A stretch of DNA of 64,000 nt, from positions 30,989 through 94,988 of the forward strand of contig JADGNZ010000005.1 in assembly GCA_017883205.1 (NCBI GenBank). Direction: 5' to 3'. The notes under the pieces are model-generated. The model was not told where the DNA came from. It was given only the letters and a program-made list of their open reading frames with translations, and did no database searches. A program made the translations under genes and the position numbers. The stretch's first letter is position 1; each line of letters begins with the position of its first letter. Below are positions 1-64,000 of the stretch, piece by piece. This DNA comes from Thermoanaerobaculia bacterium (GTDB taxonomy: Bacteria > Acidobacteriota > Thermoanaerobaculia > Gp7-AA8).

Positions 1-3000
1 TCAGCCGGAAAGGTTCGCCTGCCGAGTAACCCTGCCCGTCTTCCCACAGGATGGTCGTTTCTCCCTGGACGCACTTCACGAGCCTGCGGTAGGAGAGCGT
101 GGCGCCGAGCGAGAGGCGGTAGTAATTACTCTCGTCGGCATAGCGAAGCAGCAAGCCGATCTCGCCGCCGGCGTCCGCGCGCAGGTCGACGGTCAGCCGG
201 TAGTCCGTCCATTCGCTGTCGCCGGCCATCGCATGCGTGCCGGGAAGTTCCGGCTCGTTGCCGCCGCCGACGCCGGAGACCTCCACCAATCCTCCGCTCT
301 CAATTTGCCAGAGGGAAGAACCGCCCGCGTCCGGCGCATCGACGATCGTGAAGCGGCCGAGCGAAGTCTGGTCCAGGAAGCTCTCGAGCAACAGCACAGG
401 GTCTCCCACCATCTCCGACAGCGGTCCGGGAAGCTGTCGCAACTCGATGCGCTGCCGCGTCAAATCGGCGGCGTCGCGCAGCAGCAGGGTGACTGCTTCG
501 TCCTCGGGACGGTTCGCTCCGAGGGAGACATCCGTCAATTTGAGCGTGCCCGGCGCGACACCGGGCGGCACGGTACGCCCCGACTGCGACAACGCCAGCT
601 CGGTCCGCGTGGGATCGATCGGCTCGGGGCTGCGCAGAAGGAAGATCGGCGAGCCGCCGTCGCGATCGACGCGCGTGACCTCCACTTGCGCCGAGTTCTG
701 CCGCGCAGCTGGGCCGAGAACCTTTGTTGCCAGCTCCTCAAACGCTCGCGCCTCTTTCTCGTCCGGCGGCGTGAACGAGGGAGCCACCGACTCGCTTAGC
801 ATCGCGTCCACGGTGGGGTCAGCGGCAAGACTCGCCTTCCACGTCTCGTCCTGGAAGCTGTGCAGGTGATGGAAGAAGTTGGCGTAGAGCGAGGTGGTTA
901 GCTGGTAGCGATAGACCGCCGGCGCCCCGCGGCGGAGATCATCGACGACGACGTCGCTGAAGCTCGCACCGGCCGCCTGGCAGGTATAGAGGCCGATCCG
1001 GCCGCGGTCGTAATCGCTGTCGACCACATCGAACACCGGTTCGCCGTCCAGATAGGCTTTGATGGAGGTGCCGAGAACCTCGACGGTCAACCGGTAGTCG
1101 CGGTTTTTCCGGTACGCGAAGTGATCCTCGGCCAGCAGCGTCGTGACTCCGGACGCCATCTTCACAAGGCGTCGAACCCTGCCATCCAGCGAGAAGCGGT
1201 AACCGCTTCCGAGGCCCTGCTGACGAACGACGAAGCCCACCGCGCCGCCCGTCGCCGACCGGGCGTAAACGCTCACCCGGTAGTCCGTCCACTGCGAAGG
1301 CCGTCCGGGGTCGCCGGCCGGAAGTTGCGATGGGTCGGCAAGCAGAAGCAGCGTACCCGCCCGGTCCGCCCCCGGATCGCCGATGGCGGAGACTTGCTCC
1401 GCGAAGTAACTCGGCGGGTCGCCGGCGTCGCCGACCTGCCAACGGGATGGGCCACCCGATCCGGCGTCATCCACGAACCAGCCGGGAGGAGTGACACCGA
1501 GGGAAGCGCCGGCGAAGGCCTCGTGCAGAAGCAGCGGGACGAGGCGAGCCTCGTGGAGCGTGTCGGGCGCGAGCACGCGATCGGGATCCGATGACGCGAG
1601 GGCACTCGCGTGCACGAAGGTTTGTGGATCGAGCTTGTTCTGCAGGCAAGTAGCTGTGTTGACGAGCGTGACCCAGTGCGTGTCTTTGTCGGAGAGCGTG
1701 AGCGTCTCCGCCTTCCCCCACCGATTGCCGAGGACGAGCAGCCGTCCCAGGGTGTCGCGCGCCGGCTGATTGTTGTTGTCAAAGAGGTAGAGGCCGAGGT
1801 CGCGCTGGTCCATGCGGTACATCTGCTCGACGTAGTCCTCGTTGAACTCCACGCCGAGGTCGTACGCGCGGTAGAACGGCCGGTAGAGGATCGGCTTCTC
1901 GCCCGGCGGCGGCACGGTGGGCGGGTCAGTCTCGTGTACATAGCGGACGAGGTCGTCCAGGCCGCTGTCGAAGTTGTCCGGCGACACCCCGTCGGGCGGC
2001 AGCAGTTTGGTCAATCCTGGAGGGCCTTCGGTGCGGAAGTAGGCGTGCTCCACCGGGGTGACGTCACCCGAGAAACTGATGTTCGCAATCGGGGTCGGAT
2101 GAACCAGCGTCGTCACAGTCAGCCGATAGGTCGTGTTCGGCGCCAGAACCGGCTCTTCGTCGTGCCAGCGCGCGAGCTCCTCCTCGACATGTTGGATCAG
2201 CTCTTCGCGCCGCACGGCCTGACCGGCCTCGGGATCGGGCGTCATGCAGATCATCTGGATACACTGGCCGCTGTCGGCGGTCACCACGACGTCGATGATC
2301 TCCGCTCCCTTCCCGTCGATCTCGTTTCCGATCGGGAAGAACGGACCGTACGCGTGGCCATGTGCGTCGTAGCCGGTCGCGGACGGCCCGGCCGGCCGCG
2401 TGCAGAGGTAACAGACGCTGTGGACCAGCTTTTCGTTGCCGGTGGCGTGGACCTCGACGCGCTTGATCTCCGGCCCCTCGAGGCGGATGGTCTCCGTCGC
2501 CTCCGCGCCTGTGCCGAAGGGTGCATGCGTGGCCACAGCGGCGCCTGCCTCGTTAAAGGCAATGATGCGGAACGGCGGCCGGTGAGTGATGATCAGCTCC
2601 ACCCACGGCGACGTGCAGGGGAGCTCGATGTCGAGTTGGAAGCCGGCGTTGAGGCCGAGCGGCGATACCCCCCAACGCTCCACGCGAGCCTGCGGCAGGA
2701 GCAGACCGTCCGCCCCGAATACGGTGAAGCGCACGTCCCCGTCACTCCAGGGATTGGCCAGCGTACCGGCAGCGTGTCCGCGGACGTCGACGCACGTAGC
2801 AGCGGGGGCACCGAAGGTGAAGACTGCCAGTGCGACCGGAGGGGCTGTTACGGCGGAGGTGGCCGCTGGCGTTGGCTCAGCCGCTGCTGACGCGGCCGGG
2901 TGCGGCGCGGGTGACGGGACTGGTGACGGCACTGGTCCGGGCGCTGGCACAACCGTCGCCGCTGGAGCAAAAAGGATGCGGAACGATCGTTCCGGCTGAG

Positions 3001-6000
3001 TGGGAGTGGGGCGAATGTGAACGCCACGCCGCATCGTCTCCGCGGAGAAACAGAGAACGTTGACCGGTCGGAGCGCTCCCTCGGCCCCCAGCGTCCGCTC
3101 CACGACTGTGGCCGGACCGAATCCCCACGAGAGCGTGAAGGCCGGTGGTCCGGTGTGTGTCCACGGAGACTTCAACGCGGTCCCTGGTTTCAGCTCACCA
3201 AACCCGAAGCATGTTTCCTGGGCCGGCAGGAGCGGGATGCACGGGTAGTCCGGCAGTCCATCGGAAACCCATTCCTCCCATGAGGAGCCGGTGGCGCGGG
3301 TGAAATCGAAGGGTGATTTGGACCAGACCAACAGTTTCGTTTGCCCGGGGCCCGGGCTGGAATCGGGGAGCTTCGGACCCGGCATCCACGAGCCGAAGAG
3401 CGCCGGGATCGTGCCCGTCTTGGGACTCATCGCGACGGTTTGCCAGCTTGCGCCGTCCCAGCGGCTCAGCGCGAGGCTTTCCAACGCATACGTCACAGTT
3501 GCCACCGCGCGGCCAGGAGCGCCGATCTCCTCCGGCATGGCCGGTTGCGGGTTGACGCCGGCCAACGCCTTGTCCTGGACCGAGCGGCCGAACGTCACGG
3601 AAAGGCGCGCGTCGAGAGGAACCAGAGGAATGTGAGGAGGGACCGTGGTGAGATCCGGCAACGTGGGCCCACCGGGGGGCACGGAGAGGAAGCCTTCGCC
3701 ATCGTCCCAGTTCGGCAGCAGGTACTGTCCGCGTGGCAGCAGCCATTTGACCGTGCTCTTGAGAGACTCCACGGCAATCTGCTTCACGGGCAGAGGAAGC
3801 GGCGGCGCAATCATCCGCGGGCCCCACTCGAGCCTGACCGTGGCCCCGATCTTCTTCTTCTTGAACGGCACCTTGATCCCGACGCTGAACGTGCCGAGGA
3901 GGTGGTAGGGCCTGAACAGGTCGGCCGCAATCAGCGCGTCGAGGGAGATCCCTAAGCCGATGCCGAAGGCGCTGAGATCCACGAGGCAATGAATGGAAAG
4001 GTCGCCGTGAAAGTGGATCGGCTTGAAGCTCAGCTTGGCGTTCCCCTCGGCCCACGCCTCGAGGCGGACTCTCAGCGGCCCGAACTTCCAGGCGTGGTTG
4101 TAGCCGTACCACGCCCCGAGGGCGAGCGCATGCGCGTCCAGCATGAAGTAGGCGTTGGCCTCGACGAAGTGGCCGAAGAGAGCGCGGATGCGCAAAGAGC
4201 GCGGCTCGTCCTTGCCGAGCCAGAGATGCCAGGCGGTCGCATCGTGGAAGGCATAGAACGCCTCCATGCTCCCGCCGATCTCGATCAGCTCCCCCCCCTT
4301 GCCGGTCTTGTACTCGGCGTCGAGTCCGATGAGGAGGCTGCCGGCGCGCCCGTCGAGCACGGCCAGCGCGCGGAACTGCCCTTCGTCGTTGGCGTCCTTC
4401 TGTTTCTTCAGGAACGAGGCTGCGCCCTGGAGCATGATGATCGGCCCGGGGATGACGATGGCCAGGAGGAACTTGCCGTAGAAGCTGTAGCCGTTGTCCG
4501 CGAGCGTGCCGAGCGTGATCCCCGCACCGAGGGCGAAGCTTCCCTTCTGTGGGCCCCACTTGTTCTTGAGGTCCGTGATCCCGGGTGTGTCGCGATGGTA
4601 GAAGCTCTTGCTGTGATCGATGGAGAACCACATCTCCTCGGGCTTCTTGTTCGGCTCCATCTGCAGGGCGAAGAGACCGGCGAAGCCGTAGAAACCGAGC
4701 CCCGTGGCGGCCAGCGGGATGCCGGTCGGCAACTCGGCGTCGACGTAGATGGCGAAGAAGTTGTACCGTCCCTGCGGCCCGTTGACCGAGCCGATGACGA
4801 TCGTGCCGTCGATCTCGAGCTCCGGGGTGGCGAGCTGGAGCTTGATGTCGCCGTCGAAGCGGTGAATGGTGTTGGCGCCGTCGGCGATCTCGCGATAGGA
4901 GACGGACCCCTTGAAGTACAGAACATCAGGGATCAACAGCTCGACCCCGGCGCCGTTCAACGTGATCTTCGCCGGACGTCCGTCCTCGTACCATGTGATC
5001 CGCAGCCCCTCGACCGAGGCGCCTTGCGGCAGCCCGTCGACCAAATGGATACCACCGGAGAAGCCGATCCACTTCCCGCCATCGTCTGTACTGCCGAAGC
5101 CAAGCTGCGTGATCTCGATCTTGAAGCCGTAAAAGTCGAAGGTCTTCTGCTCGGGCAGCTTCAACCACCCGCCGTCGAGGTGGACGTGGCCTTTGGAGTC
5201 GATCGAGAGCTCTTTGACGTCGAAGGTGGGCCATGTGAGTCCGCCGAAGAGGGGGGTGAGTTTGCCAGAGAGCCCCATTGTAAAAACGTCGTCGGCGACA
5301 TCGAAGCCGATGGAGTCGAGCTCCATTTCGAGGACATTCGGTTTCGTCAGAGTCTTGAGGCCGTCGGGGCCTGTGCCAGCCAGGGAAACGTGAAAGCTGC
5401 CGTCGACGGCGAGGTTGACCTCGACTTCTGCTGGTTCATCGAAGAACGGAAGAACCATGAGTCCCTTCAGCGACGATTCGACCGGAATGTCCTGCTTGAG
5501 CTCCACCATCAACGACTCGATCGTAAAGGGACAACCAAGGAGTGTTCCGCTGCCGTTGGCGGGCGTCCAGGTGGCGGTCACTTTGCCACTGAAACCGGAC
5601 GAGCCAATCAAGAGATCGGCCAAGATCACCGCGTCTGGCACTCCGTGGACGGCGATCGGACCGGTGAAGTGAAGACTCGCACTGTTGATGGCGACGCCTC
5701 GAAAGCCGGGCTGCGCTCCGGGTGGCGGAGGCTGTTTATCGGAAAGGTACAAGCCAACGCCGGTCACTTCGAGGACGATGCCGCTATTCCCCAGCATTAC
5801 CGCCGGTAGAGATAATGCAGGTTGGCCGATGATGGAGATGTTCCAATCGCCCGCGAGAACGACTTCGGCGCCGGAAACGACGATCTCCGCTGGTTTCGGC
5901 TTGCCTTGCAGATCGAGCTCGGGCACCCATTTGCCAGAGATGTCCTGATGCACGCGGCGAAGCAGCTCGCTCTTTAGACGCAGAGCCGCTTGAAGGTTAA

Positions 6001-6289
6001 ACAGACGGTATTCGAAATCAGGATGCCGCCGGTGCGCAAATGCGACCTCGGTAATTCCATGTTCCGCTAGTAACGCCACACTCACTGAGTCAAGCGCGGG
6101 CAACGGAAAAACAATCTCCCGCAACCAGGCGATCCGGCCTGTCGTTTCGAGCACGGTCTCGTCGTCACGAACGACATCGAATTCCGTGTAGCCGACTTCA
6201 TCGAGCGCAGGATCAAGATCGGCGAACTTAGAAATCAGCTTCCGCGCCCATTTGGGAGACGTCTGTCGTAACGGTGCGAATTCAAACAT
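1..6289 (-). CDS. Giant multidomain protein, 5' portion (>=2096 codons in window; 3' end and stop lie beyond the window start). N-terminal ~360 aa have no recognisable family. The downstream part contains repeated ConA/LamG-like jelly-roll modules (motifs ...QWTDYRVSVYA..., ...SEWTDYRLTVDL...).
   Basis: Not in the supplied ORF track because no in-window stop. Hand translation of the reverse complement from ATG at 6289..6287 gives MFEFAPLRQTSPKWARKLISKFADLDPALDEVGYTEFDVVRDDETVLETTGRIAWLREIVFPLPALD...GLSGKLTPLFGGLTWPTFD for about 360 codons with no stop. The frame was re-checked at ~3358 (SPGPGQTKLLVWSKSPFDFTRAT) and ~298 (SGGLVEVSGVGGGNEPELPGTHAMAGDSEWTDYRLTVDL); both are in phase with the ATG (distances 2931 and 5991, multiples of 3). 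The ATG lies 7 nt after the TGA of the upstream gene (6299), so translation is likely coupled. Every competing ORF in 1-6290 on other frames is Arg/Ala-rich low-complexity. Confidence 0.8.
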   Translation of the reverse strand, partial: MFEFAPLRQTSPKWARKLISKFADLDPALDEVGYTEFDVVRDDETVLETTGRIAWLREIVFPLPALDSVSVALLAEHGITEVAFAHRRHPDFEYRLFNLQAALRLKSELLRRVHQDISGKWVPELDLQGKPKPAEIVVSGAEVVLAGDWNISIIGQPALSLPAVMLGNSGIVLEVTGVGLYLSDKQPPPPGAQPGFRGVAINSASLHFTGPIAVHGVPDAVILADLLIGSSGFSGKVTATWTPANGSGTLLGCPFTIESLMVELKQDIPVESSLKGLMVLPFFDEPAEVEVNLAVDGSFHVSLAGTGPDGLKTLTKPNVLEMELDSIGFDVADDVFTMGLSGKLTPLFGGLTWPTFDVKELSIDSKGHVHLDGGWLKLPEQKTFDFYGFKIEITQLGFGSTDDGGKWIGFSGGIHLVDGLPQGASVEGLRITWYEDGRPAKITLNGAGVELLIPDVLYFKGSVSYREIADGANTIHRFDGDIKLQLATPELEIDGTIVIGSVNGPQGRYNFFAIYVDAELPTGIPLAATGLGFYGFAGLFALQMEPNKKPEEMWFSIDHSKSFYHRDTPGITDLKNKWGPQKGSFALGAGITLGTLADNGYSFYGKFLLAIVIPGPIIMLQGAASFLKKQKDANDEGQFRALAVLDGRAGSLLIGLDAEYKTGKGGELIEIGGSMEAFYAFHDATAWHLWLGKDEPRSLRIRALFGHFVEANAYFMLDAHALALGAWYGYNHAWKFGPLRVRLEAWAEGNAKLSFKPIHFHGDLSIHCLVDLSAFGIGLGISLDALIAADLFRPYHLLGTFSVGIKVPFKKKKIGATVRLEWGPRMIAPPLPLPVKQIAVESLKSTVKWLLPRGQYLLPNWDDGEGFLSVPPGGPTLPDLTTVPPHIPLVPLDARLSVTFGRSVQDKALAGVNPQPAMPEEIGAPGRAVATVTYALESLALSRWDGASWQTVAMSPKTGTIPALFGSWMPGPKLPDSSPGPGQTKLLVWSKSPFDFTRATGSSWEEWVSDGLPDYPCIPLLPAQETCFGFGELKPGTALKSPWTHTGPPAFTLSWGFGPATVVERTLGAEGALRPVNVLCFSAETMRRGVHIRPTPTQPERSFRILFAPAATVVPAPGPVPSPVPSPAPHPAASAAAEPTPAATSAVTAPPVALAVFTFGAPAATCVDVRGHAAGTLANPWSDGDVRFTVFGADGLLLPQARVERWGVSPLGLNAGFQLDIELPCTSPWVELIITHRPPFRIIAFNEAGAAVATHAPFGTGAEATETIRLEGPEIKRVEVHATGNEKLVHSVCYLCTRPAGPSATGYDAHGHAYGPFFPIGNEIDGKGAEIIDVVVTADSGQCIQMICMTPDPEAGQAVRREELIQHVEEELARWHDEEPVLAPNTTYRLTVTTLVHPTPIANISFSGDVTPVEHAYFRTEGPPGLTKLLPPDGVSPDNFDSGLDDLVRYVHETDPPTVPPPGEKPILYRPFYRAYDLGVEFNEDYVEQMYRMDQRDLGLYLFDNNNQPARDTLGRLLVLGNRWGKAETLTLSDKDTHWVTLVNTATCLQNKLDPQTFVHASALASSDPDRVLAPDTLHEARLVPLLLHEAFAGASLGVTPPGWFVDDAGSGGPSRWQVGDAGDPPSYFAEQVSAIGDPGADRAGTLLLLADPSQLPAGDPGRPSQWTDYRVSVYARSATGGAVGFVVRQQGLGSGYRFSLDGRVRRLVKMASGVTTLLAEDHFAYRKNRDYRLTVEVLGTSIKAYLDGEPVFDVVDSDYDRGRIGLYTCQAAGASFSDVVVDDLRRGAPAVYRYQLTTSLYANFFHHLHSFQDETWKASLAADPTVDAMLSESVAPSFTPPDEKEARAFEELATKVLGPAARQNSAQVEVTRVDRDGGSPIFLLRSPEPIDPTRTELALSQSGRTVPPGVAPGTLKLTDVSLGANRPEDEAVTLLLRDAADLTRQRIELRQLPGPLSEMVGDPVLLLESFLDQTSLGRFTIVDAPDAGGSSLWQIESGGLVEVSGVGGGNEPELPGTHAMAGDSEWTDYRLTVDLRADAGGEIGLLLRYADESNYYRLSLGATLSYRRLVKCVQGETTILWEDGQGYSAGEPFRL

Positions 6290-6298
6290 TTGTATGGC

Positions 6299-8746
6299 TC
6301 AAAAATAATCCGCAAATTTTGGGTTGGCGGCGACGCGTGAAATTACACTCTCTGCCAGATTTCTGAAGCCCGGCGCCCTCAGGTGCATCTCATCCCGCCA
6401 TAAATCGGTTGACGCATTTAGACGACGAGCATCGACATAGTCGAATAGTGGGTACTGCGCCTTCAGCGGATTCAATATCGTGCTCACGAAGCCGTCGAGC
6501 AGCGTCTTCAGTCCAATCTTCTCGATGACGCGGCTCGCGATATTCGCCTCGCGGAACCGATTATTGAACCATGGGCCGGCTAGATCTATTTGTCCGTACC
6601 CCGAAAGGGATGTAGGAGTCTCATTAAATAGTGGGTAACAATACGTGTGCATGATGACTGGAATCCCAAGCGAATCTGCCTTCGTTAGAAGCACTTTCAG
6701 GTAATTCGTTACATCGCCATAGCGCGCGCTGAACAATGGCCAATCAAACACTGTATTCAGCAGGTGAGCGGCGGGGGTGTTCGGCAGGACATCGTCAGGA
6801 AAGTTCGCGATGACGCTGTCACCGATTGGTTGCAGAATCAATGGCACGAGCGGGTTCGGAACGGGCCAGACATTGGGAACCTGGGCGAAGGTTCCGACCG
6901 CTTGCAGCAGAGGATCGAGGATTGCGCTCATCGCGGCTTCGCTCAGCTGCGCGTGATTGTGAAGGTACGCATGCCAGCGGTGGTTTTGGAGAAGTACAGC
7001 GAAGGACCGCTTCATGAGCATCTCGGCCAGCGCCATGTCGCTCGTGCTGAGAAATAGTTTTGCCACGAAAGGATCGAAATAGCCGTCCGTAAAATAGGGC
7101 CTGAACAGGTCCAGGGCCGTATCATTGCCGATCCCCGGCTCCGCGAAATCGTTGCCGCCTGCGCTGCAGACGATAAGATCAATCTGATACTCCCTAAGAA
7201 AATCCTCGGTGAAGTTCCACTGTCTGGTTTTCCCCGCTATGGCGAGAAACATCTGGTCGGCTCGGTCGCCGAAGTGTTGAAGTGGGATCCTGTTGTACGC
7301 GATCCCCGGCCGTAGCCGATCCCAAAAGAGTTGGTCAAGCTGCCCGAAGAGGTCGTTGAAGGCGAGGGGATAGTTCAGCCATGAATCGCCCTCCACAAGA
7401 ATATTGAACGTGGTGGCTTTCGGCGGCAGTACATCGCGTTTATAAAAAGATTCGAACGCGGCGATACAACTGAGCCGGTCGCTCTGGCTGAAAATGAGAT
7501 TCGGCTCGAAAAAGGGCGGTACGATTTTCGCCGCCGATACCAGCACACCCAGGTCCTGCTCGCCCGCATTGCCGCGATCCTCGCCGATCACCTCATCCTT
7601 TCGATGCGCTACGAGGTCGTTCACGAACGACTGGTACTGCGGGTAGATCTCGTACTTCGCTTTGTACTCCCACGCGTTAACGTGGTTTGCGTCGACGTGC
7701 AGCCTTGCCTTGTGCGCGTTCGTCGCGACGTCTGTCGAATACAGGCGGTTGCCGTAGGTCTTGCCGGATGTCTGATACCGAAAATTGATCATCGCCCGGC
7801 TGGGCAGCGCCAGCACGCTGAGATCGATGCTCCCGTCGGCTCCTGTTTGTGCCGTACCCATAGGAACGCTTGGAATCAAATCGGCCACGCCGGAAGGCAT
7901 TGGAGCTCCAGCGAGAAGTGTGACCTGAGTATTCGCCAGCGGCTCGTAGCTGAAAGTGACGTTGTTCCAGATCAGAAACCGGGAAAGAAAGTGCACGCTG
8001 ATCGGGCCGCTGATCGCCTTGACCAAGGGGTGTCCCGCATACCTCGTAAGGCCCTTGACCGTCAGAGCGTTGTCGACGAGGTCTTCCGGCGGCACGCTGA
8101 CCTCTGGATCGGGGCCGAACGGGTCGAAAAACGTTTGGAGGGTGAAACGCGCCACCTGATCGTTCGGATCAACCGTGGCTTCACCGAGAGGTGTACCTCG
8201 ACACACGAAGATTGAGGCCGTTCCCCCAATAAACCGCTGCACGAGCGTGCTCTCGAGCATGTCGCGGTTGGGAATTGGTCCCGTGCCGCCACCGTCTGTC
8301 CACGATTCACGCAGTACAGGCAGGCCGAATGTTGCCACCACTTCCTTCACGGCGTTCTCGACAGAAGCGGGACTAAGAGAACCGAGTACAATCCGGTTGG
8401 GACGCAGTCCGCCCGGCGGCTTGACTAGGTCGTCGTAGTCCTTGAGCCACACGCGCAGCACGACGTCGCCGAGCTCGTAGCTGATGAATCCGGATGTGCT
8501 CGCGAATACTGTCGACATCGGAACGATCGGGTCGTCGTGCATCACCTGCGAATTCGCAATGCCAATCTCCAACGGACCGTCCGGATCAGGCGAAGAAGCG
8601 GTTATGACGACGCCCTTCTGTTCGATCTCGCTGTAGTGCACGAGGGGATCTCCGAGCTTCGTGTCTGGCAGGACGACCGGCAAATAGAAATCGGGAAGAA
8701 GCAAGTCGGTGGCTTGCCGCTTGATCCAATCGCCGAAGCGACTCAT
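6299..8746 (-). CDS. 815-aa protein: N-terminal ~430 aa unknown, C-terminal SGNH/GDSL-type hydrolase (esterase/lipase-like) domain
   Basis: Supplied ORF with protein-like composition. SGNH block I 'VEGDSWLNYPLAF' (GDS nucleophile motif) and block III 'VCSAGGNDF' (GxND) are seen directly in the translation. Start overlaps the stop of the upstream 1731-aa gene (ATGA at 8743-8746). No N-terminal signal peptide. Confidence 0.85.
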   Translation of the reverse strand: MSRFGDWIKRQATDLLLPDFYLPVVLPDTKLGDPLVHYSEIEQKGVVITASSPDPDGPLEIGIANSQVMHDDPIVPMSTVFASTSGFISYELGDVVLRVWLKDYDDLVKPPGGLRPNRIVLGSLSPASVENAVKEVVATFGLPVLRESWTDGGGTGPIPNRDMLESTLVQRFIGGTASIFVCRGTPLGEATVDPNDQVARFTLQTFFDPFGPDPEVSVPPEDLVDNALTVKGLTRYAGHPLVKAISGPISVHFLSRFLIWNNVTFSYEPLANTQVTLLAGAPMPSGVADLIPSVPMGTAQTGADGSIDLSVLALPSRAMINFRYQTSGKTYGNRLYSTDVATNAHKARLHVDANHVNAWEYKAKYEIYPQYQSFVNDLVAHRKDEVIGEDRGNAGEQDLGVLVSAAKIVPPFFEPNLIFSQSDRLSCIAAFESFYKRDVLPPKATTFNILVEGDSWLNYPLAFNDLFGQLDQLFWDRLRPGIAYNRIPLQHFGDRADQMFLAIAGKTRQWNFTEDFLREYQIDLIVCSAGGNDFAEPGIGNDTALDLFRPYFTDGYFDPFVAKLFLSTSDMALAEMLMKRSFAVLLQNHRWHAYLHNHAQLSEAAMSAILDPLLQAVGTFAQVPNVWPVPNPLVPLILQPIGDSVIANFPDDVLPNTPAAHLLNTVFDWPLFSARYGDVTNYLKVLLTKADSLGIPVIMHTYCYPLFNETPTSLSGYGQIDLAGPWFNNRFREANIASRVIEKIGLKTLLDGFVSTILNPLKAQYPLFDYVDARRLNASTDLWRDEMHLRAPGFRNLAESVISRVAANPKFADYF

Positions 8747-11700
8747 GGCGCCTCCCCCGGAAGAGCGACAGCAATGACTGTATCTTCCGTCGACCAGACT
8801 CCGCTCGACGAGCGCACGCGGAGCCGATAGGAGCTTTCAACCGTCGGATCGGCATCCTGATCGAGAAAGACATATCGCTCCGGCTGCGATGGGCTTGTGG
8901 TCACAATGCCGGAGAGATCGGACCAGACACGCTCTCCCGGACTCATTCGTGCTATGTCGAACTGCGGTTGAGGAGTTTCCGACCGCCATCCCAATCGCAC
9001 TACGGCCTTGAAGCCCGCTTGAATCACACCGTCCACCGGCCACGGAATGAGTGCGCCATCAGCCTGACGCTGCAGGAGCCAGGTTCGCTCCTCCACATCC
9101 GGTGACGGCGGAATGGTCGTATCGATGACAACCGCCGCCGCAATGCGGCTCGGTGCGGACTCGTTCCCAACGGTATCGATGGCAGTGAGGCGATAGAAGA
9201 CCTTCTGCCCTCCAACAAGTCCGAGTGTGTCGGTCCATGCGGCGGCAGGCTTGGTGGGGTCGATGTCGGTCAGCGCGACTGTATCCACGACATCCATTGA
9301 TCGCAGGTCTTGCGCGTTGTTTTCGTCGCCGGTCCGATAGAAGCGGTACTGTGCGAGATCCGGTTCGCGATTGCGCGCCCATGCGAGAGTGATTGCCCGT
9401 TCGCCAGTGACCACCTTCGTAATCACCGGTGCCCGCGGCGGCTCCACCTTCGGCAAATACACCGGTGGCCCCGGGAGGCTCAATGCGCCCTGGTTCTGGG
9501 CGCCGTCCACGAATGACGCGCGGTAGAAATAGCGGTTGGTGGCGCGGCCGGGGAGCGTGTCCATGTAGGCGCGGAGGGCGGGATCGGGTGGGTAGGTCGC
9601 TTTATCGTCCGGGCGGCGTTGGTCCTGGATCTCGGGGTCGGACATGTCGAAGGGATGGATCGTGATCCGCGCGAACGCGGCCTCGTTCCCTGGCAGGGCG
9701 GCGAGGAGGCGCAGAGCGCTATCGGGCAGGGTGGCGTAGTCGGTGGAGGCGCTGATGACGTTGACCGCTCCCAGGGCGGCGAGCTGCGTTGCCGGGTTCC
9801 AGTAGCCTGGAAAGAGGTCCGTGTCCGCGACAGTGAGATTCGTGTGCGTTCGGCGGATGAGCCAGTCGCGCGCCTTCAGGTCGGTGTTCTGCGGAATCGG
9901 CTTGTTTCCGGCGGCGCCTTCATTGCCCGGCAGGCGCGCCAGGACGCTCCAGGCGTCATTGGAGAGCGAGTCGTAGCCGGTTTCGGCGGTGATCGCTTTG
10001 AGCGCGTCCGCCGCGGCCTGGCGAGTCGCCTGGTTCACGTCGACGAATGCGTCGGCGTGTTTCGCCGGGTCGAGCGCTTTTCGTGTCTCCCGGATCAGCC
10101 AGTCGCGCTGGAAGAGAGTGTCATCCAGCGCCCGCAGAATGTGGACCTTCAGCGGTTGCTGGGGGTCGTTGAAGCGAAAGGTCGTGTACGAGCGGCTGTG
10201 GTAGTCGGCCGGAGTGGCGATGAGCCGCTCGGCGAGTACGGGCAGATCAGGCGCCTGCGGCGCCTTCTGCAGCACGCGAAAGACCGTCGCCGACGGCGAG
10301 AGACGGCTCTCGTTGCCAACGAGGGTTCCGCCGGGAAACGTGTCGGCGACGTGCGTCCTGTTATCCGCGGCGCTCACGGCGACCTGTGCGTAGACCGAGG
10401 GGTCGGCAAGAGTCGGCTCGAACGGCTGATTAGGACCTACGTCCGGAGCGGGGAGGAAAACGTCGTACTCGCGGGCCGGCCGGCCGACGATCCACGACAC
10501 CGGCGCACCGACGGTCGGAGGCGTCTCGAGCGTCACCGTGCACGAGGTGACGTTGAAGCGCAAGATCCGAATGCGCTGCTCCGCGCCGCTCGCGTCCTTG
10601 AGCCAGAGGTGATCGATCCATGGCTGGATGCCGGAAAGCTCGGCCTGCAGCGGAAGCTCAACGGTCGTACCGTTGATTGTGATTTGCGCGGCGAGATGGG
10701 CGTCCGTGAATGCCTTGTCGGAGAGAGGCAGGCCGTTGCCGTCCTTCGACGGATCGACCACGATCCGTGCCGGCGGGTCGTACGGCACCGTAGTGATACG
10801 CATCGCCCACGTCGTGGCCAGGCCGGTATCGACCCAGAGCGCGTGCTTCTCCGGGATAGCAATCGTGCACGGCTTCCCTACCGTCGGGCCGACGTCATTG
10901 TTCGCGCCGATGTTGTTGACTCGCAGTCGCAGCTTCGTTCCAGGCTGGCTGCCCACGACCTCGAAGTCGTTGTTGCCCACCCGCAGACGAGTACCGGCGA
11001 AAACGCCGGCGTTGCGGGGATCGGCGAAGTCGAGATCGACGTCGCTCTGAACCGCCGAGGCGGCGGTGACCGTGTCGACTCTCCCCAGCAGAGCGTTCCA
11101 GCGCCCCGGCTGGAAATAGAGCCGGAACTGGTTCGTGTCGGGCGCCTGGATCTGCTGCATCAGCGTCCAGCGAAAGCGGACGCGAAGGCCGACAAGATCG
11201 GGAGAGACGCCGTTACGCCAGGTCTGGTAAGCCGCATCGGCGAGGATCCAGCGATCGAGCGGATCGAGCGCCCACGCTTCCACGCCGAGGGGCGTTGGCG
11301 GCGGCATCTTGTCGAGCAATGCAACGGCGAATGGATCGATCGAGCCGTCGCCGACGGCCGGCTGGTAGTACCACGGGGCGGCTGTACCTGAAGGCGGAAC
11401 CCACTGGTACCACTCGGCGGGCGGCCCCGGCGCGCTGAAGCGGCCGAAGATATCCTGGCCGGCGACACGGTAGCTGTACCAACCCTCGGGCAGGTTGCTG
11501 TCGACGATGTAAAGCGGAGTCGCGGGAGGCGGCCAGTCGGAGCTGCGCGGATTGGGGCTCACAGGCGGGATCTGCGGATCGGGCTCGGAGATGAGCACCG
11601 GCGAAAGCCTGGTCGTGTATTGCGAAGGATCCGGCTCCGTAGCCGGCCTGGTGGAGCCAAGGGAGGCGCGCCTCGGTTTGTAGAAGACGATCTGGTCCGG

Positions 11701-13938
11701 CTGCGGCTGTTGGTCGGTCGTGTCGGGAGGGAGCGGCCACCAGAGGCCCACGCTGCCCGCCGCCTCGGCAGGGAGCGTCCCGTCGATCGCGCGGGTGGCC
11801 ATCCCGGGAAGTGCGTAGGCGCGCGGTGGGCCGGGCGGCGCGATCGGCGCGCGCGGCTTCATGCTCTGGTCGAGCAGCAGCTCTTTCCAGACCGCTTCCG
11901 CGTCGCCGGTGAACGCGAGCCAATCGAGGGCACTCGCGGCGCTGCCACCGAGGGCTCCTGTCGTATCGCCGAGGAGGAGGTAGTCATAGGCGACATCCGG
12001 CTGTGCTGAATCATCCGCGAAGTAGAGGCCGAGCATCTGGGCGAACGCCGGGTGCAGGCTGGCCAGGAAGACGACGTCCAGCGGCTTCAGCCCCGGGAGA
12101 GTCGGAAGATCCTCGGTGACGGGCGAGAGCGGCTGACCCGCAAGATCGGGGTGTACGACGTCCGCCATCGCCACGCCGGCCGGCCCGCCGTGAACGAGCA
12201 CCACCAACTCGGCGTGCAGATCGGAGAACCCCTGATCCCATCCCGTCGGAGCGCGATAGGTCACGCGCGAAAAGGCGAGAGTCTGGGCGTCGGCGCTGGT
12301 CGTCGGTTTGCCCGGACAGGGGTAGCCGGCGTCGGCGACCGGCAGGCAGAGGGGGTACTGGAACTTCGGCACCTCCTGCCAACCGAACGTGTCCGATTGC
12401 TTGCTGGGCACGTAGCAGATGTCGACGAGCGCTGCATTGCCTGCGGCGATCTCGATGGCGGTGATTCCGGCGATCGATACGGCGTTCGGCGAGCCTCCGA
12501 TCAGCGTGCCTGCGACGACTTGTCCGGGATCGCCGCTGATCACCACCTGAGAGACCACCGAGTTGTCCTGCCCCAAGCCGCGGACCGCAATCTCGGTCGG
12601 GCCAGGAGCGGCTGCGACGCAGTCGAAGAAGATGCGGTGCAACAAGCCGTCTTGACCAGGCATGTCGACCTGGATGCGGGTGATCGCCGCGCCTTCGAGT
12701 ACGACCTCGGCCGCGCCTCCAGTGCTTATATCGAGGCTCTGCGCCAGGGTACCGTCCTGGTTGAAGGCCTGCACGTGCACCGGCGGATCGTTCGACGCGT
12801 CCACGGGAACGCCCCCGACGTTACGCGTCCGGGAGAATTGCATTGTCACTTTGGTCGTCAGGCAGGGAAGCTGGATGTCGATCCTCGGGCCCAGCAAGCC
12901 GGTCCAAGCCTGACCCCGCTTATCGAAAGAAGCGAGTGGAAACGGCCGCAGTTGCCCCACCGCGTCATAGCCGAGGACCTGGAAGGAGACTCCCTGCTCG
13001 ACGACCGGGTTGGGCCGCTGGACGACCGAGTTGGGAAACTGACCGACCGGCCACTCCTCGAAGTTGGCGTCGATGGTTCGTCCGTCCGGACCGCCCTTCG
13101 GGCACTCCCAGCAGATCTCGTGAAGGAGCGCCGACTCGACGCCCGCGCTTTCAAGCGTCACGCGGGTGATCGCTTTGCCGCTCAGCCGGACGGCGCCGGA
13201 CTGGAGAGCCAATTGCGCGAAGCTCTGGGCGCCGACGCTTGCGCCTGCGCTCTCGAAGCCTTCGATCCGGACGTCGGCCGGGTTGGTGACCAGAAGGTCC
13301 ACGCGGGTAGCCGGGCAAGGCAAGGCCACCGTGATCCGCACGGAGCTCTCGAATCGTGATGTCCCCTCGAGGCCTCGGGGGCTCCCGCTCAACTGCCCGA
13401 TCAATGCGTCGGCACTCGGTGGCGTGAGCACCGCCTCCACGGTGAAGGCCGCGCCCTGCTCGGTGCGCGGGTTCGGTCCGCTGCCAAGCGGGGAAAGGCG
13501 GAAGTCGACGCAGGTTCTCGTCACTTCCCCGGCGCGGAATCCGATGCTCACAGTCGCCGACTGCGTCTCGACGCCCTCCGGCAGATCGAAGCGCAGCGGA
13601 GCGCGGAGGTCTACTTCGGCCGTTCCGGCCGGCGCGAAGTCGTCTGTGAAGACGAGTGCCTTCGGGCTGGAGAGTGTGCCCAGCTTCGTCGGCAGGCTGA
13701 GGCCCTGCGACGTTCCCGGACGGATGCGGCCGAGCTCCGTCTCCAGGCAGAGAGGACGGGTCGGCTGGTTCTCCCGGCGGAAGAGATAGAAGCCATACCA
13801 GGGGAAGCCCAAAGCCTGATCCGGCGCCCAGCGCAGATGGTTGGCGTCGACAAGGGGTGTCTGCTCAGGGTCCACGGGATGATCACCGCGGATGCCGAGC
13901 CCCAGCATGCTGAGGCGATCCTGAGCTTCGTTGCTCAT
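8743..13938 (-). CDS. 1731-aa giant protein of unknown function; C-terminal region has fibronectin-III-like modules (e.g. ...AITLAWARNREPDLAQYRFYRTGDENN...); no signal peptide, no P-loop
   Basis: Continuous ORF with diverse, non-low-complexity composition. It is antisense to several long Arg-rich pseudo-ORFs (9619..11391, 12052..13359), which is expected for a real gene in GC-rich DNA. First gene of a three-gene overlapping/coupled operon (13938 -> below 1). Confidence 0.8.
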   Translation of the reverse strand: MSNEAQDRLSMLGLGIRGDHPVDPEQTPLVDANHLRWAPDQALGFPWYGFYLFRRENQPTRPLCLETELGRIRPGTSQGLSLPTKLGTLSSPKALVFTDDFAPAGTAEVDLRAPLRFDLPEGVETQSATVSIGFRAGEVTRTCVDFRLSPLGSGPNPRTEQGAAFTVEAVLTPPSADALIGQLSGSPRGLEGTSRFESSVRITVALPCPATRVDLLVTNPADVRIEGFESAGASVGAQSFAQLALQSGAVRLSGKAITRVTLESAGVESALLHEICWECPKGGPDGRTIDANFEEWPVGQFPNSVVQRPNPVVEQGVSFQVLGYDAVGQLRPFPLASFDKRGQAWTGLLGPRIDIQLPCLTTKVTMQFSRTRNVGGVPVDASNDPPVHVQAFNQDGTLAQSLDISTGGAAEVVLEGAAITRIQVDMPGQDGLLHRIFFDCVAAAPGPTEIAVRGLGQDNSVVSQVVISGDPGQVVAGTLIGGSPNAVSIAGITAIEIAAGNAALVDICYVPSKQSDTFGWQEVPKFQYPLCLPVADAGYPCPGKPTTSADAQTLAFSRVTYRAPTGWDQGFSDLHAELVVLVHGGPAGVAMADVVHPDLAGQPLSPVTEDLPTLPGLKPLDVVFLASLHPAFAQMLGLYFADDSAQPDVAYDYLLLGDTTGALGGSAASALDWLAFTGDAEAVWKELLLDQSMKPRAPIAPPGPPRAYALPGMATRAIDGTLPAEAAGSVGLWWPLPPDTTDQQPQPDQIVFYKPRRASLGSTRPATEPDPSQYTTRLSPVLISEPDPQIPPVSPNPRSSDWPPPATPLYIVDSNLPEGWYSYRVAGQDIFGRFSAPGPPAEWYQWVPPSGTAAPWYYQPAVGDGSIDPFAVALLDKMPPPTPLGVEAWALDPLDRWILADAAYQTWRNGVSPDLVGLRVRFRWTLMQQIQAPDTNQFRLYFQPGRWNALLGRVDTVTAASAVQSDVDLDFADPRNAGVFAGTRLRVGNNDFEVVGSQPGTKLRLRVNNIGANNDVGPTVGKPCTIAIPEKHALWVDTGLATTWAMRITTVPYDPPARIVVDPSKDGNGLPLSDKAFTDAHLAAQITINGTTVELPLQAELSGIQPWIDHLWLKDASGAEQRIRILRFNVTSCTVTLETPPTVGAPVSWIVGRPAREYDVFLPAPDVGPNQPFEPTLADPSVYAQVAVSAADNRTHVADTFPGGTLVGNESRLSPSATVFRVLQKAPQAPDLPVLAERLIATPADYHSRSYTTFRFNDPQQPLKVHILRALDDTLFQRDWLIRETRKALDPAKHADAFVDVNQATRQAAADALKAITAETGYDSLSNDAWSVLARLPGNEGAAGNKPIPQNTDLKARDWLIRRTHTNLTVADTDLFPGYWNPATQLAALGAVNVISASTDYATLPDSALRLLAALPGNEAAFARITIHPFDMSDPEIQDQRRPDDKATYPPDPALRAYMDTLPGRATNRYFYRASFVDGAQNQGALSLPGPPVYLPKVEPPRAPVITKVVTGERAITLAWARNREPDLAQYRFYRTGDENNAQDLRSMDVVDTVALTDIDPTKPAAAWTDTLGLVGGQKVFYRLTAIDTVGNESAPSRIAAAVVIDTTIPPSPDVEERTWLLQRQADGALIPWPVDGVIQAGFKAVVRLGWRSETPQPQFDIARMSPGERVWSDLSGIVTTSPSQPERYVFLDQDADPTVESSYRLRVRSSSGVWSTEDTVIAVALPGEAP

Positions 13939-14599
13939 TCGACCTTCTTGCGCGAGACGTGCCGCGCGTTAGATTGTTGGGACCCTCTAATCATAGGAGT
14001 GCCCCGATGAAGGATTTCCCTACCTGCGGATCGATATTTATTTTTTTAGCTCGCCGTTCCGATCTTCAGGGTGGAAACGGAGCCGCACCTTGGTGATCGC
14101 GAAGTAGTCAGGAATCAACAGGTTGCCGGGCGACTTTTCTCCGACTATGTTCGTCTCGTATCTCGCGAGACGGTCGATTCGTAGGGCTGTTCTTCCAAGG
14201 CCGAAGACGTACATTGTTCGGCGGGTCTCCTGACAAAATGGAAGCAGGGGAGGCGATGGCCGCGGCCGCCCAAGGTAACGCCAGCCGGCAGGTCGACCTC
14301 TTGGCTCAATCCGCAGCCAGCGCGTCTTGATTCTGTGCAGGAAGAAGCTGCTTTGAGCAGCCGGGGGGCGGCTGACTCAGCCCTCGACGCATTCGTGCAC
14401 CTTTTTCTATCGTCATCGCGGGCCGACGATCTCGACCTTTCCTGCATGCTTTTCTTGAGCGGGTGTCGTTCGGGTGTCGATGTCGCCATCTCACGGATAC
14501 TCTTGGACGGATGTGGACGCTCGGGCCTCGCCGCAAGTCGTTGAAGGCACGAGCGTCCGGAAGTATCCAGAACTTTGCTGAACAATTCGTAATAGCAGG

Positions 14600-14629
14600 T
14601 CAGCGGTTCAAATCCGCTCAACGGCTCCA
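14600..14629 (+). other. tRNA-like 3' fragment: T-arm (AGCGG-TTCAAAT-CCGCT) + 7-nt acceptor 3' strand (CAACGGC) + discriminator + CCA; no convincing complete cloverleaf upstream
   Basis: GGTTCAAATCC T-loop consensus with perfect 5-bp T-stem, followed by CAACGGC-T-CCA at 14619-14629. Attempts to fold a full class I or class II tRNA from 14537/14554 fail in the D and anticodon arms. Confidence 0.3.
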
Positions 14630-14798
14630 ATTCAGATCAACAACTTAGAACTGGCTGCGTCGCAACACTCAGCGGGAAAGCGTTCGCGATTCCGCATTTC
14701 GCGGCGTCACGAACGGACACGTGGTCAGACATTCCGCTCGATGCAAGCTGTCGTCACTTTCGGTTTCGACCTGACCCCTTCCTTTGCCGCTCCTTTCT

Positions 14799-17700
14799 TT
14801 AACGGACGAGGTCGCGCAGTTCCTGAAGATGGGTGCCTTTCACGACTGTCGTTCCGGCGACGATGGTTGGGTCTGTGTAGCTCGGCGTCACTCCGATGGC
14901 GCTGAGGACTGGAGCCAGGGCGGTGCGCAGCTCTGTAACGTGAACTGCTTTGATCGTTGCTCCCGCTCCGAGGGACGGATCGGTGAACGTGAATGACGTC
15001 TGACCGACGCTTGCCCGAGCCGCGTTGATGGCAGTCCGAAGCTCGGTGATGTGGATTGGTCTGATGAGCGTATGGCACGCGGTGAGCGATGGATCGGTGA
15101 ACACGATCGTGGTCGCGGCATCGATGGCGGAGTATCCCGAAGCGGTGGTATCGGCCTTGATTGTCCGCACCTTATAGAGGTAAGTCGTCGACGGATTGAG
15201 ACCGGACTCCGAGAACGTGGTGAGAGTGTTCGTTCCGCGCAACGTCCAGTTGATGTTGTCGGTGCTGCGATAGATCTCGTAGGGATCCGCGGAGGTAACG
15301 GTTGCCCAGACCATGTTCACGCTCGTCGTGCTCGTTGTAGTGGCGCTGAAGTATGGCGGCGCACCGAATGGTGCCAGTTGTACGGTGACGTTCGCCGATT
15401 TCGAGTCCGAGCAGCCGAAGGAATTCGTCACGGTGACGAAGAGCGTGAGTGTGCCGGCTCCGCCCGCGGTGAATGTGATGCTGCGCGTGCCATTGCCTGA
15501 TGTGATCGTGCCGCCGGTGATGCTCCAGGAGAAGGTCGCACCCGTGCACTCATGGACTACCGAAGCGGTAGCGCTTGCGCCGGAGTACATCGGCGATGGG
15601 ACGCTGATCGTTACATTCGGCTTCGGATTGACGGTGACGGTTGTCGTTGCCGACGCGGCGCTGGTGCAGCCGCTTGCCGTCGTGGTCACGCTGTACGCGC
15701 CGGTGAGTGTAGCGACGGTGGTCTGGCTCGTTTCGCTGCCGAGCAGCACACCATTCCGATACCACTGGTTGCCGGTAGCGCTGCTCGACGTGAGCGTCAC
15801 GCTTCCGCCTTGACAGAACGTTGTGGAGCCTCCGGCGCTGATGGTCGGTGTGGCGGGAATCGGATTCACAGTCACGGCGGTGGGCGCCGACGGGGCGCTG
15901 CTGCAGCCGTTCGTGACCACGACGGTGTAATTGCCGGATGCGGTGGCGTTGTAGGTCTGATTGGTGGCGCCGCTAATCGAATTGCCGCCGAGGAACCACT
16001 GGTAGCCGCCAGCGCTGCTAGAGGTCAGCAGGACGCTGCCTCCGTTGCAGAACGTCGTCGGTCCTCCGGGCGTGATGGTCGGTGTGGAGGGAGGCTGATT
16101 AACGGTGACAGCGATCGCCGGCGACGGGGCACTGCTGCATCCGCTGGTGGTCACGACCACGGTGTAGTTCCCGGTGGCGACGGCGCTATAGGTGTTGCCT
16201 GTCGCGCCGGTGATCAGGCCTGCGTTCAGGAACCACTGATTGCCGGCCGCTGCGCTCGATGTGAGGGTGACGCTGCCACCGGCGCAGAAGGTCGTCGGGC
16301 CGCCGGGGGTGATCGTAGGCGTCGCCGGAGCTGTGTTTACGACGACATTGGTTGATCCTGCGGCGGACGTGCAGCCGGCGACGGTCACGGTGACAGAGTA
16401 GCTGCCCGCATTGGCGGCGGTGGCGTTGGACCGAGTGGGATTCTGTTGCGATGACGTGAAGCTGTTCGGCCCCGTCCAGGAGTAGGTCGCGCCAGCCACG
16501 GCCGGCGTGAAAAGGGAGATGGTCGCGCCTTCACAGTACGGTCCGCCGTTGGTGGCGGTTGGCGTGGCCGGGATCGTGTTTACTGCGACGCTGGTCGATC
16601 CGGCTGCGGAGGTGCAGCCGTTGACCGTGATCGTCACGGAGTAAGTTCCCGCGTCGGCGATCGTCGCGTTCGAGCGTGTCGGGTTCTGCAGAGCAGACGT
16701 GAAGCCGTTCGGACCTGTCCATGAATACGTGGCACCACCTACGGTCGGCGTGGAAATTGAGATCGTTGCGCTTTCGCAGTACGGACCTCCGTTCGACGCG
16801 GTTGGCGTGGCCGGAGCCGGATTGACTACTACGTTCGTCGTGCCGGCGGCCGAGGTACAGCCGCTGACAGTAACCGTCACCGAGTATGTCCCGGCATCTG
16901 CCGTCGTGATGTTGGCGCGCGTCGGGTTCTGCTGCGAAGAGGTGAAGCCGTTCGGACCGGTCCAGGCGTACGTTGCACTGGCGACGGCAGGAGTGGAGAG
17001 CGAGATCGTTCCGCCCTCACAGTACGGGCCGCCGTTGGATGCGCTCGGCGTCGCAGGAATCGGATTTACGACAACGCCTGTCGTCCCCACGGCGGATGTG
17101 CATCCGCTCACCGTGACGGTCACGGAGTACGTCCCGGCATCAGCCGTCGTGGAGTTGGCTCGGGTCGGGTTCTGGACGGACGAGGTGAAACCGTTCGGGC
17201 CGGTCCAGGCATAGGTGGCGCTGGCGACGGTTGGTGTAGAGAGCGAGATCGTTCCGCCTTCGCAGTACGGACCGGTGTTCGATGCCGCCGGCGTCGCGGG
17301 GATGGGGTTCACAACCACGCTCGTCGTGCCGGCCGCGGAGGTGCAGGTGCCGACGGTGACTGTCACCGAATAGGTACCCGCGTCCGCGGTCGTGGCGCTT
17401 GCACGCGTCGGGTTCTGAAGTGCGGAGGTGAAGCCGTTGGGACCGGTCCAGGCGTAGGTGGCGCTGGCGACGGTTGGTGTGGAGAGCGAGATCGTGGCGC
17501 CCGCGCAATACGGGCCGCCGTTGGAGGCCGTTGGCGTTGCCGGCGTGGCATTCACAACAACGCTCGTTGAGCCGGCCGCCGAGGTGCAGCCGCTGACCGT
17601 TACCGTGACGGAGTAGGTACCGGCATCGGCAGTTGTGGCGTTTGCGCGCGTCGGGTTCTGAAGCGCTGATGTGAAGCCGTTCGGACCGGTCCACGCGTAG

Positions 17701-20700
17701 GTAGCGCTCGCGACGGTTGGTGTGGACAGCGAGATCGTTGCGCCAGAGCAGTATGCGCCGGTGTTCGACGCCGTCGGCGTTGCGGGGATGGGATTGACGA
17801 CGACGCTGGTCGTGCCGGCCGCCGAGGTGCAGCCGGAAACGGTCACGGTGACGGAGTACGTTCCGGCATCGGCGGTGGTGGCGCTCGCGTGCGTGGGGTT
17901 TTGGAGCGCTGATGTGAAGCCGTTCGGGCCGGTCCAGGCGTAGGTCGCGCCGGCGACCGTCGGAGTGGAGAGAGAAATCGTAGAGCCGGCGCAGTACGGG
18001 CCGCCGTTCGACGCCGTCGGTGTGGCGGGAATGGGGTTGATCGGAACTGTGGTCGAGTTTGTGGCCTGACAGGCGTTGGGTGCCACGATCGACAGAGTCA
18101 GTGTGACGTTGCCGGATGCGCCGGCTGTGTACGAGATCGACTGCGACGTAGTGCTGCCCTGAATGGTGCCATTCGTGATCGACCACGCATACGATGTCGC
18201 GCCAGCCGGACCACTGGCCGTGTTGCCGCTCGATGCCGAGCAAACCTGCGCGGGCGCCGGCGTGATGGACGCGGTCGTAGTGCTGCAGTCGCTGTCCGCA
18301 TAACACGCGGTGACGTCATTCAAGGCCGGCGTCACGGCCGTGCTCGTCGTCGTCAGGTACGCTTTGTATTGAACGTAGCGCTTGTTGTAGAACTGCGTCA
18401 GCGACGCCGGTGACGTGGTGAAGAAGGTCGCCGCGGTTCCGTCCGGACCGACAAAGCTGAACGGGCCGCTCACCGAGTTGGAGCCGGCAGCCTGGAAACG
18501 CAACGTCGTGTTCGCCGGCGTGGTGGCCGTCCAGGAGAACGACGACCATATCGGAGTCAGCCCGGCGGCGGGGTTCGCGTCTTTGGTGCCGGAAATGAGG
18601 TTGCCCGAAAGCGAGAAGCCGACGTTCATATAGGAGATGAAGACGACGTCGTTGGATTGCCCAGTGGCGTTCGAGCAGGAGGAAGTGCTGCACACCTGGC
18701 GTCTGCCGCCGGTGAGACCGTTGCCGTCACTTGTCAGTACCGCCTGCGTTCCGGTACGGGCAGACGCCAACTTGAGAACAAAACCGTACTGGGTGCCGGC
18801 GGTCAGTGTCGGTGGAGTCGCGAACGTGAAGGTCATGAAACCGCCGGAGCCGCTGGAGGATCCGGCAATCGTCGATGACGCGAGCAGTGCGGGCGCGGTC
18901 ATGAGGATGTTGCCTGCACTGGTCGTTCTGGCCTCGATGGTGAGGTTCGGATTCGCCCCCGAGCAGGTGGCACAGAAGATGTTGACGTCGATCCGCTTCA
19001 ACGTGCCCGTCACGGCGGGCGTAAAGGTCTGAGCGGCAAACGAGGTGTTGCTGAACCCGACGCCGTTGGTGGTGTAGTTCGTCGTAATCTGGTCAACAGT
19101 GTCAGGACTGGCCAGAATGACGTTGCCAGCGCTCGTCGTCAGGTCGACGTTCGTCGGAACACCCGTCTGGAAGTCGGTCTGGCTCGTATCGGTCAGGCAC
19201 GCGCTGGTCGCAGCCGTGGCTAGCGAGAAGTTCGTCGTCGTGGTGCCACCGTCTGTGATGACGATGTTCGATGCAGAGCCTGTGACGTATCCGGGAAAGC
19301 TGGCGGTGATTAACGGGTACGTTCCCGCAGGAATGTTCGCGAACGAGTACGCGCCGGAACCGTTCGTCGTTGCCGACCGTGATCCGAATTGGACCGTCGC
19401 GCCACTGATGGCAGCGCCGCCCACCGTGGCAGTGACGGTTCCCGAGACTGTGCCACCGGCACCAACCGGGATGCAGGAAGGAAACGTGAACGAGCCGACA
19501 CGCGTAAGAAAGTTCAGGCCGTTCGCCGCGTAGTACTCGTTGGTGTACCAGAAGGTGCAGCCGTTGGGATCGAGCGACATAGCGCTGTAGTCGCCCCAGC
19601 GGATACACGACGTGCCGCAGTTGCCGCTCTGGGAGGCAGTGCCCTGGAACATCAACTGTTCGGTCTGAGTGATGCTGTTTGCCGCGTCACCGGCGAGCCG
19701 GCCGGCGTACTTCATCCCCGGATTGGTTGTGGCGTTCGAGGTCGTGTAGCCGATGGCCATGTTGCCGGCGCGGTCGACCGCGGCGCTCGGCATGTACCGG
19801 TATACGGTGGTGTCCGGGCTGTACGTCCAGCTCTGGGTCGTGTTGGCGGCTACAGTTCCGCCGGTCACGTTGATCTGGTAGTAGCGGACGGCGGATTGTG
19901 TGGATGTCAGATTCGTCGTCGGATTGCCGGCGCCGACGGTGTGACTGTTCCACAGCGACTCCACGCCTCCAATATTCGAATACTGGTTCTGCACCATCAG
20001 GCGTGGATAAAGCGTATCGAGGAAGTTTGCCGGAGTCGGCGCTGTCGTAACGCCTGTCGTCCGGGCGAACTGCTCCCACCAGAATGCCATCGTCGAATCG
20101 AACGGCCCCGTGACGCTCGAAGCAGAGGGGTGGTTCCAATCGACGTGGAACTTCCATATCTGAACCGAGTTGAGGAAGTTGAACACGGACGCGAAGTAGT
20201 TGGGAGTGCCAGCCGGTGGAGTACCGGTCTGTAGCCGCGCATTCGCAGGAAGCACCGTGAATTGGTCGGATGGGAGATTGAACGAGACCGACTGGATGTT
20301 CGCCGCGCCCGCATACATCTGTGCCTTGTTGAATGCATAGAGGCGCGAGTTCTGAAACGAGCCTGCCGCGGCATAGTCGAACATGTTGACCGACATGTAG
20401 AGACCGTCCGGCCAGATGCCCAACTTCGGGTAGTCGCCGAGACCGCCGGTAGTGTTGATCGAGTAGTAGTTCCAGCCGCCGCTGACCGGATCGCCAGTCA
20501 TCGAAACAGCGAAACACTGGAACGAGCCCGGGGGATTGATGACGTTGTTGGAGCCGTCGAGCTTGAAGGCGAAGTCCGAAATGACCCAGCGATCCTCGAA
20601 CGAATCGTAGAGGACCACGGGATCGCCGAAGTTGTCGGTGTCGCAGAGATTGCCGAAGTTTCCCTGGCTCATGAATGTGTCGAACGTAAATGCCGCCATG

Positions 20701-21456
20701 CGGAAGCCGTCGGACTTGCGGTAGATGCCGATCGAGGTGTTGATCGTCTGGATGTAGTAAGTGGGACCGACGTCACCATTGGGGTCCGGCGGATGTCCTG
20801 CACCCCAGTTCGCGAAGTCGAGTCCATCGAACGTGTTCAGCGGCGCGGGAGCGGGAGCGTTGGCCAGTGCACGCGGACCTGCCATCGCCGCCACCGGGTT
20901 ATTCGACTGGATCGTCGGCCCGGTCTCCATCGGCTGCGGAATGACAGAAGGCGCTTCGCGCTCCGGCCGTTCCTTCTTCGTCGGTGGCGTCGACGGCAGC
21001 GTGCGCAGGTCGAATACCGTGCCCGAGGCCTTCTCCAGCTTCAGCTCGGACGGAGGACCGACCGGGCCGGGCGCGGGCCTCGCCGCTAAAGGCGTTACGC
21101 TGCCGGTCGAAGTCGCCTCCTTCCGCTCGCGGTTCTCGCGGGAGGCCGAAACCGCAGGATCCTTCTCGACGGACAGCGGTCGGGGGACGTTTCTGTGCAG
21201 CGCCTGCCAAAGGTTGCTTTGACAAGCGACAGATGCGGGCATCGCGGTTTTCGCGTGTTTCTTCGCGAACACAACCGCCGGATCGGTCTTCGCGGTTCTT
21301 GCGCTTGCGATCTGTTCAGGTGACGAGATTCCCCGGCAGTCGGGTAGATCAGGTTTCGCGCTGCGTTGCGCATGATTCGAATCCCCGTTTGCGGTCCCGA
21401 CCAGACCGATGACGAGGACTGCTCCGATGACGATGCGTTTCATACGGCGTTTCATG
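14799..21456 (-). CDS. 2218-aa secreted/cell-surface repeat protein: signal peptide, unknown N-terminal domain (~1000 aa), carboxypeptidase-regulatory-like beta-sandwich, 7 tandem 81-aa Ig-like repeats (YAWTGPNGFTS...GTYSVTVTVSGCTSAAG), 3 tandem ~85-aa related repeats, Fn3 domain, 3 short C-terminal repeats (..TIKAVHVTELRTAL..)
   Basis: Long ORF. N-terminus MKRRMKRIVIGAVLVIGLVGTANG is a classic signal peptide, so the start is moved to ATG 21456 rather than the track's 21545. Repeat architecture read directly from the translation. CarbPepD_reg-like segment 'GTVSGTVTATVGGAAISGATVQFGSRSATTNGSGAYSFANIPAGTYPL'. Confidence 0.85.
16330..18030. repeat. Seven tandem ~243-bp near-identical coding repeats (Ig-like modules) inside the 2218-aa gene; boundaries approximate
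   Basis: The 26-mer gtgaagccgttcggaccggtccaggc (reverse complement encodes AWTGPNGFT) recurs at 16456, 16699, 16942, 17185, 17428, 17671 and 17914 with exact 243-bp period. Confidence 0.8.
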
Positions 21457-21721
21457 GTCGATCCTCGTTGCATTGGATTAGTCGGATCTGACACAGACGG
21501 TGTGGTTCTGCGGTGCAGTTTGTCTTCGCGTCGTGCCGGCGGCAAAGCCTGCAGAGTTCTGACAACGAGTTTGTCCCGGTCGTCACCAGAAAGTTATTCC
21601 AGCAACAATGGTCGCAGCACGACCTGTTGTCAATGTGATGATTGAGGCGAACTGCATTGGCACGGAGAGCAAGCCTCAGCGCTCTCTGCGACTCTGTGGT
21701 TGGGGGACCCTGAGTAAGTAC

Positions 21722-23860
21722 TCACGCTTGTTTGATCGCCGCCAGCACTCGCTCCGGCGTCATTGGCAGGCGGTACATCCGCACGCCGGTTGCGTCGAAC
21801 ACCGCATTGGCGATCACGGCGCCCATGGGCACGATGGCCGGCTCGCCGCCGCCTTGTGGCGCGAGGTCGTCATTCTTGATCAGCACCGTCTCGATGTGCG
21901 GCGCGACTGCGGCGAAACGCGGCAGCTCGTAGGTGTCGAAGTTCTTGTCAAGGATGTCGCCGCCGTTGAACTTCAGCTCCTCGCTCAGCACGTAGCCGAG
22001 GCCCATGTTGACGCAGCCGGACATCTGCATCTTCGCGCCCCATGGGTTGATGACCAGCCCCATGTCCTGTGCAGCGACGACACGCTTCACGTTGATCGCG
22101 CCCGTCTTCCGATCGACCGCGACTTCGGCGGCGATCGCGCAGTAGGTGCCGACGTCGAGAGCGACGGCGATGGCGCGCCCCTGCCCCGATGGCCCTGCGC
22201 CCGCTTTCCATCCGAACGCATCGGCTGCCGCCTTCAGTACGCGGCGCAGCCGTTCGTCCGACGCATTGCGCAGGCGGAACTCGAGCGGATCGATCTTCGA
22301 CGCGGCGGCCATGATGTCGATCTGCGACTCGCGGGCGAAGACATTCGGCCCCGCGCCTGGAGCACGCCACGGCCCGGTAGCGAACGGATGGACATTCTCG
22401 CCCCCTGAACGCCGGCCGAGGTACGTTTTTACGCGGACGTTCGGTACGTCGTACAGAACCTCGGACGAGCCGTTCCCGGCGGCGTAAACGTGGTAGTCCC
22501 ACATCGAAATCTTCCCGGCGTCGTCGACGGTCGAGTTGATTTTCACCACCGAGGCGGGGCCGAAAGTGTCGAAGAAAAACTCCTCGGCCCGCGTCCACAC
22601 GACGGCTACCGGCTTGCCGGTGATCTTCGCCAGTTGGGTAGCCTCGACGCCTTGCTCGGTGGGACTCTTCCCGCCGAAACCGCCGCCGACAAACGGCGTG
22701 ATGACGCGCACGCTCTTCTCCTCGAGGCCGAGTACGTTCGCGATGCGTGTGCGCGCACCGAACGGGCTCTGCGTCGATGCCCACACCGTCATCTTCCCGT
22801 CCTTCCACTCCGCGAGCGCGGTGTGCGGCTCCATCGGGGCATGGGCGACGTAACCGGTGCGGAACGTCGACTGGAAGACGCGGGTGCCCGCGGCGGTGCT
22901 GGTGACGTCGCCGTGCGACGTTACCGCCTCGCCGTCACCGCCGGTCTTTACGAAGTAGCCGGCGACCGATTCGGTGTCGAACGCGGCGGTAGGCCGATCC
23001 CACTCGGCCTTGATCAGCGCCAGCGCTTCATGGGCGCGCTCGGGATCACCATGTAGCACGGCGACAAGGTCGTCGTGCTCGACGACCGTCACGCCGCTCA
23101 TGGCCTTCGCCTTCGAGGTGTCGAGCGACTTGCGCGTTGCCCCGTGCATCGGCGGGCGGAGAATGCGGGCATAGAGCATGCCTGGTACTCGGATGTCGCC
23201 CGCGTACTTCGCGCGGCCGGTCACCTTCTCGTGAGCGTCCATCCGCTTCACCGGCGTTCCGATGGCCTTGAATTGCTTGACCGTGCGCAGCACGGCCTTC
23301 TCGCCGACGAGCCGCGCGATCTGTTTCCCCTTCGCCAGCTCGCCGTACGTGACCTTCTGCGAACCGTTCGACACCACACCGTTCTCGACGACGAGCTGCT
23401 CTTTCGGGCTCCCGAGCTTCTCTGATGCCAGCTTCATCAGCACAGCCCGCGCCTCGGCCGCCGCTGCGCGCACTGCCGGGCCGAACATCCGCGTCGACTG
23501 CGAGCCCCACGTGCCGGCGTCCCACGGACACAGATCGGTGTCGCCCATGACCATGGTGATCGAATCGAGCGAGACACAGAGCTCCTCGGCCGCCATCTGA
23601 GCCAGCGACGTGTGTACGCCCTGACCCATCTCGATTTTTCCGGAGAAGAGCGTCACGCCTCCGCTCTCATCGATCCGCAGATAGGCGTTGAGATCCTCGG
23701 GATAGCCGCGCCGCTGCGCGAGTAGATCGGCCGGCTTCGACGTCATCAGCACGACGATGCCGCCGCCGAGGAGCTTGCAGAAAAGGCGGCGATCGAGCCC
23801 GGTGGCGATTCCGGGCGAAGACGTTTCGGCCGGAGGGAAGGGCCACGACTGCGCTGTCAT
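21722..23860 (-). CDS. Molybdopterin-dependent oxidoreductase, large (MoCo-binding) subunit of the xanthine dehydrogenase / aldehyde oxidase family (IorB/CoxL-like), Tat signal
   Basis: 712-aa ORF. N-terminal twin-arginine motif 'DRRLFCKLLGGGIVVL'. Family-typical segments (GVTLFSGKIEMGQG, GQGVHTSLAQMAAEEL, FGGKS...). Overlaps the small-subunit gene by 4 nt. Confidence 0.9.
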   Translation of the reverse strand: MTAQSWPFPPAETSSPGIATGLDRRLFCKLLGGGIVVLMTSKPADLLAQRRGYPEDLNAYLRIDESGGVTLFSGKIEMGQGVHTSLAQMAAEELCVSLDSITMVMGDTDLCPWDAGTWGSQSTRMFGPAVRAAAAEARAVLMKLASEKLGSPKEQLVVENGVVSNGSQKVTYGELAKGKQIARLVGEKAVLRTVKQFKAIGTPVKRMDAHEKVTGRAKYAGDIRVPGMLYARILRPPMHGATRKSLDTSKAKAMSGVTVVEHDDLVAVLHGDPERAHEALALIKAEWDRPTAAFDTESVAGYFVKTGGDGEAVTSHGDVTSTAAGTRVFQSTFRTGYVAHAPMEPHTALAEWKDGKMTVWASTQSPFGARTRIANVLGLEEKSVRVITPFVGGGFGGKSPTEQGVEATQLAKITGKPVAVVWTRAEEFFFDTFGPASVVKINSTVDDAGKISMWDYHVYAAGNGSSEVLYDVPNVRVKTYLGRRSGGENVHPFATGPWRAPGAGPNVFARESQIDIMAAASKIDPLEFRLRNASDERLRRVLKAAADAFGWKAGAGPSGQGRAIAVALDVGTYCAIAAEVAVDRKTGAINVKRVVAAQDMGLVINPWGAKMQMSGCVNMGLGYVLSEELKFNGGDILDKNFDTYELPRFAAVAPHIETVLIKNDDLAPQGGGEPAIVPMGAVIANAVFDATGVRMYRLPMTPERVLAAIKQA

Positions 23861-24330
23861 CGGGCACCTCCAGTCTTCGACGCGTCTTCGATCGCGGCGA
23901 TGATTCCCTGATGCGCCCCGCAGCGGCAGAGGTTCCCGTTCATCTCATCGACGATGGCGCTGCGCGAGGGGTGTGGCTGCTTCTGCAGCAAGGCCCAGGC
24001 GTTCATGAGCATCCCTGAGGTGCAGTAGCCGCACTGGAACCCACCGTGCTCGATGAAGGCCTGTTGCAGCGGATGCAGCTTTCCGCCGTGCTCGAGCCCT
24101 TCGACGGTGACCACGTTCTTGTTTTCAACGTCGGCCAACGAAGTCTGGCAGGACCTCACTGCAGTGCCGTTGACGGCGACCGTGCAGGCGCCGCACAGGC
24201 CCTCGCCGCAGCCGAATTTCGTGCCAGTGAGGTTGAGATCGGTGCGGATGACCCAGAGCAGTGTGCGCCGGTCGTCGGTGTCGAGGGTTACGGGCTGGCC
24301 GTTCAGGTGGAACCGGATGCTCTTCTTCAC
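23857..24330 (-). CDS. (2Fe-2S)-binding small subunit of the Mo-hydroxylase (IorA/CoxS-like)
   Basis: Two Cys clusters: plant-ferredoxin-like CGEGLCGAC and the second 2Fe-2S motif GFQCGYCTSG...CRCG. Start trimmed from the track's 24408 to GTG 24330, which has a GGAGG Shine-Dalgarno 7 nt upstream (seen on the minus strand at 24336-24340) and a family-typical N-terminus VKKSIRFHLNG. Confidence 0.85.
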   Translation of the reverse strand: MKKSIRFHLNGQPVTLDTDDRRTLLWVIRTDLNLTGTKFGCGEGLCGACTVAVNGTAVRSCQTSLADVENKNVVTVEGLEHGGKLHPLQQAFIEHGGFQCGYCTSGMLMNAWALLQKQPHPSRSAIVDEMNGNLCRCGAHQGIIAAIEDASKTGGAR

Positions 24331-24470
24331 GCGAGCCTCCTGCGTTAGGGGGTCAATGGTATCGCATGAGCTGCGAACTTTTCCTTCGCGGAGGTCACTC
24401 CAACGCACGGGTTCCCGTCCCGCTCGATGGGGCGCATACTAGCTCCTATGTCATCGCCGAACCGAACCTC

Positions 24471-25022
24471 ATGACACCCGGCGAGTACCTCGATCTCGAA
24501 CGGAAATCAGAGATCCGAAGTGAGTACATCGCCGGCCGCATGTTCGCGATGTCGGGAGCGAGCCGGCGACACGGTCTGATCGCCGGTAACCTGTTTCGGG
24601 AGATCAGCTCCCAGATGCGCGGCAGAGCATGCGAGGCGCATATTAACGACCTGCGCGTCAAAGTCAGCCCGACTGGTATGTACACGTATCCAGACATCGT
24701 CGCCCTCTGCGGCGAGGCGCAACTCGAAGACGAGCACTTCGACACGCTTCTCAATCCGACAGTGATCGTAGATGTGCTTTTCGATTCGACTGAGGCGTAT
24801 GACCGTGGGGAGAAGTTCGCGCACTACCGACGTCTCGACACGCTGCGCGAGTATGTCCTCGTCTCTCAGGACAAGATCCGCATCGAACGCTTCCGGCGCG
24901 AGGGAGATGAGTGGACTCTCTCCGAGGTCAGCGGCCCGGACGCAACTCTGCACCTAGAATCGATCGACTGCCACGTCGCCGTCGGCGCGATCTACGAAAA
25001 AGTCGATTTCGGTCCTAGCTGA
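24471..25022 (+). CDS. Uma2-family (DUF820) putative endonuclease
   Basis: Characteristic N-terminus MTPGEYLDLERKSEIRSEYIAGRMFAMSGASRRHGLIAGNL... and ~184-aa size. Start chosen at in-frame ATG 24471; the track ORF begins at 24261 in Arg/Gly-rich sequence. Confidence 0.8.
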   Translation: MTPGEYLDLERKSEIRSEYIAGRMFAMSGASRRHGLIAGNLFREISSQMRGRACEAHINDLRVKVSPTGMYTYPDIVALCGEAQLEDEHFDTLLNPTVIVDVLFDSTEAYDRGEKFAHYRRLDTLREYVLVSQDKIRIERFRREGDEWTLSEVSGPDATLHLESIDCHVAVGAIYEKVDFGPS

Positions 25023-25189
25023 GAATCGTGGGCCCAGGCCACCGTGCGGCGGTGGCTCAGAAATCCATCGAGGATCGCATGCGGATCTGTCCGTCTGATT
25101 GGGTCTCTCCCCCAAACACATGACGCTATTCCCTGCGGTTGCGGGATGGAGCTTCGCGGCGCGGAAGATCACTGTCGGCGCATGCAAAA

Positions 25190-26590
25190 GGAGAAGTCAT
25201 GAGCATGCATCGCCGGGGACTCGGATTCCTCTGTCTTTTATCGGCGCTTCTCATCTTCATCAAAGTCCCTTCAGCGAGTGCGATTCCGGCATTTGCTCGT
25301 AAGTACGAGACATCCTGCCAGACGTGCCACACCGGCTTTCCGAAGCTGAATCCGTTCGGCGAAGCTTTCCGGCTCAATGGCTATCGGATGCCGAAGGAGA
25401 CCGAGGAGCAGATCAAGATCAAGCCGGTCAGCCTTGGCGCCGAGGCGTACAAGAAGATGTGGCCGAGGGCGATCTATCCAAGCGATCTGCCCGGACAGGT
25501 GCCGCTTGCGCTGAACGTGAAGATGGCCAGCGTCTACGCATCGTCACTCGATGACAGCGGTCATACGATCGTGCACAACGACTTTCAGTTTCCGCAGGAA
25601 GCGAATCTCTTCGCCGGCGGCACGCTCGGCGAGCACATGAGCTTTCTCGGCGAGGTCACCTGGTCCGAGAACCCGGACGGCAGCAGCTCCACCGAGATCG
25701 AGCGCTTGCATCTGCAGGCGGGATCGTTCATCGGGCCCGAGCACCTGTTCAACATCAAGATCGGCAAGTTCGCAGCCGACCTCGACGACGGGTTCCACGA
25801 GATGTGGCTGTCGACCGACAACGGGGTCGACAATCTGTTCACCTTCAATCCCATCGGATTGCACGGGGGGACGGGGCTCTCCGATGCGGGCGCCATCAGC
25901 CTTCCGGTGAACGTGAAAGGAATCGAGGCGTACGGGGTAGCCAAGCACCGCTGGTTCTATACCGTGGGCGTCGTCAACGGCCTCGGCCCCTCCGCCAGCG
26001 GCAATGTCGATGGCAATGCCAGCAAGGACGTTTACGCCCGAGTCGATTACAAGTTCGGCGGAATGGGGCTCGACGGCGACTCCACAGGTGTGACGCTGCC
26101 GCCGGAGAACTGGAGGGAGCGGTCGTTCCGCGTCGGTGTTCTCGGGTATCACGGCAACGGTTCCGGGGTCGATTTCCCGCTCACCGACGATACCGGTGCC
26201 ACCGTGAATGTTCAGGATCGCACCTTCAACCGCGCCGGGATCTTCGCCTCCTGGTACTACGACGATCTCAATGTCTTCGGCGTGGCCATGAGCGGGCGGG
26301 ATCGCCTCGACACGTTCGCGGCGGATGGATCTCTCTCCAATGCACAGAGCTTCCGCTACAACTCCTGGTTCGTTCAATCGGATTACGTGATTCTGCCGCC
26401 GCTTCAGGCATCGCTTCGGTATGAAAGCGTCACGCCGCCGGGCGCGGCGGGAGTCAAGTCTCTTCGCGCGCTCAATGCCAGCATGGCCTACTTCTTCTAC
26501 GCCAACGTGAAGACGATGGTCGAGTACCGGCGCGACCTGAGCGAGTCGAAGAACTACCAGCTCTCGACCATCCTTCGCTTCGCCTTCTGA
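25190..26590 (+). CDS. Secreted protein with N-terminal c-type heme-binding motif (CQTCH) fused to a predicted outer-membrane beta-barrel (ends ...QLSTILRFAF); 'heme-porin'
   Basis: AAGGAG Shine-Dalgarno at 25179-25184, ATG at 25190. Signal peptide MSMHRRGLGFLCLLSALLIFIKVPSASA. Single CxxCH at residues ~40-44 of the mature protein. Alternating amphipathic strands, Gly/aromatic-rich, and a C-terminal Phe as in OMP beta-barrels. The next gene starts 25 nt downstream with its own SD. Confidence 0.75.
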   Translation, partial: GEVMSMHRRGLGFLCLLSALLIFIKVPSASAIPAFARKYETSCQTCHTGFPKLNPFGEAFRLNGYRMPKETEEQIKIKPVSLGAEAYKKMWPRAIYPSDLPGQVPLALNVKMASVYASSLDDSGHTIVHNDFQFPQEANLFAGGTLGEHMSFLGEVTWSENPDGSSSTEIERLHLQAGSFIGPEHLFNIKIGKFAADLDDGFHEMWLSTDNGVDNLFTFNPIGLHGGTGLSDAGAISLPVNVKGIEAYGVAKHRWFYTVGVVNGLGPSASGNVDGNASKDVYARVDYKFGGMGLDGDSTGVTLPPENWRERSFRVGVLGYHGNGSGVDFPLTDDTGATVNVQDRTFNRAGIFASWYYDDLNVFGVAMSGRDRLDTFAADGSLSNAQSFRYNSWFVQSDYVILPPLQASLRYESVTPPGAAGVKSLRALNASMAYFFYANVKTMVEYRRDLSESKNYQLSTILRFAF

Positions 26591-26603
26591 CCACATTCCC
26601 AAC

Positions 26604-26609
26604 AAGGAG
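26604..26609 (+). promoter_or_regulatory. Shine-Dalgarno AAGGAG for the cupredoxin gene (7-nt spacing to ATG 26616)
   Basis: Read directly: aacAAGGAGatactcATG. Confidence 0.7.
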
Positions 26610-26615
26610 ATACTC

Positions 26616-27191
26616 ATGAAAGCTGTCATCGCATCACTCATCGCACTCCTGGCCCTGCCGCTCATTGCCGGCGACATTCACGGCAAAGTCACCGCGCATA
26701 GCGTTCGCAATTCCGCCGATGCCATCGTCTACGTCGACAAGATCGCGGGGAAGACGTTCCCGCCACCCGCGGCGCACGCGAAGATCGACCAGAAGAACAT
26801 GCAGTTCTTGCCGCACGTGCTGGCGGTTGTGGCCGGCACGACGGTCGACTTCCTCAACTCCGACGCCGTTCTCCACAACGTCTTCTCGCCCGACGCCTGC
26901 GCCGATCACTTCAACCTCGGAACGTGGCCGCAAGGGCAGTCGAAGAGCTTCACCTTCAAGAAGGAGTGCTTCGCGTCGCTCCTGTGCAAAGTCCATTCGG
27001 AGATGGAGGGCTTCGTAGCCGTGCTGCCGACGCCGTACTTCGCCGTAACGGCTGCCGACGGCTCGTACGACATCAAAGACGTCCCCGACGGGACATACAC
27101 CGTAAAGGTCTGGCACCCGAAGCTGAAGGCGGCCACCAAGAGCGTCACCGTGAAGGGCGCGACCGAGGCGAGCTTCGAGATCGCGAAGTGA
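26616..27191 (+). CDS. Cupredoxin (type-1 blue copper, amicyanin-like C-x2-H-x2-M site) fused to a carboxypeptidase-regulatory-like beta-sandwich; secreted
   Basis: Signal peptide MKAVIASLIALLALPLIAG. Candidate copper ligands His (VLHNVF), Cys-His-Met in 'LLCKVHSEMEG'. C-terminal 'TAADGSYDIKDVPDGTYTVKVWHPKL' is CarbPepD_reg-like. Confidence 0.75.
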   Translation: MKAVIASLIALLALPLIAGDIHGKVTAHSVRNSADAIVYVDKIAGKTFPPPAAHAKIDQKNMQFLPHVLAVVAGTTVDFLNSDAVLHNVFSPDACADHFNLGTWPQGQSKSFTFKKECFASLLCKVHSEMEGFVAVLPTPYFAVTAADGSYDIKDVPDGTYTVKVWHPKLKAATKSVTVKGATEASFEIAK

Positions 27192-27194
27192 GCC

Positions 27195-29030
27195 ATGAGC
27201 GGCGCCGAGCACAATCAGGAGTGGCTGGAGCGTAACTTCCCGTGCAAGCAGGCTTGTCCTGTCCACACGGAAGCCGGGAAGTACGTGACCCTGATTGCGC
27301 AGGGGCGCTTTCGCGAGGCGTACGCCGTCGCCCGCAGACCGAATCCGCTTGCGTCGATCTGTGGGCGCATCTGCGCCGCTCCCTGCGAAGCGGTCTGCCG
27401 CCGCGGTGAGATCGATGCGCCGATCTCGATTCGCGCCCTCAAGCGGTTCGTCACCGAGAAGTTCGGCGTGGAGAGCATGCTCGACTTCTCGGTGCTCACC
27501 GAGATCTACGGCGACCGAACCAATCGCTACCCGGAGAAGGTGGCCATCATCGGCTCCGGTCCTGCCGGCCTGGCATGCGCGCACGACCTGGCGCTCCTCG
27601 GGTATCACGCCACGATCTTCGAAGCCGCTCCCGTCGCCGGCGGGATGCTGCGCCTCGGCGTTCCCGAATACCGCCTGCCGCGCGCCCTGATTCAGCTCGA
27701 GATCAACGCCATCCTCTCGCTCGGCGTGGAGCTGAAGACGAACGTCCGGATCGGCAAAGACCTGACGCTCTCGCAACTGAAGGCCGACGGATACGCGGCG
27801 ATCTTCCTCGGCGTCGGCTCGATGAAGAGCCGCGAGCTGGCCATCGAGGGACTCGAGCTCGACGGCGTGCTCCGCGGCATCGACTACCTCCTCAACATCA
27901 ACCTCGGCTACAAGGTCGAGATGGGGAAGAAGGTCATCGTGATCGGAGGCGGCAACGTCGCCCTCGACGTGGCCCGCACCGCTGCACGCGGGGGCGAGCA
28001 GACGAACATGCAACGCAACCTCTCGATCGTGCAGGCGATGGATGTGGCGCGCAGTGCGGTCCGCTTCGGCGCGCGCGACGTGACCGTCTGCTGCCTGGAG
28101 TCGGAGAGCGAGATGCCCGCCGCGAAGGATGAAGTTGAGGAGGCCTCGACCGAAGGAATCCGCTTCGCCTACCGGCTTGGTCCCAAACGGATCGTCGGCG
28201 CAAACGGCGTGACCACGGGCGTCGAGTTTCTGCGCGTATCGCGCGTCTTCGATGAGACCGGGCGCTTCGATCCGAAGTACACCGCAGGCTCGGAGACGGT
28301 CATCGAAGCCGACACCGTGATCGTCGCCATCGGCCAGACCGGCGACTTCGCCTTCCTGCAGCCGGAGGACGGTGTGGAGACGCGTGGCGGGCGGATCATC
28401 ATCGACCCCGACTCGCTGGCCACCACCGCGCCGGGCATCTTCGCCGGCGGCGACGCCGCGTTCGGGCCGCGCATCGCCATCAGCGCGGTGGCCGATGGCA
28501 AGCGCGCCGCGAAGTCGATCGACACCTTGCTGCGAGGAGTGGCGCGTCCGAGCGACGACACCTCCGTCGAAGTCATCATCGAGCCTCGCTGGGATCGCGA
28601 GCTCGACTTCGAAGGGATTCCGCGGCAGAAGCCTCCATCCCGGCCGCTTGCGCGGCGAATCGGCATCGCCGAGGTCGAGGAGTGCTTCAGCGAGCACACG
28701 GCGCGGCGCGAGGGAAGCCGCTGTCTCCGCTGCTGGACCAACACGATCTTCGATCAGAACGCCGCCGCGGGAACCGAGTGCATCCTCTGCGGCGGATGCC
28801 AGGACATCTGTCCGGAGCATTGCATCGCCATCGTCCCCGCGGCGCGCGTGATCTCGCTGCCGTCCGATGCCATCGAGCTCGCGCCGATCCTTCTCGAGAA
28901 CCGCTGGGTGGGCTCGGTCATGCTCAAGAACGAAGAGGTCTGCATTCGCTGCGGACTCTGCGCGGTGCGCTGTCCCGTGGGCACGATCACCATGCGCAGC
29001 TTCCACCGAAAGGAGAGCGACGTTGCCTGA
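27195..29030 (+). CDS. GltD-like FAD/NAD(P)H-dependent oxidoreductase with N-terminal Cys cluster and C-terminal 2x[4Fe-4S] ferredoxin domain (glutamate-synthase small-subunit / DPD subunit-A family)
   Basis: Two Rossmann GxGxxG motifs (VAIIGSGPAGLACAH; VIVIGGGNVALDVA). N-terminal C-x-x-x-C / CGRICAAPCEAVC. C-terminal CILCGGCQDICP and CIRCGLCAVRCP. Starts 4 nt after the cupredoxin stop. Confidence 0.9.
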   Translation: MSGAEHNQEWLERNFPCKQACPVHTEAGKYVTLIAQGRFREAYAVARRPNPLASICGRICAAPCEAVCRRGEIDAPISIRALKRFVTEKFGVESMLDFSVLTEIYGDRTNRYPEKVAIIGSGPAGLACAHDLALLGYHATIFEAAPVAGGMLRLGVPEYRLPRALIQLEINAILSLGVELKTNVRIGKDLTLSQLKADGYAAIFLGVGSMKSRELAIEGLELDGVLRGIDYLLNINLGYKVEMGKKVIVIGGGNVALDVARTAARGGEQTNMQRNLSIVQAMDVARSAVRFGARDVTVCCLESESEMPAAKDEVEEASTEGIRFAYRLGPKRIVGANGVTTGVEFLRVSRVFDETGRFDPKYTAGSETVIEADTVIVAIGQTGDFAFLQPEDGVETRGGRIIIDPDSLATTAPGIFAGGDAAFGPRIAISAVADGKRAAKSIDTLLRGVARPSDDTSVEVIIEPRWDRELDFEGIPRQKPPSRPLARRIGIAEVEECFSEHTARREGSRCLRCWTNTIFDQNAAAGTECILCGGCQDICPEHCIAIVPAARVISLPSDAIELAPILLENRWVGSVMLKNEEVCIRCGLCAVRCPVGTITMRSFHRKESDVA

Positions 29031-29040
29031 ACTGGAAGGA

Positions 29041-29520
29041 ATGTTCGGTCCCGAGGTTGAGGAGGAGGAGACGCCAGGCCGTCGCGACTTCTTCACGCAG
29101 ATCGGCGTTGGCGCCTGCGCGGTCGTTGCCGTCGCCTCCGGCATCGTGACGCTCGACTATCTCGAGCCGAAAGTGCTTTTCGAGCCGTCGACGACGTACG
29201 TAGCCGGCTCGCCACTCGACTTCGCTCCCGGCGTGGTCGTCCCCAATCAGGAGAAGAAAGCGTTCGTGATCGGTGCGGCCAACGGCATCTATGCGCTCTC
29301 CGCCGTCTGCACGCACCTCGGCTGCATCACCCGATACAAGTCCGATGAAAGCGCGATTGCCTGCCCCTGCCATGGCAGCCGCTTCGATCTCGAAGGGAAC
29401 GTTACACACGGACCAGCCCCGCGCCCGCTGCCGTGGCTCGACGTCAGCCAGGACGCGAATGGCAATCTCGTCGTCGACACCGGCATCGTCATCGCGCGCG
29501 GAAAGGTGTTCCGGCCATGA
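29041..29520 (+). CDS. Rieske [2Fe-2S] protein of a cytochrome bc-type complex, Tat-like RRDFF leader
   Basis: Box I CTHLGC and box II CPCHGS present. SD GGAAGGA precedes ATG 29041. The track ORF starts earlier, at 28867, in Arg/Ser-rich junk overlapping the previous gene. Confidence 0.9.
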
Positions 29521-30254
29521 CCGTCGGGGAGTGGGTTCGCAACACGTCTGTCTACCGGTCGGTGATCCGGCACGGCATCGCGCCGACGAATCGCAACCGG
29601 TCGTTGATCATCTTCGAGAACCTTTTCCTCCACGTCCATCCCGTGAAGGTGCGGGAGAAGACCCTTCGTTTCACGCACACCTTCTGGCTCGGCGGCATCA
29701 CGCTGGCCAGCACGATCATCCTCGTGGCCACGGGCATCCTGCTGATGTTCTATTACCACCCGTCCGTGCCGCAGGCGTACCGCGACATGAAGGAGCTGCA
29801 GTACGTCGTCGACAACGGCGTCTTCCTGCGCAACCTCCACCGCTGGTCGGCGCACCTGATGGTGTTCAGCGCGTTCCTGCACATGCTGCGCGTCTTCTAC
29901 CACCGCGCCTACCGTCCCCCCCGCCAGTTCAACTGGGTTGTCGGCGTGGTGCTGCTACTCCTGACTTTGTTGCTGTCATACACGGGCTACCTGCTGCCGT
30001 GGGACCAGCTCGCGTTCTGGGGTGTCTCGGTCGGAACGAACATGGCCAAGCAGGCACCGCTGGTCGGCGAGCGCGTCCGCTTCTTCCTCCTCGGCGGCAA
30101 CATCGTCTCGGAGAACGCGCTGCTCCGGTTCTACGTGCTGCACTGCGTCGTCCTGCCGGTAGCGCTTCTGCTCCTCATCTCCGTTCACATCTGGCGTGTG
30201 CGAAAGGACGGGGGAGTGCAGGGACCGCCTGACGACGAGAGGAGATCGCTGTGA
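29517..30254 (+). CDS. Cytochrome b, N-terminal (heme-binding, b6-like) half
   Basis: ATGA overlap with the Rieske stop. Conserved cytochrome-b segments ([47 protein letters not shown]) including the paired His ligands. Confidence 0.9.
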
Positions 30255-30952
30255 CGACACCGATCGAGATCATCGAATCTGACGATCCGCTTGCCAATCC
30301 GTGGCGCGTCGCGCTCGTGCGTCCGGACGGGCGCCCGGCTGTTCACGAGACCGACGAGCGCTACGTCATGACGTTTCCACACCTGATCCTGCGCGAGATC
30401 ATCCTCTTTCAGGTCGTGGTAATCGTCCTCTCGCTTGCGGCGATCCTCTTCAACGCGCCGCTGGAGAGCATCGCTAATCCGGTGGAGACGCCGAATCCGG
30501 CCAAGGCGCCCTGGTACTTCCTCGGTCTTCAGGAATTGCTGCACTACTTTCCGCCGGTCGTGGCCGGAGTGGTGTTGCCGGCGCTTGTCGGCATCTGTCT
30601 GGTGGTCATTCCGTACTGGCGCGTCAATCTCGAAGGAGCACCGCTGTGGGCGGCGCCGTCGCGATGGAAGGCTCCGGCGATCGCGGCGTCGGTCATCCTG
30701 CTTTCGATCCTCTTCGCCGCGTTCAGTTGCTGGCCGATCGTCATACCGACCGTCATCATCGGCGTGGCCATGTTCGCGGCCCATGCCGTGCGCCCGGGCG
30801 GCCGCTGGCAGTGGTTGTGGGGCGTCACGCTGCCGGAATGGATCATGACGTGGTTCGTCGTGATCGCTGTGGTGTTGACCGTGATCGGAACGTTCTTCCG
30901 CGGGCCAGGCTGGAGTTGGGTCTGGCCGTGGATGGACGCACCCCGAGGGTGA
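30251..30952 (+). CDS. Cytochrome b C-terminal half / subunit-IV-like (PEWY-type loop '[13 protein letters not shown]')
   Basis: Overlaps the previous stop by 4 nt. Polytopic membrane protein with a PEWY-equivalent motif, as in split b6/SUIV cytochromes. Confidence 0.85.
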
Positions 30953-30957
30953 GGAGG
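30951..30957 (+). promoter_or_regulatory. Shine-Dalgarno GAGGAGG for the octaheme cytochrome gene (GTG start 30963)
   Basis: ggtGAGGAGGccgatGTG read directly. Confidence 0.6.
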
Positions 30958-30962
30958 CCGAT

Positions 30963-32990
30963 GTGACATTGCGACGACTCTTCGCCCTTTCCAGCCTGGC
31001 CTTTCTCATCGTCCTGGCTTTCTCGCCGGTGAAGAACGCGCTGCGGCCGTACCGCGCATTGCAGCGCCAGTTTCGAGTCGTGGGGATTGCCAGGGCGTCG
31101 AGCGGGAAGGCGGCGGAGGTGTATTCGTCCCGTCCGATCGCGATCCAGCAGGTCTGGATTCCGGAACTGAACAATCGCGTCGATCGATGCACGACCTGTC
31201 ACCTCGGCGTTGTGGACGCCGCCATGACCAGCGCGCCGGAGCCGTTCCGCACGCACCCGCCGACCTTCCACACGCCCCGCGACGTTCAGCGTTTCGGATG
31301 CACGGCCTGCCACGGCGGCGAGGGGCTGGCCACCGACGAAGAGGACGCGCACGGAACCTCGGCAGACGCGACATCTCCGATCCTTCCTACGGAATTCATC
31401 GAGGCGGGATGCGGGCGCTGTCATGACGCCGAGGCCGTTCGCGACGCGCCCACGCTCTCGGCCGGCCGCGCGCTGATGACGAAGTCGAACTGCTTCGCCT
31501 GCCACAAAGCCCGCGGCCACGAAGACTTCCGCGCCGACGCCCCGCCACTCGAGACGCTGTCGATGAAGACCGGTGCTGAATGGCTGCGGCGCTGGCTCAG
31601 CAATCCGAAGGCGGTCGACGCCAACGCCACGATGCCGAACTTCCAGCTCACCGGCGACGACATCAAGGTTCTGTCGCACTATCTCTTCGCGCGTCCCGTC
31701 CCGCCGCAATTGCAGCACGCCATCGAGCTGGCGGGAGCGGAGCCGAACGGCGATTCCGCCCGCGGCAAGACCCTCTTTGCCGAGTCACGATGCATCTCCT
31801 GCCACACGGTCGGTGGCAAGGGGAACGGTTCCGCTCCGGAGCTGGGAACGATCGCGTCGCGCGCTTCGCGCGGATGGCTGATCGCCTTCGTCCGCGATCC
31901 GCATGCGTTCTATCCGCAGACGAAGATGCCGCGGTACTCATTCACAGACGCGGACGTGCGCGACATCGTGGCCTGGTTCGAGGACGAGTTGAAAGACTTC
32001 GACGCGCCCGCGGACATCCTGACGCCCTTGCGCGTCAATCAGACGTTCGCCGAAAAAGGGGAGAAGCTGTTCAAGAGCGCAGGCTGCTTCGCCTGCCACA
32101 GCGGTGTGAAGGAAGGCGAGCGATTCGGACCCGATCTCTACGGCATCGGAGAGCTCAAGGCCACATCGCTCGACTTCGGCAAGCGCTCGGACCTGCCGCG
32201 AACGCTCGCGGCGTGGCTCGATGCGAAGATCAGCACACCACGATCCTTCGCCTCGGGTCTGAAGATGCCCACCTTCGCCTTCGACGCCGCGCAGAAGCGC
32301 GCCATCGTCACGGCGCTGCTGGCCATTCCCGCCATTCCCGTGCCGGATGCCTATCGCTCAACGCCGGTGCAGCAGGCCGCCATCGTTCCGGCCGGTCCGG
32401 TCGGCGAGATCATGACCCGCTATCGCTGCCTCTCATGCCATCAGATCGGCAGAGCCGGCGGCGACATCTCGACCGCGCCACTGACGTTTGAAGGAAGCAA
32501 GGTCAATCACGACTGGCTGGTCAACTATCTCGCAGTGCCGTATTCGATCCGGCCGATCATCGCCGAGCGGATGCCGGTCCTGAAGGTCTCGAAAGAAGAG
32601 GCCGGGAAGTTGGCGGATGCGATCGCGATGATCTATGTCGATCCATCGACGCCTGACGACCCGTTCCTGGGCCGGCCCGCATCCGATCATGATGCGGCCG
32701 AGGGAGAACGGCTTTACACGACGTTCGGCTGCCGCTCCTGTCACATCATCGGCAAGACCGGAGGGTATTACGGGCCGCCGTTGACGGAGACGAAGGCACG
32801 CCTGAAGCCGGGCTGGGTGTTCCGCTTCCTGCAGAACCCGCAGCGCTGGCGCGCCGACGTCCGCTGCCCCAACTACGGCATGACCGATACCGACGCGTTG
32901 CGTCTGACCGCGTATCTCGAGACGCTGGCCGAGGCGCCGGCGGTGCCTGTGGCGGCGGCCGCGCCAGCGCGGAAGGAGGCCGCGAAATGA
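30963..32990 (+). CDS. Octaheme c-type cytochrome (8 CxxCH), N-terminal membrane anchor/signal
   Basis: CxxCH motifs CTTCH, CTACH, CGRCH, CFACH, CISCH, CFACH, CLSCH, CRSCH counted in the translation. Hydrophobic N-terminus LFALSSLAFLIVLAFSPV. Confidence 0.9.
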   Translation: MTLRRLFALSSLAFLIVLAFSPVKNALRPYRALQRQFRVVGIARASSGKAAEVYSSRPIAIQQVWIPELNNRVDRCTTCHLGVVDAAMTSAPEPFRTHPPTFHTPRDVQRFGCTACHGGEGLATDEEDAHGTSADATSPILPTEFIEAGCGRCHDAEAVRDAPTLSAGRALMTKSNCFACHKARGHEDFRADAPPLETLSMKTGAEWLRRWLSNPKAVDANATMPNFQLTGDDIKVLSHYLFARPVPPQLQHAIELAGAEPNGDSARGKTLFAESRCISCHTVGGKGNGSAPELGTIASRASRGWLIAFVRDPHAFYPQTKMPRYSFTDADVRDIVAWFEDELKDFDAPADILTPLRVNQTFAEKGEKLFKSAGCFACHSGVKEGERFGPDLYGIGELKATSLDFGKRSDLPRTLAAWLDAKISTPRSFASGLKMPTFAFDAAQKRAIVTALLAIPAIPVPDAYRSTPVQQAAIVPAGPVGEIMTRYRCLSCHQIGRAGGDISTAPLTFEGSKVNHDWLVNYLAVPYSIRPIIAERMPVLKVSKEEAGKLADAIAMIYVDPSTPDDPFLGRPASDHDAAEGERLYTTFGCRSCHIIGKTGGYYGPPLTETKARLKPGWVFRFLQNPQRWRADVRCPNYGMTDTDALRLTAYLETLAEAPAVPVAAAAPARKEAAK

Positions 32991-33379
32991 GACGACGCAG
33001 TCTGCTGATCGTGATCGCGCTTGTTCTCGTTGCGACGTCGTGCCGCCGCGCGAATCGCCCCGCGTCCGCCGTCGCCATCGCGCGGCCCACGCAGTACGAA
33101 TTGCGGCTCGGCAAAGAGGTCTACCAGAGCTACTGCATAGGATGCCACGGCGACAGCGGCGCCGGCGACGGGTTCAACGCATTCAATCTCGATCCGCATC
33201 CACGGGATCTGAGCGATCCCGTGTTTCAGAAGGGGAAGTCGAACGCCGAGCTCGCCGACGCCATCCGCCGCGGCGGCGCCGGTGTCGGACTGACCAGCCT
33301 CATGCCGCCATGGGGTCACACGCTCGACGACCGGCACATCGACGCCGTCGTCGTGTACATCCGTTCGATGAAGAGATAG
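32987..33379 (+). CDS. Monoheme class-I cytochrome c (CIGCH), lipoprotein-type signal (LVATSC)
   Basis: 130 aa, single CxxCH, conserved Met-containing distal region (LMPPWG). 4-nt overlap with the octaheme gene. Confidence 0.85.
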   Translation: MRRRSLLIVIALVLVATSCRRANRPASAVAIARPTQYELRLGKEVYQSYCIGCHGDSGAGDGFNAFNLDPHPRDLSDPVFQKGKSNAELADAIRRGGAGVGLTSLMPPWGHTLDDRHIDAVVVYIRSMKR

Positions 33380-33383
33380 GGAA

Positions 33384-33418
33384 TCGGGAGTCGGGGGTCG
33401 GGAGTCGGGGGTCGGAGC
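33384..33418. repeat. Heptamer tandem repeat (TCGGGAG/TCGGGGG)x5 in the intergenic region after the cytochrome operon
   Basis: Read directly: tcgggagtcgggggtcgggagtcgggggtcggagc. Confidence 0.6.
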
Positions 33419-33512
33419 CGCCGCGGTTCCGAAAGGTCTATACTTCCTTCGCTCGACCGTCGGGGGTCGCTGTCCAGCCCTCAGCATTTCACCCCACACC
33501 TTCCGGGCGCGA

Positions 33513-34226
33513 TTGATCGCGGCGATATTCGTCACGATCGGAGACTGGCGGCGCCGTTTGAACCTGGCAGACCATGATGAAGAGCTGGCGACACTCTTTC
33601 AGTCGCTCGAACATTCGCCCGATGCCGTCTTCGTGACGGACCGCACGAACCACATCGTCTTCTGGAACGAAGCCGCGCGCCACATGCTCGGGTTCACCGC
33701 CGACGAGGCCATCGGCGGCCACTGCGATCGTCTCCTCGGCGGCAGCGACCCGTTCGGCAACCGCTATTGCACCGACGAGTGTCCGATCATGCGCATCGCC
33801 AACCGCGGCGAGATCGTGCGCAATTTCTCGCTCAATCTGCGCACGAAGGAGAGCCAGCACGTCGTCACACAAGTGAGCGTCCTCCAGCTTCGTGCCGGCG
33901 GTCCCGACGACTACTACCTCGTGCACATGCTTCGCGCGAACGCGGAGCCGGCAGAGCAACGCCCGATCAACGAACCGGTGAGCTCTTCCCGTCCGCGGCT
34001 CGTGGCCGCGCGCGAATCGATCGATGTCCGTGCGCGCAAACTGACCGGCCGCGAAGTCGAGGTGCTCGGAATGCTCGCCGCCGGCCGCACCACTCCCGAG
34101 ATCGCCGAGCGCCTGCACATCGCCCAGCTCACCGCCCGCAGCCACATCCAGAACATTCTGGAGAAGCTCGAAGTGCACTCCAAAGTGGAAGCGGTGGCAT
34201 TCGCGTTTCAGAAGAACCTGATTTGA
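33513..34226 (+). CDS. PAS-domain + LuxR-type HTH transcriptional regulator
   Basis: PAS-like segment (SPDAVFVTDRTNHIVFWNEAARHMLGF...). C-terminal LuxR/GerE HTH (LTGREVEVLGMLAAGRTTPEIAERLHIAQLTARSHIQNILEKL). Start uncertain (TTG at 33513 per the track). Confidence 0.8.
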   Translation: MIAAIFVTIGDWRRRLNLADHDEELATLFQSLEHSPDAVFVTDRTNHIVFWNEAARHMLGFTADEAIGGHCDRLLGGSDPFGNRYCTDECPIMRIANRGEIVRNFSLNLRTKESQHVVTQVSVLQLRAGGPDDYYLVHMLRANAEPAEQRPINEPVSSSRPRLVAARESIDVRARKLTGREVEVLGMLAAGRTTPEIAERLHIAQLTARSHIQNILEKLEVHSKVEAVAFAFQKNLI

Positions 34227-34283
34227 GGCGGATCCCGATTCGTCGTTCGTCGGGCTGCGCCGCCGTAACGAGTAGCTTCATCG

Positions 34284-34814
34284 TTATTCCGTGGCCCTTG
34301 GGCACACATAGAACGGCTCTACACTCGCGAGGCCGATGAGGAGCTCAACGAAGAATTGGACCGCGGCGATGCCTCGGAGCCTTTTGTCGATCCACTCCTT
34401 GGGGTAGCCTTTCTTTTCGTAGAGCTCCTGCATCCGGCCCATCGCCAGCTCGGGGTTCTCGATCTCGTCAATGCGTTCCTTGCCGACGCGCGCCAGCCAG
34501 CGCTTGAGCGGCTCTACTTTCGGCGAGGGAATGGACTGGATGACCCGGAACAGTGTCTCGGTGTTGGCGCAGTCGGTCTCGTAGAGCTTGCCGTCAGTGG
34601 ACGGCATTTTCAGTTGTCCGATTTTTTCGGACAACTGATCGTAGCCCTCCTCGAACAGCTTCTTCTTCAGGTCATTCCAGTACTTGCGAGCGCGGTCGCC
34701 GCCCACTAATGCCTGGACCACGTCGACGATCGAAAACCACCACTCGCCCTCACGGAGCACCTTTCGGATCTGACGACCTTCGAACACAACGAGCTTATTG
34801 TCGTTTTGACTCAT
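34284..34814 (-). CDS. Bro-N domain protein (DinD / DNA-damage-inducible protein D-like)
   Basis: Bro-N signature NKLVVFEGRQIRKVLREGEWWFSIVDVVQAL...RKYWNDLKKKL. Lys/Glu-rich protein with visibly lower GC and more AAA/GAA codons than its neighbours. Start moved to MSQNDN (ATG ~34814). Confidence 0.65.
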   Translation of the reverse strand: MSQNDNKLVVFEGRQIRKVLREGEWWFSIVDVVQALVGGDRARKYWNDLKKKLFEEGYDQLSEKIGQLKMPSTDGKLYETDCANTETLFRVIQSIPSPKVEPLKRWLARVGKERIDEIENPELAMGRMQELYEKKGYPKEWIDKRLRGIAAVQFFVELLIGLASVEPFYVCPRATE

Positions 34815-34824
34815 TCCCTCCGCC

Positions 34825-35319
34825 TCACTGAATCCCTTCATCGACCGTGAAATCCTGGACCGGCAGCAGGCGATCGCGGTCGAACGGTGGTTTCTCTTTT
34901 GCCGGAAGGGTTATGCCGAAGTCGCGGTGCCAGCGCTCGCGGGTTTCGTCGTCTGCGTAGTAGCGGAGGTAGATCTCGGTGTCTTCGTCGCTGTCGCCGA
35001 GCGGGCTGAGGTGCCAGCCGCCGCCGGAGCCGGGGGCCGGGAGAATCGTTTCCTCGCGAAGGGCGTGCTTGACGAGATAGCGATACAGCTCGCGGTCGCT
35101 GAGGTGATTCGTCGATTCGACGAACACTCCGGCCGCGGCCATGGCGTTGATGAGCTCCCAGAGTCTCGCATGCAGCGTGGCGTCATCGAGATCGCGATCG
35201 TCCGGAGTCGAGACGCCGTTGTCGCGCAGGACGTCGATCGGGCGTTCTCCCTCCTCCTCGCCATCGAAATATCGGTCAAGCCGCTCGATCTCCGCGATCG
35301 GATCGTGGTCGTCAGACAT
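34825..35319 (-). CDS. Acidic hypothetical protein (164 aa), co-directional with and overlapping the Bro-N gene
   Basis: ORF with non-low-complexity acidic composition (MSDDHDPIAEIERLDRYFDGEEEGERPIDVL...). No family recognised. Confidence 0.55.
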   Translation of the reverse strand: MSDDHDPIAEIERLDRYFDGEEEGERPIDVLRDNGVSTPDDRDLDDATLHARLWELINAMAAAGVFVESTNHLSDRELYRYLVKHALREETILPAPGSGGGWHLSPLGDSDEDTEIYLRYYADDETRERWHRDFGITLPAKEKPPFDRDRLLPVQDFTVDEGIQ

Positions 35320-35526
35320 TGTCTAACCTCCTCACGCACCGAGGCTCCCTCGGGATTGCGGGAGAGTCAAGTTTTTCTACTGAGTGGAGAGGCCGGCATT
35401 CGCCGCAGATGCGGGGGCGAGACGCCCCCGGGCCAGCCGGCGAGACGCCAGCGTTCCCTTCGCTTGTGCCTTTCTCGGGTAAGTGTGGCGCGCGTTGTCT
35501 AGGCGTGTCCATCATTGTCCTTTACA

Positions 35527-35543
35527 CACTGACGTGTGATGCG
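35527..35543 (+). promoter_or_regulatory. Imperfect palindrome ACACACTGACGTGTGAT immediately upstream of the first HTH-EIIA gene (possible operator)
   Basis: Read directly: CACAC-TGACG-TGTG dyad 13 nt before ATG 35556. Confidence 0.3.
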
Positions 35544-35555
35544 TAGACTCCCTCC

Positions 35556-36281
35556 ATGCCGGAAACGCAGACTGCAGGGGACATCCTTACGATCCGCCAG
35601 CTTGCGGAGTACCTCATGGTGTCCGAGAAGACGGTCTACCGGATGCTGGACCGGAACGAGTTGCCGGCGATGCGGGTGGGGTCGCAGTGGCGTTTCCGGA
35701 AGCTCGACATCGACAGTTGGCTGACCGAGGAGGTTCGCCGCGTGGAGCACGAAGGGCAGCTCGGGGCGCTCGATGCGCTCGAGATGTCCGAGATCGCGAT
35801 CACGCCGCTCCTCACGCCGGAGAACATCTGGCTCTCCATCACGCCCGCGTCGCGCGACGAATTGCTTGCATTCCTGACGCGCGAGGCGTCGATCGATGCT
35901 CACGTCGACCGCGACCAGCTCTTGCGATCGATCCGCGAGCGCGAGGCCATCTGCTCGACGGCGGTCCTCGAAGGTGCTGCCTTCCCTCATCCGGTCGATC
36001 CACGTCCGTTCCGGTTTTCACGCAAGCGCGTCCTCCTGGCCGTGCTTCGTGAGCCTCTCGACTTCCTCGATCCGCATGGCCACCATCCACGGGTCGTTGC
36101 CGTGATCCTGGCGCGCTCCATTCAGGGGCAACTGCTCGCGTTCTCCCGCGCCATCAAGCTGTTCGCCGATTCCGTTCTCCTCAACAGGCTGCACGCTGTT
36201 CGAACGCCGGACGAGGCGATTCGCCTGATCGGTGACGCCGAAGCGCTGCTTTCGCGGGCCACTCGCAAGGAGGACGCATGA
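35556..36281 (+). CDS. Excisionase/MerR-type HTH fused to PTS EIIA(Ntr)-like (EIIA type-2) domain regulator, paralog 1
   Basis: N-terminal 'LTIRQLAEYLMVSEKTVYRMLDRNELPAMRVGSQWRF' (excisionase-family HTH). C-terminal EIIA-2-like region with 'GAAFPHP' His motif. Confidence 0.8.
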   Translation: MPETQTAGDILTIRQLAEYLMVSEKTVYRMLDRNELPAMRVGSQWRFRKLDIDSWLTEEVRRVEHEGQLGALDALEMSEIAITPLLTPENIWLSITPASRDELLAFLTREASIDAHVDRDQLLRSIREREAICSTAVLEGAAFPHPVDPRPFRFSRKRVLLAVLREPLDFLDPHGHHPRVVAVILARSIQGQLLAFSRAIKLFADSVLLNRLHAVRTPDEAIRLIGDAEALLSRATRKEDA

Positions 36282-36937
36282 AGCTTACGATCGGTGAAGC
36301 AGCGTCCCTTCTCGGGAGTGCCGAAGAGCGCGTGCATGACTGGATCGAAAGTGAGGCGCTCCCGGCTCAGAAGGTCCGCGGACAGTACCGGATCAATCGT
36401 TCCGACCTGCTCGAGTGGGCCACGGAGCACAACATGGGCCTCTCGCCGCGCGCATTCAGCCGCGACGGAGGAACCCCGTCGCTCGCGGATGCGCTTCGGG
36501 CAGGCGGGGTCCATCACCGGATCGGCGGAGCGGACCTCGCCACAATCATCAAAGGGATCGTCGAGCTGCTGCCGCTCCCGGACGATGCCGATCGCGACAT
36601 GCTCTTGCACATCCTTCTGGCGCGCGACACACTCGGCGTCACACCGGTCGGCGATGGCATTGCCATTCCGCACGTGCGGACGCCGATCATCCTCGCCCCT
36701 ACGGATGCGGTGATCGCGCTCTCCTTCCTCACGAATCCGCTCGATCTCCACGCTCCGGATGGCCGGGCCATCGACACTTTCTTCCTCCTCATCTGTCCGA
36801 CGATCCACATGCACCTGGCGATGCTCGCCAAACTCGCCTACGGCCTGAAGGACGAAGCCTTCCGCGAGGCCGTTCGCCGGCGGGCCTCTCCGGAGGAAAT
36901 CGTGCAGATCGCAACGGCGCTTGAAGGGGCATTTTGA
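36278..36937 (+). CDS. Excisionase-type HTH + PTS EIIA(Ntr)-like domain regulator, paralog 2
   Basis: 'LTIGEAASLLGSAEERVHDWIESEALPAQKVRGQYRI' HTH. EIIA-2 signature 'GDGIAIPHVR'. 4-nt overlap with paralog 1 and with the downstream membrane-subunit gene. Confidence 0.8.
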   Translation: MKLTIGEAASLLGSAEERVHDWIESEALPAQKVRGQYRINRSDLLEWATEHNMGLSPRAFSRDGGTPSLADALRAGGVHHRIGGADLATIIKGIVELLPLPDDADRDMLLHILLARDTLGVTPVGDGIAIPHVRTPIILAPTDAVIALSFLTNPLDLHAPDGRAIDTFFLLICPTIHMHLAMLAKLAYGLKDEAFREAVRRRASPEEIVQIATALEGAF

Positions 36938-38883
36938 CGTTGCTGCTGCTCATCGCGAGCATCGTCCTCCTGGCCTTGAGCGGCACTCCCGCGCTCCTCA
37001 CGCGCGGGCGGGCCGGCGAATACGCGAGCACCGCGTTGGTGCTCCTCGGCGCCGCCGGCGGGCTCAGTGCCGCTGGCTACACACTGGCATCTGGCCGCAC
37101 CACCGTCGCCAGCTCGATGTGGCAACTACCGAACGCGCTTCTGGCGCTGCGGCTCGATCCACTCGCGGCGGCGTTTCTCCTTCCGATCTTTGTCCTTGGA
37201 GCGCTCGCGTCGGTCTACGGGCTCGGGTACTGGCCTGCCCAACAGCAAGCGTCGGCTGGCCGCGTGCGCGCCTTCACGGGACTGCTGCTCGCGGGCATGG
37301 CCACCGTCGTCGTGGCGTCGCACGCCATCCTCTTCCTCCTTGCCTGGGAGACGATGGCGATCGCTGCCTTCTTTCTGATCGCGACCGAGGATACGGATGA
37401 AGAGGTGCGAGGTGCGGCATGGCTCTATCTCATCGCGACGCACACCGGCACGCTGGCGCTCTTCGCGCTCTTCGTCGTCATGCGCGCCGAGCGCGGCACG
37501 TTCCTCCTCGGGCCGGTTGCCTCGTCGACGGGCGCGATCACGACATCGGCGATCCTCCTCCTCGCGCTCGTCGGATTCGGTTTCAAGGCTGGCATCGTTC
37601 CGCTGCACTTCTGGCTGCCAGGCGCGCACGCGAATGCCCCGAGCCATGTGTCGGCGCTGCTCTCAGGAGCGATGCTGAAGCTCGGCGTTTACGGGATCAT
37701 CCGAATCATCCTCTTCCTGCCAAAGCCGCCGGTGTGGTGGGGTGGCGTGATCATTACGCTCGGGCTGACCAGTGCCCTCGTCGGAATCAGTCTGGCCATC
37801 AGCCAGGCGGACATGAAGCGGGCGCTCGCGTACTCGAGCATCGAGAACGTCGGGATCATCATCGTCGCCGTGGGGCTGTTCGTCGTGGGACGGGCAACGG
37901 GCGTTCGCACTCTCGCGGCGCTCGGCCTTGCTTCGGCAATCGCGCACGTCTGGAATCACAGCCTCTTCAAGGGTCTCCTCTTTCTCGGCGCCGGGAGTGT
38001 CCTGCATGGCACGGGCACGAGGCGCATCGACCGGATGGGTGGACTCCTCCGCCGCATGCCGGCGACCGGAGCCGTCTTCGTCATCGGTGCGATTGCCGCG
38101 GCGGCGCTTCCTGGCGCAAACGGGTTTGTGAGTGAGTCGCTGCTCTATCTGGGCTTGATCCGTGAGGCGCTGCGCGGCGGCATCGCCACGCTGGCGGCAG
38201 CGATGATTGCTCTCGCCGGTGCGCTCGCGGTGGCCTGTTTTGTCCGGCTCACAGGCGCGATCTTTCTCGGGGTCGCGCGCAGCGATCAGGCTGCCGAGGC
38301 GCACGAAGCGCCATTCTTCATGCGCGCGCCGCTCGTCGTCCTGGCGGTGGCCTGCATCGCGCTCGGCGTGTTTCCGTCCATCACTGCCCACGCGCTCGAA
38401 ACGGTCACAGGCGTCAGCGGTGTCATTGCGCCGTTCCTTCGCGCGATCAGCGTCCCGCTTCAGGCGGCGGCCATCGCGATAGCGCTCGCAGTAGTTGCGC
38501 TTTTCGCCGCTACCCGGCGGAGTCCGCGGCGAGCGACGTGGGACTGCGGATACGCACAGCCCACCGCTCGCATGCAGTACACAGCGAGCTCACTGTCGGA
38601 GTGGTTCACGAGCCGTCTTCTTCCGTCGTTTCTGCGCCCTGTGCTTCGCGTGACGGCACCGAGCGCTCTCTACCCGACGAGCGCCACCCTCAGTGTCGAT
38701 GTCGATGAGCCGTTCGCCGACCGCATCCTGCAACCGCTGGCGGCACGCTGGGCGGCGCGCGCGATGTGGCTTCGCTGGATGCAGCAGGGACGGTTGTCCC
38801 TCTACCTTCTCTATATCTTCGTGGCACTTCTCGCCAGCGTGACGTGGGTGGTGGTGTTCCCGCACATGGGAGCGTTGCGGTGA
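36934..38883 (+). CDS. Complex-I NuoL / hydrogenase-4 HyfB / Mrp MnhA-family proton-pumping antiporter-like membrane subunit
   Basis: 649 aa, many TM helices. Family motifs GVYGIIR, HAWNHSLFKGLLFLGAGSV, WLPGAHANAPSHVSALLSGAM. Confidence 0.85.
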   Translation: MTLLLLIASIVLLALSGTPALLTRGRAGEYASTALVLLGAAGGLSAAGYTLASGRTTVASSMWQLPNALLALRLDPLAAAFLLPIFVLGALASVYGLGYWPAQQQASAGRVRAFTGLLLAGMATVVVASHAILFLLAWETMAIAAFFLIATEDTDEEVRGAAWLYLIATHTGTLALFALFVVMRAERGTFLLGPVASSTGAITTSAILLLALVGFGFKAGIVPLHFWLPGAHANAPSHVSALLSGAMLKLGVYGIIRIILFLPKPPVWWGGVIITLGLTSALVGISLAISQADMKRALAYSSIENVGIIIVAVGLFVVGRATGVRTLAALGLASAIAHVWNHSLFKGLLFLGAGSVLHGTGTRRIDRMGGLLRRMPATGAVFVIGAIAAAALPGANGFVSESLLYLGLIREALRGGIATLAAAMIALAGALAVACFVRLTGAIFLGVARSDQAAEAHEAPFFMRAPLVVLAVACIALGVFPSITAHALETVTGVSGVIAPFLRAISVPLQAAAIAIALAVVALFAATRRSPRRATWDCGYAQPTARMQYTASSLSEWFTSRLLPSFLRPVLRVTAPSALYPTSATLSVDVDEPFADRILQPLAARWAARAMWLRWMQQGRLSLYLLYIFVALLASVTWVVVFPHMGALR

Positions 38884-40832
38884 GCGCGCTCCTCGTGCTC
38901 GCCGGCGTTGCCCTTTGCATGGCCAGCGGCCTTCCCTCACTTGCGACGCGCCGTGCCAGCGCCGCAACGACGGTGATCATCGTCGCCGGCGGCCTGACAG
39001 GTCTCATCGGCGCGGTGCTTGGTCTTACAGGCGGCCCCACCGAGCTCTCGCTCCCCTGGCACATTCCCGGCGGTGCGGTGGCGATTCGCATCGATGCGCT
39101 CTCCGCGTTTTTCGCAGCCCCGGTCTTTCTGCTCGCTGCTGCGGGTGGTCTCTACGCCGATCGCTACTGGCCAGCCGCTCGAACGCGCGCGGGCTACGTT
39201 CGGGCGTTCTTCGGGATCATGACCGGAGCGTTAGCGCTGCTCATGTGCGCCGCGAACACGATTCTCTTTCTGGCCGCGTGGGAGATCGTGGCGGTGTCTT
39301 CCTTCTTTCTCATCGCCACCGAGCACGAGCAGGCAGTGAGCCGGAGCGCCGCGTGGATCTACGTTGCGGCGAGCCATGTGGCAACGCTTGCACTCTTCGC
39401 GATCGTGGCACTTCTCCATGCCGTCACGCACAACTGGGCGTTCGTCCCGCTTCCGCACGGGACAGGCGCGCTTCCGATCGGACATGCGCTGCTGGGCCTT
39501 GCGTTCGTCGCATTCGGCATCAAGGCAGGCCTCATGCCTTTTCACATCTGGCTGCCCGGCGCGCACGCGGCTGCGCCCAGTCACGTCTCCGCCGTGATGT
39601 CCGGCGTGGCGATCAAAATGGGCGTGTACGGGCTCGTGCGCGTGCTCTCGCTCTTCGACGCAGTGCCCTCTGCGTTCGGTACGACGCTGCTGCTGGCCGG
39701 AATCGCGTCGAGCATTCTCGGCGTGGCGTTTGCGCTCGCGCAGCACGACCTCAAGCGTCTGCTCGCTTATCACAGCATCGAGAACATCGGGATCATCGTG
39801 ACCGGGCTCGGGATCGGCGTGCTCGCGCAGGCCCACGGCCAGCCGTTCCTGGCGCTTCTCGGCTACGCAGGCGCGCTGCTCCACGTCTGGAACCACGGCC
39901 TCTTCAAAGCGCTGCTTTTCCTCAGCGCCGGTGCGGCGATTCACGGCGCGCACACGCGCGAGATCGATCGCATGGGCGGCCTGGCGCGACGGATGCCGTG
40001 GACGGCCGCGGCCTTCCTCATTGGCGCCGTGGCGATCACCGGACTTCCACCGCTGAACGGTTTCGTGAGCGAGTGGCTTTTGTACGTCGCGGGCTTTACC
40101 AGCATCACACGGACGCCGCACGGCGGGCCGGTGCTCCTTCTCGTCCTCGTCGTCCCGGCCCTGGCGCTCACCGGCGCGCTCGCGCTGGCGTGCTTCGTCA
40201 AGGCATTCGGTGCCGTTTTTCTCGGCACGCCGCGCTCTGCGGCCGCCGCCGATGCGCATGAGGTTCCGTTCGCGATGCGTGTAGCGATGGTGCCGCTCAT
40301 TCTCGGCTGCGCCGCGATCGGCCTCGTGCCCGCGCTCTTCGCGCCGCTGCTTAGCAGCGCTGTTCATGCCGCGGCGCCGCGACTGATGACGACAGTAACG
40401 TTGACCGCGCTGCTGCAACCGATCCAGATGCCGGCGCTCATCGTCATGGCAGCCGGCATCGCCGCGGTCCTCATCCTGCTCGCTGCAACCCGGCGCGCGG
40501 CCCCGGCATTGACGTGGGACTGCGGCTACGCGGCGCCAACGGCGCGCATGCAATACACGGCGTCATCGGCCGCGCGCGGACTGGTGGGTTTCTTCGCCTG
40601 GGCCATGCCGCCGGTCATCCATGCGCCGCAACCGTTTCCGCTCTTCCCTTCCGCGGCGGCGTTCGAGAGCCACGTTCCGGACACGGTTCTTGATCGAGTA
40701 CTTTTGCCGGTGCTCCGCAGAGCGCGATGGGTGCTCAGTTTTGCGCGCTACTTCCAGCACGGCCGCATGCAGATCTATCTCGTGTATCTCGGGGTCACGC
40801 TCGTCGTGCTCCTGGCCTGGAGTGCCCAATGA
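38880..40832 (+). CDS. Second NuoL/HyfB(HyfD)-family antiporter-like membrane subunit
   Basis: Paralogous to the previous gene (WLPGAHAAAPSHVSAVMSGVAIKMGVYGLVR; LLHVWNHGLFKALLFL). Start set to GTG 38880 (GTGA overlap with the previous stop), in frame with the track ORF. Confidence 0.8.
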   Translation: MSALLVLAGVALCMASGLPSLATRRASAATTVIIVAGGLTGLIGAVLGLTGGPTELSLPWHIPGGAVAIRIDALSAFFAAPVFLLAAAGGLYADRYWPAARTRAGYVRAFFGIMTGALALLMCAANTILFLAAWEIVAVSSFFLIATEHEQAVSRSAAWIYVAASHVATLALFAIVALLHAVTHNWAFVPLPHGTGALPIGHALLGLAFVAFGIKAGLMPFHIWLPGAHAAAPSHVSAVMSGVAIKMGVYGLVRVLSLFDAVPSAFGTTLLLAGIASSILGVAFALAQHDLKRLLAYHSIENIGIIVTGLGIGVLAQAHGQPFLALLGYAGALLHVWNHGLFKALLFLSAGAAIHGAHTREIDRMGGLARRMPWTAAAFLIGAVAITGLPPLNGFVSEWLLYVAGFTSITRTPHGGPVLLLVLVVPALALTGALALACFVKAFGAVFLGTPRSAAAADAHEVPFAMRVAMVPLILGCAAIGLVPALFAPLLSSAVHAAAPRLMTTVTLTALLQPIQMPALIVMAAGIAAVLILLAATRRAAPALTWDCGYAAPTARMQYTASSAARGLVGFFAWAMPPVIHAPQPFPLFPSAAAFESHVPDTVLDRVLLPVLRRARWVLSFARYFQHGRMQIYLVYLGVTLVVLLAWSAQ

Positions 40833-41728
40833 CCGCTGTTCTGCAACTCCTCGTCGTCGTTCTCACAGCGCCACTGCTGCTCGGAGTCATCACCAGGACC
40901 AAGTCTCTGGTGGCAGGGCGGAGCGGGCCGCCCCTCCTGCAGGCGTATTACGACCTCGGGAAACTGCTCCGCAAGGACTCGGTCCTCAGCAGTACGACAA
41001 CGTGGGTGTTCCTGGCCGGTCCCGCGGTCGCTGTGGTCGCGCCACTTCTGGCGTCGCTGCTGCTGCCGCTGGCCGGGCCGCGCGCGCCGCTTGCGTTTAC
41101 GGGCGATCTCATCCTGTTCGTCTACCTCTTCGCGCTTTCGCGTTTCTTCACGACGGCGGCAGCGCTCGACACCGGCTCCGCATTCGAAGGCATGGGTGTT
41201 GCGCGCGAGCTAACCTTCGCAGCGCTGGCGGAACCGGCGCTTTTCTTTGGACTGCTGGCGCTGGCGCGCATCTCAGGCTCGCTGTCGCTTTCTTCGCTGC
41301 TCACCGTCGACGGCGCCAGTTGGCACCGCGCCAGCGCCGCGCTCGTATTGATCATCGCGAGCTGGTTCATCGTGCTCCTCGCTGAAAACTCGCGCGTGCC
41401 GTTCGACGATCCGAACACGCACCTCGAGCTCACGATGATTCACGAGGTGATGGTGCTCGATCACAGCGGCCCCGCCTTTGGCCTCATTCTCTACGGCAGC
41501 GCACTGAAGCTGTTCGTGTTCAGTGCACTGATCGCTGACGTGGTGCTGCCGCGGACCGGAATCTCGCTCGCCGATGCGGCCGCGACGCTCGGTGCGGTGC
41601 TCGTCATCGGCGTCGTCGTCGGACTGGTCGAGAGCAGCATGGCGCGCCTGCGGCTCGTGCGTGTGCCGCAACTTCTCATCGCCGCAAGCCTCGTTGCGGG
41701 CTTCGCCGTCGTGCTCGTTCTGAGGTGA
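40829..41728 (+). CDS. NuoH / HyfC / HycD-like membrane subunit
   Basis: ATGA overlap. ~300-aa polytopic protein with NuoH-like segments (LLQAYYDLGKLLRKD; VPFDDPNTHLELTMIHEVMVLDHSGP). Confidence 0.85.
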   Translation: MTAVLQLLVVVLTAPLLLGVITRTKSLVAGRSGPPLLQAYYDLGKLLRKDSVLSSTTTWVFLAGPAVAVVAPLLASLLLPLAGPRAPLAFTGDLILFVYLFALSRFFTTAAALDTGSAFEGMGVARELTFAALAEPALFFGLLALARISGSLSLSSLLTVDGASWHRASAALVLIIASWFIVLLAENSRVPFDDPNTHLELTMIHEVMVLDHSGPAFGLILYGSALKLFVFSALIADVVLPRTGISLADAAATLGAVLVIGVVVGLVESSMARLRLVRVPQLLIAASLVAGFAVVLVLR

Positions 41729-42369
41729 ACCTGATGCCGCCGATTGCCGACTCCATTCTGATCCTTCTCCTTCTCACGAACTTCTTCATTCTCGGGACGG
41801 CCAATCTCCGTTCCGCGATCCGCGGTGTCGCGCTGCAGGGTCTGCTGCTCGGTGTGCTCCCGTTCTTCGTCGAATCGCATGCAACCGTCCGGCTGGTGCT
41901 GCTCGTCATCGCAACGATGGCGATCAAGGGCGTCGTCATCCCAGGGCTTCTGATGAAGGCACTGCGCGACGTCCATATCCGCCACGAAGTCGAGCCGTAC
42001 CTCGGGTTCGTGCCGACCCTCTTTCTTTGTGCCGCCGGCACCGCTCTGGCGCTCCTGTTCGCGGATCACCTGCCGCTCGCGGCCGCCGACCGCACGGGCC
42101 TTTTCGTTCCGGCCTCGCTGGCCACGCTGTTCTCGGGCTTTCTCGGTCTCACCACGCGCCGCAAGGCCATCTCGCAAGTCACCGGCTACCTCGTTCTCGA
42201 GAATGGGATCTACGTCTTCGGCCTGCTGCTGTATCAATCGATGATGGTCGAAGTCGGCGTTCTGCTCGATCTCCTCGTCGGCATCTTCGTGATGGGGATC
42301 GTCCTCAACCACATTCAACGCGAGTTTTCATCGCTCGATACCGAACGTCTGTCGCGCCTCAGGGAGTAA
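41725..42369 (+). CDS. HyfE-like (hydrogenase-4 component E family) small membrane subunit
   Basis: 214-aa hydrophobic protein in the canonical position between the NuoH-like and NuoN-like genes of hyf-type operons. Confidence 0.7.
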   Translation: MNLMPPIADSILILLLLTNFFILGTANLRSAIRGVALQGLLLGVLPFFVESHATVRLVLLVIATMAIKGVVIPGLLMKALRDVHIRHEVEPYLGFVPTLFLCAAGTALALLFADHLPLAAADRTGLFVPASLATLFSGFLGLTTRRKAISQVTGYLVLENGIYVFGLLLYQSMMVEVGVLLDLLVGIFVMGIVLNHIQREFSSLDTERLSRLRE

Positions 42370-42371
42370 GG

Positions 42372-43802
42372 ATGGCCATGTACCTCATCGTCGTACCGCT
42401 GATCGGCGCGCTGGCCGCGTTCCTGCTCCCCTCGGACCGTCCGCGGCCGTGGATCGTTGCGGCGTTCGCGGTGCTCCATCTGGTGCTCGCGGCGGCGGTG
42501 ACCGCGGAAGGCGAGACGGGTCTGGCCTCGGATTGGTTCCGCTTCGATGCCCTCGGCCGGCTCGTGCTCATCGTTGTGTCGTCACTCTTCTGCATCTGTG
42601 CTCTCTACTGCATCGGGTATCTCCGGCTCCGTTCAAACCGGCCGAATCGCATCTTCTGCACGGCGCTGCTCTTCTTCCTGGCGATGACGAGCCTCGTCGC
42701 ACTCGCGCAGCACCTCACAATCCTCTGGGTGGCGATGGAGGCCACAACACTCGCCACGGCCGTGCTCCTCTACTTCAACCAGAACCAGCGATCGCTGGAA
42801 GCGACCTGGAAGTACCTGATGATCGGCTCCGTAGGAATCGCCCTCGCGCTCCTCGGTACGCTGTTCCTCGCCTACGGTGCGCGCCTCGGACTCGGTGAGC
42901 CGACGCTTCTCTTCTCGGACCTCGTCAAGGGCGCGAAGCACCTTCCGGGCGCATGGGTAAGGACTGCGTTTGTCTTTCTCCTCGTCGGCTACGGTACGAA
43001 GATGGGACTTGCGCCACTCCACACCTGGAAGCCGGATGCATATGGCGAAGCGCCCGGTGTAGTGGGTGCGCTTCTCGCGGGAGGAATGACGACATGCGCG
43101 TTCCTCGCGCTGCTCCGGGTCTACCGCATCACGGACGCTGCTGGGCAGGGAGTCTTCGCCCGCGAGCTTCTCGTCGTCTTCGGCCTGCTCTCGATGGCCA
43201 CCGCCGCGGCATTCATGGTCGGCCAGCGCGATTTCAAGCGCCTCCTTGCGTACTCCAGCGTCGAGCACATGGGTATCCTCGTGCTCGGGATCGGACTCGG
43301 CGGCGCCGGGATTTTTGCGGCGCTCCTGCACACGGTCAACAACGCGCTCACGAAGGGCGTGCTCTTCCTGGCGGCGGGAAACATCCATCGCGCCTTCAAG
43401 AGCAAGCGGCTGGAAGACGTGACGGGTGCCCTGCGGCGCTTGCCGATTTCGGCCGGTCTTTTTCTCGCCGGCTTCTTCGCCATTACCGGCTCGCCTCCGT
43501 TCGGACCGTTCGTCAGTGAGCTGTCGATCCTGACCGCCGCGATGGATACCCGCCGCTACATCGTTGGTGCGCTCTATCTGATTCTTCTCGCGGTCATCTT
43601 CATCGGGATGGGAAGCACGGTTCTCGCGGTCGTGCAGGGCGAGCCGCCGGAGGACACCGAAGGACGCAGCTTCCGCGAGTCTGCATTCAAGACAGTTCCC
43701 ATCATCGTAAGCCTCGCGCTCGTGGTCATGATGGGCGTATGGATTCCGTCGTGGATCCTGACACTCCTCCACGCCGCAGCGCGTCTGCTGGGAGGCTCCT
43801 GA
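42372..43802 (+). CDS. NuoN/NuoM / HyfF-family antiporter-like membrane subunit
   Basis: Start ATG 42372 with GGAGTAAGG upstream (the track ORF begins at 42027 in junk). Motifs TWKPDAYGEAPGVVGALLAGG, LLAYSSVEHMGILVLGIGLGG. Confidence 0.85.
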   Translation: MAMYLIVVPLIGALAAFLLPSDRPRPWIVAAFAVLHLVLAAAVTAEGETGLASDWFRFDALGRLVLIVVSSLFCICALYCIGYLRLRSNRPNRIFCTALLFFLAMTSLVALAQHLTILWVAMEATTLATAVLLYFNQNQRSLEATWKYLMIGSVGIALALLGTLFLAYGARLGLGEPTLLFSDLVKGAKHLPGAWVRTAFVFLLVGYGTKMGLAPLHTWKPDAYGEAPGVVGALLAGGMTTCAFLALLRVYRITDAAGQGVFARELLVVFGLLSMATAAAFMVGQRDFKRLLAYSSVEHMGILVLGIGLGGAGIFAALLHTVNNALTKGVLFLAAGNIHRAFKSKRLEDVTGALRRLPISAGLFLAGFFAITGSPPFGPFVSELSILTAAMDTRRYIVGALYLILLAVIFIGMGSTVLAVVQGEPPEDTEGRSFRESAFKTVPIIVSLALVVMMGVWIPSWILTLLHAAARLLGGS

Positions 43803-43803
43803 G

Positions 43804-45312
43804 ATGAACAGAACCTTCCTCACACGGCGGAATGCGGAACCGGCAGCGCTTGCTGATGTGCCGCTCGTTCAGATCGACGTGTTCCGCACGGCGGTCCTTG
43901 ATGCCGTCCGCGACGAGTGCCGCGTCGTCTCTTTTTTTGCGCGGGAGGTTGTGGATGCGATCGAACTGGTCGCGGTTCTCGCGGATGAAACCACGAGCGA
44001 GCTCGGTTTCGTGCGCTCCCGCATCAACGAGGACCGCTTCGAGTCGCTCACGCCGGAGTGTCCGCAGGTCCAACTCTTCGAGCGCGAGATCGCCGAACAA
44101 TTTGGCATAGAACCGGCCGGTCATCCGTGGCTGAAACCCGTTCGCTTCCAACAGTCGTGGAGGCCGGGGCACAGCGTCTTCGGCGAGACGCTGCCTGGCG
44201 TGACCGACTTCTTCCGCGTCGAAGGCGACGAAATCCACGAGGTTGCGGTAGGACCGGTCCACGCGGGGGTCATCGAGCCGGGCCACTTCCGCTTCCAATG
44301 CCACGGCGAGCATGTTTTCCACCTCGAGACCGCCCTCGGTTACCAGCACCGCGGTATCGAACGCGCTCTCATCGGCGGGCCGTCCGCGAAGACGATTCAC
44401 TACATGGAAACCGCCGCCGGCGACTCAACGATTGGCCACACGCTCGCGTACGCGCAAGCGGTCGAAGCGCTGACTGGCACGCGCGTGCCCGCCCGGGCCC
44501 AGGTACTGCGCGGAATCGCGCTCGAGCTCGAACGGCTCGCCAATCACACAGGCGACCTCGGTGCACTCAGCGGTGATGTCGCCTATCTGCCGGCCGCTGC
44601 GGCCTGCGGGCGCACACGCGGCGACTACCTGAACCTCACCGCGGAGCTCTGCGGCTCGCGCTTCGGCCGAGGTTTCGTGCGCCCGGGCGGCGTGCTCTTC
44701 GACCTTCCTGCCGATCGCATCGACGCCCTCACGGAGCGCTTGCAGGCTGCGACACGGGACACCGTCGATTCGGCCGCGCTCCTCTGGACCACACCGAGCG
44801 TCATCGAGCGCTTCGAGAACACAGGGACGATCGACACCGATGTCTGCGACGAGATCGGGATGGTGGGAGTGCCGGCGCGTGCCTGCGGACGAGGGATCGA
44901 TGTCCGGCACGATTTCCCCTTCGGCGTCTATCGCTTCGTCCACATCCCGGTGATGACCGCGTATCACGGTGACGTCAACTCACGGGCGTTCGTTCGTTGG
45001 TTGGAACTGCAGCGTTCCGCCGATTTCGTCGCCCAGCAGATGCATAGGCTCCCGGCGACGCCGGTCCGCGCGGATGTCGCAGCGTCGCTCGCGCCGGACT
45101 CGATCGTCGCATCGCTCACGGAGGGGTGGCGCGGCGAGATCTGCCACGTGGCGATCACCGATGCCGAGGGGCGATTCGCGCGATACAAGATCACGGACCC
45201 CTCGTTCCACAACTGGTTCGGTGTGGCGCTGGCGCTTCGCAACGGCCAGATCTCCGACTTCCCGCTCTGCAACAAGAGCTTCAACCTCTCGTACTGCGGA
45301 CACGACTTGTGA
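43804..45312 (+). CDS. Fused NuoC(30 kDa)/NuoD(49 kDa)-like 'large subunit' homologous to group-4 [NiFe]-hydrogenase HycE/HyfG but lacking the NiFe-ligating CxxC pairs (Ehr-type)
   Basis: 502 aa. Conserved 49-kDa segments (GPVHAGVIEPGHFRF, ETALGYQHRGIE, HTLAYAQAVEAL). The N-terminal L1 position reads ETAAGDSTIGH instead of R-x-C-G-x-C-x3-H. The C-terminus reads DFPLCNKSFNLSYCGHDL instead of D-P-C-x-x-C. No CxxC pair anywhere. Confidence 0.85.
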   Translation: MNRTFLTRRNAEPAALADVPLVQIDVFRTAVLDAVRDECRVVSFFAREVVDAIELVAVLADETTSELGFVRSRINEDRFESLTPECPQVQLFEREIAEQFGIEPAGHPWLKPVRFQQSWRPGHSVFGETLPGVTDFFRVEGDEIHEVAVGPVHAGVIEPGHFRFQCHGEHVFHLETALGYQHRGIERALIGGPSAKTIHYMETAAGDSTIGHTLAYAQAVEALTGTRVPARAQVLRGIALELERLANHTGDLGALSGDVAYLPAAAACGRTRGDYLNLTAELCGSRFGRGFVRPGGVLFDLPADRIDALTERLQAATRDTVDSAALLWTTPSVIERFENTGTIDTDVCDEIGMVGVPARACGRGIDVRHDFPFGVYRFVHIPVMTAYHGDVNSRAFVRWLELQRSADFVAQQMHRLPATPVRADVAASLAPDSIVASLTEGWRGEICHVAITDAEGRFARYKITDPSFHNWFGVALALRNGQISDFPLCNKSFNLSYCGHDL

Positions 45313-45498
45313 GGCAGAAGGATGAGGGCAGAAGGATGAAGGATGAAGTACGAAAAGAGCTTTCACGATTTGGTTTGGGAAATGCGAAAAACGAGGACAG
45401 AAATGAGATTTCGTAAGCTGGGCAGCCATTCATCCTTCATCCCTCATCCTTCATCCTTCAATTCTCATCCTCCATCCTTCATCCTTCATCCTTCTGCC
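45312..45498. repeat. Intra-operon inverted repeat (GAGGGCAGAAGGATGAAGGATGAAG ... CTTCATCCTTCATCCTTCTGCCCTC) enclosing ~100 bp, with tandem heptamers (AAGGATG / CATCCTT)n on each arm
   Basis: Read directly at 45312-45349 and 45432-45498. The arms are reverse complements over >=22 bp. Positioned between the large-subunit stop and the ferredoxin/NuoB-like start (ATG 45504), which lacks a Shine-Dalgarno. Confidence 0.75.
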
Positions 45499-45503
45499 CT
45501 CCC

Positions 45504-46292
45504 ATGTTGAAAGCACTGCTCACACGAGCGCGACAGGGCCATCGGACGATGCGCTATCCCGACGGGCCGGCGCCCCCCCTGCCGGCGCACTTCCGCGGTG
45601 TGCCGCGCATCGATCCCACCCGTTGTCCGGACGGGTGCCGCGTCTGCGCCGATGCCTGTCCGACGAACGCCATCACGGTCGCCGGCGGCACCGTTGCCCT
45701 CGATCTCGGACTTTGCATCTTCTGCCCGGAATGCGAGACGGCCTGTCCTGAGGGTGCGATCACGTTCACCGATGACTATCGCCTCGCCGCGCGCACGCGC
45801 GCCGATCTGCACCTTCTCGCGGGAGAGGAGCGGAGGCTCGCCGATGCACTCGACGCGAAGCTCCGGCGTTTGTTCGGACGCTCCCTCAAGCTCCGCGTCG
45901 TGAGTGCCGGCGACTGCAATGGCTGCGCGTCCGACGTCAACGTCCTCGGCACGATCGGCTGGGACATCGGCCGCTTCGGCATCCAGTACGTCGCCTCGCC
46001 GCGGCATGCGGACGGGATCATCATCGTGGGACCGGTCACGGAGAACATGCGGCTGGCGCTACGCAAGACGTACGACGCCATTCCCGCCCCGAAGATCGTG
46101 ATCGCGATCGGCGCATGCGCAATTTCCGGCGGCATCTACGCCGGTCATCCCGAACAGCAGGACGGCGTGGAAAGCATGCTCCCCGTCGATCTCTTCATCC
46201 CCGGCTGTCCGCCGCATCCCCTCACCATCCTCGACGGATTCCTCCGGCTCCTCGGGCGGATTGAGGGTGTCACCCACGGTGGACAGTCCTAA
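45504..46292 (+). CDS. Fusion of 2x[4Fe-4S] ferredoxin (NuoI/HycF-like) and NuoB/HycG-like small subunit (N2-type cluster ligands retained)
   Basis: CPDGCRVCADACP and CIFCPECETACP. Then GDCNGCASD...GACAISGG...PGCPPHP (NuoB/hydrogenase small-subunit signature). Confidence 0.85.
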   Translation: MLKALLTRARQGHRTMRYPDGPAPPLPAHFRGVPRIDPTRCPDGCRVCADACPTNAITVAGGTVALDLGLCIFCPECETACPEGAITFTDDYRLAARTRADLHLLAGEERRLADALDAKLRRLFGRSLKLRVVSAGDCNGCASDVNVLGTIGWDIGRFGIQYVASPRHADGIIIVGPVTENMRLALRKTYDAIPAPKIVIAIGACAISGGIYAGHPEQQDGVESMLPVDLFIPGCPPHPLTILDGFLRLLGRIEGVTHGGQS

Positions 46293-46427
46293 TAGCACCG
46301 GCATAGGTGTGCCCCCAGGGACACTCGGCTGGGAATAGACGAATCACGATATCTCGTAACTTATTGATTCCACGTCGTATTTTTACCGAAAACGAACCCT
46401 GACCAGGAGGCAGCGAAGAAGCGATCT

Positions 46428-46715
46428 TCTTCTCGCAAGAAGCCGCGGACTTCTCGCAAGAAGCCGCGGACTTCTCGCAAGAAGCCGCGGACTTCTCGCA
46501 AGAAGCCCTGGTACTTCTCGCAAGAAGCCGCGGACTTCTCGCAAGAAGCCGCGGACTTCTCGCAAGAAACACCGGGACTTCTCGCAAGAAGTCGCGGACT
46601 TCTCGCAAGAACCCCCGGACTTCTCGCAAGAAGCCGCGGACTTCTCGCAAGAAACACCGGGACTTCTCGCAAGAAACTCGGGGCTTCTCGCAAGAGACCC
46701 GGGACTTCTCAGCCG
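46428..46715. repeat. Tandem array of ~13 contiguous 21-22-bp direct repeats (consensus CTTCTCGCAAGAAGCCGCGGA; core near-palindrome TTCTCGCAAGAA), iteron-like; not CRISPR (no spacers)
   Basis: Counted directly. Units 1-3, 5, 6, 10 match the consensus. The others are variants (..GCCCTGGTA, ..AACACCGGGA, ..GTCGCGGA, ..CCCCCGGA, ..AACTCGGGG, ..GACCCGGGA). Confidence 0.85.
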
Positions 46716-46775
46716 CGCCTTAGCCGCATTGGCGATCACGATTCTGAGTTGTGTCACCGTGCGAGCCAGGGACGC

Positions 46776-46842
46776 GAGGATCCCCTCACCATCCTCGACG
46801 GATTCCTTCGGCTCCTCGGCCGCATCGAGGGTGGCGCCAAGG
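46776..46842 (+). repeat. Degenerate (~85% identical) duplicate of the last ~65 bp of the ferredoxin/NuoB-like gene (compare 46226-46292); with the first copy it brackets the tandem array
   Basis: ATCCCCTCACCATCCTCGACGGATTCCT(T/C)CGGCTCCTCGG(C/G)C... seen at both sites. Confidence 0.7.
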
Positions 46843-46873
46843 TGATTCGTAGGAGTCGGGATAGAATTGCTGG

Positions 46874-47449
46874 ATGCTCGAAGCGCACAGGCTCCATCGC
46901 TACACCTACGCCGAGTACGTAGCGCTCGAGATGATCTCCGCCGAAAAGCACGAGTTTCTGGACGGCGAAATCTACGCGATGGCTGGTGGTTCGGAGGAAC
47001 ACTCCGCTCTGGCGGCAGAGATGGTTCACGCACTCGTGAACGCCGTCGGCGATGGTCCCTGCCGCGTCCACACCTCGGACCTGCGGATCTTTGTTGAATC
47101 TGTTGGCCTGGCGACGTTTCCCGATTGCTCGGTAGTCTGCGGCCCGCTGCTGCAGCACCAGCCCAGCCCGAAGGCGACGGCGCTCAATCCAACGATTCTC
47201 GTCGAGGTGACCAGTGACTCATCGGAAGAGTACGACAGAGGGCTGAAACTCGAGTACTACCGCACGATCCCAACCCTGCGCGAATACGTAATCGTGTCGC
47301 ATCGCGAGCGGCGGATCGTCGTCGAAACGCGCGGAAACGACGGCACGTGGACTACGCGCGAAGCGATGAAGGGAGAGCGGATCAACGTCGCCTCTCAGGA
47401 CGCCGAGATCATCGTCGACGAGATTTACCGCCACAGTTCGGTGCGGTGA
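46874..47449 (+). CDS. Uma2-family (DUF820) putative endonuclease, second copy
   Basis: MLEAHRLHRYTYAEYVALEMISAEKHEFLDGEIYAMAGGSEEHSALAAEMV... family-typical, 191 aa. Confidence 0.8.
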   Translation: MLEAHRLHRYTYAEYVALEMISAEKHEFLDGEIYAMAGGSEEHSALAAEMVHALVNAVGDGPCRVHTSDLRIFVESVGLATFPDCSVVCGPLLQHQPSPKATALNPTILVEVTSDSSEEYDRGLKLEYYRTIPTLREYVIVSHRERRIVVETRGNDGTWTTREAMKGERINVASQDAEIIVDEIYRHSSVR

Positions 47450-47497
47450 TACCCAACCGTATCCCAACTCGATGGAAGCTCGACGGCCGGGCGCTGA

Positions 47498-48285
47498 TCA
47501 CATCTGCCGGAACAGGTGCAGGTAGCTGCGGCTGACGGGCAGCACTTCTTTGTGCCCCTTCAAGTGGATCTCGGCAGTTTCGTTGTCGTGTCGCCGGACA
47601 TGGCTGATGGCGCGGAGGTTGACGACGATCGATCGATGAACCTGCGCGAACTGTCCGGGGTCGAGCTGGGCAAGGAGATCCTTCAATGCCGTGCGAACTA
47701 CGGCCTCGCCGGGCCGGCCGGCCTCATCGCGCCAGGCGACCAGCGTGTACTTGGCGTCCGAGCGCAGGTAGTCAATATCGTCGACAGGAATCAGGCGCAA
47801 GGTCTGGCCGGTCTGGGCGCGAAGCCAGCGCAGCGGTGGCGGAACAGCGCTCTGCATCTGCGCCAGTTGTGCCGTGAGCTGCTCGAGTAGTACCTCGGTA
47901 TTCACCGCCGGCCGCGCCGCCTGCAAGCGTTCCTCAAGGCGAGCCACGGTCTCCGCCAGACGCTTCTGCTCCACCGGCTTCAACAGGTAATCAAGTGCGC
48001 CCTGCGCGAAGGCCTGAACGGCGTAGTGGTCGTGCGCCGTAACGAACACAAGATGAGCGCGACGGCCGATGTGATTCGCCGCATCCACGCCGGAGAGACC
48101 GGGCATCTGGACGTCGAGAAAACAGATGTCGGGACGCCGTTCGTCGAAGAGTTTGATCGCTTCGCGGCCGTTGCGCGCTTGTGCGATGACATCGAGCTCG
48201 GGCCATGCTTGCGCGAGCTGCCGCGTCAGCGCTTCGCGAAGCAGCGGCTCATCGTCAGCAATCAACGCGGTCGGACGGCGAAGCA
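47498..48285 (-). CDS. LytTR-family two-component response regulator (REC + LytTR DNA-binding domain)
   Basis: Start trimmed to MLRRPTALIADDEPLLREAL (the track ORF extends ~100 Arg-rich codons upstream, over the kinase gene). REC motifs (ADDEP, D-54-like FLDVQMPG, KP) and C-terminal LytTR (RLIPVDDIDYLRSDAKYTLV...). The boundary is +/-1 nt because the overlap frame was not resolved. Confidence 0.85.
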
Positions 48286-49377
48286 TCAGTTCGAGCCTCC
48301 ACGCGCCGGGAGGTCCAGCTCGGCGCAAACGCCTCGGGGCTCCTGGGCGGTAACGCGTAGCACCGCATCGCCGCCGAACATGAGCTGCAGACGCTCGCGC
48401 AACGCAGTGAGGCCCGTTCCGAGTCCCTCGTTCGTCCGCCGGAGTCCCACGCCCGTGTCGATCACGCGGATCAGACAGCGGTCGCGGTCTCGTTGCACAT
48501 GAATGTCGATGCGCCCGCCTTCTTCGCTGGGGTCGATGCCGTGGCGCACGGCATTCTCCACGAGCGTCAGGAGCGCCGTCGGCGGGCACGGCAGCGCGAG
48601 CGCCGCTTCATCGACGTGCAGTTCGAATTGGAGCCGATCCGGCATGCGCATGTGCATCAACTCGAGGTAAGCCTCGACGAGTTGCAACTCCCGGGCGAGC
48701 GTCGTGACCGGCTCGTGTAGCTGAGGCACGGCCGCGCGGAGATAGGCGGTCAGGCTCCGCAGCACAACCGGCGCTTGCGGCGATCCCGCGTCGACCAGGG
48801 CCTGCACATTGGCCAGCGTGTTGAACAGGAAATGCGGTGCGACCTGCGCTTGCAGCAGGCTGAGACGCGCGTCCAGCGCCTGGCGCTCAAGCTCGCTGCG
48901 CTCCAGATCGAACGCGAGCGCTTGATGGCGGGCGAAGGCCTCCTTCTGCCGCAGCAGGGCGGCGAGGGCGGTCCACGGTGCCAGCAGGATGCTTAGGAAC
49001 GTCAGCGACATCCAGCCGTCCATCCGATCCTTGACCAGCCAGAACGGCGGAGCGCCGGCCTTCGTCGCGAGGATGTAGATCGTGACGGTTGTCAGAGGCA
49101 TGGCCACTCCGACCCCAACGACCTGCAACACCCATCGAGCGAGCCACCGTGGCAGCCGCTTCGGCCACTGCTCGAAGATTCCAAACATCAGCACTGCGAC
49201 CAGCCCGAGCGCTACCGTGCGAAGCAGCGCCGCCCATGGGCCGGATGTCCAATGAAAACCGAGCGGCAGGCCCACTGCCAGAGCGAGACCCAGGGCAACG
49301 AAGAAACGAGCCCACCCCTTCGTAAGCGCGGCCGCAGGCTGCAATGCAGAAGCGGCAGATCCGGGCATGTCATTCAT
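48286..49377 (-). CDS. LytS/YehU-family sensor histidine kinase (membrane sensor + His_kinase + HATPase_c)
   Basis: Several N-terminal TM helices. His-kinase box VAPHFLFNTLANV. ATPase motifs (LVENAVRHG, DTGVGL, GTGLGL). Immediately upstream of, and co-directional with, the LytTR regulator. Confidence 0.8.
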   Translation of the reverse strand: MNDMPGSAASALQPAAALTKGWARFFVALGLALAVGLPLGFHWTSGPWAALLRTVALGLVAVLMFGIFEQWPKRLPRWLARWVLQVVGVGVAMPLTTVTIYILATKAGAPPFWLVKDRMDGWMSLTFLSILLAPWTALAALLRQKEAFARHQALAFDLERSELERQALDARLSLLQAQVAPHFLFNTLANVQALVDAGSPQAPVVLRSLTAYLRAAVPQLHEPVTTLARELQLVEAYLELMHMRMPDRLQFELHVDEAALALPCPPTALLTLVENAVRHGIDPSEEGGRIDIHVQRDRDRCLIRVIDTGVGLRRTNEGLGTGLTALRERLQLMFGGDAVLRVTAQEPRGVCAELDLPARGGSN

Positions 49378-49675
49378 CCGCGGTCGTCACCAGACTTTGC
49401 CATGGGCAGCACGGTCACAGAACCGCGTCGTCGATCCGCTTTACTCCGCGGTGGACCTTGTGAAATGGATGGCACTCCCTGGCCGAAGATCGGATCGGTG
49501 TTACGCCACGGCCTGGATTCGCCGTTCGTCGTTCTCCTCCGCGTCTCAGGCGTTAAGAAGCGTCATTCGTCGCATGCTGCGTCATTCGCTCTCTTTCCAG
49601 CCGATACTCGGGCCACGGTTCGCAAGGAAAACACCTGCGAGGCACATGCGCACACGATCCAGCGGGGAGAGTCCA

Positions 49676-50092
49676 ATGAAACACACTGTGATGTTGACCG
49701 TCGCATCTCTGCTCTCGATCCTCTTCTTTACGCTTCACCTGGCGGACGACATCGTGCGCGGGTTCGAGCCGGGTACGCTCACAAACCTCATCGCGGTGCC
49801 CACCCTTGTCTTCTGGCTGTGTGGAACATTGATGCTTGCCGAGCGGCGATCGGGGTACATCATCACGCTCCTGGGAGGGCTCTTGTCCTCGCTCGTCCCA
49901 CTCGCCCACATGAGGGGGAAGGGTGTCGGCATCACCAGCAGAATCGCCAATTCCAATGGACATTTCTTCTTCGTCTGGGTGCTGTTCGCGATCGGCGTGA
50001 CCGGTCTCTTCTCCGTCATCCTCTCGGTGCACGGACTGTGGAGTCTGCGACGGGGACACGCCGATAGTTCTCCTCAGACGAGAGTCTCGTGA
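49676..50092 (+). CDS. Small integral membrane protein (~138 aa, 4 predicted TM helices), unknown function
   Basis: Start at ATG 49676 preceded by GGGGAGAG. The track ORF's first ~100 codons are Arg/Ser-rich junk. Hydrophobic segments LTVASLLSILFF, LIAVPTLVFWLCGTLML, IITLLGGLLSSLV, FFFVWVLFAIGVTGLFSVIL. GTGA-coupled to the esterase gene. Confidence 0.6.
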   Translation: MKHTVMLTVASLLSILFFTLHLADDIVRGFEPGTLTNLIAVPTLVFWLCGTLMLAERRSGYIITLLGGLLSSLVPLAHMRGKGVGITSRIANSNGHFFFVWVLFAIGVTGLFSVILSVHGLWSLRRGHADSSPQTRVS

Positions 50093-51084
50093 GCGTCATC
50101 CGCAGAGCTCTGCGTCTGTTCCTTCGGGGTGTGACCGTCGTTATTGTGCTGGTCGTGGTGCTGGCTGCGCTGTTCGGCTACTTCGTCTACACGCCTGCTC
50201 CTGAAGTGCCACGACTGTCCGGCACGCTGACCAGGGGAAGCATCGAGGTAGGTGGGCTGCAGCGGACTTACCGGACCTACGTGCCGCGGGGATTGGCAAG
50301 AGGAGCGCCGCTCGTCGTGGTGATGCACGGCGCGGGTGAAAACGGCGCGCAAATGCGGATCGAGACCGGATACGGGTTCGATCGGCTTGCGGACGAACAT
50401 GGCTTTGCGGTCGTCTATCCGAATGCATATGAGGGGTACTGGGACGTTTGCACCGTCGCCGAGGACGTCAGCGCGAACGGGCACAAGGTCGACGATGTCG
50501 GTTTCCTGACGGGGATGGTCGACAAGCTCGTTCGCGAAATCGGCGCCGACCCCAATCGCGTGTTCGCGGCTGGCAGTTCCCGCGGCGGTTTTATGACGTT
50601 TCGTCTGGCGCTCGAAGCTCCTTCCCGGTTTCGCGCAGTCGCAGCGGTGTCAGCGAACGTGCCGTCGCCGGAGAACTTCAAGTGCAAGCCCACGAGCGAG
50701 GGCACTCCTTCCGTGATGATCATGAACGGTACGGAGGACCCTCTCGTCCCGTTCGACGGTGGTTCGGTCAGCCTCTTCGGCTTGTTCTACAAGCTTGGCA
50801 AGGTCCGGTCGTCACGGGAGTCAGGCCAGTATTTTGCGGACCTCAACCACATCACGGGCACGCCTGAAACACAGCAGACCCAGGTGGCGGGCGGAGCCCG
50901 CGTGGAGCAGGTGCTCTGGCGCAACAACTCCAACGTGGAGGTGGAGCTCGTCGCCATTCACGGCGGTGGACATGGCATCCCTCAGCCGTACCGCCGTCGT
51001 CCGCGATTACTCGGCCCGTCGCCCATGGAACCGAACGGACCGGCGGTGATCTGGGCCTTTTTCGATCGACAGCGGCCCAGGTAG
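50089..51084 (+). CDS. Alpha/beta-hydrolase esterase of the PHB-depolymerase (LpqC-like) family
   Basis: N-terminal TM/signal segment. Conserved block VVVMHGAGENGAQM. Nucleophile elbow G-S-S-R-G (AAGSSRGGFM), which fits GxSxG. C-terminal HGGGHGIP. Confidence 0.85.
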   Translation: MSVIRRALRLFLRGVTVVIVLVVVLAALFGYFVYTPAPEVPRLSGTLTRGSIEVGGLQRTYRTYVPRGLARGAPLVVVMHGAGENGAQMRIETGYGFDRLADEHGFAVVYPNAYEGYWDVCTVAEDVSANGHKVDDVGFLTGMVDKLVREIGADPNRVFAAGSSRGGFMTFRLALEAPSRFRAVAAVSANVPSPENFKCKPTSEGTPSVMIMNGTEDPLVPFDGGSVSLFGLFYKLGKVRSSRESGQYFADLNHITGTPETQQTQVAGGARVEQVLWRNNSNVEVELVAIHGGGHGIPQPYRRRPRLLGPSPMEPNGPAVIWAFFDRQRPR

Positions 51085-51137
51085 TCACTCCTTTTCAGAT
51101 TAACCGCCGAAGAGAAAACGATGACCGGAGAGAGCAC

Positions 51138-51359
51138 ATGACCACGACGAGCAGGAACGCCAGAATCGCAGGGTTCCTCTATCTATTACTGGCGATCGCC
51201 GGCCCCCTCCGTTTCATGTACATTCCCGATACCCCGTTTGCGCATGGGAGCCTCACTCAGCTACTTGGTGTACGCCTGCAAATTCGGTCGGAACACCTGA
51301 GTGCTGATGCCGGGATGTTTGTTTTCGATCGTATCGTTGGCGGATTCTTCATCCTTTAA
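51138..51359 (+). pseudogene. Possible N-terminal remnant of a DUF4386-like membrane protein gene (MTTTSRNARIAGFLYLLLAIAGPL...), truncated after ~73 codons where it meets the 3' end of the convergent effector gene
   Basis: The N-terminus resembles the DUF4386 family start (recalled from memory, not searched). The ORF is short and overlaps the effector gene's 3' end by ~100 nt. The surrounding 51260-52100 segment is visibly less GC-rich. Confidence 0.35.
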
Positions 51360-53249
51360 GGGATGAAGAGCTTTCTGGTGTGCGTCGGTGCTATGCCAAG
51401 CGTTGATGTACTTTTCTCTCATTGTATTGATAATGCTTGGATAGCTCATCTCCCCAATACCGAAACCCTCGAAATACAATGTCTTACCATCTTTCCGCGT
51501 AAAGACGGCCCACTCTCCATTCCATAAGCCTGAAGGTGCTAATTCCCTGTAGTCGCGATAATTCACAAACGACACAGTGTCGCCTGGAACAAGGTCCTCT
51601 AGATTCGAAAGTCTCACCACACGCAGATATGGTTGCTTCGCACTGTTCACCGAGGATAGCAGAGGATGTTTCGTATTGCCGGAGTTATAGGATCCGGTTG
51701 GGTTTCCGACGATCATTTGTCCAAAATGAACGTCGAATGTCTTTGCACCAAACACGTTGAGTAACGATTGATAGTGTAGGAGGCCCGCTACGGTGGCACA
51801 GTCAGCAACGATTCTTTGTTCGAGAGGTTTTGGCAGCGTGACCTTCTCAATTGCTGCGGCGGCTCCCCCGCCGCGATTAAGCTGGAAGCCGCCAGGTGCG
51901 AATTTTGTATCTGTCGAAACAGGGGACCAGGCGGCCGTGTCCCGTAGGTCAAATCCCTTGTCTGTTGCTGTCGGGAATCGTCCGAATTGTGTATTGCTGT
52001 TATTGGCAAGCGATGCGTACAGTATGAGTGCTAAACGGTAGAGCACTTCGTTCGTGACGTCCGATGCCGAGTCAAAGTTAAAGTCGTAGTTTCGACGCTG
52101 TGATTCGAACTCGCCGACAACGGCCGCATAGCCCGATTTTTTCGAGGGGACTTCCTGTTGGGATTTGGCGTCCTGCATTTCTCGAAGGATCTGCGCCGCC
52201 CGCTTTTTCGCGGTCTCCTCCGTGAAGGGCATGTCTTTTGCCGAGTTGAACGACCCGCCCGTCTTCGATGTCAGACCCGCGACGACACCGGTGTACCAGG
52301 CGCTGACGCCAGCAGTCACTGCAGGCAACAGCTGTCCTGCTTTGGTTTTCTTTCCGCCGACGACGATCTTTCGTTGGACTGTGTCGGATGCAGATTGTGT
52401 GGTGTGGGCCAACTCGTGAGCTAGTAGATGGCGGCCTTCATTCGTGTCCGGGGCGTACTGGCCTCGCCCGAATACGATGTCCGTGCCCAGTGTGAACGCA
52501 CGCGACCCTGTGGCGTCGGCAATCTGTTCCGCCTCGTGGCCGACATGAATGCGCACGCCGCTAAAGTTTCGCCCGAATCGCGGTTCGAAGAACTGTCGCG
52601 TGGCGGTATCAAGAGGTTGGCCCGTCGAAGGTCGTGTTAAGCGTCCTCCACCGCCTCGGAGGGAGGGATTCTGGGTCTCAGGCTCAGGCGTCTGCATGAC
52701 CGAATCAGCTATGCGATCAGCCTCCTGCTCATGGAGATCTCCCGGTTCGCTCAGTCTCATTTCTCCGATTACCGCGCCGTCAAAGCGTCCCGGTACCCCA
52801 CGATGGGACGGCAGACCATTCGAGGTCGAGTGGTTACCTTCGCCGATATTCGTCTTCTTGTTGCCGCCAACAGGTCTTGTAATTTCCGGGGGGGCGGTCG
52901 CTCGGGTGTCGTGGTGAATATGCACGAGGCTGAGGTCGTGGCGGCCGAATGACTCCTGAATGCGGTCGAAGAACGGCAGTCTCTCCGTCGCACCGGCGTG
53001 AGCGCTGCTCACTGCTTCGTGAACCTTCTCCAAGTCAGCGGGCTCGCCTTCGCGTGAGTCGTGCCGCATCTGTAGCACCGGCGTCGTCGCGCGCACCGGG
53101 ACATGGCTGAAGTCGTGCTCGAAGCGTCCGGCGACCGAAGAAGCATGCGCCTGCGGAGCGTGCGATTGAACGCGCCGTGTCGGCGTCCAAGCACCATCTG
53201 CCGGTTCGGTGCTGGTTCCTGCTTTCCTCGATGTTCGAATAGCCTTCAT
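51261..53249 (-). CDS. eCIS-associated effector: N-terminal DUF4157 domain(s) with HExxH (zincin-like) motif + ~300-aa C-terminal domain of unknown function (lower GC)
   Basis: Start set to ATG 53249 (MKAIRTSRKAG...), 26 nt downstream of the preceding gene's stop. The track ORF extends to 53552 over the neighbouring gene in Arg-rich sequence. DUF4157 hallmark: FGRNFSGVRIHVGHEAEQIADATGSRAFTLGTDIVFGRGQYAPDTNEGRHLLAHELAHTTQ. Partial second copy upstream (AGRFEHDFSHVPVR). The C-terminal part contains DCATVAG...H...D candidates. Confidence 0.8.
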   Translation of the reverse strand: MKAIRTSRKAGTSTEPADGAWTPTRRVQSHAPQAHASSVAGRFEHDFSHVPVRATTPVLQMRHDSREGEPADLEKVHEAVSSAHAGATERLPFFDRIQESFGRHDLSLVHIHHDTRATAPPEITRPVGGNKKTNIGEGNHSTSNGLPSHRGVPGRFDGAVIGEMRLSEPGDLHEQEADRIADSVMQTPEPETQNPSLRGGGGRLTRPSTGQPLDTATRQFFEPRFGRNFSGVRIHVGHEAEQIADATGSRAFTLGTDIVFGRGQYAPDTNEGRHLLAHELAHTTQSASDTVQRKIVVGGKKTKAGQLLPAVTAGVSAWYTGVVAGLTSKTGGSFNSAKDMPFTEETAKKRAAQILREMQDAKSQQEVPSKKSGYAAVVGEFESQRRNYDFNFDSASDVTNEVLYRLALILYASLANNSNTQFGRFPTATDKGFDLRDTAAWSPVSTDTKFAPGGFQLNRGGGAAAAIEKVTLPKPLEQRIVADCATVAGLLHYQSLLNVFGAKTFDVHFGQMIVGNPTGSYNSGNTKHPLLSSVNSAKQPYLRVVRLSNLEDLVPGDTVSFVNYRDYRELAPSGLWNGEWAVFTRKDGKTLYFEGFGIGEMSYPSIINTMREKYINAWHSTDAHQKALHPLKDEESANDTIENKHPGISTQVFRPNLQAYTK

Positions 53250-53275
53250 GTGAAAAGCACCCCAAGTGCCGACTC

Positions 53276-54676
53276 CTACACCGGCGTCACCGGCGTCGCC
53301 CACTGCGCGAACCTGCTCCTCAAATCCGTTAGGGCGTTGTCGTTGAGCCGTACGCTCGCCAGCGGCGCGTAGTGGTGATCGACTCCGTTGGGCGGCATCG
53401 CACGCGGGGCGCCGTTGTCGTCGTTGGGCCAGACTGCGTTGCCGGTGGCGGTACGGGTGGGGATCAGCCAGTAGTCGCCGGTGCGGTAGGTTGCTTGCGG
53501 GGGCGAGACAAGGGAGAACTGGACCTGTACGCCGTCGGCAAGGTCGATCCATGGGTCGGTCGGGAGTGTGCGCGTGTCGATCGTGATGACGTTCGATGCC
53601 CAGCGGCGGAGGATGGGGCGTAGCGTGAGGTCGTTGCCTGTGTTGCCTATCGGGGGCGCGTTGAGCTTCACGGTCAGATCGTCGAGACCTACCCAGACGA
53701 CCTGGAGCAGCGGATTGGCGATGCCGTTATCGAGCACGTTGTCGTCGACGACTTCCACCCAATCGTTCACGCAGATCTGCGTACGGGCATCGCGGCCGAG
53801 GGAGTCGAGGTGGAGGATGACGCCCTCGATCTTTCGGATCGGATAGACGATCGAAGCGTTGTCGGCCGACCATTTAAACGTGGCCTGTTTGTCGGGATTA
53901 CCGGCCGGATCATGGATCTCGACGCGGAACAGACGGTTCTCCGTCCCGCGATAGAGCGCCTCGGGGGCGATCGTGCACGGGTCCGTCGATTCCGATTCGC
54001 TCGCTTTCGCGCGCATGCGGGCTCCGGTGCGCAGGAGAAGATTGAGCGCGATGTAACGGAGGTCCGCGCCGAGCGTCGAGACCGCGGTGGTGAGAGGCGG
54101 TTTCACCTGCGCCTGGTCGAGTGTCTTCAGCCTCCTGACGAGCACATCGAACGGCTGAAATGGCATCGCGCGCACCGTCCACTTCACGACGGCGCGGCTG
54201 CTCGTGTCGGGACCGAGGAGCGCGAGCTCGCGGATGCTGTCATCCTGTTCGGAGGAGACGTGGCGCTCGTAGACATCGAGATAGAACAACAGTGCCTGCT
54301 CGGCACCGCCCGCGCCATTGTTCATGTTGCTGGAGATCGTGATCGGCAAGCCGTATGTACGATTCTTGTCGTCCTGAATCGACTCCCAATAGTCAGCATC
54401 GGGAAGGTTGAGGCAGCGGATGCCGTCGACGTAGTACTGGCCCCATCGGAGCTGAAACGCATCCTTCACCAGCGGGCTGGAAAGGAGGATCTCGAAGCTG
54501 TCGTTCAGGCCGCCGTGCGGGCCGATGAGGTCGCGCCCGAGGCCGCGCAGGAAGCGCAGCAACGACTCGGTGTTCTCGTTGACGTCGCGGTCGAGTTGGA
54601 CGCGGCCCTGCTGGATGAGAACGCGTGAAACGGCCTCGTTGTAGTTGAAAGGATCCCAACTGAAATCGCCTTGCAT
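53276..54676 (-). CDS. 466-aa hypothetical protein of the eCIS locus (between baseplate genes and the effector); no P-loop, no recognisable family
   Basis: ORF with normal composition (MQGDFSWDPFNYNEAVSRVLIQQGRVQLDRD...), co-directional and tightly spaced with neighbours. Confidence 0.65.
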   Translation of the reverse strand: MQGDFSWDPFNYNEAVSRVLIQQGRVQLDRDVNENTESLLRFLRGLGRDLIGPHGGLNDSFEILLSSPLVKDAFQLRWGQYYVDGIRCLNLPDADYWESIQDDKNRTYGLPITISSNMNNGAGGAEQALLFYLDVYERHVSSEQDDSIRELALLGPDTSSRAVVKWTVRAMPFQPFDVLVRRLKTLDQAQVKPPLTTAVSTLGADLRYIALNLLLRTGARMRAKASESESTDPCTIAPEALYRGTENRLFRVEIHDPAGNPDKQATFKWSADNASIVYPIRKIEGVILHLDSLGRDARTQICVNDWVEVVDDNVLDNGIANPLLQVVWVGLDDLTVKLNAPPIGNTGNDLTLRPILRRWASNVITIDTRTLPTDPWIDLADGVQVQFSLVSPPQATYRTGDYWLIPTRTATGNAVWPNDDNGAPRAMPPNGVDHHYAPLASVRLNDNALTDLRSRFAQWATPVTPV

Positions 54677-54688
54677 GATGGCTCTCCC

Positions 54689-56857
54689 TCAGTCTGCGTA
54701 GATGATTCCGGTCTCCATGCCGGCGGGGGTTGCGTGATCGAGGCGGGCGCGCAGATTGGCCACCCGCTGGGGAAGAAACAGATCGTGGAACGCGCCCATC
54801 TCCGACTCGTCATCAGCGCCGCTGCTGATCTCGGAGGCGGTGCAGAGCGTGAGCTGGGCGTAAGCGGAATCGTCGAAGCGCATGCTGCCGAAGCGTGGCA
54901 CAACGCGGCGCTCCTCGGCGGCGAGTAGAGCATCGACGTTCTGCCCCGGCGCGGCGTGATCCCGCACTGCTTTCTCGACGAGATCGGGCTGGCAGTGATA
55001 GCGCCGCGGCGTACGCGAATCGGGCGGCACGTAGCAGAAACGCACACAGCCGCCCTGCCGCCGGACGATGCGCACGGCCGCGCCGAAGAGCGTGTTCTCG
55101 GCGAGCTCCATCGCGTGAGCAAGGACTTTCCCGAAGACCGTACAGCGGACGAAGCTGACCGCGGCCCAGGCGTAGCTTGATCCGGGACCGACGACGGCTT
55201 CCAGATCGTTCGAGGTGGCGTCGACGATCGAGTCACGCACGTCGATGGCGACCGGTTCCCCTTCCGCCGTTTCGTTCATCACCGCGATCGTCCCAACGAT
55301 GCTGCTCTGCACCGTCACGCGGCCCGTGAGGTTGTCGATCTCCAGGCTTGCCTCTGTTGGTGCCACGCAACTGCAGTCGGAGCGCAGGCTCCATCCCGGC
55401 ACGAGCGTGCAACGCTGCACCAGCACGCGCGCGCTGACCGGCTTGTCGCCTTTTCCTTCGACGCGCAGCGGACGGCCGGCCAGCACGATTCCGTCGAGCG
55501 TGAAGCGGGAGCCTTCGCTCATGATGACGCGCAGCGACTCGCCGCTCGACGGCTGGTAGTCGAGTACGCGGACGACGGGGCGGCAGCGATTGGCCGCGCG
55601 GATCTGCAGGCTCGTTCCCGCGTCGAGCGCAACGTCGATCTCGCCCGACTCGGTGTAGAAGCCGCTGTCTGCGATCTCGATGACGGCGTGCGCCGGCTTT
55701 TCGTCGAACCAATGCGCCAGCGCTTTCTGGAGAGTGGCGTGCTCCTCGTTCGGCCCGACGCGATAGAGCACGGCGTGCGACGGCTGCATGAGCGTGCGCG
55801 GCGACTCGTGCGCGCCAATGTCAGCGCTGAATCCGTAGCGGTAGGAGACGGCCACCTTCGCTTCGCGCGGCAGGGCGATCCGGCCGAGCTGGGGATCGAC
55901 GACCACTTTCCCGTCGGGCGGCCGGTACTTCCAGCCGGTCAGGTCGGCGGCGATGATGTCCTCCGCGCTCACCGGCGTGTCGGAGCCGTCGAGCCAGATG
56001 GCGAAACTCTTCGGCGTCCCGTCGGGCTCGAAGCCGTAGTAGTCGTCACGGTGCAGCTCGAGCGCGCGGCGGCGGATCGGCGCGGGCACGTTGACTTCAT
56101 CGGCGATGGTGGTGGGATCGGGCTCCGGCTCGGCGCGCGTGAAGAGCGGCGCGTCGTTGCCGAGCGCGCTGAACGTGTAGAAGTAGAAGCCGCTGCCGCG
56201 CTGCAGGAAGTAGGCGGGAGCGTGCGTGACCGGAAAGGCGCGCAGGCGCCAGACGTATGCGGCGGCGTTGGGGATGTTGTGGCGGCCGGGATTGCGCGCG
56301 GCGTTGATGTTGCGGACGTCGATGGTGTGGCCGCTGCGGTCGAAAGGCGTGTCGATCAGGTCGAGCGCCTCGCCGTCGCGCAGATCGAGAAGACGGCCGC
56401 GGGCGTCGGTGCGGGAGACGAGCTGCGTTCTGCCGAGGAGTGTGAAGAACTCGACGGCGCGCGAAGGGAAGCCGGCGGAATCGTTGGCGAGCTGCTCGAC
56501 GAGCGCCAGCGTCCCGCGGCGGCGCAGGCTGCGCAGGTAATTCGCCACGTCGCGTCGCGGCGCGGCGGCTCGGGCGCGCAGCCGGGTCTCCGCGGCAGAG
56601 TCGCTGCCGTCGTCGACGAACGGAACGGCGCTGTAGCCGGCGAGATCGCCGATGTAGGGCACGATCCAGTCGCGGCAGGTCTCGATGAACCAATCGTCGT
56701 ACATCTGCGCGATGTCGTCCTCGATGACGTTGACCTGCTCCGCGATCACGCGCAGCAGACCGCGCAGCGGATAGCCCTGAGCGACGTCGCGCTGGCGATA
56801 GACGGCCGGCAGCAACGCGTACAGGCGGTCGATGCGGTCCTGCGTGGGCTCAGTCAT
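54689..56857 (-). CDS. 722-aa baseplate-distal protein with phage P2 gpI-like (tail protein I) N-terminal region
   Basis: Start moved to MTEPTQDRIDRLYALLPAVYRQRD (ATG ~56857, ATGA overlap with the upstream gene). 'LYALLPAVYR...LLRVIAEQVNVIEDDIAQMYDDWFIETC..WIVPYIGDL' resembles the gpI family N-terminus (from memory). Confidence 0.65.
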   Translation of the reverse strand: MTEPTQDRIDRLYALLPAVYRQRDVAQGYPLRGLLRVIAEQVNVIEDDIAQMYDDWFIETCRDWIVPYIGDLAGYSAVPFVDDGSDSAAETRLRARAAAPRRDVANYLRSLRRRGTLALVEQLANDSAGFPSRAVEFFTLLGRTQLVSRTDARGRLLDLRDGEALDLIDTPFDRSGHTIDVRNINAARNPGRHNIPNAAAYVWRLRAFPVTHAPAYFLQRGSGFYFYTFSALGNDAPLFTRAEPEPDPTTIADEVNVPAPIRRRALELHRDDYYGFEPDGTPKSFAIWLDGSDTPVSAEDIIAADLTGWKYRPPDGKVVVDPQLGRIALPREAKVAVSYRYGFSADIGAHESPRTLMQPSHAVLYRVGPNEEHATLQKALAHWFDEKPAHAVIEIADSGFYTESGEIDVALDAGTSLQIRAANRCRPVVRVLDYQPSSGESLRVIMSEGSRFTLDGIVLAGRPLRVEGKGDKPVSARVLVQRCTLVPGWSLRSDCSCVAPTEASLEIDNLTGRVTVQSSIVGTIAVMNETAEGEPVAIDVRDSIVDATSNDLEAVVGPGSSYAWAAVSFVRCTVFGKVLAHAMELAENTLFGAAVRIVRRQGGCVRFCYVPPDSRTPRRYHCQPDLVEKAVRDHAAPGQNVDALLAAEERRVVPRFGSMRFDDSAYAQLTLCTASEISSGADDESEMGAFHDLFLPQRVANLRARLDHATPAGMETGIIYAD

Positions 56858-59800
56858 GCTTTGATCTCCGTGAGGATGAAGAGGTCGGCCAGTTCCGCCG
56901 GCAGATAGGCGATCTCCGCGGCGGCGTATTGCGGAAGGTCGCCGGTTTTCGACGGCATCACGACGCATGCGAAGTGCGGAAGGATCGAAGGGCTGACGCA
57001 GACTTTTGGCGCTGGTGCTGCTTGCGTGGTTCCCGAGCCCATCGCCACGCCCGTTGCGACGCCGGAGAGGGCGGCGTTATCGGTGAGAACGCCGTCGCGA
57101 AGGATGTCCTCCCAGCGGATGCCGGCGAGCTCGTCGAGGTCGACGTACACGACCCCCGGCACGCTCTGAATCGTCGCAATCACCTCGGCTGCGTAAACCG
57201 GCTGGCCGAAGCCGCGGCGGTCGTACGAGAAGGTGTCGAGCAGCGCGGCGCGGATCTTCGGCGCTACCAGCGGCCAGAGGTAGTCCGGACCGACGCGCAC
57301 GCGGGCCGAGCCGGTCATCACCAGTTTTTCACGTACCTTGACGACGAACGGCTGATAAGGATCGCCGTACTTGCGCAGCGCTTCGGTGAGGTTGCGGAAA
57401 AGATCGGAGGTCTCGTCGATGTCGATGTCGCCGGTCCCGCCGATGGTGAGGTGTACGAAACGGCGGCGGCCGTCGGAGAGCGCAGTGGCGGTGGCTTTGG
57501 CAATGCCGCCGAACGTCCGCGCGAAGTCGGCGAAGTCGCTGACGGAAACGACGCGGCCCATGGCCTGAAGCGACACGGGGATATTGCCTCGCGCATCGTC
57601 GCGCGACTCGCGGGCGGCGCCTCCGCTGGCCTCGATCGGATTGATGACGTCGTGCACGCCGGCGGGGCGCGAGATGGCCGTGGCGATCTGACTGGCGCGC
57701 ACGTTTCCGTCAGGCCCGATTCCGTTGCGATACGCCGCGCGGACGTTGTCGCTGCCGGTGAAGGGCCTCTGCCCGTGCCGGCCGTCGCCGAATGTGATCG
57801 AGACTTTGTCGTCGTCGCCGGTCTTCGTCACGAAGACGCGGTCGGCCGGTCCGGCGTCCGCGAGTGAATCCGTCTCGTGCCAGAGCACGTCGTCGACGCG
57901 TACGGCGAGCGTGGAGCGGACGCCCTCGACGGTCGGCGCCGAAACGAACGTCAGAGGCGCGTGGCGGAGCTTGAAGGTCTGCATCGCCTTCGACGCATCG
58001 CCGCCGCCAAGGATTTCGAACTGGCTCTCGCCGTGCGTGGCCGGAGCGATGTTGCCGAGGATGGCCACGCTGCTCCGATCGTACTGGAAGGCCAGGCCTT
58101 TCGGAGCGAGGACGAGGACGGTGTGTGGCGTGCCTCCCGGACCGGCGTCGGTCTGCTGCTCGACGTTGTCGATCATGGCCAGCTCCGCGGCAACGACGCC
58201 GTGCGTGCCGCCCGTATCGACGCGGTTGCCGCGCACGATGACGCGGTGTCCGGCAGCCAGTCCTGCGACGACGGCATCGAGCTCGATGCGCGTCTCCGAT
58301 TCGCCCGCAACTTCGTTTGCGTCGGCGGGCATGCCGACCGGGCGCGTGACGGGCTGCTGCGCCAGCGGCAGCAACTCGCTTTCGACGAGGACGGAGGTGG
58401 CGCGAATGAATTTGAGGTTGTTGGTCAGATTCCCAAGGCTGGTGTGATTAGGGTCAGGGGTTTGAGGCATCGGGTCGAAGTGGCCGACCCACGGAGCGTC
58501 CAGCGTCAGCGTCGTGCTCCTTCCGCTGATGCCGTAGGCGGTCAACGGGCCGGTCTCCACTTCGGTCACCGTCGAGACGCGCGTACCGAATTGATTTCGC
58601 GTGACGGCATAGCTCCCCGTCGTGATGGCTTCGTCCGCAGTATCGAGATGAAGGATGGTTTCTGTCTCGGTGAAGGGCGACGGAAACGGCGGCGCTGCGG
58701 CCGCGCGAGCCGCCGGCCGGTCTTCGAAAAGCACCGCCGGCGCGTTGTAGCCGAAGACGTTCGCGCGGCGGCGCAGAACGTAGACGCCGCGCAGCTGTTC
58801 GTATGGTTTTTCGCCGGTGCAGAGATTGGCGAGCGCTCCGTAAAGCGTCGTTGCGAGCTGCGGACGGAACGCCGTGAGCAGCCGCTGTCGGTAGTCGTAA
58901 CGTGGATTCCGGACCTCGGCGAACGAGCGCGTGAAGTCGAACGCGCTGGGCGGCGCGACACCGCGCGCCGTCGTCAGAGGCTTGAGAAAATCGCTCAGCG
59001 TGGGGACGGCGCATCGGACCTTGACGTTCGACGGCTCTTCATCGATGGCGATCAACGCGTCGCGAATAGTGGCGTGAAAATCGGAGAAGTTTGTCTGCAG
59101 CACGGAGTGAGGGGTGCCGAGGAGAATCTGTCGCTTCAGCTCGATCAGCATGTCGTTCGAGCGGGTACCGGACGCTGCCAGCGCCACCGTTTTGGCCGAG
59201 ATCTTTTTTTTCGTTTTCGCTTTGCCGCGCGCTTTGACGATTGCGGGAGCCACGGGCACCGCGGCCGGCGTCGCAGGTTGGGCGGCTATGGCCTGCGAGA
59301 CAGCCAGATAGAGCCTGGCGTAGTCCGGTTGTACCGGCTCTAGTTGCAGCTCGGTGCGATCGTGCTCGGTGTCGGGCACAGCTTTCAAGACGCGGCGGAT
59401 TGCGTGATACGTCTGGCCGGTGGCATCGAGGACGAACAGCAGCGGATCGCGCGGCTGGAACTGCTTGTCCGTTCCGTCGACCCAGACCGAGGTGATCGTC
59501 AGGACGTTGTCGACGAGCACGGTCTGCGGACGGCTCATGCGCGGCTTGAGCGCGTTCCACGCTCCGCGCGCTTCGATGTCCTCGGAGGTCTCGAACGTCT
59601 GCGCCTGCTCGTCCTTGCGCGCGGGAATGCTCTGCGCTTTCGAGCCGGCCGGGATGGTTGTGATCGCGTCATCGTCGAGCGTGTAGGCGAGATGCACGCT
59701 GGACGCGACGCCGGGCTTGAGCGTGTAGTCGACGAGACGTCCGAGCTCCAGGATCGATCGCCGTTCCGTTGCTGTCCGCAGGTAGCCCTCGGTGGCGATG

Positions 59801-60054
59801 CGCTCCTGGTAGAACGTGAGCACGTCACCGGCGACGGCCCACGCGTCGAGCAGCGCCATGGCCGGATCGTCCGGCTCGCGTGTCGTCAACGCAGGAATCG
59901 CGTCCGGCAGGCCGCGGACCATGGCGTCGAGGAACGTGCCGTAGGTGCCGGCGCGGTAGTGGATCGCGGAGAGGCCGGGGCGATTTGTCGCGCCGAGGTG
60001 CTCGCCCGCGCCTTCGAGACAGGCGCAGCAACCGCATGAACCGGCCGCGCTCAT
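56854..60054 (-). CDS. 1066-aa Baseplate_J-like (gp6/gpJ family) baseplate wedge protein
   Basis: gpJ-like C-terminal signature ...ASQIATAISRPAGVHDVINPIEASGGAARESRDDARGNIPVSLQAMGRVVSVSDFADFA... . Cys-rich N-terminus MSAAGSCGCCAC. Overlaps the upstream gene stop by 4 nt. Confidence 0.75.
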   Translation of the reverse strand: MSAAGSCGCCACLEGAGEHLGATNRPGLSAIHYRAGTYGTFLDAMVRGLPDAIPALTTREPDDPAMALLDAWAVAGDVLTFYQERIATEGYLRTATERRSILELGRLVDYTLKPGVASSVHLAYTLDDDAITTIPAGSKAQSIPARKDEQAQTFETSEDIEARGAWNALKPRMSRPQTVLVDNVLTITSVWVDGTDKQFQPRDPLLFVLDATGQTYHAIRRVLKAVPDTEHDRTELQLEPVQPDYARLYLAVSQAIAAQPATPAAVPVAPAIVKARGKAKTKKKISAKTVALAASGTRSNDMLIELKRQILLGTPHSVLQTNFSDFHATIRDALIAIDEEPSNVKVRCAVPTLSDFLKPLTTARGVAPPSAFDFTRSFAEVRNPRYDYRQRLLTAFRPQLATTLYGALANLCTGEKPYEQLRGVYVLRRRANVFGYNAPAVLFEDRPAARAAAAPPFPSPFTETETILHLDTADEAITTGSYAVTRNQFGTRVSTVTEVETGPLTAYGISGRSTTLTLDAPWVGHFDPMPQTPDPNHTSLGNLTNNLKFIRATSVLVESELLPLAQQPVTRPVGMPADANEVAGESETRIELDAVVAGLAAGHRVIVRGNRVDTGGTHGVVAAELAMIDNVEQQTDAGPGGTPHTVLVLAPKGLAFQYDRSSVAILGNIAPATHGESQFEILGGGDASKAMQTFKLRHAPLTFVSAPTVEGVRSTLAVRVDDVLWHETDSLADAGPADRVFVTKTGDDDKVSITFGDGRHGQRPFTGSDNVRAAYRNGIGPDGNVRASQIATAISRPAGVHDVINPIEASGGAARESRDDARGNIPVSLQAMGRVVSVSDFADFARTFGGIAKATATALSDGRRRFVHLTIGGTGDIDIDETSDLFRNLTEALRKYGDPYQPFVVKVREKLVMTGSARVRVGPDYLWPLVAPKIRAALLDTFSYDRRGFGQPVYAAEVIATIQSVPGVVYVDLDELAGIRWEDILRDGVLTDNAALSGVATGVAMGSGTTQAAPAPKVCVSPSILPHFACVVMPSKTGDLPQYAAAEIAYLPAELADLFILTEIKA

Positions 60055-62909
60055 CGTCCACCTCCCACGGCCGCGAAGACGAGCAGGCCGTTCTCCGGTA
60101 CTGCCGGATCGTTGTCGAGACGCGCGATCTCGTTCGGCCCGAGCTTGAGCAATCCATCCGCAAAGTCGGGATTGCCTCGCGACTCATCCGCCAGCCGTTC
60201 CAGCCGGGCCACGCAGACTTTCGCCACGCCGTCGACGGCCATGACCGCGGCGACGATGCGGCTGACGTAGACGGCTTCGCCGAACGAGAGATTGTCGGGA
60301 TGGAAGAAGCCGAGGCGGCCGTCTGGCAGCGCGCGGTTGCTCAGCGCGTCGCGCACAGCGGCCACGACATGTGCGCGCAGATGGTGTGCCTGCACGAGAA
60401 GCTCAAGCTCGATCCGCAACGGAACGGAATCGGCGCGGCCGACGCGAAGGTCGTGTCCCATTCGCCGGTAGCGATGGAGCAGGCCGGCGACCGAGGTCTG
60501 CAAATCGGCGTCAAGATCCGAAGTACCGAATTCGTCGACGGCGACGTCGGCTTCGTACCAGCTCCGGTTCCAATAGAGATTGCCAGCTGCAGCCTGCACG
60601 CGCGGGTTGCGCGCCGGGAAACGGAGGTACTGCGCGAGCGTGGCGTAGTCGCCGGCGGTGACGGCGCGCTGCAGGTCTTTGCGCACGGCGGCCGGCGCGA
60701 TGGCCTTCACTTCCGCGACCGATTCAGGATCGACGGCGCCGGCGGATGGAAGCGGATTGCGAACGAGTGTGACGCCGTCGTTGAAGCCGCTGCGGAAGAC
60801 GACGTGCGCGATCGCCTCGGGTCCGACGAGTCCTTCCCGTCCGTTTCCGGTTCGATAGGTGGCGACGAACGACATGCCGGCTTCGACAGCGCGGCCGGTG
60901 TCGCCATCGCCAAATCTGAGGTGCGCGAGGCCGGCATCATCGACCTCGGCGACAAAATGCGGATCGTCGCCGCTGTCGAGCAGGTCGGCGCGCGGCGACC
61001 AGATTTCCATCAGCCCGCGCAGGTTGGCTTCGAGCAACGCCTCGAGATCCGGCGTGTCCTTGCCCGCATCGAGCAGCTTGACGACCTCGGGGCGCAGTCT
61101 GCGCCGCAGCGCCAGCAGGAGGCGTTGCTCCGGCTCCGGTTTCAACAGTGAGCTGGCGAGCGCGTGGATGTCGCGCAGTTCGTCGGGGCGGAAGAGCGAC
61201 GGCGCATCATCGTCATCCGCTGGATCGCCGGCGAAGAGCGCGGGAGGAATGCTTCCCGCGGTGATTGCAGGCCGCGCGGCGCGTGCGTTTTGCTGCATCA
61301 CTGCCGAGGCGGAGGCGCTGGCAGCGAGCGGCTCGGCGAACGTGAGCGGACCGCGGGTGAGCACAGGACGATAGCGGCCCGTCACGCGCGCGCGCTCGGC
61401 CGGCGTGCCTTCGCCTTCGCAATGATCGGCGAACGGGAGCTCGAGGATGGGAGCAAGCGGCTCATCGGAAATCGTCGCGCCGTGATCGGCGAGCACGATG
61501 TTGCCGCGCGCGACGCCGAGGTCCTTCTGGAATTCGCAATCGGGCGCGGCGCCGACCGCGGAGACGCAGAGCGCGAACGGCAGCGCATCCTCGCGGCTCC
61601 ACTCCACTTCGAGCACGCGATTGCCGAGGAGCGGATCGCAACAGGGGGTGACCTTCGTCAGTCGTACCACATGGCGATGCGTGCGGTCGCCGCCGGGCTC
61701 CTCGAAGAGCAGGAAGTCGCCGGGCTCGAGTCGCAGGATGTTGGCGTGGGGCGGCTCGGGTGGCGGTGGTGGTGGCGGACATCCGCAGCCGTCGTAGTGC
61801 TTGTGCGGCGGCGGACCTCCGCAGAGATCGGGATCGTACTTGTTGTTTTCCTGCGGCTCGTCGAGCAGCGTCGTGCGCGTGGCGCCGCGCGGGATGCAGC
61901 ATTCCTTGTCGCCCCAGGTGTAGATGTGAATGAGGTTGTGTACTTCGTGGAGCTTGATCGTGGTCTTGTCCGTGAGCGGCTCGAAGGCGAGCCAGCCGGG
62001 CGGCAACTTCTCGAGGTCGGAGGCGCGCAGCGCCGCCGGCGCGGACGATCCGGCCGGACGGGTGATGAAGTAGATGTTGCGCGGATCGAGCTCCGGATCG
62101 CCCGTCACGCGCAGTTCGAGAAAGACGCGGGCGTTGCAGCCGTCGTGCATCGCGTAGTCGATGAGCCGCACGTGACGGCGCACGGAGGTGCGCTGCCGCG
62201 CGGTGTCGAGATACTGCTCGGTGCCGACGGCGTCAAGGTAGTAGCTGAGATAGTCGGCGGTGTATGCGAGAACTTCGACGATGGCGATGCCGACGTCGGG
62301 CACATGCCGCTCGCGCCAGTCGGGCATGACCAGCGAGAGTCGATCGAGGATGAGTTGCCGGAAGGAGGTGTAGTCCCGGGCAAGGTAAGAGATCGGCGGT
62401 TTGGGCCGGACCTCGGTTGGGCACGGAGCTTCCGATTTGCAGTCGATTTCCGCGGGGCAGTCGGCCTTGAACGTGAAGCCGGCGCAGGCATAGCGCCGGT
62501 CGAGCGATTTCAACGGCTCGTCCGTGGGCTCGCCGCTCTTTTCATCGACTTCGACGAAGCAGATCGTGTACTCCGACCAGTCGCCTTCCTTGTTCACGGT
62601 GATGCCGAGGCAACTCTCGTCGAATCGCGTCGCGGCCGGTTTGGTATCGAAGTCGATGGCGTTGATGCCGGTGATCCGGCGCCCGCCACGGATGAAAATG
62701 TGCCGCAATGCCGCTTTCTTTTCATCGGGCGTGAGCGGCTTCCCCTTTTGCGGCCCGTCGGTAGCGGGCAGAAACTCGAGCGGGATCCCGGTCAGGAAGT
62801 GGACGCAGAGGTGCGAGCCGTGGACGTCGATGTAGTCGAGTCCATTGAGGCTCTGCTCGCGGATGAGCTGGCGGCGATGCTCGTCGCAGCAGGTCAGGCC
62901 GGCGGTCAT
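60051..62909 (-). CDS. 952-aa second Baseplate_J-like baseplate protein
   Basis: Start moved to MTAGLTCCDEH (ATG ~62909, ATGA overlap with the gp25-like gene). The track ORF's first 44 codons are Arg-rich and would overlap gp25 by 135 nt. gpJ-like motif ...GLVGPEAIAHVVFRSGFNDGVTLVRNPLPSAGAVDPESVAEVKAIAPAAVRKDLQRAVTAGDYATLA. Contains a Pro-rich Cys/His patch (CGGPPPHKHYDGCGCPPPPPPPEPPH). Confidence 0.75.
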   Translation of the reverse strand: MTAGLTCCDEHRRQLIREQSLNGLDYIDVHGSHLCVHFLTGIPLEFLPATDGPQKGKPLTPDEKKAALRHIFIRGGRRITGINAIDFDTKPAATRFDESCLGITVNKEGDWSEYTICFVEVDEKSGEPTDEPLKSLDRRYACAGFTFKADCPAEIDCKSEAPCPTEVRPKPPISYLARDYTSFRQLILDRLSLVMPDWRERHVPDVGIAIVEVLAYTADYLSYYLDAVGTEQYLDTARQRTSVRRHVRLIDYAMHDGCNARVFLELRVTGDPELDPRNIYFITRPAGSSAPAALRASDLEKLPPGWLAFEPLTDKTTIKLHEVHNLIHIYTWGDKECCIPRGATRTTLLDEPQENNKYDPDLCGGPPPHKHYDGCGCPPPPPPPEPPHANILRLEPGDFLLFEEPGGDRTHRHVVRLTKVTPCCDPLLGNRVLEVEWSREDALPFALCVSAVGAAPDCEFQKDLGVARGNIVLADHGATISDEPLAPILELPFADHCEGEGTPAERARVTGRYRPVLTRGPLTFAEPLAASASASAVMQQNARAARPAITAGSIPPALFAGDPADDDDAPSLFRPDELRDIHALASSLLKPEPEQRLLLALRRRLRPEVVKLLDAGKDTPDLEALLEANLRGLMEIWSPRADLLDSGDDPHFVAEVDDAGLAHLRFGDGDTGRAVEAGMSFVATYRTGNGREGLVGPEAIAHVVFRSGFNDGVTLVRNPLPSAGAVDPESVAEVKAIAPAAVRKDLQRAVTAGDYATLAQYLRFPARNPRVQAAAGNLYWNRSWYEADVAVDEFGTSDLDADLQTSVAGLLHRYRRMGHDLRVGRADSVPLRIELELLVQAHHLRAHVVAAVRDALSNRALPDGRLGFFHPDNLSFGEAVYVSRIVAAVMAVDGVAKVCVARLERLADESRGNPDFADGLLKLGPNEIARLDNDPAVPENGLLVFAAVGGGR

Positions 62910-63265
62910 GATGTGCTCCGTTCGAAGGTGTCGGTGTGAACGTCGCCGGTGCGGCGAAGGGCGTAGCGGACGAGGACGCGTAGCGTCGAATCTTCGGCGA
63001 CGACTTCCAGCGCCTGCAGATCGAGGACGTCGCCGAGCCATTGCTGGATGGCGGCGCGCGTTGTGAACTGCAGCGCGGCGGCGAGCTCGGGACTGTTCGG
63101 CGCGAAGACGAGCTGCAGCAAGCCGCTGCCGAACTCGGGCCGGTTCACGCGCTCGCCCGGATTGGTGAAGAGCAATTGCTCGAGCATGCCGCGCACGTGC
63201 GCCGCGTCATCGCACGAGGCAGTGCGGCCCCGCTCATCGAAGTGGAAGGGAAAATCGATGTTCAT
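62906..63265 (-). CDS. gp25/GPW-family baseplate protein (lysozyme-like fold; Afp9/TssE-like)
   Basis: MNIDFPFHFDERGRTASCDDAAHVRGMLEQLLFTNPGERVNRPEFGSGL... matches the GPW_gp25 pattern (FPF.FD..G......I...I...L.T..GER...P.FG). Confidence 0.8.
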   Translation of the reverse strand: MNIDFPFHFDERGRTASCDDAAHVRGMLEQLLFTNPGERVNRPEFGSGLLQLVFAPNSPELAAALQFTTRAAIQQWLGDVLDLQALEVVAEDSTLRVLVRYALRRTGDVHTDTFERSTS

Positions 63266-63272
63266 CGCATCC

Positions 63273-63599
63273 TCATTGCGCGGTCACCCGGACCTGGTTG
63301 GGTATGACGATCAGAGGCGTGCCGTTCGGCGTGGAAATGCCCTGACTGTCGGCGAGCAGAAGCGGCTGGCCGCCGGCCTGTACGCGCGTCGCGGCGGTGG
63401 TGAATTGCGCGGTCACGCAGGGAGGGCTGCCGCCGCTGGTCATCGCCGGGAAGGTGCAGCCGGCCACCATGTATGCGGTGGAGAGCACGACCACCGGCTG
63501 CCCGCCGATGGAGACGCGCGGATTAGGCGTCACCGGCGTGGCCGCACCGAGGTGCGCGCACTGGATCGTGGTCGTCGCTATCAGGACGGGGCCGGGCAT
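63273..63599 (-). CDS. PAAR-domain spike-tip protein
   Basis: 108 aa, Gly/Pro/Thr/Val-rich with PAAR-like segments (...GGQPVVVLSTAYMVAGCTFPAMTSGG...GGQPLLLADSQG...). Confidence 0.75.
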   Translation of the reverse strand: MPGPVLIATTTIQCAHLGAATPVTPNPRVSIGGQPVVVLSTAYMVAGCTFPAMTSGGSPPCVTAQFTTAATRVQAGGQPLLLADSQGISTPNGTPLIVIPNQVRVTAQ

Positions 63600-63614
63600 G
63601 TCGTCTCCTGTCGT

Positions 63615-64000
63615 TCAGATGATGGTCAGCGCGCCCTTGTTCACGTTGACGTTGGGCCCGATCATCACGATCGACGCCCCCTTGCCGTTATCGATGTAGA
63701 TGCCGGTGTCGTTCACGGTGATCGAAGCGCCGGTGAGCGACTTGAGGATGATTCCGCCGGTGGGGCCGGGGAGGTCGCTGATGACGATGCGGTTCTGCAG
63801 GGTCGTCTGCAGAACGATGCTCGGGCTGATCGGATTGTTCGTCGCCGCCGTCATCTTGGCGTCGCTCGGCATCTCCGACTCCATCCCCCAGAAGCAGCCG
63901 GTCCAGATGGGATAGTCGGGATCGCCGCCCTCGAACTCGATCCACACGCCTGATCCGAGTTGCGGGAGATACGAGATGCCCTGCAGTTTTCCGGCGATCG
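63615..64000 (-). CDS. Baseplate central spike (P2 gpV / VgrG / Phage_GPD-like), C-terminal part; 5' end beyond window
   Basis: Translation continues upstream of the track's Met to the window edge (...IAGKLQGISYLPQLGSGVWIEFEGGDPDYPIWTGCFW...). 'VWIEFEGGDPDYPIW' is the gpV/VgrG OB-fold signature. The C-terminal Gly/Asn/Ile-rich repeats (GIYIDNGKGASIVMIGPNVNVN) look like spike beta-helix sequence. Confidence 0.75.
   Translation of the reverse strand, partial: IAGKLQGISYLPQLGSGVWIEFEGGDPDYPIWTGCFWGMESEMPSDAKMTAATNNPISPSIVLQTTLQNRIVISDLPGPTGGIILKSLTGASITVNDTGIYIDNGKGASIVMIGPNVNVNKGALTII

Follow-up and report, generated by a model that had tools for sequence, protein, structure and literature searches.

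An Ehr-type complex operon preceded by two HTH-EIIA regulator genes in a Thermoanaerobaculia bacterium

Gene content of the operon

Nine co-directional genes were found on the plus strand at positions 35556-46292 of the window, the whole 64-kb stretch of DNA that was analysed (Table 1). Two regulators composed of HTH_17 and PTS_EIIA_2 domains are followed by seven structural genes, namely two HyfB-like genes, NuoH-, HyfE- and HyfF-like genes, a fused NuoC/D-like gene and a NuoI+NuoB fusion. Five junctions are stop/start overlaps of 4 nt (ATGA, TTGA or GTGA), two more are spaced by 1-2 nt, and the last gene, the NuoI+NuoB fusion, alone is set apart. All of the nine ORFs are intact. The domain calls are Pfam and NCBIfam profile matches with E-values far past chance. 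The gene positions and the Hyf-like gene order proposed in the preliminary description agree with the ORF coordinates and the domain content, and no large subunit besides EhrL is present among the operon genes.

Table 1. Genes and sequence features of the Ehr region, in window coordinates.
Feature	Position	Strand	Length	Description and evidence
Candidate operator for HTH-EIIA	35496-35520	+		3 phased direct repeats, TGTCT-N6-TGTCC-N5-TGTCC
Sigma-70-like promoter match (weak)	35521-35549	+		TTTACA-17-TAGACT; consensus scan; 7 nt 5' of reg1 ATG
reg1	35556-36281	+	241 aa	HTH_17 (11-58) 9.8e-17, PTS_EIIA_2 (85-225) 2e-12; Pfam
reg2	36278-36937	+	219 aa	HTH_17 (3-51) 5.7e-11, PTS_EIIA_2 (107-211) 2e-16; Pfam
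EhrA-like antiporter-type subunit 1, HyfB/NuoL-like	36934-38883	+	649 aa	Proton_antipo_M 8.5e-49
EhrA-like antiporter-type subunit 2, HyfB/NuoL-like	38880-40832	+	650 aa	Proton_antipo_M 1.4e-48
EhrB, NuoH/HyfC-like membrane subunit	40829-41728	+	299 aa	Pfam NADHdh 1.3e-33, full-length model match
EhrC, HyfE-like membrane subunit	41725-42369	+	214 aa	NF008556 4.3e-24; Pfam Oxidored_q2 weak
EhrD, HyfF/NuoN-like antiporter-type subunit	42372-43802	+	476 aa	Proton_antipo_M 8.9e-48
EhrL, fused NuoC/NuoD-like large subunit	43804-45312	+	502 aa	Complex1_49kDa 5e-35, Complex1_30kDa 2e-8
EhrL L1 position	44407-44439			ETAAGDSTIGH
EhrL L2 position	45256-45309			DFPLCNKSFNLSYCGHDL
Intergenic inverted repeat	45313-45503	+	191 nt	Arms are (GAAGGAT)n heptamers; strong predicted hairpin
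EhrS, NuoI/HyfH-like 2x[4Fe-4S] (1-105) + NuoB/HyfI-like [4Fe-4S] (138-254)	45504-46292	+		Oxidored_q6 3.3e-26, Fer4_7 1.9e-8; NF009053 and NF005012 also matched (Pfam/NCBIfam)

EhrS has twelve cysteines (41, 45, 48, 52, 71, 74, 77, 81, 138, 141, 205, and 235), and each of them is kept in 68-75 of 79 relatives. The ligands of the NuoB-type cluster and of the 2x[4Fe-4S] ferredoxin, which had been said to be retained, are thus all present (12/12). The antiporter-type residues Glu139, Lys218, and Lys346 of the first HyfB-like protein are invariant in 74 relatives, and Glu135, Lys215, and Lys343 of the second are also invariant. In EhrD, Glu123 is kept in 57 of 61 relatives and both Lys210 and Lys328 are invariant. 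The two HyfB-like proteins share 44% identity, and the first of them is missing from the closest relative, L085. All of the scores obtained from the operon with the Hyf equivalog models of NCBIfam were under the cut-offs. The HyfB model NF005086 gave 526.7 and 519 bits for the two HyfB-like proteins (cut-off 667), NF008556 (hydrogenase 4 membrane subunit) gave 85.6 bits for EhrC (cut-off 136), and the HyfF model gave 342 bits for EhrD (cut-off 610).

The gap between ehrL and ehrS is occupied by the inverted repeat, and every one of the eight heptamer-pair matches is located inside it. Its RNA fold has an energy of –69.6 kcal/mol (z = –3.8), and the Rfam search returned no family at threshold. 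This hairpin does not exist in L001, which has a gap of 10 nt instead, and that of L085 is built from another heptamer on both arms.

The large subunit and the absent NiFe site

EhrL was aligned with HycE, HyfG, and NuoCD of E. coli using MAFFT. At L1, TAAGDSTIGH of EhrL is found against RVCGICGFAH, and C-G-I-C is replaced by A-G-D-S. At L2, NLSYCGHDL is found against DPCYSCTDR, and C-Y-S-C is replaced by S-Y-C-G. The four NiFe ligand positions are all occupied by residues other than cysteine (A205, S208, S496, and G499); the claimed loss of the NiFe cysteines was upheld, since the correct alignment places no Cys pairs at L1 or L2. The best PDB match of EhrL in a phmmer search was HycE (7z0s_E, 4.8e-41), which provided a second confirmation of the missing ligands. 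EhrL has no C-terminal extension. Hyp and nickel-transport domains were not found in the 36 other ORFs scanned within the window, as had been noted for hyp and maturation genes.

The EhrL family spreads over many phyla, with 6062 representative matches at E<=1e-3 and 849 at E<=1e-30. The motifs xxGD[ST]xxxH and FPLCNKSFNLSY[C/S/A]GxDL were present in nearly all of 97 aligned representatives (50%-identity, length-filtered to 440-600 aa), and Asp207 is at least 90% conserved across the family. Two cysteines lie close to L2, namely C498 (SYCG), one residue off a ligand position, and C489 nearby. Across the family, the former is C, S or A and the latter varies among C, I, V, N, and S; therefore, neither is essential. 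The Cys-bearing relatives P0343 and P0375 (32-33% identity) share FPL(V/I)NKSF(N/E)L around L2 with EhrL and also have no C-terminal extension. However, they keep CGxC and CYSC and are presumably group-4f-like [NiFe] hydrogenases.

The HycE match, the Hyf-like gene order and the placement of C498 and C489 could be taken for a genuine [NiFe] group-4 hydrogenase of the Hyf/FHL-2 type, in which the metal is held by unusual ligands or shifted cysteines. This is highly improbable, because the ligand positions carry Ala, Ser, Ser, and Gly, the two nearby cysteines are variable, the maturation extension is missing from EhrL and no hyp genes are present in the window. The Hyf equivalog scores below the cut-offs also argue against it, as does the literature, which gives no H2 response for the Ehr of Nitrospira. 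It is scarcely credible, too, that the operon is that of a hydrogenase in decay, with its active site and its function both lost. The catalytic cysteines are gone and a repeat element sits between ehrL and ehrS, but the nine ORFs are intact and coupled, and the Fe-S and antiporter residues are kept. Moreover, the Cys-less motif (GD[ST]xxxH, with Asp207) is itself strongly conserved in many phyla, and Ehr subunits were detected as proteins in Geobacter.

The HTH-EIIA regulators and their candidate operator

Both regulators have a candidate phospho-histidine. His145 of reg1 lies in AAFPH, which aligns with AVPH of IIA-Mtl (1a3a), and His132 of reg2 lies in GDGIAIPHVR, which aligns with GQGVAIPHGR of PtsN (2a0j). 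Of 55 Ehr-adjacent regulator copies, 54 retain the phospho-acceptor His, and an excisionase-type HTH is found at the N-terminus of every copy. PtsN (EIIA-Ntr) and, in their EIIA-like domains, PTS-controlled regulators such as MtlR and LicR have the same PTS_EIIA_2 fold and G-x-A-I-P-H motif. In contrast, reg1 and reg2 have the fused N-terminal HTH and no PRD domains, and their PtsN equivalog scores, 54.9 and 28.1 bits, are far under the cut-off of 138.7. Public records label the regulator proteins as 'PTS sugar transporter subunit IIA', probably wrongly. The identity between reg1 and reg2 is 23%, indicating ancient paralogues; of the tandem paralogous regulators described earlier, the paralogy stands and a recent tandem duplication does not.

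Orthologues of the reg1 type were found in L001, L082, L085, L087, L070, and L072, and reg2 represents the widespread Ehr-linked type with 417 homologues. Of the 63 Ehr loci with a 5' end inside the contig, about 46 have an HTH-EIIA gene next to them, in at least eight phyla, and about one quarter of the loci have no regulator (Geothrix and Holophagaceae, for instance). In the reverse test, a HyfB-like gene was located immediately 3' of the regulator in 67 of 70 informative regulator-retrieved loci. By this sequence evidence, HTH-EIIA appears to form a regulator family that is essentially dedicated to Ehr operons and accompanies them across many phyla. A description of the link was not found in the searchable literature, outside which the two founding Ehr papers lie; within that scope, the earlier statement that EIIA control has not been described for Ehr-type complexes holds.

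The candidate operator has the direct-repeat consensus wTGTCCA-N4-TGTCCA. TGTCY-N5-6-TGTCY has no other occurrence in the window, a count that is not significant alone (0.75 expected). In 40 loci, the window included, the repeat is found just 5' of the regulator. Among the genome loci, it was found at –200 to +20 of the regulator on the same strand in 13, which accounts for 18 of 27 matches in 1.45 Mb. Among the independent metagenome loci, it was found there in 27 of 80, with 29 of 38 matches in 0.5 Mb. When pooled, 47 of 65 matches (two more in L085) are just 5' of a regulator, and such intervals account for about 0.7% of the total length searched, roughly 2 Mb. In L085, a 90%-identity relative, every base of the repeat is the same; both promoter hexamers and their spacing are also kept there, with a different spacer sequence. 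The predicted promoter is a weak, pattern-level match. As it ends 7 nt before the reg1 ATG, the mRNA would be leaderless or nearly so. The repeats are 5' of the –35 element here and over the –10/+1 region in Verrucomicrobiota and Planctomycetota examples; therefore, the sign of regulation cannot be read off from their placement.

Identity and proposed mechanism of the complex

The Ehr complex was first described in Geobacter sulfurreducens, where it consists of seven genes, GSU0739-45 (EhrA-1, EhrA-2, EhrB, EhrC, EhrD, EhrL, and EhrS). It has also been reported in Nitrospira, Margulisbacteria, Saganbacteria, and Melainabacteria. The absence of NiFe ligands is its defining, widely reported feature, and the literature places it beside group 4f. 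By its description, the Geobacter complex has seven structural genes of equal types and order, a ligand-free large subunit and a retained small-subunit cluster. The Geobacteraceae/Geomonas loci L027 and L028 have the gene order of this locus and, like it, carry a second HyfB-like gene and an HTH-EIIA gene; the order is identical in Geomonas limicola (L027; 56% identity). The Ehr assignment made earlier fits the literature definition through the Cys-less large-subunit family. As a member of the known Ehr family, whose membrane complexes are hydrogenase-like and free of nickel, the locus is ordinary, and Ehr is not new. The locus differs from other Ehr loci in its Thermoanaerobaculia-like Acidobacteriota origin, in having two regulator paralogues against one in most loci, and in the repeat hairpin between ehrL and ehrS.

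The subunits are homologous to those of E. coli hydrogenase 4 (HyfABCDEFGHIJ) and hydrogenase 3/formate hydrogenlyase (HycBCDEFG; 7z0s), with the shared order B-C-E-F-G-H-I and 25% identity between EhrL and HycE. However, the operon has no NiFe cysteines, no C-terminal extension, no equivalents of HyfA, HyfD, HyfJ, HycH, and HycI, and no FhlA/HyfR-type sigma-54 regulator, and its HyfH and HyfI counterparts are fused. The fold family, the modules, the Fe-S wire to an N2-like cluster, the NuoH-like subunit and the antiporter-like subunits with conserved Glu/Lys are shared with complex I (T. thermophilus, 4hea). Unlike complex I, the operon lacks the NuoEFG input module as well as NuoA, NuoJ, and NuoK proper, and EhrL is just 20% identical to E. 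coli NuoCD.

We consider it probable, with some reserve, that the region encodes an Ehr-type (Ech hydrogenase-related) complex together with its own transcription factors, and that it works as an ion-translocating redox enzyme under PTS-type control. We assign its donor, its acceptor, and the ion that it pumps by inference. Reduced ferredoxin would most likely be the low-potential cytoplasmic donor, since NuoEFG, FdhH or another input module is neither encoded nor conserved nearby; conserved partner genes were not found in the flanks of 84 Ehr loci. The electrons would pass three [4Fe-4S] clusters to an acceptor site that holds no metal, located where EhrL, EhrS, and EhrB meet, and a substrate other than protons would be reduced there. 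Menaquinone would be the likeliest candidate. Speaking against the proposal, Tyr87 and His38 of T. thermophilus Nqo4, the quinone head-group binders of complex I, align with Gly206 and Ile157 of EhrL, so that a canonical quinone site is not evident. H+ or Na+ would be translocated via the HyfB-like and HyfF-like subunits, driven by the redox reaction, and the reverse direction may occur. Beside the operon promoter, reg1 and reg2, whose genes are translationally coupled to the structural genes, would bind the TGTCC repeats head to tail, and an HPr/NPr-type protein would phosphorylate their candidate histidines and change their activity. Ehr expression would then depend on how far a PTS-type relay is phosphorylated, a signal that would report PEP/pyruvate and C/N status. 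The nitrogen-PTS control suggested in the preliminary description is favoured in part by the dedicated HTH-EIIA, the kept His and the candidate operator; the nitrogen PTS (NPr/EI-Ntr) specifically would be the phosphoryl donor only by inference, and HPr/NPr or EI genes were not seen in the window or the locus flanks.

EIIA(Ntr) controls ion transporters, and K+ transport in Proteobacteria is switched by PTS(Ntr). In keeping with such control, the complex could be a redox-powered ion/anion homeostasis machine, not mainly respiratory, with a SulP-family partner and a PTS(Ntr)-like switch. A SulP+STAS gene is the immediate neighbour of the regulator or of the operon in L003, L004, L030, L050, L057, L071, L077, L078, and L084, and the regulator of L163 precedes a lone SulP gene. 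In loci of Verrucomicrobiota and Geobacteraceae, the regulator also forms pairs with additional, free-standing HyfB-like genes. We regard this role as unlikely, because SulP is present at about 10% of the loci and not in the window, the complete Fe-S wire points to real electron transfer onto a substrate, and the sequence identifies no transported ion or anion. Unphosphorylated EIIA(Ntr) is also able to dock onto its targets. It is rather doubtful that the HTH-EIIA proteins are accessory/assembly subunits or post-translational regulators docking on the complex instead of transcription factors. Their translation is coupled to that of the structural genes, and the regulator gene lies inside the cluster or right before ehrL in L030, L036, L058, L070, and L072. 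On the other hand, the HTH in every copy and the phased direct repeat, which is conserved across phyla right at the 5' edge of the regulator gene, argue against this reading. The two roles are compatible and not mutually exclusive. Under the reading that we prefer, an Ehr-type redox enzyme with its own PTS-type transcription factors, the regulator family gives a handle for testing what Ehr does.

Gene set and surroundings of the operon

Nine open reading frames (ORFs) on the + strand, spanning 35556–46292, make up the operon. The G+C content of the window is ~64%, and all nine ORFs have high third-position G+C. Their assignment to families with Pfam and NCBIfam was unambiguous. Five junctions are 4-nt overlaps of start and stop, two have a gap of 1–2 nt, and a 191-nt repeat element separates only ehrS from the other genes. 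The cluster brings together the gene set of an Ehr (energy-converting hydrogenase-related) complex, namely NuoL/HyfB-, NuoH-, HyfE- and NuoN/HyfF-like genes and homologues of the large and small subunits. These types match the Ehr of Geobacter. The Geobacter sulfurreducens Ehr cluster has seven genes, the same number as here when the two regulators are set aside, and Geomonas limicola has the gene order of the window, including the second HyfB-like gene.

Features of the operon and its neighbourhood in the window
Feature	Position	Strand	Remark
Xanthine-dehydrogenase-family pair	21722-24408	-	
Cupredoxin-like, GltD-like Fe-S flavoprotein, split cytochrome b, multihaem cytochrome c cluster	26616-32990		
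PAS-LuxR regulator	33513-34226		
Bro-N protein and small unassigned ORF	34284-35319	-	
Three TGTCC-type repeats	35496-35520		candidate operator
Promoter-like TTTACA-17-TAGACT	35521-35549		ends 7 nt before reg1 ATG
reg1	35556-36281	+	HTH_17 (N-terminal) and PTS_EIIA_2 (C-terminal), 241 aa
reg2	36278-36937	+	HTH_17 (N-terminal) and PTS_EIIA_2 (C-terminal), 219 aa
HyfB/NuoL-like 1	36934-38883	+	649 aa
HyfB/NuoL-like 2	38880-40832	+	650 aa
NuoH/HyfC-like	40829-41728	+	
HyfE-like	41725-42369	+	
HyfF/NuoN-like	42372-43802	+	
EhrL	43804-45312	+	NuoC+NuoD-like fusion, 502 aa
EhrS	45504-46292	+	NuoI/HyfH-like 2x[4Fe-4S] domain and NuoB/HyfI-like domain, 262 aa
Uma2-family nuclease	46874-47449		downstream of operon
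LytTR response regulator, LytS-type kinase, esterase, contractile-injection-system-like genes			downstream of operon

The two HyfB-like genes of the window are 44% identical, and therefore their divergence is old. L085, a related locus at 90% identity, has only one (4958-6910). In Verrucomicrobiota an extra HyfB-like gene lies upstream of the regulator, and in some Geobacteraceae the regulator and HyfB pair is inverted relative to the remaining operon. The extra antiporter-like subunit, given these differences in copy number and placement, therefore behaves as a mobile module.

The element between ehrL and ehrS (45313-45503) is an inverted repeat with arms of (GAAGGAT)n and its complement, and its fold has an energy of –69.6 kcal/mol (z = –3.8). 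In L085 the corresponding position (11510-11745) is occupied by an element with a partly conserved centre and the heptamer GGCAGAA on both arms; thus the pairing is preserved. The gap between ehrL and ehrS is only 10 nt in another related locus, L001. A search of the operon against Rfam returned no family, only sub-threshold miRNA-like hairpin matches to this repeat. The element might be an mRNA stabiliser, a processing site or a small mobile repeat.

Conservation with Ehr in other lineages was absent for all flanking genes but Bro-N and Uma2; these two flank the operon both in the window and in L085, the latter with an extra inserted cation-efflux (CDF) gene. Genes of both types are usually associated with mobile elements. 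Upstream, a co-directional cluster (25139-32990) encodes a 483-aa protein without assignment, a cupredoxin-like protein, a 611-aa GltD-like NAD(P)H Fe-S flavoprotein, a cytochrome b split into two genes for its N- and C-terminal halves, and a multihaem and mono-haem cytochrome c of 675 aa. It resembles an unusual bc-type respiratory module and has no linkage to Ehr in other genomes. Downstream, on the minus strand, 51261-63041 holds large genes whose eCIS_core, transglutaminase-like and DUF6519 domains are characteristic of a contractile injection system, together with two proteins of ~1000 aa without a Pfam match. Upstream, also on the minus strand, 6299-21545 encodes three proteins with lengths of 815, 1731 and 2248 aa; Ig, PKD and CarboxypepD_reg repeats occur in the largest, and the others have no Pfam match.

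Large subunit, redox residues and family membership

The best match of EhrL among all PDB chains (phmmer) was E. coli HycE (7z0s_E, 4.8e-41), followed by T. thermophilus Nqo4 and Pyrococcus MbhL. EhrL was aligned with E. coli HycE, HyfG and NuoCD and with seven relatives, two of them Cys-bearing and five Cys-less. Motifs L1 and L2 hold the four NiFe-ligand Cys in true [NiFe] hydrogenases. At L1, EhrL has TAAGDSTIGH, whereas the sequence is RVCGICGFAH in HycE and HyfG, and RVCGACSFSH or RICGVCAASH in the Cys-bearing relatives; the group-4 signature RxCGxCxxxH is not present. At L2, NLSYCGHDL stands against DPCYSCTDR, the aligned hydrogenases reading (D/N/E)(P/L)CYSCTD(R/L), and the signature DPCxxCxxH/R is also lacking. 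The four ligand positions are occupied by Ala205, Ser208, Ser496 and Gly499. The sole nearby cysteine, C498, varies between C, S and A in the family. Besides, the C-terminal extension, 32 residues long in HycE and HyfG, is missing. Pfam identified no hyp maturation or nickel-transport domain in 36 other ORFs scanned in the 64-kb window. None of the NCBIfam equivalog models for Hyf, NuoD and NuoB reached its curated cut-off, the Hyf scores being 526.7 against 667 for HyfB, 85.6 against 136 for HyfE, 342.2 against 610 for HyfF and 67.4 against 270 for HyfH.

The search for EhrL homologues gave 6062 matches at E<=1e-3 among 1.84 billion cluster representatives. After filtering by length to 440–600 aa, 97 representatives were aligned. 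The motifs xxGD[ST]xxxH and FPLCNKSFNLSY[C/S/A]GxDL appeared in nearly all of them, only two keeping the Cys, and Asp207 is at least 90% conserved. The nearest sequences, at 63–96% identity, are named as Thermoanaerobaculia or Acidobacteria MAG proteins; an exact-sequence look-up of the 502-aa EhrL matched no record. Identity is 56% to the Geomonas limicola homologue, 32–33% to the Cys-bearing relatives and 24–25% to HycE and HyfG.

Ehr was noted as a group-4-like complex without NiFe ligands in Margulisbacteria, Saganbacteria and Melainabacteria (PMC6349859), and in comammox Nitrospira it was placed close to group 4f (PMC10284858). It occurs in about half of Nitrospirales genomes, where its function is unknown and H2 gives no induction (PMC12342949). 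In G. sulfurreducens, GSU0739-45 encodes EhrA-1, EhrC, EhrL, EhrS and other subunits, which are more abundant on formate and whose role was never investigated (PMC7894505). The operon of the window is another ordinary member, from Thermoanaerobaculia-like Acidobacteriota, of a complex that is itself already known.

EhrS carries two CxxCxxCxxxCP-type motifs and the four ligands of a NuoB-type cluster. All of its 12 Cys are conserved, each in 68–75 of 79 relatives, and alignment gaps account for most exceptions. One Glu and two Lys are invariant or nearly so in the three types of antiporter-like subunits; we take these to be the TM5, TM7 and TM12 residues of NuoL/M/N. The conserved Fe-S cysteines and the antiporter Glu and Lys argue against a decayed operon and also against a purely non-redox transporter.

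The operon encodes no electron-input module, and none is conserved in the regions flanking 84 related loci; the NADH-oxidising module NuoE/F/G is absent from both. Unbiased clustering of the flanking ORFs of the 84 loci returned only histidine kinases, ABC ATPases, sigma-54 activators and an integrase. Therefore, a soluble low-potential carrier such as ferredoxin is the most economical choice of donor for Ehr. The likeliest candidate for the acceptor would be menaquinone. The quinone head group of complex I is bound by Nqo4 Y87 and H38. phmmer aligned EhrL to 2fug_4 with Gly206 and Ile157 opposite these two residues; in contrast to NuoD of complex I with its conserved quinone-binding Tyr and His, EhrL has neither there.

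The preliminary description had proposed an Ehr operon whose large subunit lacks the NiFe-binding cysteines and whose Fe-S cysteines are retained. The ORF coordinates and the Pfam and NCBIfam domains bear out the gene anatomy, and the alignment to HycE, HyfG and NuoCD confirmed the loss of the ligands, with no Cys pairs at L1 or L2 and no second large subunit in the operon. The retention of the Fe-S cysteines holds for all 12, with the conservation seen among the relatives. The Ehr reading is thus supported by the gene set, the Cys-less large subunit and the literature definition of Ehr.

HTH-EIIA regulators and their association with Ehr

HTH_17 was detected in both regulators at 61.4 and 42.9 bits, against a Pfam gathering threshold of 27. 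A match of the HTH to anti-phage MADS1 in NCBIfam lay below the cut-off, covered the HTH only and was dismissed. The PTS_EIIA_2 domain has the G-x-A-I-P-H phospho-His motif in common with PtsN (EIIA-Ntr). However, PtsN is a stand-alone protein of ~150–160 aa, whereas the regulators carry the additional N-terminal HTH_17, and the PtsN model (TIGR01419 or PRK10896) scores 54.9 and 28.1 bits against a cut-off of 138.7. In alignments to known structures, the histidine of GIAIPH matches that of GVAIPHGR in PtsN (2a0j, 3urr and 1a6j) and that of AVPHG in IIA-Mtl (1a3a). The candidate phospho-acceptors are His145 in reg1 and His132 in reg2. A second histidine of reg2, His179, is nearly invariant in the reg2 type and is Gln in reg1. 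No HPr/NPr or EI gene is present within the 64-kb window. We infer that the signal to the regulators comes from the nitrogen PTS.

In a forward test, one genome per species was scanned with an alignment of Cys-less large subunits, and 80 loci were obtained. They come from Planctomycetota, Verrucomicrobiota, Desulfobacterota/Geobacterales, Acidobacteriota, Spirochaetota, Gemmatimonadota, Omnitrophota, Cloacimonadota, Fibrobacterota and others. Synteny was analysed by local phmmer and HMM searches in these loci and in four more obtained through exact look-up. Of the 63 loci with their 5′ end on the contig, ~46 have an HTH-EIIA gene next to the operon. Regulator-free loci occur in Holophagaceae/Geothrix and some others, and an HMM built from the regulators detected no divergent copies in Ehr loci without a regulator. 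The reverse test, a metagenome scan with an alignment of eight regulator sequences, gave 80 loci at 38–50% identity. A HyfB-like gene lies immediately 3′ of the regulator in 67 of the 70 loci with enough downstream sequence, and the remaining Ehr set comes next wherever the contig continues; in one locus a SulP gene takes the HyfB position. This makes the HTH-EIIA family essentially dedicated to Ehr.

The link between regulators and Ehr, which the preliminary description had noted for this operon, is hence upheld in both directions. The tandem genes are indeed paralogues, and old ones since reg1 and reg2 are only 23% identical. The proposed check of the EIIA histidine in homologues was also positive, the GIAIPH His being kept in 54 of 55 Ehr-adjacent copies.

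A SulP gene (Sulfate_transp and STAS domains) stands beside the HTH-EIIA gene or the operon in ~10% of related loci (L003, 2603-4360; L004, L030, L050, L057, L071, L077, L078, L084) and is absent from the window. In L163, a SulP gene (6784-8466) follows the regulator, and the rest of the contig has no Ehr genes. This arrangement suggests a regulon common to SulP and Ehr in some lineages. In a few loci an HTH-EIIA gene is part of the cluster itself and directly precedes ehrL, follows ehrS or separates the HyfB-like from the NuoH-like genes (L030, 3-2422; L036, 9110-11485; L072, 7494-9875; L070, 6709-7467; L058, 6248-6922). The stop-to-stop ORFs extend into ehrL in L036 and L072 and may represent fusions.

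Candidate operator and meaning for Ehr

Phased repeats such as ATGTCCAAAAATGTCCAAAG recur upstream of the regulators, with the consensus wTGTCCA-N4-TGTCCA in a 10-bp phase. Such head-to-tail repeats fit excisionase-type HTH proteins. The pattern TGTCY-N5-6-TGTCY has 27 matches in 1.45 Mb of genome loci and window, 18 of them within –200 to +20 of a regulator start on the same strand (13 loci); three further genome-locus matches are at the junction between regulator and HyfB or precede a mis-extended regulator ORF. The independent metagenome loci (0.5 Mb) gave 38 matches, with 29 in the same interval (27 loci), and six of the nine others also adjoin a regulator start, five on the opposite strand. 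These intervals make up ~0.7% of the sequence searched. The window alone has two matches against 0.75 expected, which is not significant. The evidence for the candidate operator is the positional conservation of the repeats across phyla. A tandem repeat, (GTCATCTCCACTTTT)n, was also observed at 1-110 of L030, a Planctomycetaceae MAG, immediately 5′ of the regulator gene.

L085 keeps the repeats, both promoter-like hexamers and their spacing, with a different spacer sequence; its hexamers (3511-3560) end a similar distance before a GTG. The short distance of the hexamers from the reg1 start suggests a first gene with little or no leader. The repeats are upstream of the –35 in the Thermoanaerobaculia examples and over –10/+1 in several examples from Verrucomicrobiota and Planctomycetota. 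A CACAC-N4-GTGTG palindrome in the promoter spacer, considered as a MerR-type operator, is not conserved in L085 and was dropped.

Ehr has been reported in many genome studies, in Geobacter, Nitrospira, Cyanobacteria relatives and ammonia oxidisers, and its function has been given as unknown ever since its first description (PMC6349859, PMC10284858, PMC7894505, PMC12342949). In the searchable literature, no description was found of a dedicated HTH-EIIA regulator of Ehr with its phospho-His and operator-like repeat, and no match was found for PTS_EIIA_2 together with HTH_17 or for GSU0738. The most novel proposal is a new class of one-component regulator, a protein with an excisionase-type HTH joined to an EIIA(Ntr)-like phospho-His receiver, which would bind phased TGTCCA direct repeats and control Ehr in at least eight phyla, with SulP and stand-alone HyfB-like genes in the regulon of some lineages. 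As a whole we consider it speculative and rather unlikely. If true, Ehr would be a PTS-signalled, ferredoxin-driven machine energising ions or anions instead of a cryptic hydrogenase.

The useful result is comparative: most Ehr operons are accompanied by a dedicated HTH-EIIA regulator with a conserved predicted phospho-acceptor histidine and a conserved candidate operator. A further suggestion from it is that many proteins of PTS-poor phyla listed in databases as 'PTS sugar transporter subunit IIA' are transcription factors. The regulator linkage is a moderate advance in comparative genomics and a practical route into the long-open question of Ehr function. The regulator gene, its histidine and the TGTCCA repeats would serve as handles in a tractable organism, for example Geobacter, for finding the conditions that switch Ehr on and, through them, its physiological role.

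Follow-up and report, generated by a model that had tools for sequence, protein, structure and literature searches.

Afp, PVC and AlgoCIS, which are extracellular contractile injection systems (eCIS), each contain a single Cis11/Cis12 pair, and the wedge of the Streptomyces coelicolor system (CIS-Sc), which lacks fibre genes, consists of two Cis11 and one Cis12 (PMC12237407). The DUF6519 protein, eBAP5, is a baseplate anchor of tail fibres (PMC12923769). DUF4157 is both an eCIS marker and a toxin tag (PMC8213781, PMC11297309), and in EAT14 of Chitinophaga rupis, a validated eCIS-associated toxin (EAT), it is combined with LysM and Transglut_prok (PMC11297309).

The locus analysed here shares with Afp, PVC and AlgoCIS (Cis1-16) the spike, a putative PAAR-like tip, gp25, a gpJ-type wedge, a fibre-type protein and a 3'-terminal gene of the DUF4157 toxin type, and, as seen in its nearest relative, also the sheath, gp19 tube, Pvc16_N cap and AAA+ ATPase. 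However, the gene order is different from that in these systems: the sheath, tube, cap and ATPase genes come first, the DUF4157 gene or genes lie in the middle, and the baseplate genes come last. Moreover, in place of the single Cis11/Cis12 pair this lineage has two J-type paralogues and a 722-aa protein with a predicted beta-helix, and its fibre protein is DUF6519/eBAP5 and not Afp13-like.

The operon and its nearest relative

The window, by which we mean the whole stretch of 64,000 nucleotides that was analysed, contains between positions 51261 and 64000 eight genes that are all transcribed in one direction from the minus strand, with the coordinates and largely with the annotations given in the original prediction (Table 1). 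Judging from its genes, this region is very probably the 3' half of a single Afp/PVC-like eCIS operon, located on the chromosome of a bacterium that probably belongs to the Thermoanaerobaculia (Acidobacteriota). Based on family assignments with Pfam, NCBIfam and PHROGs, the genes of the spike, the PAAR-type tip (recognized via its orthologues), gp25 and the Baseplate-J-type wedge proteins form a single operon. At the gp25/J1, J1/J2 and J2/722 junctions the stop codon shares the sequence ATGA with the next start, and the remaining intergenic gaps are 7-26 nt long. All eight genes are intact and their starts are coupled, and the GC3 of the structural genes is 0.81-0.86.

Table 1. Predicted features of the eCIS locus, with positions in the window
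Feature	Position	Strand	Length or residues	Match or remark
gpV/VgrG-like spike, cut at window edge	63615..64000	-	C-terminal 127 of 174 aa	Phage_base_V E 3e-9
PAAR/DUF4280-like spike tip	63273..63599	-	108 aa	via orthologues
gp25/gpW-like baseplate protein, predicted to connect to sheath	62906..63265	-	119 aa	GPW_gp25 E 5e-17
J1, baseplate wedge, gpJ/gp6/Cis11-like	60051..62909	-	952 aa	TIGR02243 E 6e-74
Pro-rich Cys/His patch in J1	61746..61823	-	aa 363-388	variable loop
J2, baseplate wedge paralogue	56854..60054	-	1066 aa	TIGR02243 E 3e-66, Baseplate_J E 1e-4
Conserved baseplate protein; N-terminal part weakly Mu gp48/P2 gpI-like, central right-handed beta-helix	54689..56857	-	722 aa	
DUF6519 (eBAP5) fibre or crown-like baseplate-anchored protein	53276..54676	-	466 aa	DUF6519 E 3.5e-60
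Cargo, DUF4157 (eCIS_core) fused to Tgl-like transglutaminase	51261..53249	-	662 aa	eCIS_core E 1e-30, TGL E 9e-15
DUF4157/eCIS_core domain of cargo	52389..52616	-	aa 212-287	PF13699, 106 bits vs cutoff 22
Tgl-like transglutaminase domain of cargo	51402..52214	-	aa 346-616	Pfam TGL, 55 bits vs gathering score 23.7
Putative catalytic Cys of cargo	51798-51800	-	Cys484	
Putative catalytic Glu of cargo	51513-51515	-	Glu579	

A contig that is 100% identical to the window (L001) extends it by 676 bp and contains the complete 174-aa spike (VgrG) gene and a 375-aa gene upstream of it. The source contig itself (173,697 bp) continues past the window edge, and carries the full VgrG gene and a gene of a 217-aa CIS_tube-like protein, whose match is below the cutoff (E 0.002). 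In a second assembly from this organism the upstream sequence is 16.4 kb longer. The 90% cluster of the sheath protein has no member from the source contig.

The nearest retrievable relative of the locus (L041) is in an ENA forest-soil contig, and is 84% identical in nucleotide sequence over the 10.8-kb structural module, with 76-95% identity of the structural proteins. Its genes are arranged in the order AraC regulator, sheath (Phage_sheath_1/1C, 528 aa), gp19 tube (Phage_T4_gp19, 171 aa), T4_baseplate-like, Pvc16_N cap (428 aa), AAA+ ATPase (WHD+AAA, 730 aa), DUF4157, CIS_tube-like, 114 aa, 375 aa and the module of the window, and unrelated chromosomal genes flank the locus on both sides. 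The sheath, tube, cap and ATPase of our system are assigned from this relative. The eCIS reading is supported, since the locus is complete in the relative, and the gene tables of the ~39 kb around it list neither capsid nor terminase nor portal genes. This bears out the original choice of an eCIS over a prophage, which was to be checked by a search for sheath, tube and AAA+ genes upstream and for head genes next to them. The sheath and tube genes were, however, predicted to lie just beyond the right edge of the window, whereas in the relative they are ~10-12 kb upstream of the VgrG gene, separated from it by the cap, ATPase and DUF4157 genes and by three short genes of baseplate or tube-initiator proteins.

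The ORF scan of the window covered its larger ORFs, and none of these matched capsid, terminase, portal or integrase families; a few, one of them 1741 aa long, matched no family at all. Type VI secretion (T6SS) membrane-complex or ClpV genes were found neither among these ORFs nor among the tabulated genes near the relative's locus, and no lysis or holin genes were seen in the window or in that locus. There is no immunity gene 3' of the cargo gene. A Bro-N protein is also encoded in the window, 17 kb from the locus.

A more distant relative (L018) has the same gene order, starting with a NusG/RfaH-like gene and the sheath gene, and likewise has the tube, Pvc16_N cap and AAA+ ATPase genes. The order 375aa-VgrG-PAAR-gp25-J1-J2-722-DUF6519 is syntenic in ~30 loci of Acidobacteriota, Bacteroidota, Actinomycetota (including the Kitasatospora loci L014, L019 and L020), Pseudomonadota, Chloroflexota, Deinococcota and one archaeon. 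The baseplate had been described as unusually elaborate, but its J1-J2-722-DUF6519 arrangement is the norm for the lineage.

Baseplate proteins

The spike protein has no C-terminal effector extension, and its matches to vgr_GE and VI_Rhs_Vgr of NCBIfam are below the cutoff. The 108-aa tip protein has no match of its own at E<=0.1 in Pfam, PF05488 and PF14107 included. Its orthologues, on the other hand, match DUF4280 (18/29, best E 4e-6) and PAAR_motif (12/29, best E 5e-5), residues C14, H16, C48 and C61 are invariant among them, and a search of the PDB returned a weak match of the tip protein to the phiKZ PAAR protein (E 0.055). The tip gene immediately follows the VgrG gene in all loci compared, and its product carries no toxin extension.

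The two large Baseplate_J-like proteins, which both match TIGR02243, are paralogues, as originally proposed (BLASTP E 3e-11), the identity being 27% in the C-terminal and 25% in the N-terminal block. Baseplate wedge families of PHROGs are also common to both: J1 matches phrog_219 (E 6e-16), and J2 matches phrog_219 and phrog_6. A CGCC motif at the N-terminus of J2 is kept across phyla. Both proteins match Cis11 of CIS-Sc (PDB 9GTP), weakly (E ~1e-6 over 80-180 aa; E 1e-6 for J1). However, CIS-Sc is cytoplasmic and its one Cis11, of 652 aa, is present twice, whereas the locus described here encodes two diverged and larger paralogues and, in addition, a DUF6519 protein.

The Pro-rich Cys/His patch of J1 is indeed present, flanked by the conserved motifs WGxxxCCxPxGAT and LxPGDxLLFEE. 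It varies in length and sequence even among Thermoanaerobaculia relatives and is missing in Bacteroidota and Kitasatospora; by sequence comparison, it is a lineage-specific variable loop.

The 722-aa protein had been called gpI-like. The protein of the window itself has no family match in Pfam, NCBIfam or PHROGs, with Tail_P2_I, TIGR02242, Phage_Mu_Gp48 and the solved Cis12/Afp12 chains among the candidates compared. What remains of the gpI-like assignment are weak, sub-threshold matches to Phage_Mu_Gp48 in 17/40 of its homologues (best E 0.0042). The part of its model that is predicted with confidence is a beta-helix of the pectate-lyase type. Since the model of its N-terminal part has low confidence, fold searches matched nothing other than beta-helix enzymes and tailspikes. 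The family of this protein is unnamed and comprises >4000 clusters, and no relative of it was found in the 2.9 million contigs of IMG/VR.

The 466-aa protein, which was listed as unknown in the original prediction, is a DUF6519/eBAP5 protein (PMC12923769). In common with the described anchor it has a strong Pfam match and the expected place after the wedge genes. It differs in corresponding approximately to the anchor domain alone, without the long C-terminal receptor-binding extension (PMC12923769). Among the structural proteins it is the least conserved in comparison with the nearest relative (76%).

The cargo gene

The last gene of the operon encodes, as predicted, a DUF4157 protein with an HExxH motif (HELAH, aa 278-282, window 52404-52418); an alternative GTG start at 53303 would extend it to 680 aa. 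With DUF4157 followed by a C-terminal enzyme domain, it has the architecture of an EAT. The enzyme domain, a TGL domain, was absent from the original description. Its AlphaFold2 (AF2) model has a pLDDT of 94, and the only significant fold matches of this model found by Foldseek in the PDB are 4p8i (E 1.4e-9) and 7c9j (E 1.8e-8), the spore-coat Tgl proteins of Bacillus subtilis/Geobacillus. In the comparison of the cargo family profile with 7c9j (E 3.9e-30), 'ldC' is aligned over 'feC' and 'GEnA' over 'GENT', so that C484 falls under the Cys of 'EC' and E579 falls under 'GEN'. The conserved [ED]-C and G-E-N/W motifs line up with the catalytic Cys and Glu. Near-invariant residues of the cargo family include C185 and E280, and 48/50 of its members match Pfam TGL; eCIS_core is present in 13/50 of the representatives. 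The conserved Cys and Glu are reportedly the catalytic pair of Tgl, as Fernandes et al. are said to have described in 2015. The C-terminus of the cargo is, according to the model, a Tgl-like transglutaminase fold in which the predicted catalytic Cys and Glu are retained.

The fold common to the cargo domain and the spore-coat proteins (TM to target 0.68, 0.80 for 4P8I, 7C9J) is accompanied by only 15-16% sequence identity, and the cargo domain carries insertions and is longer at its N-terminus by a helical stretch of ~85 aa. Moreover, spore-coat Tgl is a sporulation protein, whereas the domain of the window is fused to DUF4157 within an injector operon. The NCBIfam equivalog of spore-coat Tgl, NF002869, has a cutoff of 307 bits, of which the cargo reaches 30.6, and an orthologue was rejected on this ground; from its sequence, the domain is a distant member of the Tgl family (PF20085), not an orthologue. 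EAT14 is alike in its N-terminal DUF4157, its C-terminal transglutaminase-like cysteine enzyme and the position of its gene downstream of an eCIS operon. Nevertheless, domain descriptions set the two apart: the domain of EAT14 is of the Streptomyces-MTG type (PF09017), with a Cys-His-Asp triad and similarity to 5m6q, while that of the cargo is of the Bacillus Tgl type, with an NlpC/P60-like core and Cys/Glu, and is not accompanied by LysM.

The GC3 of the cargo gene (0.58-0.64) is lower than that of the structural genes, and the similarity to the nearest relative ends at the stop codon of the DUF6519 gene, the C-terminus of the relative's cargo being a different one. By its composition and by the other C-terminus in the relative, the cargo gene is a horizontally exchanged cassette.

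Alternative readings

A particle encoded by these genes might fire inside its producer, as do cytoplasmic or membrane-anchored systems like CIS-Sc of Streptomyces and the thylakoid-anchored tCIS of Anabaena. In that case the outcome would be developmental effects or a regulated death of the cell, and the DUF4157-Tgl protein would have the producer's own proteins as its targets. The occurrence of the syntenic module in Kitasatospora would fit this, as would the matches of J1 and J2 to Cis11 of a cytoplasmic system, with related actinobacterial CIS acting inside the producer cell, and the lack of an immunity gene beside the cargo and of a lysis or holin gene in the window or the relative's locus. 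We nevertheless regard intracellular action as unlikely: CIS-Sc has no fibre genes (PMC12237407), whereas here a DUF6519/eBAP5 protein and a tailspike-like beta-helix protein are encoded, and the cargo differs between close relatives, which is typical of antagonistic effectors. Action outside the producing cell is our candidate.

A baseplate island that has degenerated or been orphaned by loss of its sheath/tube half, and so makes no particle, is very improbable. The 90%-identity sheath cluster without a source-contig protein would agree with such a loss, but the eight intact genes with their high GC3 and coupled starts do not, nor do the VgrG, 375-aa and 217-aa CIS_tube-like genes that continue upstream on the source contig or the longer upstream sequence of the second assembly. 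Least probable, to the point of being nearly negligible, is the tail module of a prophage or an R-type tailocin, in which the DUF4157 protein would either serve as a protease in morphogenesis or simply be encoded nearby without being related. The gp25, Baseplate_J, Phage_base_V and PHROG wedge families are all common to myophage tails, and the Bro-N protein lies in the same window. Against this, capsid, portal, terminase and integrase families are missing from the scanned ORFs and from the ~39 kb around the relative's locus, and that locus has Pvc16_N, AAA+/WHD and DUF4157, hallmarks of eCIS that are absent from phage tails and pyocins. Moreover, IMG/VR contains no relative of the 722-aa family, and the C-terminal enzyme domain changes between relatives.

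Proposed assembly and action

In the eCIS that we favour, J1 and J2 would probably form a heterodimer replacing the (gp6)2 or (Cis11)2 pair of the conserved wedge core, with the 722-aa protein probably in the gp7/gpI/Cis12 position, by analogy with the stoichiometry of two Cis11-type proteins and one Cis12 in CIS-Sc. A trimer of the VgrG-like protein would make the spike, with a Zn-type PAAR/DUF4280-like tip, and gp25 would join the sheath to the baseplate, from which the DUF6519 protein would project to sense the target. Contraction of the sheath would then push the spike and tube into the target. The product of the last gene would be the cargo, the loading of which may be mediated by its N-terminal region and DUF4157, as suggested by their published association with eCIS. 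Inside the target, the modelled Tgl-like domain could modify proteins covalently, cross-linking Gln to Lys or deamidating them, with papain-like proteolysis as a further possibility.

Tentatively, the Tgl-type domain (NlpC/P60 core, Cys/Glu) might represent a new class of injected eCIS toxins, an exchangeable DUF4157-tagged cassette that would kill or reprogram targets by isopeptide cross-linking or deamidation, and, separately, the 722-aa family might be a tailspike-like, glycan-binding or glycan-cleaving wedge element of a whole eCIS lineage; this is possible rather than probable.

The locus adds a well-resolved soil example from Thermoanaerobaculia (Acidobacteriota) to a widespread and little-studied eCIS lineage, of which the large double-J baseplate with the beta-helix and DUF6519 proteins is the conserved plan and not an oddity. 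The addition is modest, the kind of system being well described, and leaves the current understanding of eCIS unchanged. The exchange of cargo between near-identical machines, which is relevant to the engineering of programmable injectors, is illustrated by the drop in GC3 and by the sharp boundary of the cassette at the stop codon of the DUF6519 gene. The Tgl-type transglutaminase is a candidate for a new cargo class; in another organism (L043), two DUF4157-TGL genes adjoin an AAA ATPase gene and a DUF4157-Aspzincin gene.

Gene Content and Operon Structure

The eight ORFs at 51261-64000 all run in the same direction on the minus strand, and ORF calls and profile searches bore out the predicted eight-gene cluster (see the table). 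ATGA stop/start overlaps at three junctions, together with gaps of 7-26 nt at the others, establish at the sequence level that the cluster is a single operon. GC3 is high in all of the genes but the last.

Genes of the module, listed from the right edge of the window inward
Gene	Position	Strand	Match
Spike, truncated at window edge		minus	Phage_base_V (profile search)
108-aa tip protein		minus	None of its own (profile search)
GPW_gp25 protein		minus	GPW_gp25, E 5e-17
J1, 952 aa	60051-62909	minus	TIGR02243 "putative baseplate assembly", E 6e-74; PHROG baseplate-wedge family
J2, 1066 aa	56854-60054	minus	TIGR02243, E 3e-66; PHROG baseplate-wedge family
722-aa protein	54689-56857	minus	No profile match
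466-aa protein		minus	DUF6519, E 3.5e-60
662-aa cargo	51261-53249	minus	eCIS_core, E 1e-30, HELAH at aa 278-282; TGL, E 9e-15

The terminal protein carries the expected DUF4157/HExxH domain (eCIS_core is the present Pfam name for DUF4157), and also a TGL transglutaminase domain that the original prediction had missed. Two public annotations differ on its start: GTG at 53303 (Logan; 680 aa, with a 28-nt overlap with the DUF6519 gene) or ATG at 53249 (NCBI; 662 aa, 26 nt past the DUF6519 stop). Neither candidate start has a strong Shine-Dalgarno sequence, and a scan for promoters and terminators around the gene yielded no useful signal on the minus strand.

The Complete Locus in Relatives

A Logan contig of 32,280 bp is 100% identical to the window at 48808-64000 and extends it on the right by 676 bp, which complete a 174-aa VgrG and reveal part of an upstream 375-aa gene; the best homology-search match of this fragment was 72% identical. 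In a genome-collection scan, the nearest species-representative genomes were Thermoanaerobaculia MAGs (VgrG identity 76-84%). The nearest relative is an ENA forest-soil contig of 62,213 bp (L039, L041, L042), with 84% nucleotide identity across the 10.8-kb structural module and protein identities of 95% for VgrG, 93% for the tip, 92% for gp25, 86% for J1, 81% for J2, 90% for the 722-aa protein and 76% for the DUF6519 protein.

The locus of this relative begins with an AraC-type HTH gene, followed by genes for a sheath (528 aa, Phage_sheath_1/1C), a gp19 tube protein (171 aa) and a T4_baseplate-like protein (242 aa), a gap lacking gene calls, and genes for a Pvc16_N cap protein (428 aa) and a WHD+AAA ATPase (730 aa). 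After these come an 80-aa gene, a DUF4157 gene (698 aa), a 216-aa gene of a CIS_tube-like family, a 114-aa gene, the 375-aa gene, the block VgrG, tip, gp25, J1, J2, 722-aa protein and DUF6519, and a final DUF4157 gene (528 aa). The sheath, tube and AAA+ genes, among those to be looked for under the original prediction, were all found upstream of the module in this relative. More distant relatives keep this order: in a Mucilaginibacter MAG (L018), NusG/RfaH-like, sheath, gp19, T4_baseplate, Pvc16_N and AAA genes precede the same baseplate block, and L037 and L038 agree with this.

The 90% cluster of the relative's 216-aa CIS_tube-like protein includes a 217-aa protein from the 173,697-bp NCBI contig to which cluster look-ups trace the window proteins, and this is direct evidence that the gene cluster continues past the window. 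At the same 90% level, the cluster with the relative's sheath contains no protein from this contig. The sheath and tube genes had been expected just beyond the right edge, which is not what relatives indicate: in L003, L005 and L034, DUF4157 and LysM genes fill the interval between the ATPase and baseplate genes, so that some 10 kb or more separate sheath and tube from VgrG.

In these three GTDB Thermoanaerobaculia loci (L003, 667-7252; L005, 2-4434; L034, 99-7770), the interval holds three to four large DUF4157 proteins, some with two DUF4157 copies or a C-terminal LysM, and an Lgt-like gene is present. Judged by gene content, the interval looks like an internal cargo array, the lineage of the window having also a cargo slot after DUF6519.

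A Probable eCIS Rather than a Prophage or a Cytoplasmic System

The relatives' complete loci, with sheath, tube, cap, ATPase and DUF4157 genes, show the features published as hallmarks of eCIS (PMC8213781) and rule out a prophage tail, as the original prediction had it; they are syntenic with the module. Among the window ORFs that were scanned, none belongs to a head, packaging or integrase family. The gene table of the nearest relative lists no capsid, portal or terminase gene, and both flanks of its locus consist of unrelated chromosomal genes. Prophage, tailocin and T6SS readings were all set aside. The chief alternative, a cytoplasmic CIS as in Streptomyces, is less probable in view of the fibre-type genes and the variable cargo, and the eCIS would fire extracellularly rather than in the cytoplasm. 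As a whole, the system is a probable eCIS of a known kind, and the cargo domain is mildly new.

The Baseplate Wedge

When the window proteins were used as tblastn queries, the order 375-aa gene, VgrG, tip, gp25, J1, J2, 722-aa protein, DUF6519 was found to be kept in about 30 of the 37 fetched loci. The syntenic loci span Acidobacteriota, Bacteroidota, Actinomycetota (Kitasatospora), Alpha-, Beta- and Gammaproteobacteria, Chloroflexota, Deinococcota and a Methanosarcinales MAG, and where gene sizes were read, J1 has 850-1000 aa and J2 960-1080 aa. The baseplate described as unusual is therefore standard for its lineage. As indicated by sequence comparison, J1 and J2 are true paralogues. The N-terminus of J2 has a CGCC(A/E)C motif and J1 has a Cys-rich N-terminal domain of 170 aa ending in CPxDxDC...C, both kept from Acidobacteriota to Actinomycetota and an archaeon. 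The Pro-rich Cys/His patch is indeed present in J1 (aa 363-388), in a loop whose length and sequence vary even within Thermoanaerobaculia; the patch is missing in distant relatives, so it is no conserved metal site, and a metal-binding reading was rejected.

Both J1 and J2 show weak similarity to Cis11 from the baseplate of the S. coelicolor CIS (9GTP), whose wedge contains two Cis11 and one Cis12, as in R2 pyocin (PMC12237407). By this analogy, J1 and J2 would form a heterodimer equivalent to the Cis11 pair and replace it in the wedge.

Tip, Fibre Anchor and the 722-aa Protein

Orthologues of the 108-aa tip match DUF4280 and PAAR_motif, with three Cys and one His invariant. A toxin extension is lacking from both the tip and the 174-aa spike, which means that the cargo is not fused to the spike, and the suggested search for a spike-tip/PAAR-effector linkage came out negative. 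The 466-aa protein, formerly listed as unknown, has the DUF6519 domain, published as eBAP5, a fibre baseplate-anchor domain and eCIS marker (PMC12923769). It is the fastest-evolving structural protein in the comparison with the nearest relative, as would suit a protein that recognizes the target, and it would face outward.

The family of the 722-aa protein comprises more than 4079 clusters (90% identity) at E<=1e-10 from many phyla, and has no Pfam domain, NCBIfam model or informative name; named homologues come from Thermoanaerobaculia. Single-sequence and profile searches of PDB sequences gave no match, and no relatives were found in IMG/VR. Confidence in the AF2 model (mean pLDDT 66) is limited to the central beta-rich region, the beta-helix of which would face outward. 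Mu Gp48 is the Mu counterpart of P2 gpI, and sub-threshold Phage_Mu_Gp48 matches in 17/40 homologues make the earlier label "gpI-like" plausible, though no more than tentative, for the N-terminus; the window's own protein has no match. In the poorly modelled C-terminal 120 aa, the family alignment contains invariant Cys604, Cys608 and Cys622 and a DDESEMGAFH motif, and this region may be a small metal-binding module.

A Candidate Tgl-Type Cargo

Similarity between the window and its nearest relative stops exactly at the DUF6519 stop codon, which demonstrates the boundary of the cargo cassette in the sequence. The terminal gene of the relative shares only the DUF4157 core with the cargo (34% identity) and differs in its C-terminus. 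GC3 of the cargo gene is 0.64 in its N-terminal and 0.58 in its C-terminal part, compared with 0.81-0.86 in the structural genes.

The family defined by the C-terminal 363 aa is small, with 85 of 1.84 billion representatives matching at E<=1e-3, and among 50 scanned members Pfam TGL was found in 48 and eCIS_core in 13. The AF2 model of this domain (pLDDT 94.3) shows a Tgl fold with conserved catalytic residues: in the PDB, it has significant fold matches solely to the Tgl transglutaminases of Bacillus and Geobacillus, and the near-invariant C484 and E579 of the family fall on the "EC" and "GEN" motifs of Tgl in the alignment. A PDB sequence match required the family profile (E 5e-25 and 4e-30 for the Bacillus and Geobacillus enzymes), the single sequence yielding only a chance capsid match (E 0.25). 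As the cargo scores below the NCBIfam Tgl equivalog cutoff, it is a distant family member and no spore-coat Tgl orthologue. Loading would depend on DUF4157, and in the target the protein could act as a transglutaminase, deamidase or protease.

The closest validated precedent is EAT14, which combines DUF4157, LysM and an MTG-type transglutaminase-like domain and whose toxicity to E. coli and yeast depends on Cys/His/Asp (PMC11297309). The literature searched contained no eCIS cargo with a Tgl-type domain. No immunity gene lies 3' of the cargo gene, which is common for eCIS-associated toxins (PMC8213781). An unrelated Logan contig (L043, 3589-11686) encodes an AAA ATPase, DUF4157-TGL (618 aa) and DUF4157-Aspzincin_M35 (662 aa) proteins, and further genes. 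After its Aspzincin gene come an RHS/YD-like 252-aa gene and another DUF4157-TGL gene (561 aa), and a 253-aa gene overlapping this last DUF4157-TGL gene by 4 nt could, from its position, encode an immunity protein.

Before the full DUF4157, aa 40-115 of the cargo hold two added copies of its N-terminal motif, GRFEHDFSHVPV near aa 42 and SFGRHDLSLVHIHH near aa 101, both without HExxH. A similar motif, FRADFTGVP, is found near aa 35 of the terminal effector of the nearest relative.

Surroundings of the Module

The left flank of the module contains a convergent esterase, a histidine kinase, a Uma2 nuclease and respiratory-complex genes, and the rest of the scanned window ORFs are mainly metabolic or regulatory, plus a giant Ig/PKD-repeat protein and a Bro-N protein. 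Bro-N proteins are common in phages and mobile elements; this one (34284-34910, minus strand) stands alone among respiratory and regulatory genes, with no other phage gene close by. Three giant ORFs lie on the minus strand: 2-6298 (2099+ aa, left edge open) has only weak DUF6603 and 3keto-disac_hyd matches, 8743-13968 (1741 aa) has no Pfam match, and 14799-21593 (2264 aa) has Ig_7, PKD and CarboxypepD_reg repeats. GC falls to 0.55-0.60 between and inside them. A large plus-strand cluster at 35547-46292 encodes Mrp-antiporter/complex-I-like subunits (two Proton_antipo_M, NADHdh, a Complex1_49kDa/30kDa fusion, and Oxidored_q6 with Fer4), and is similar to a complex of the membrane-bound hydrogenase or formate hydrogenlyase type.
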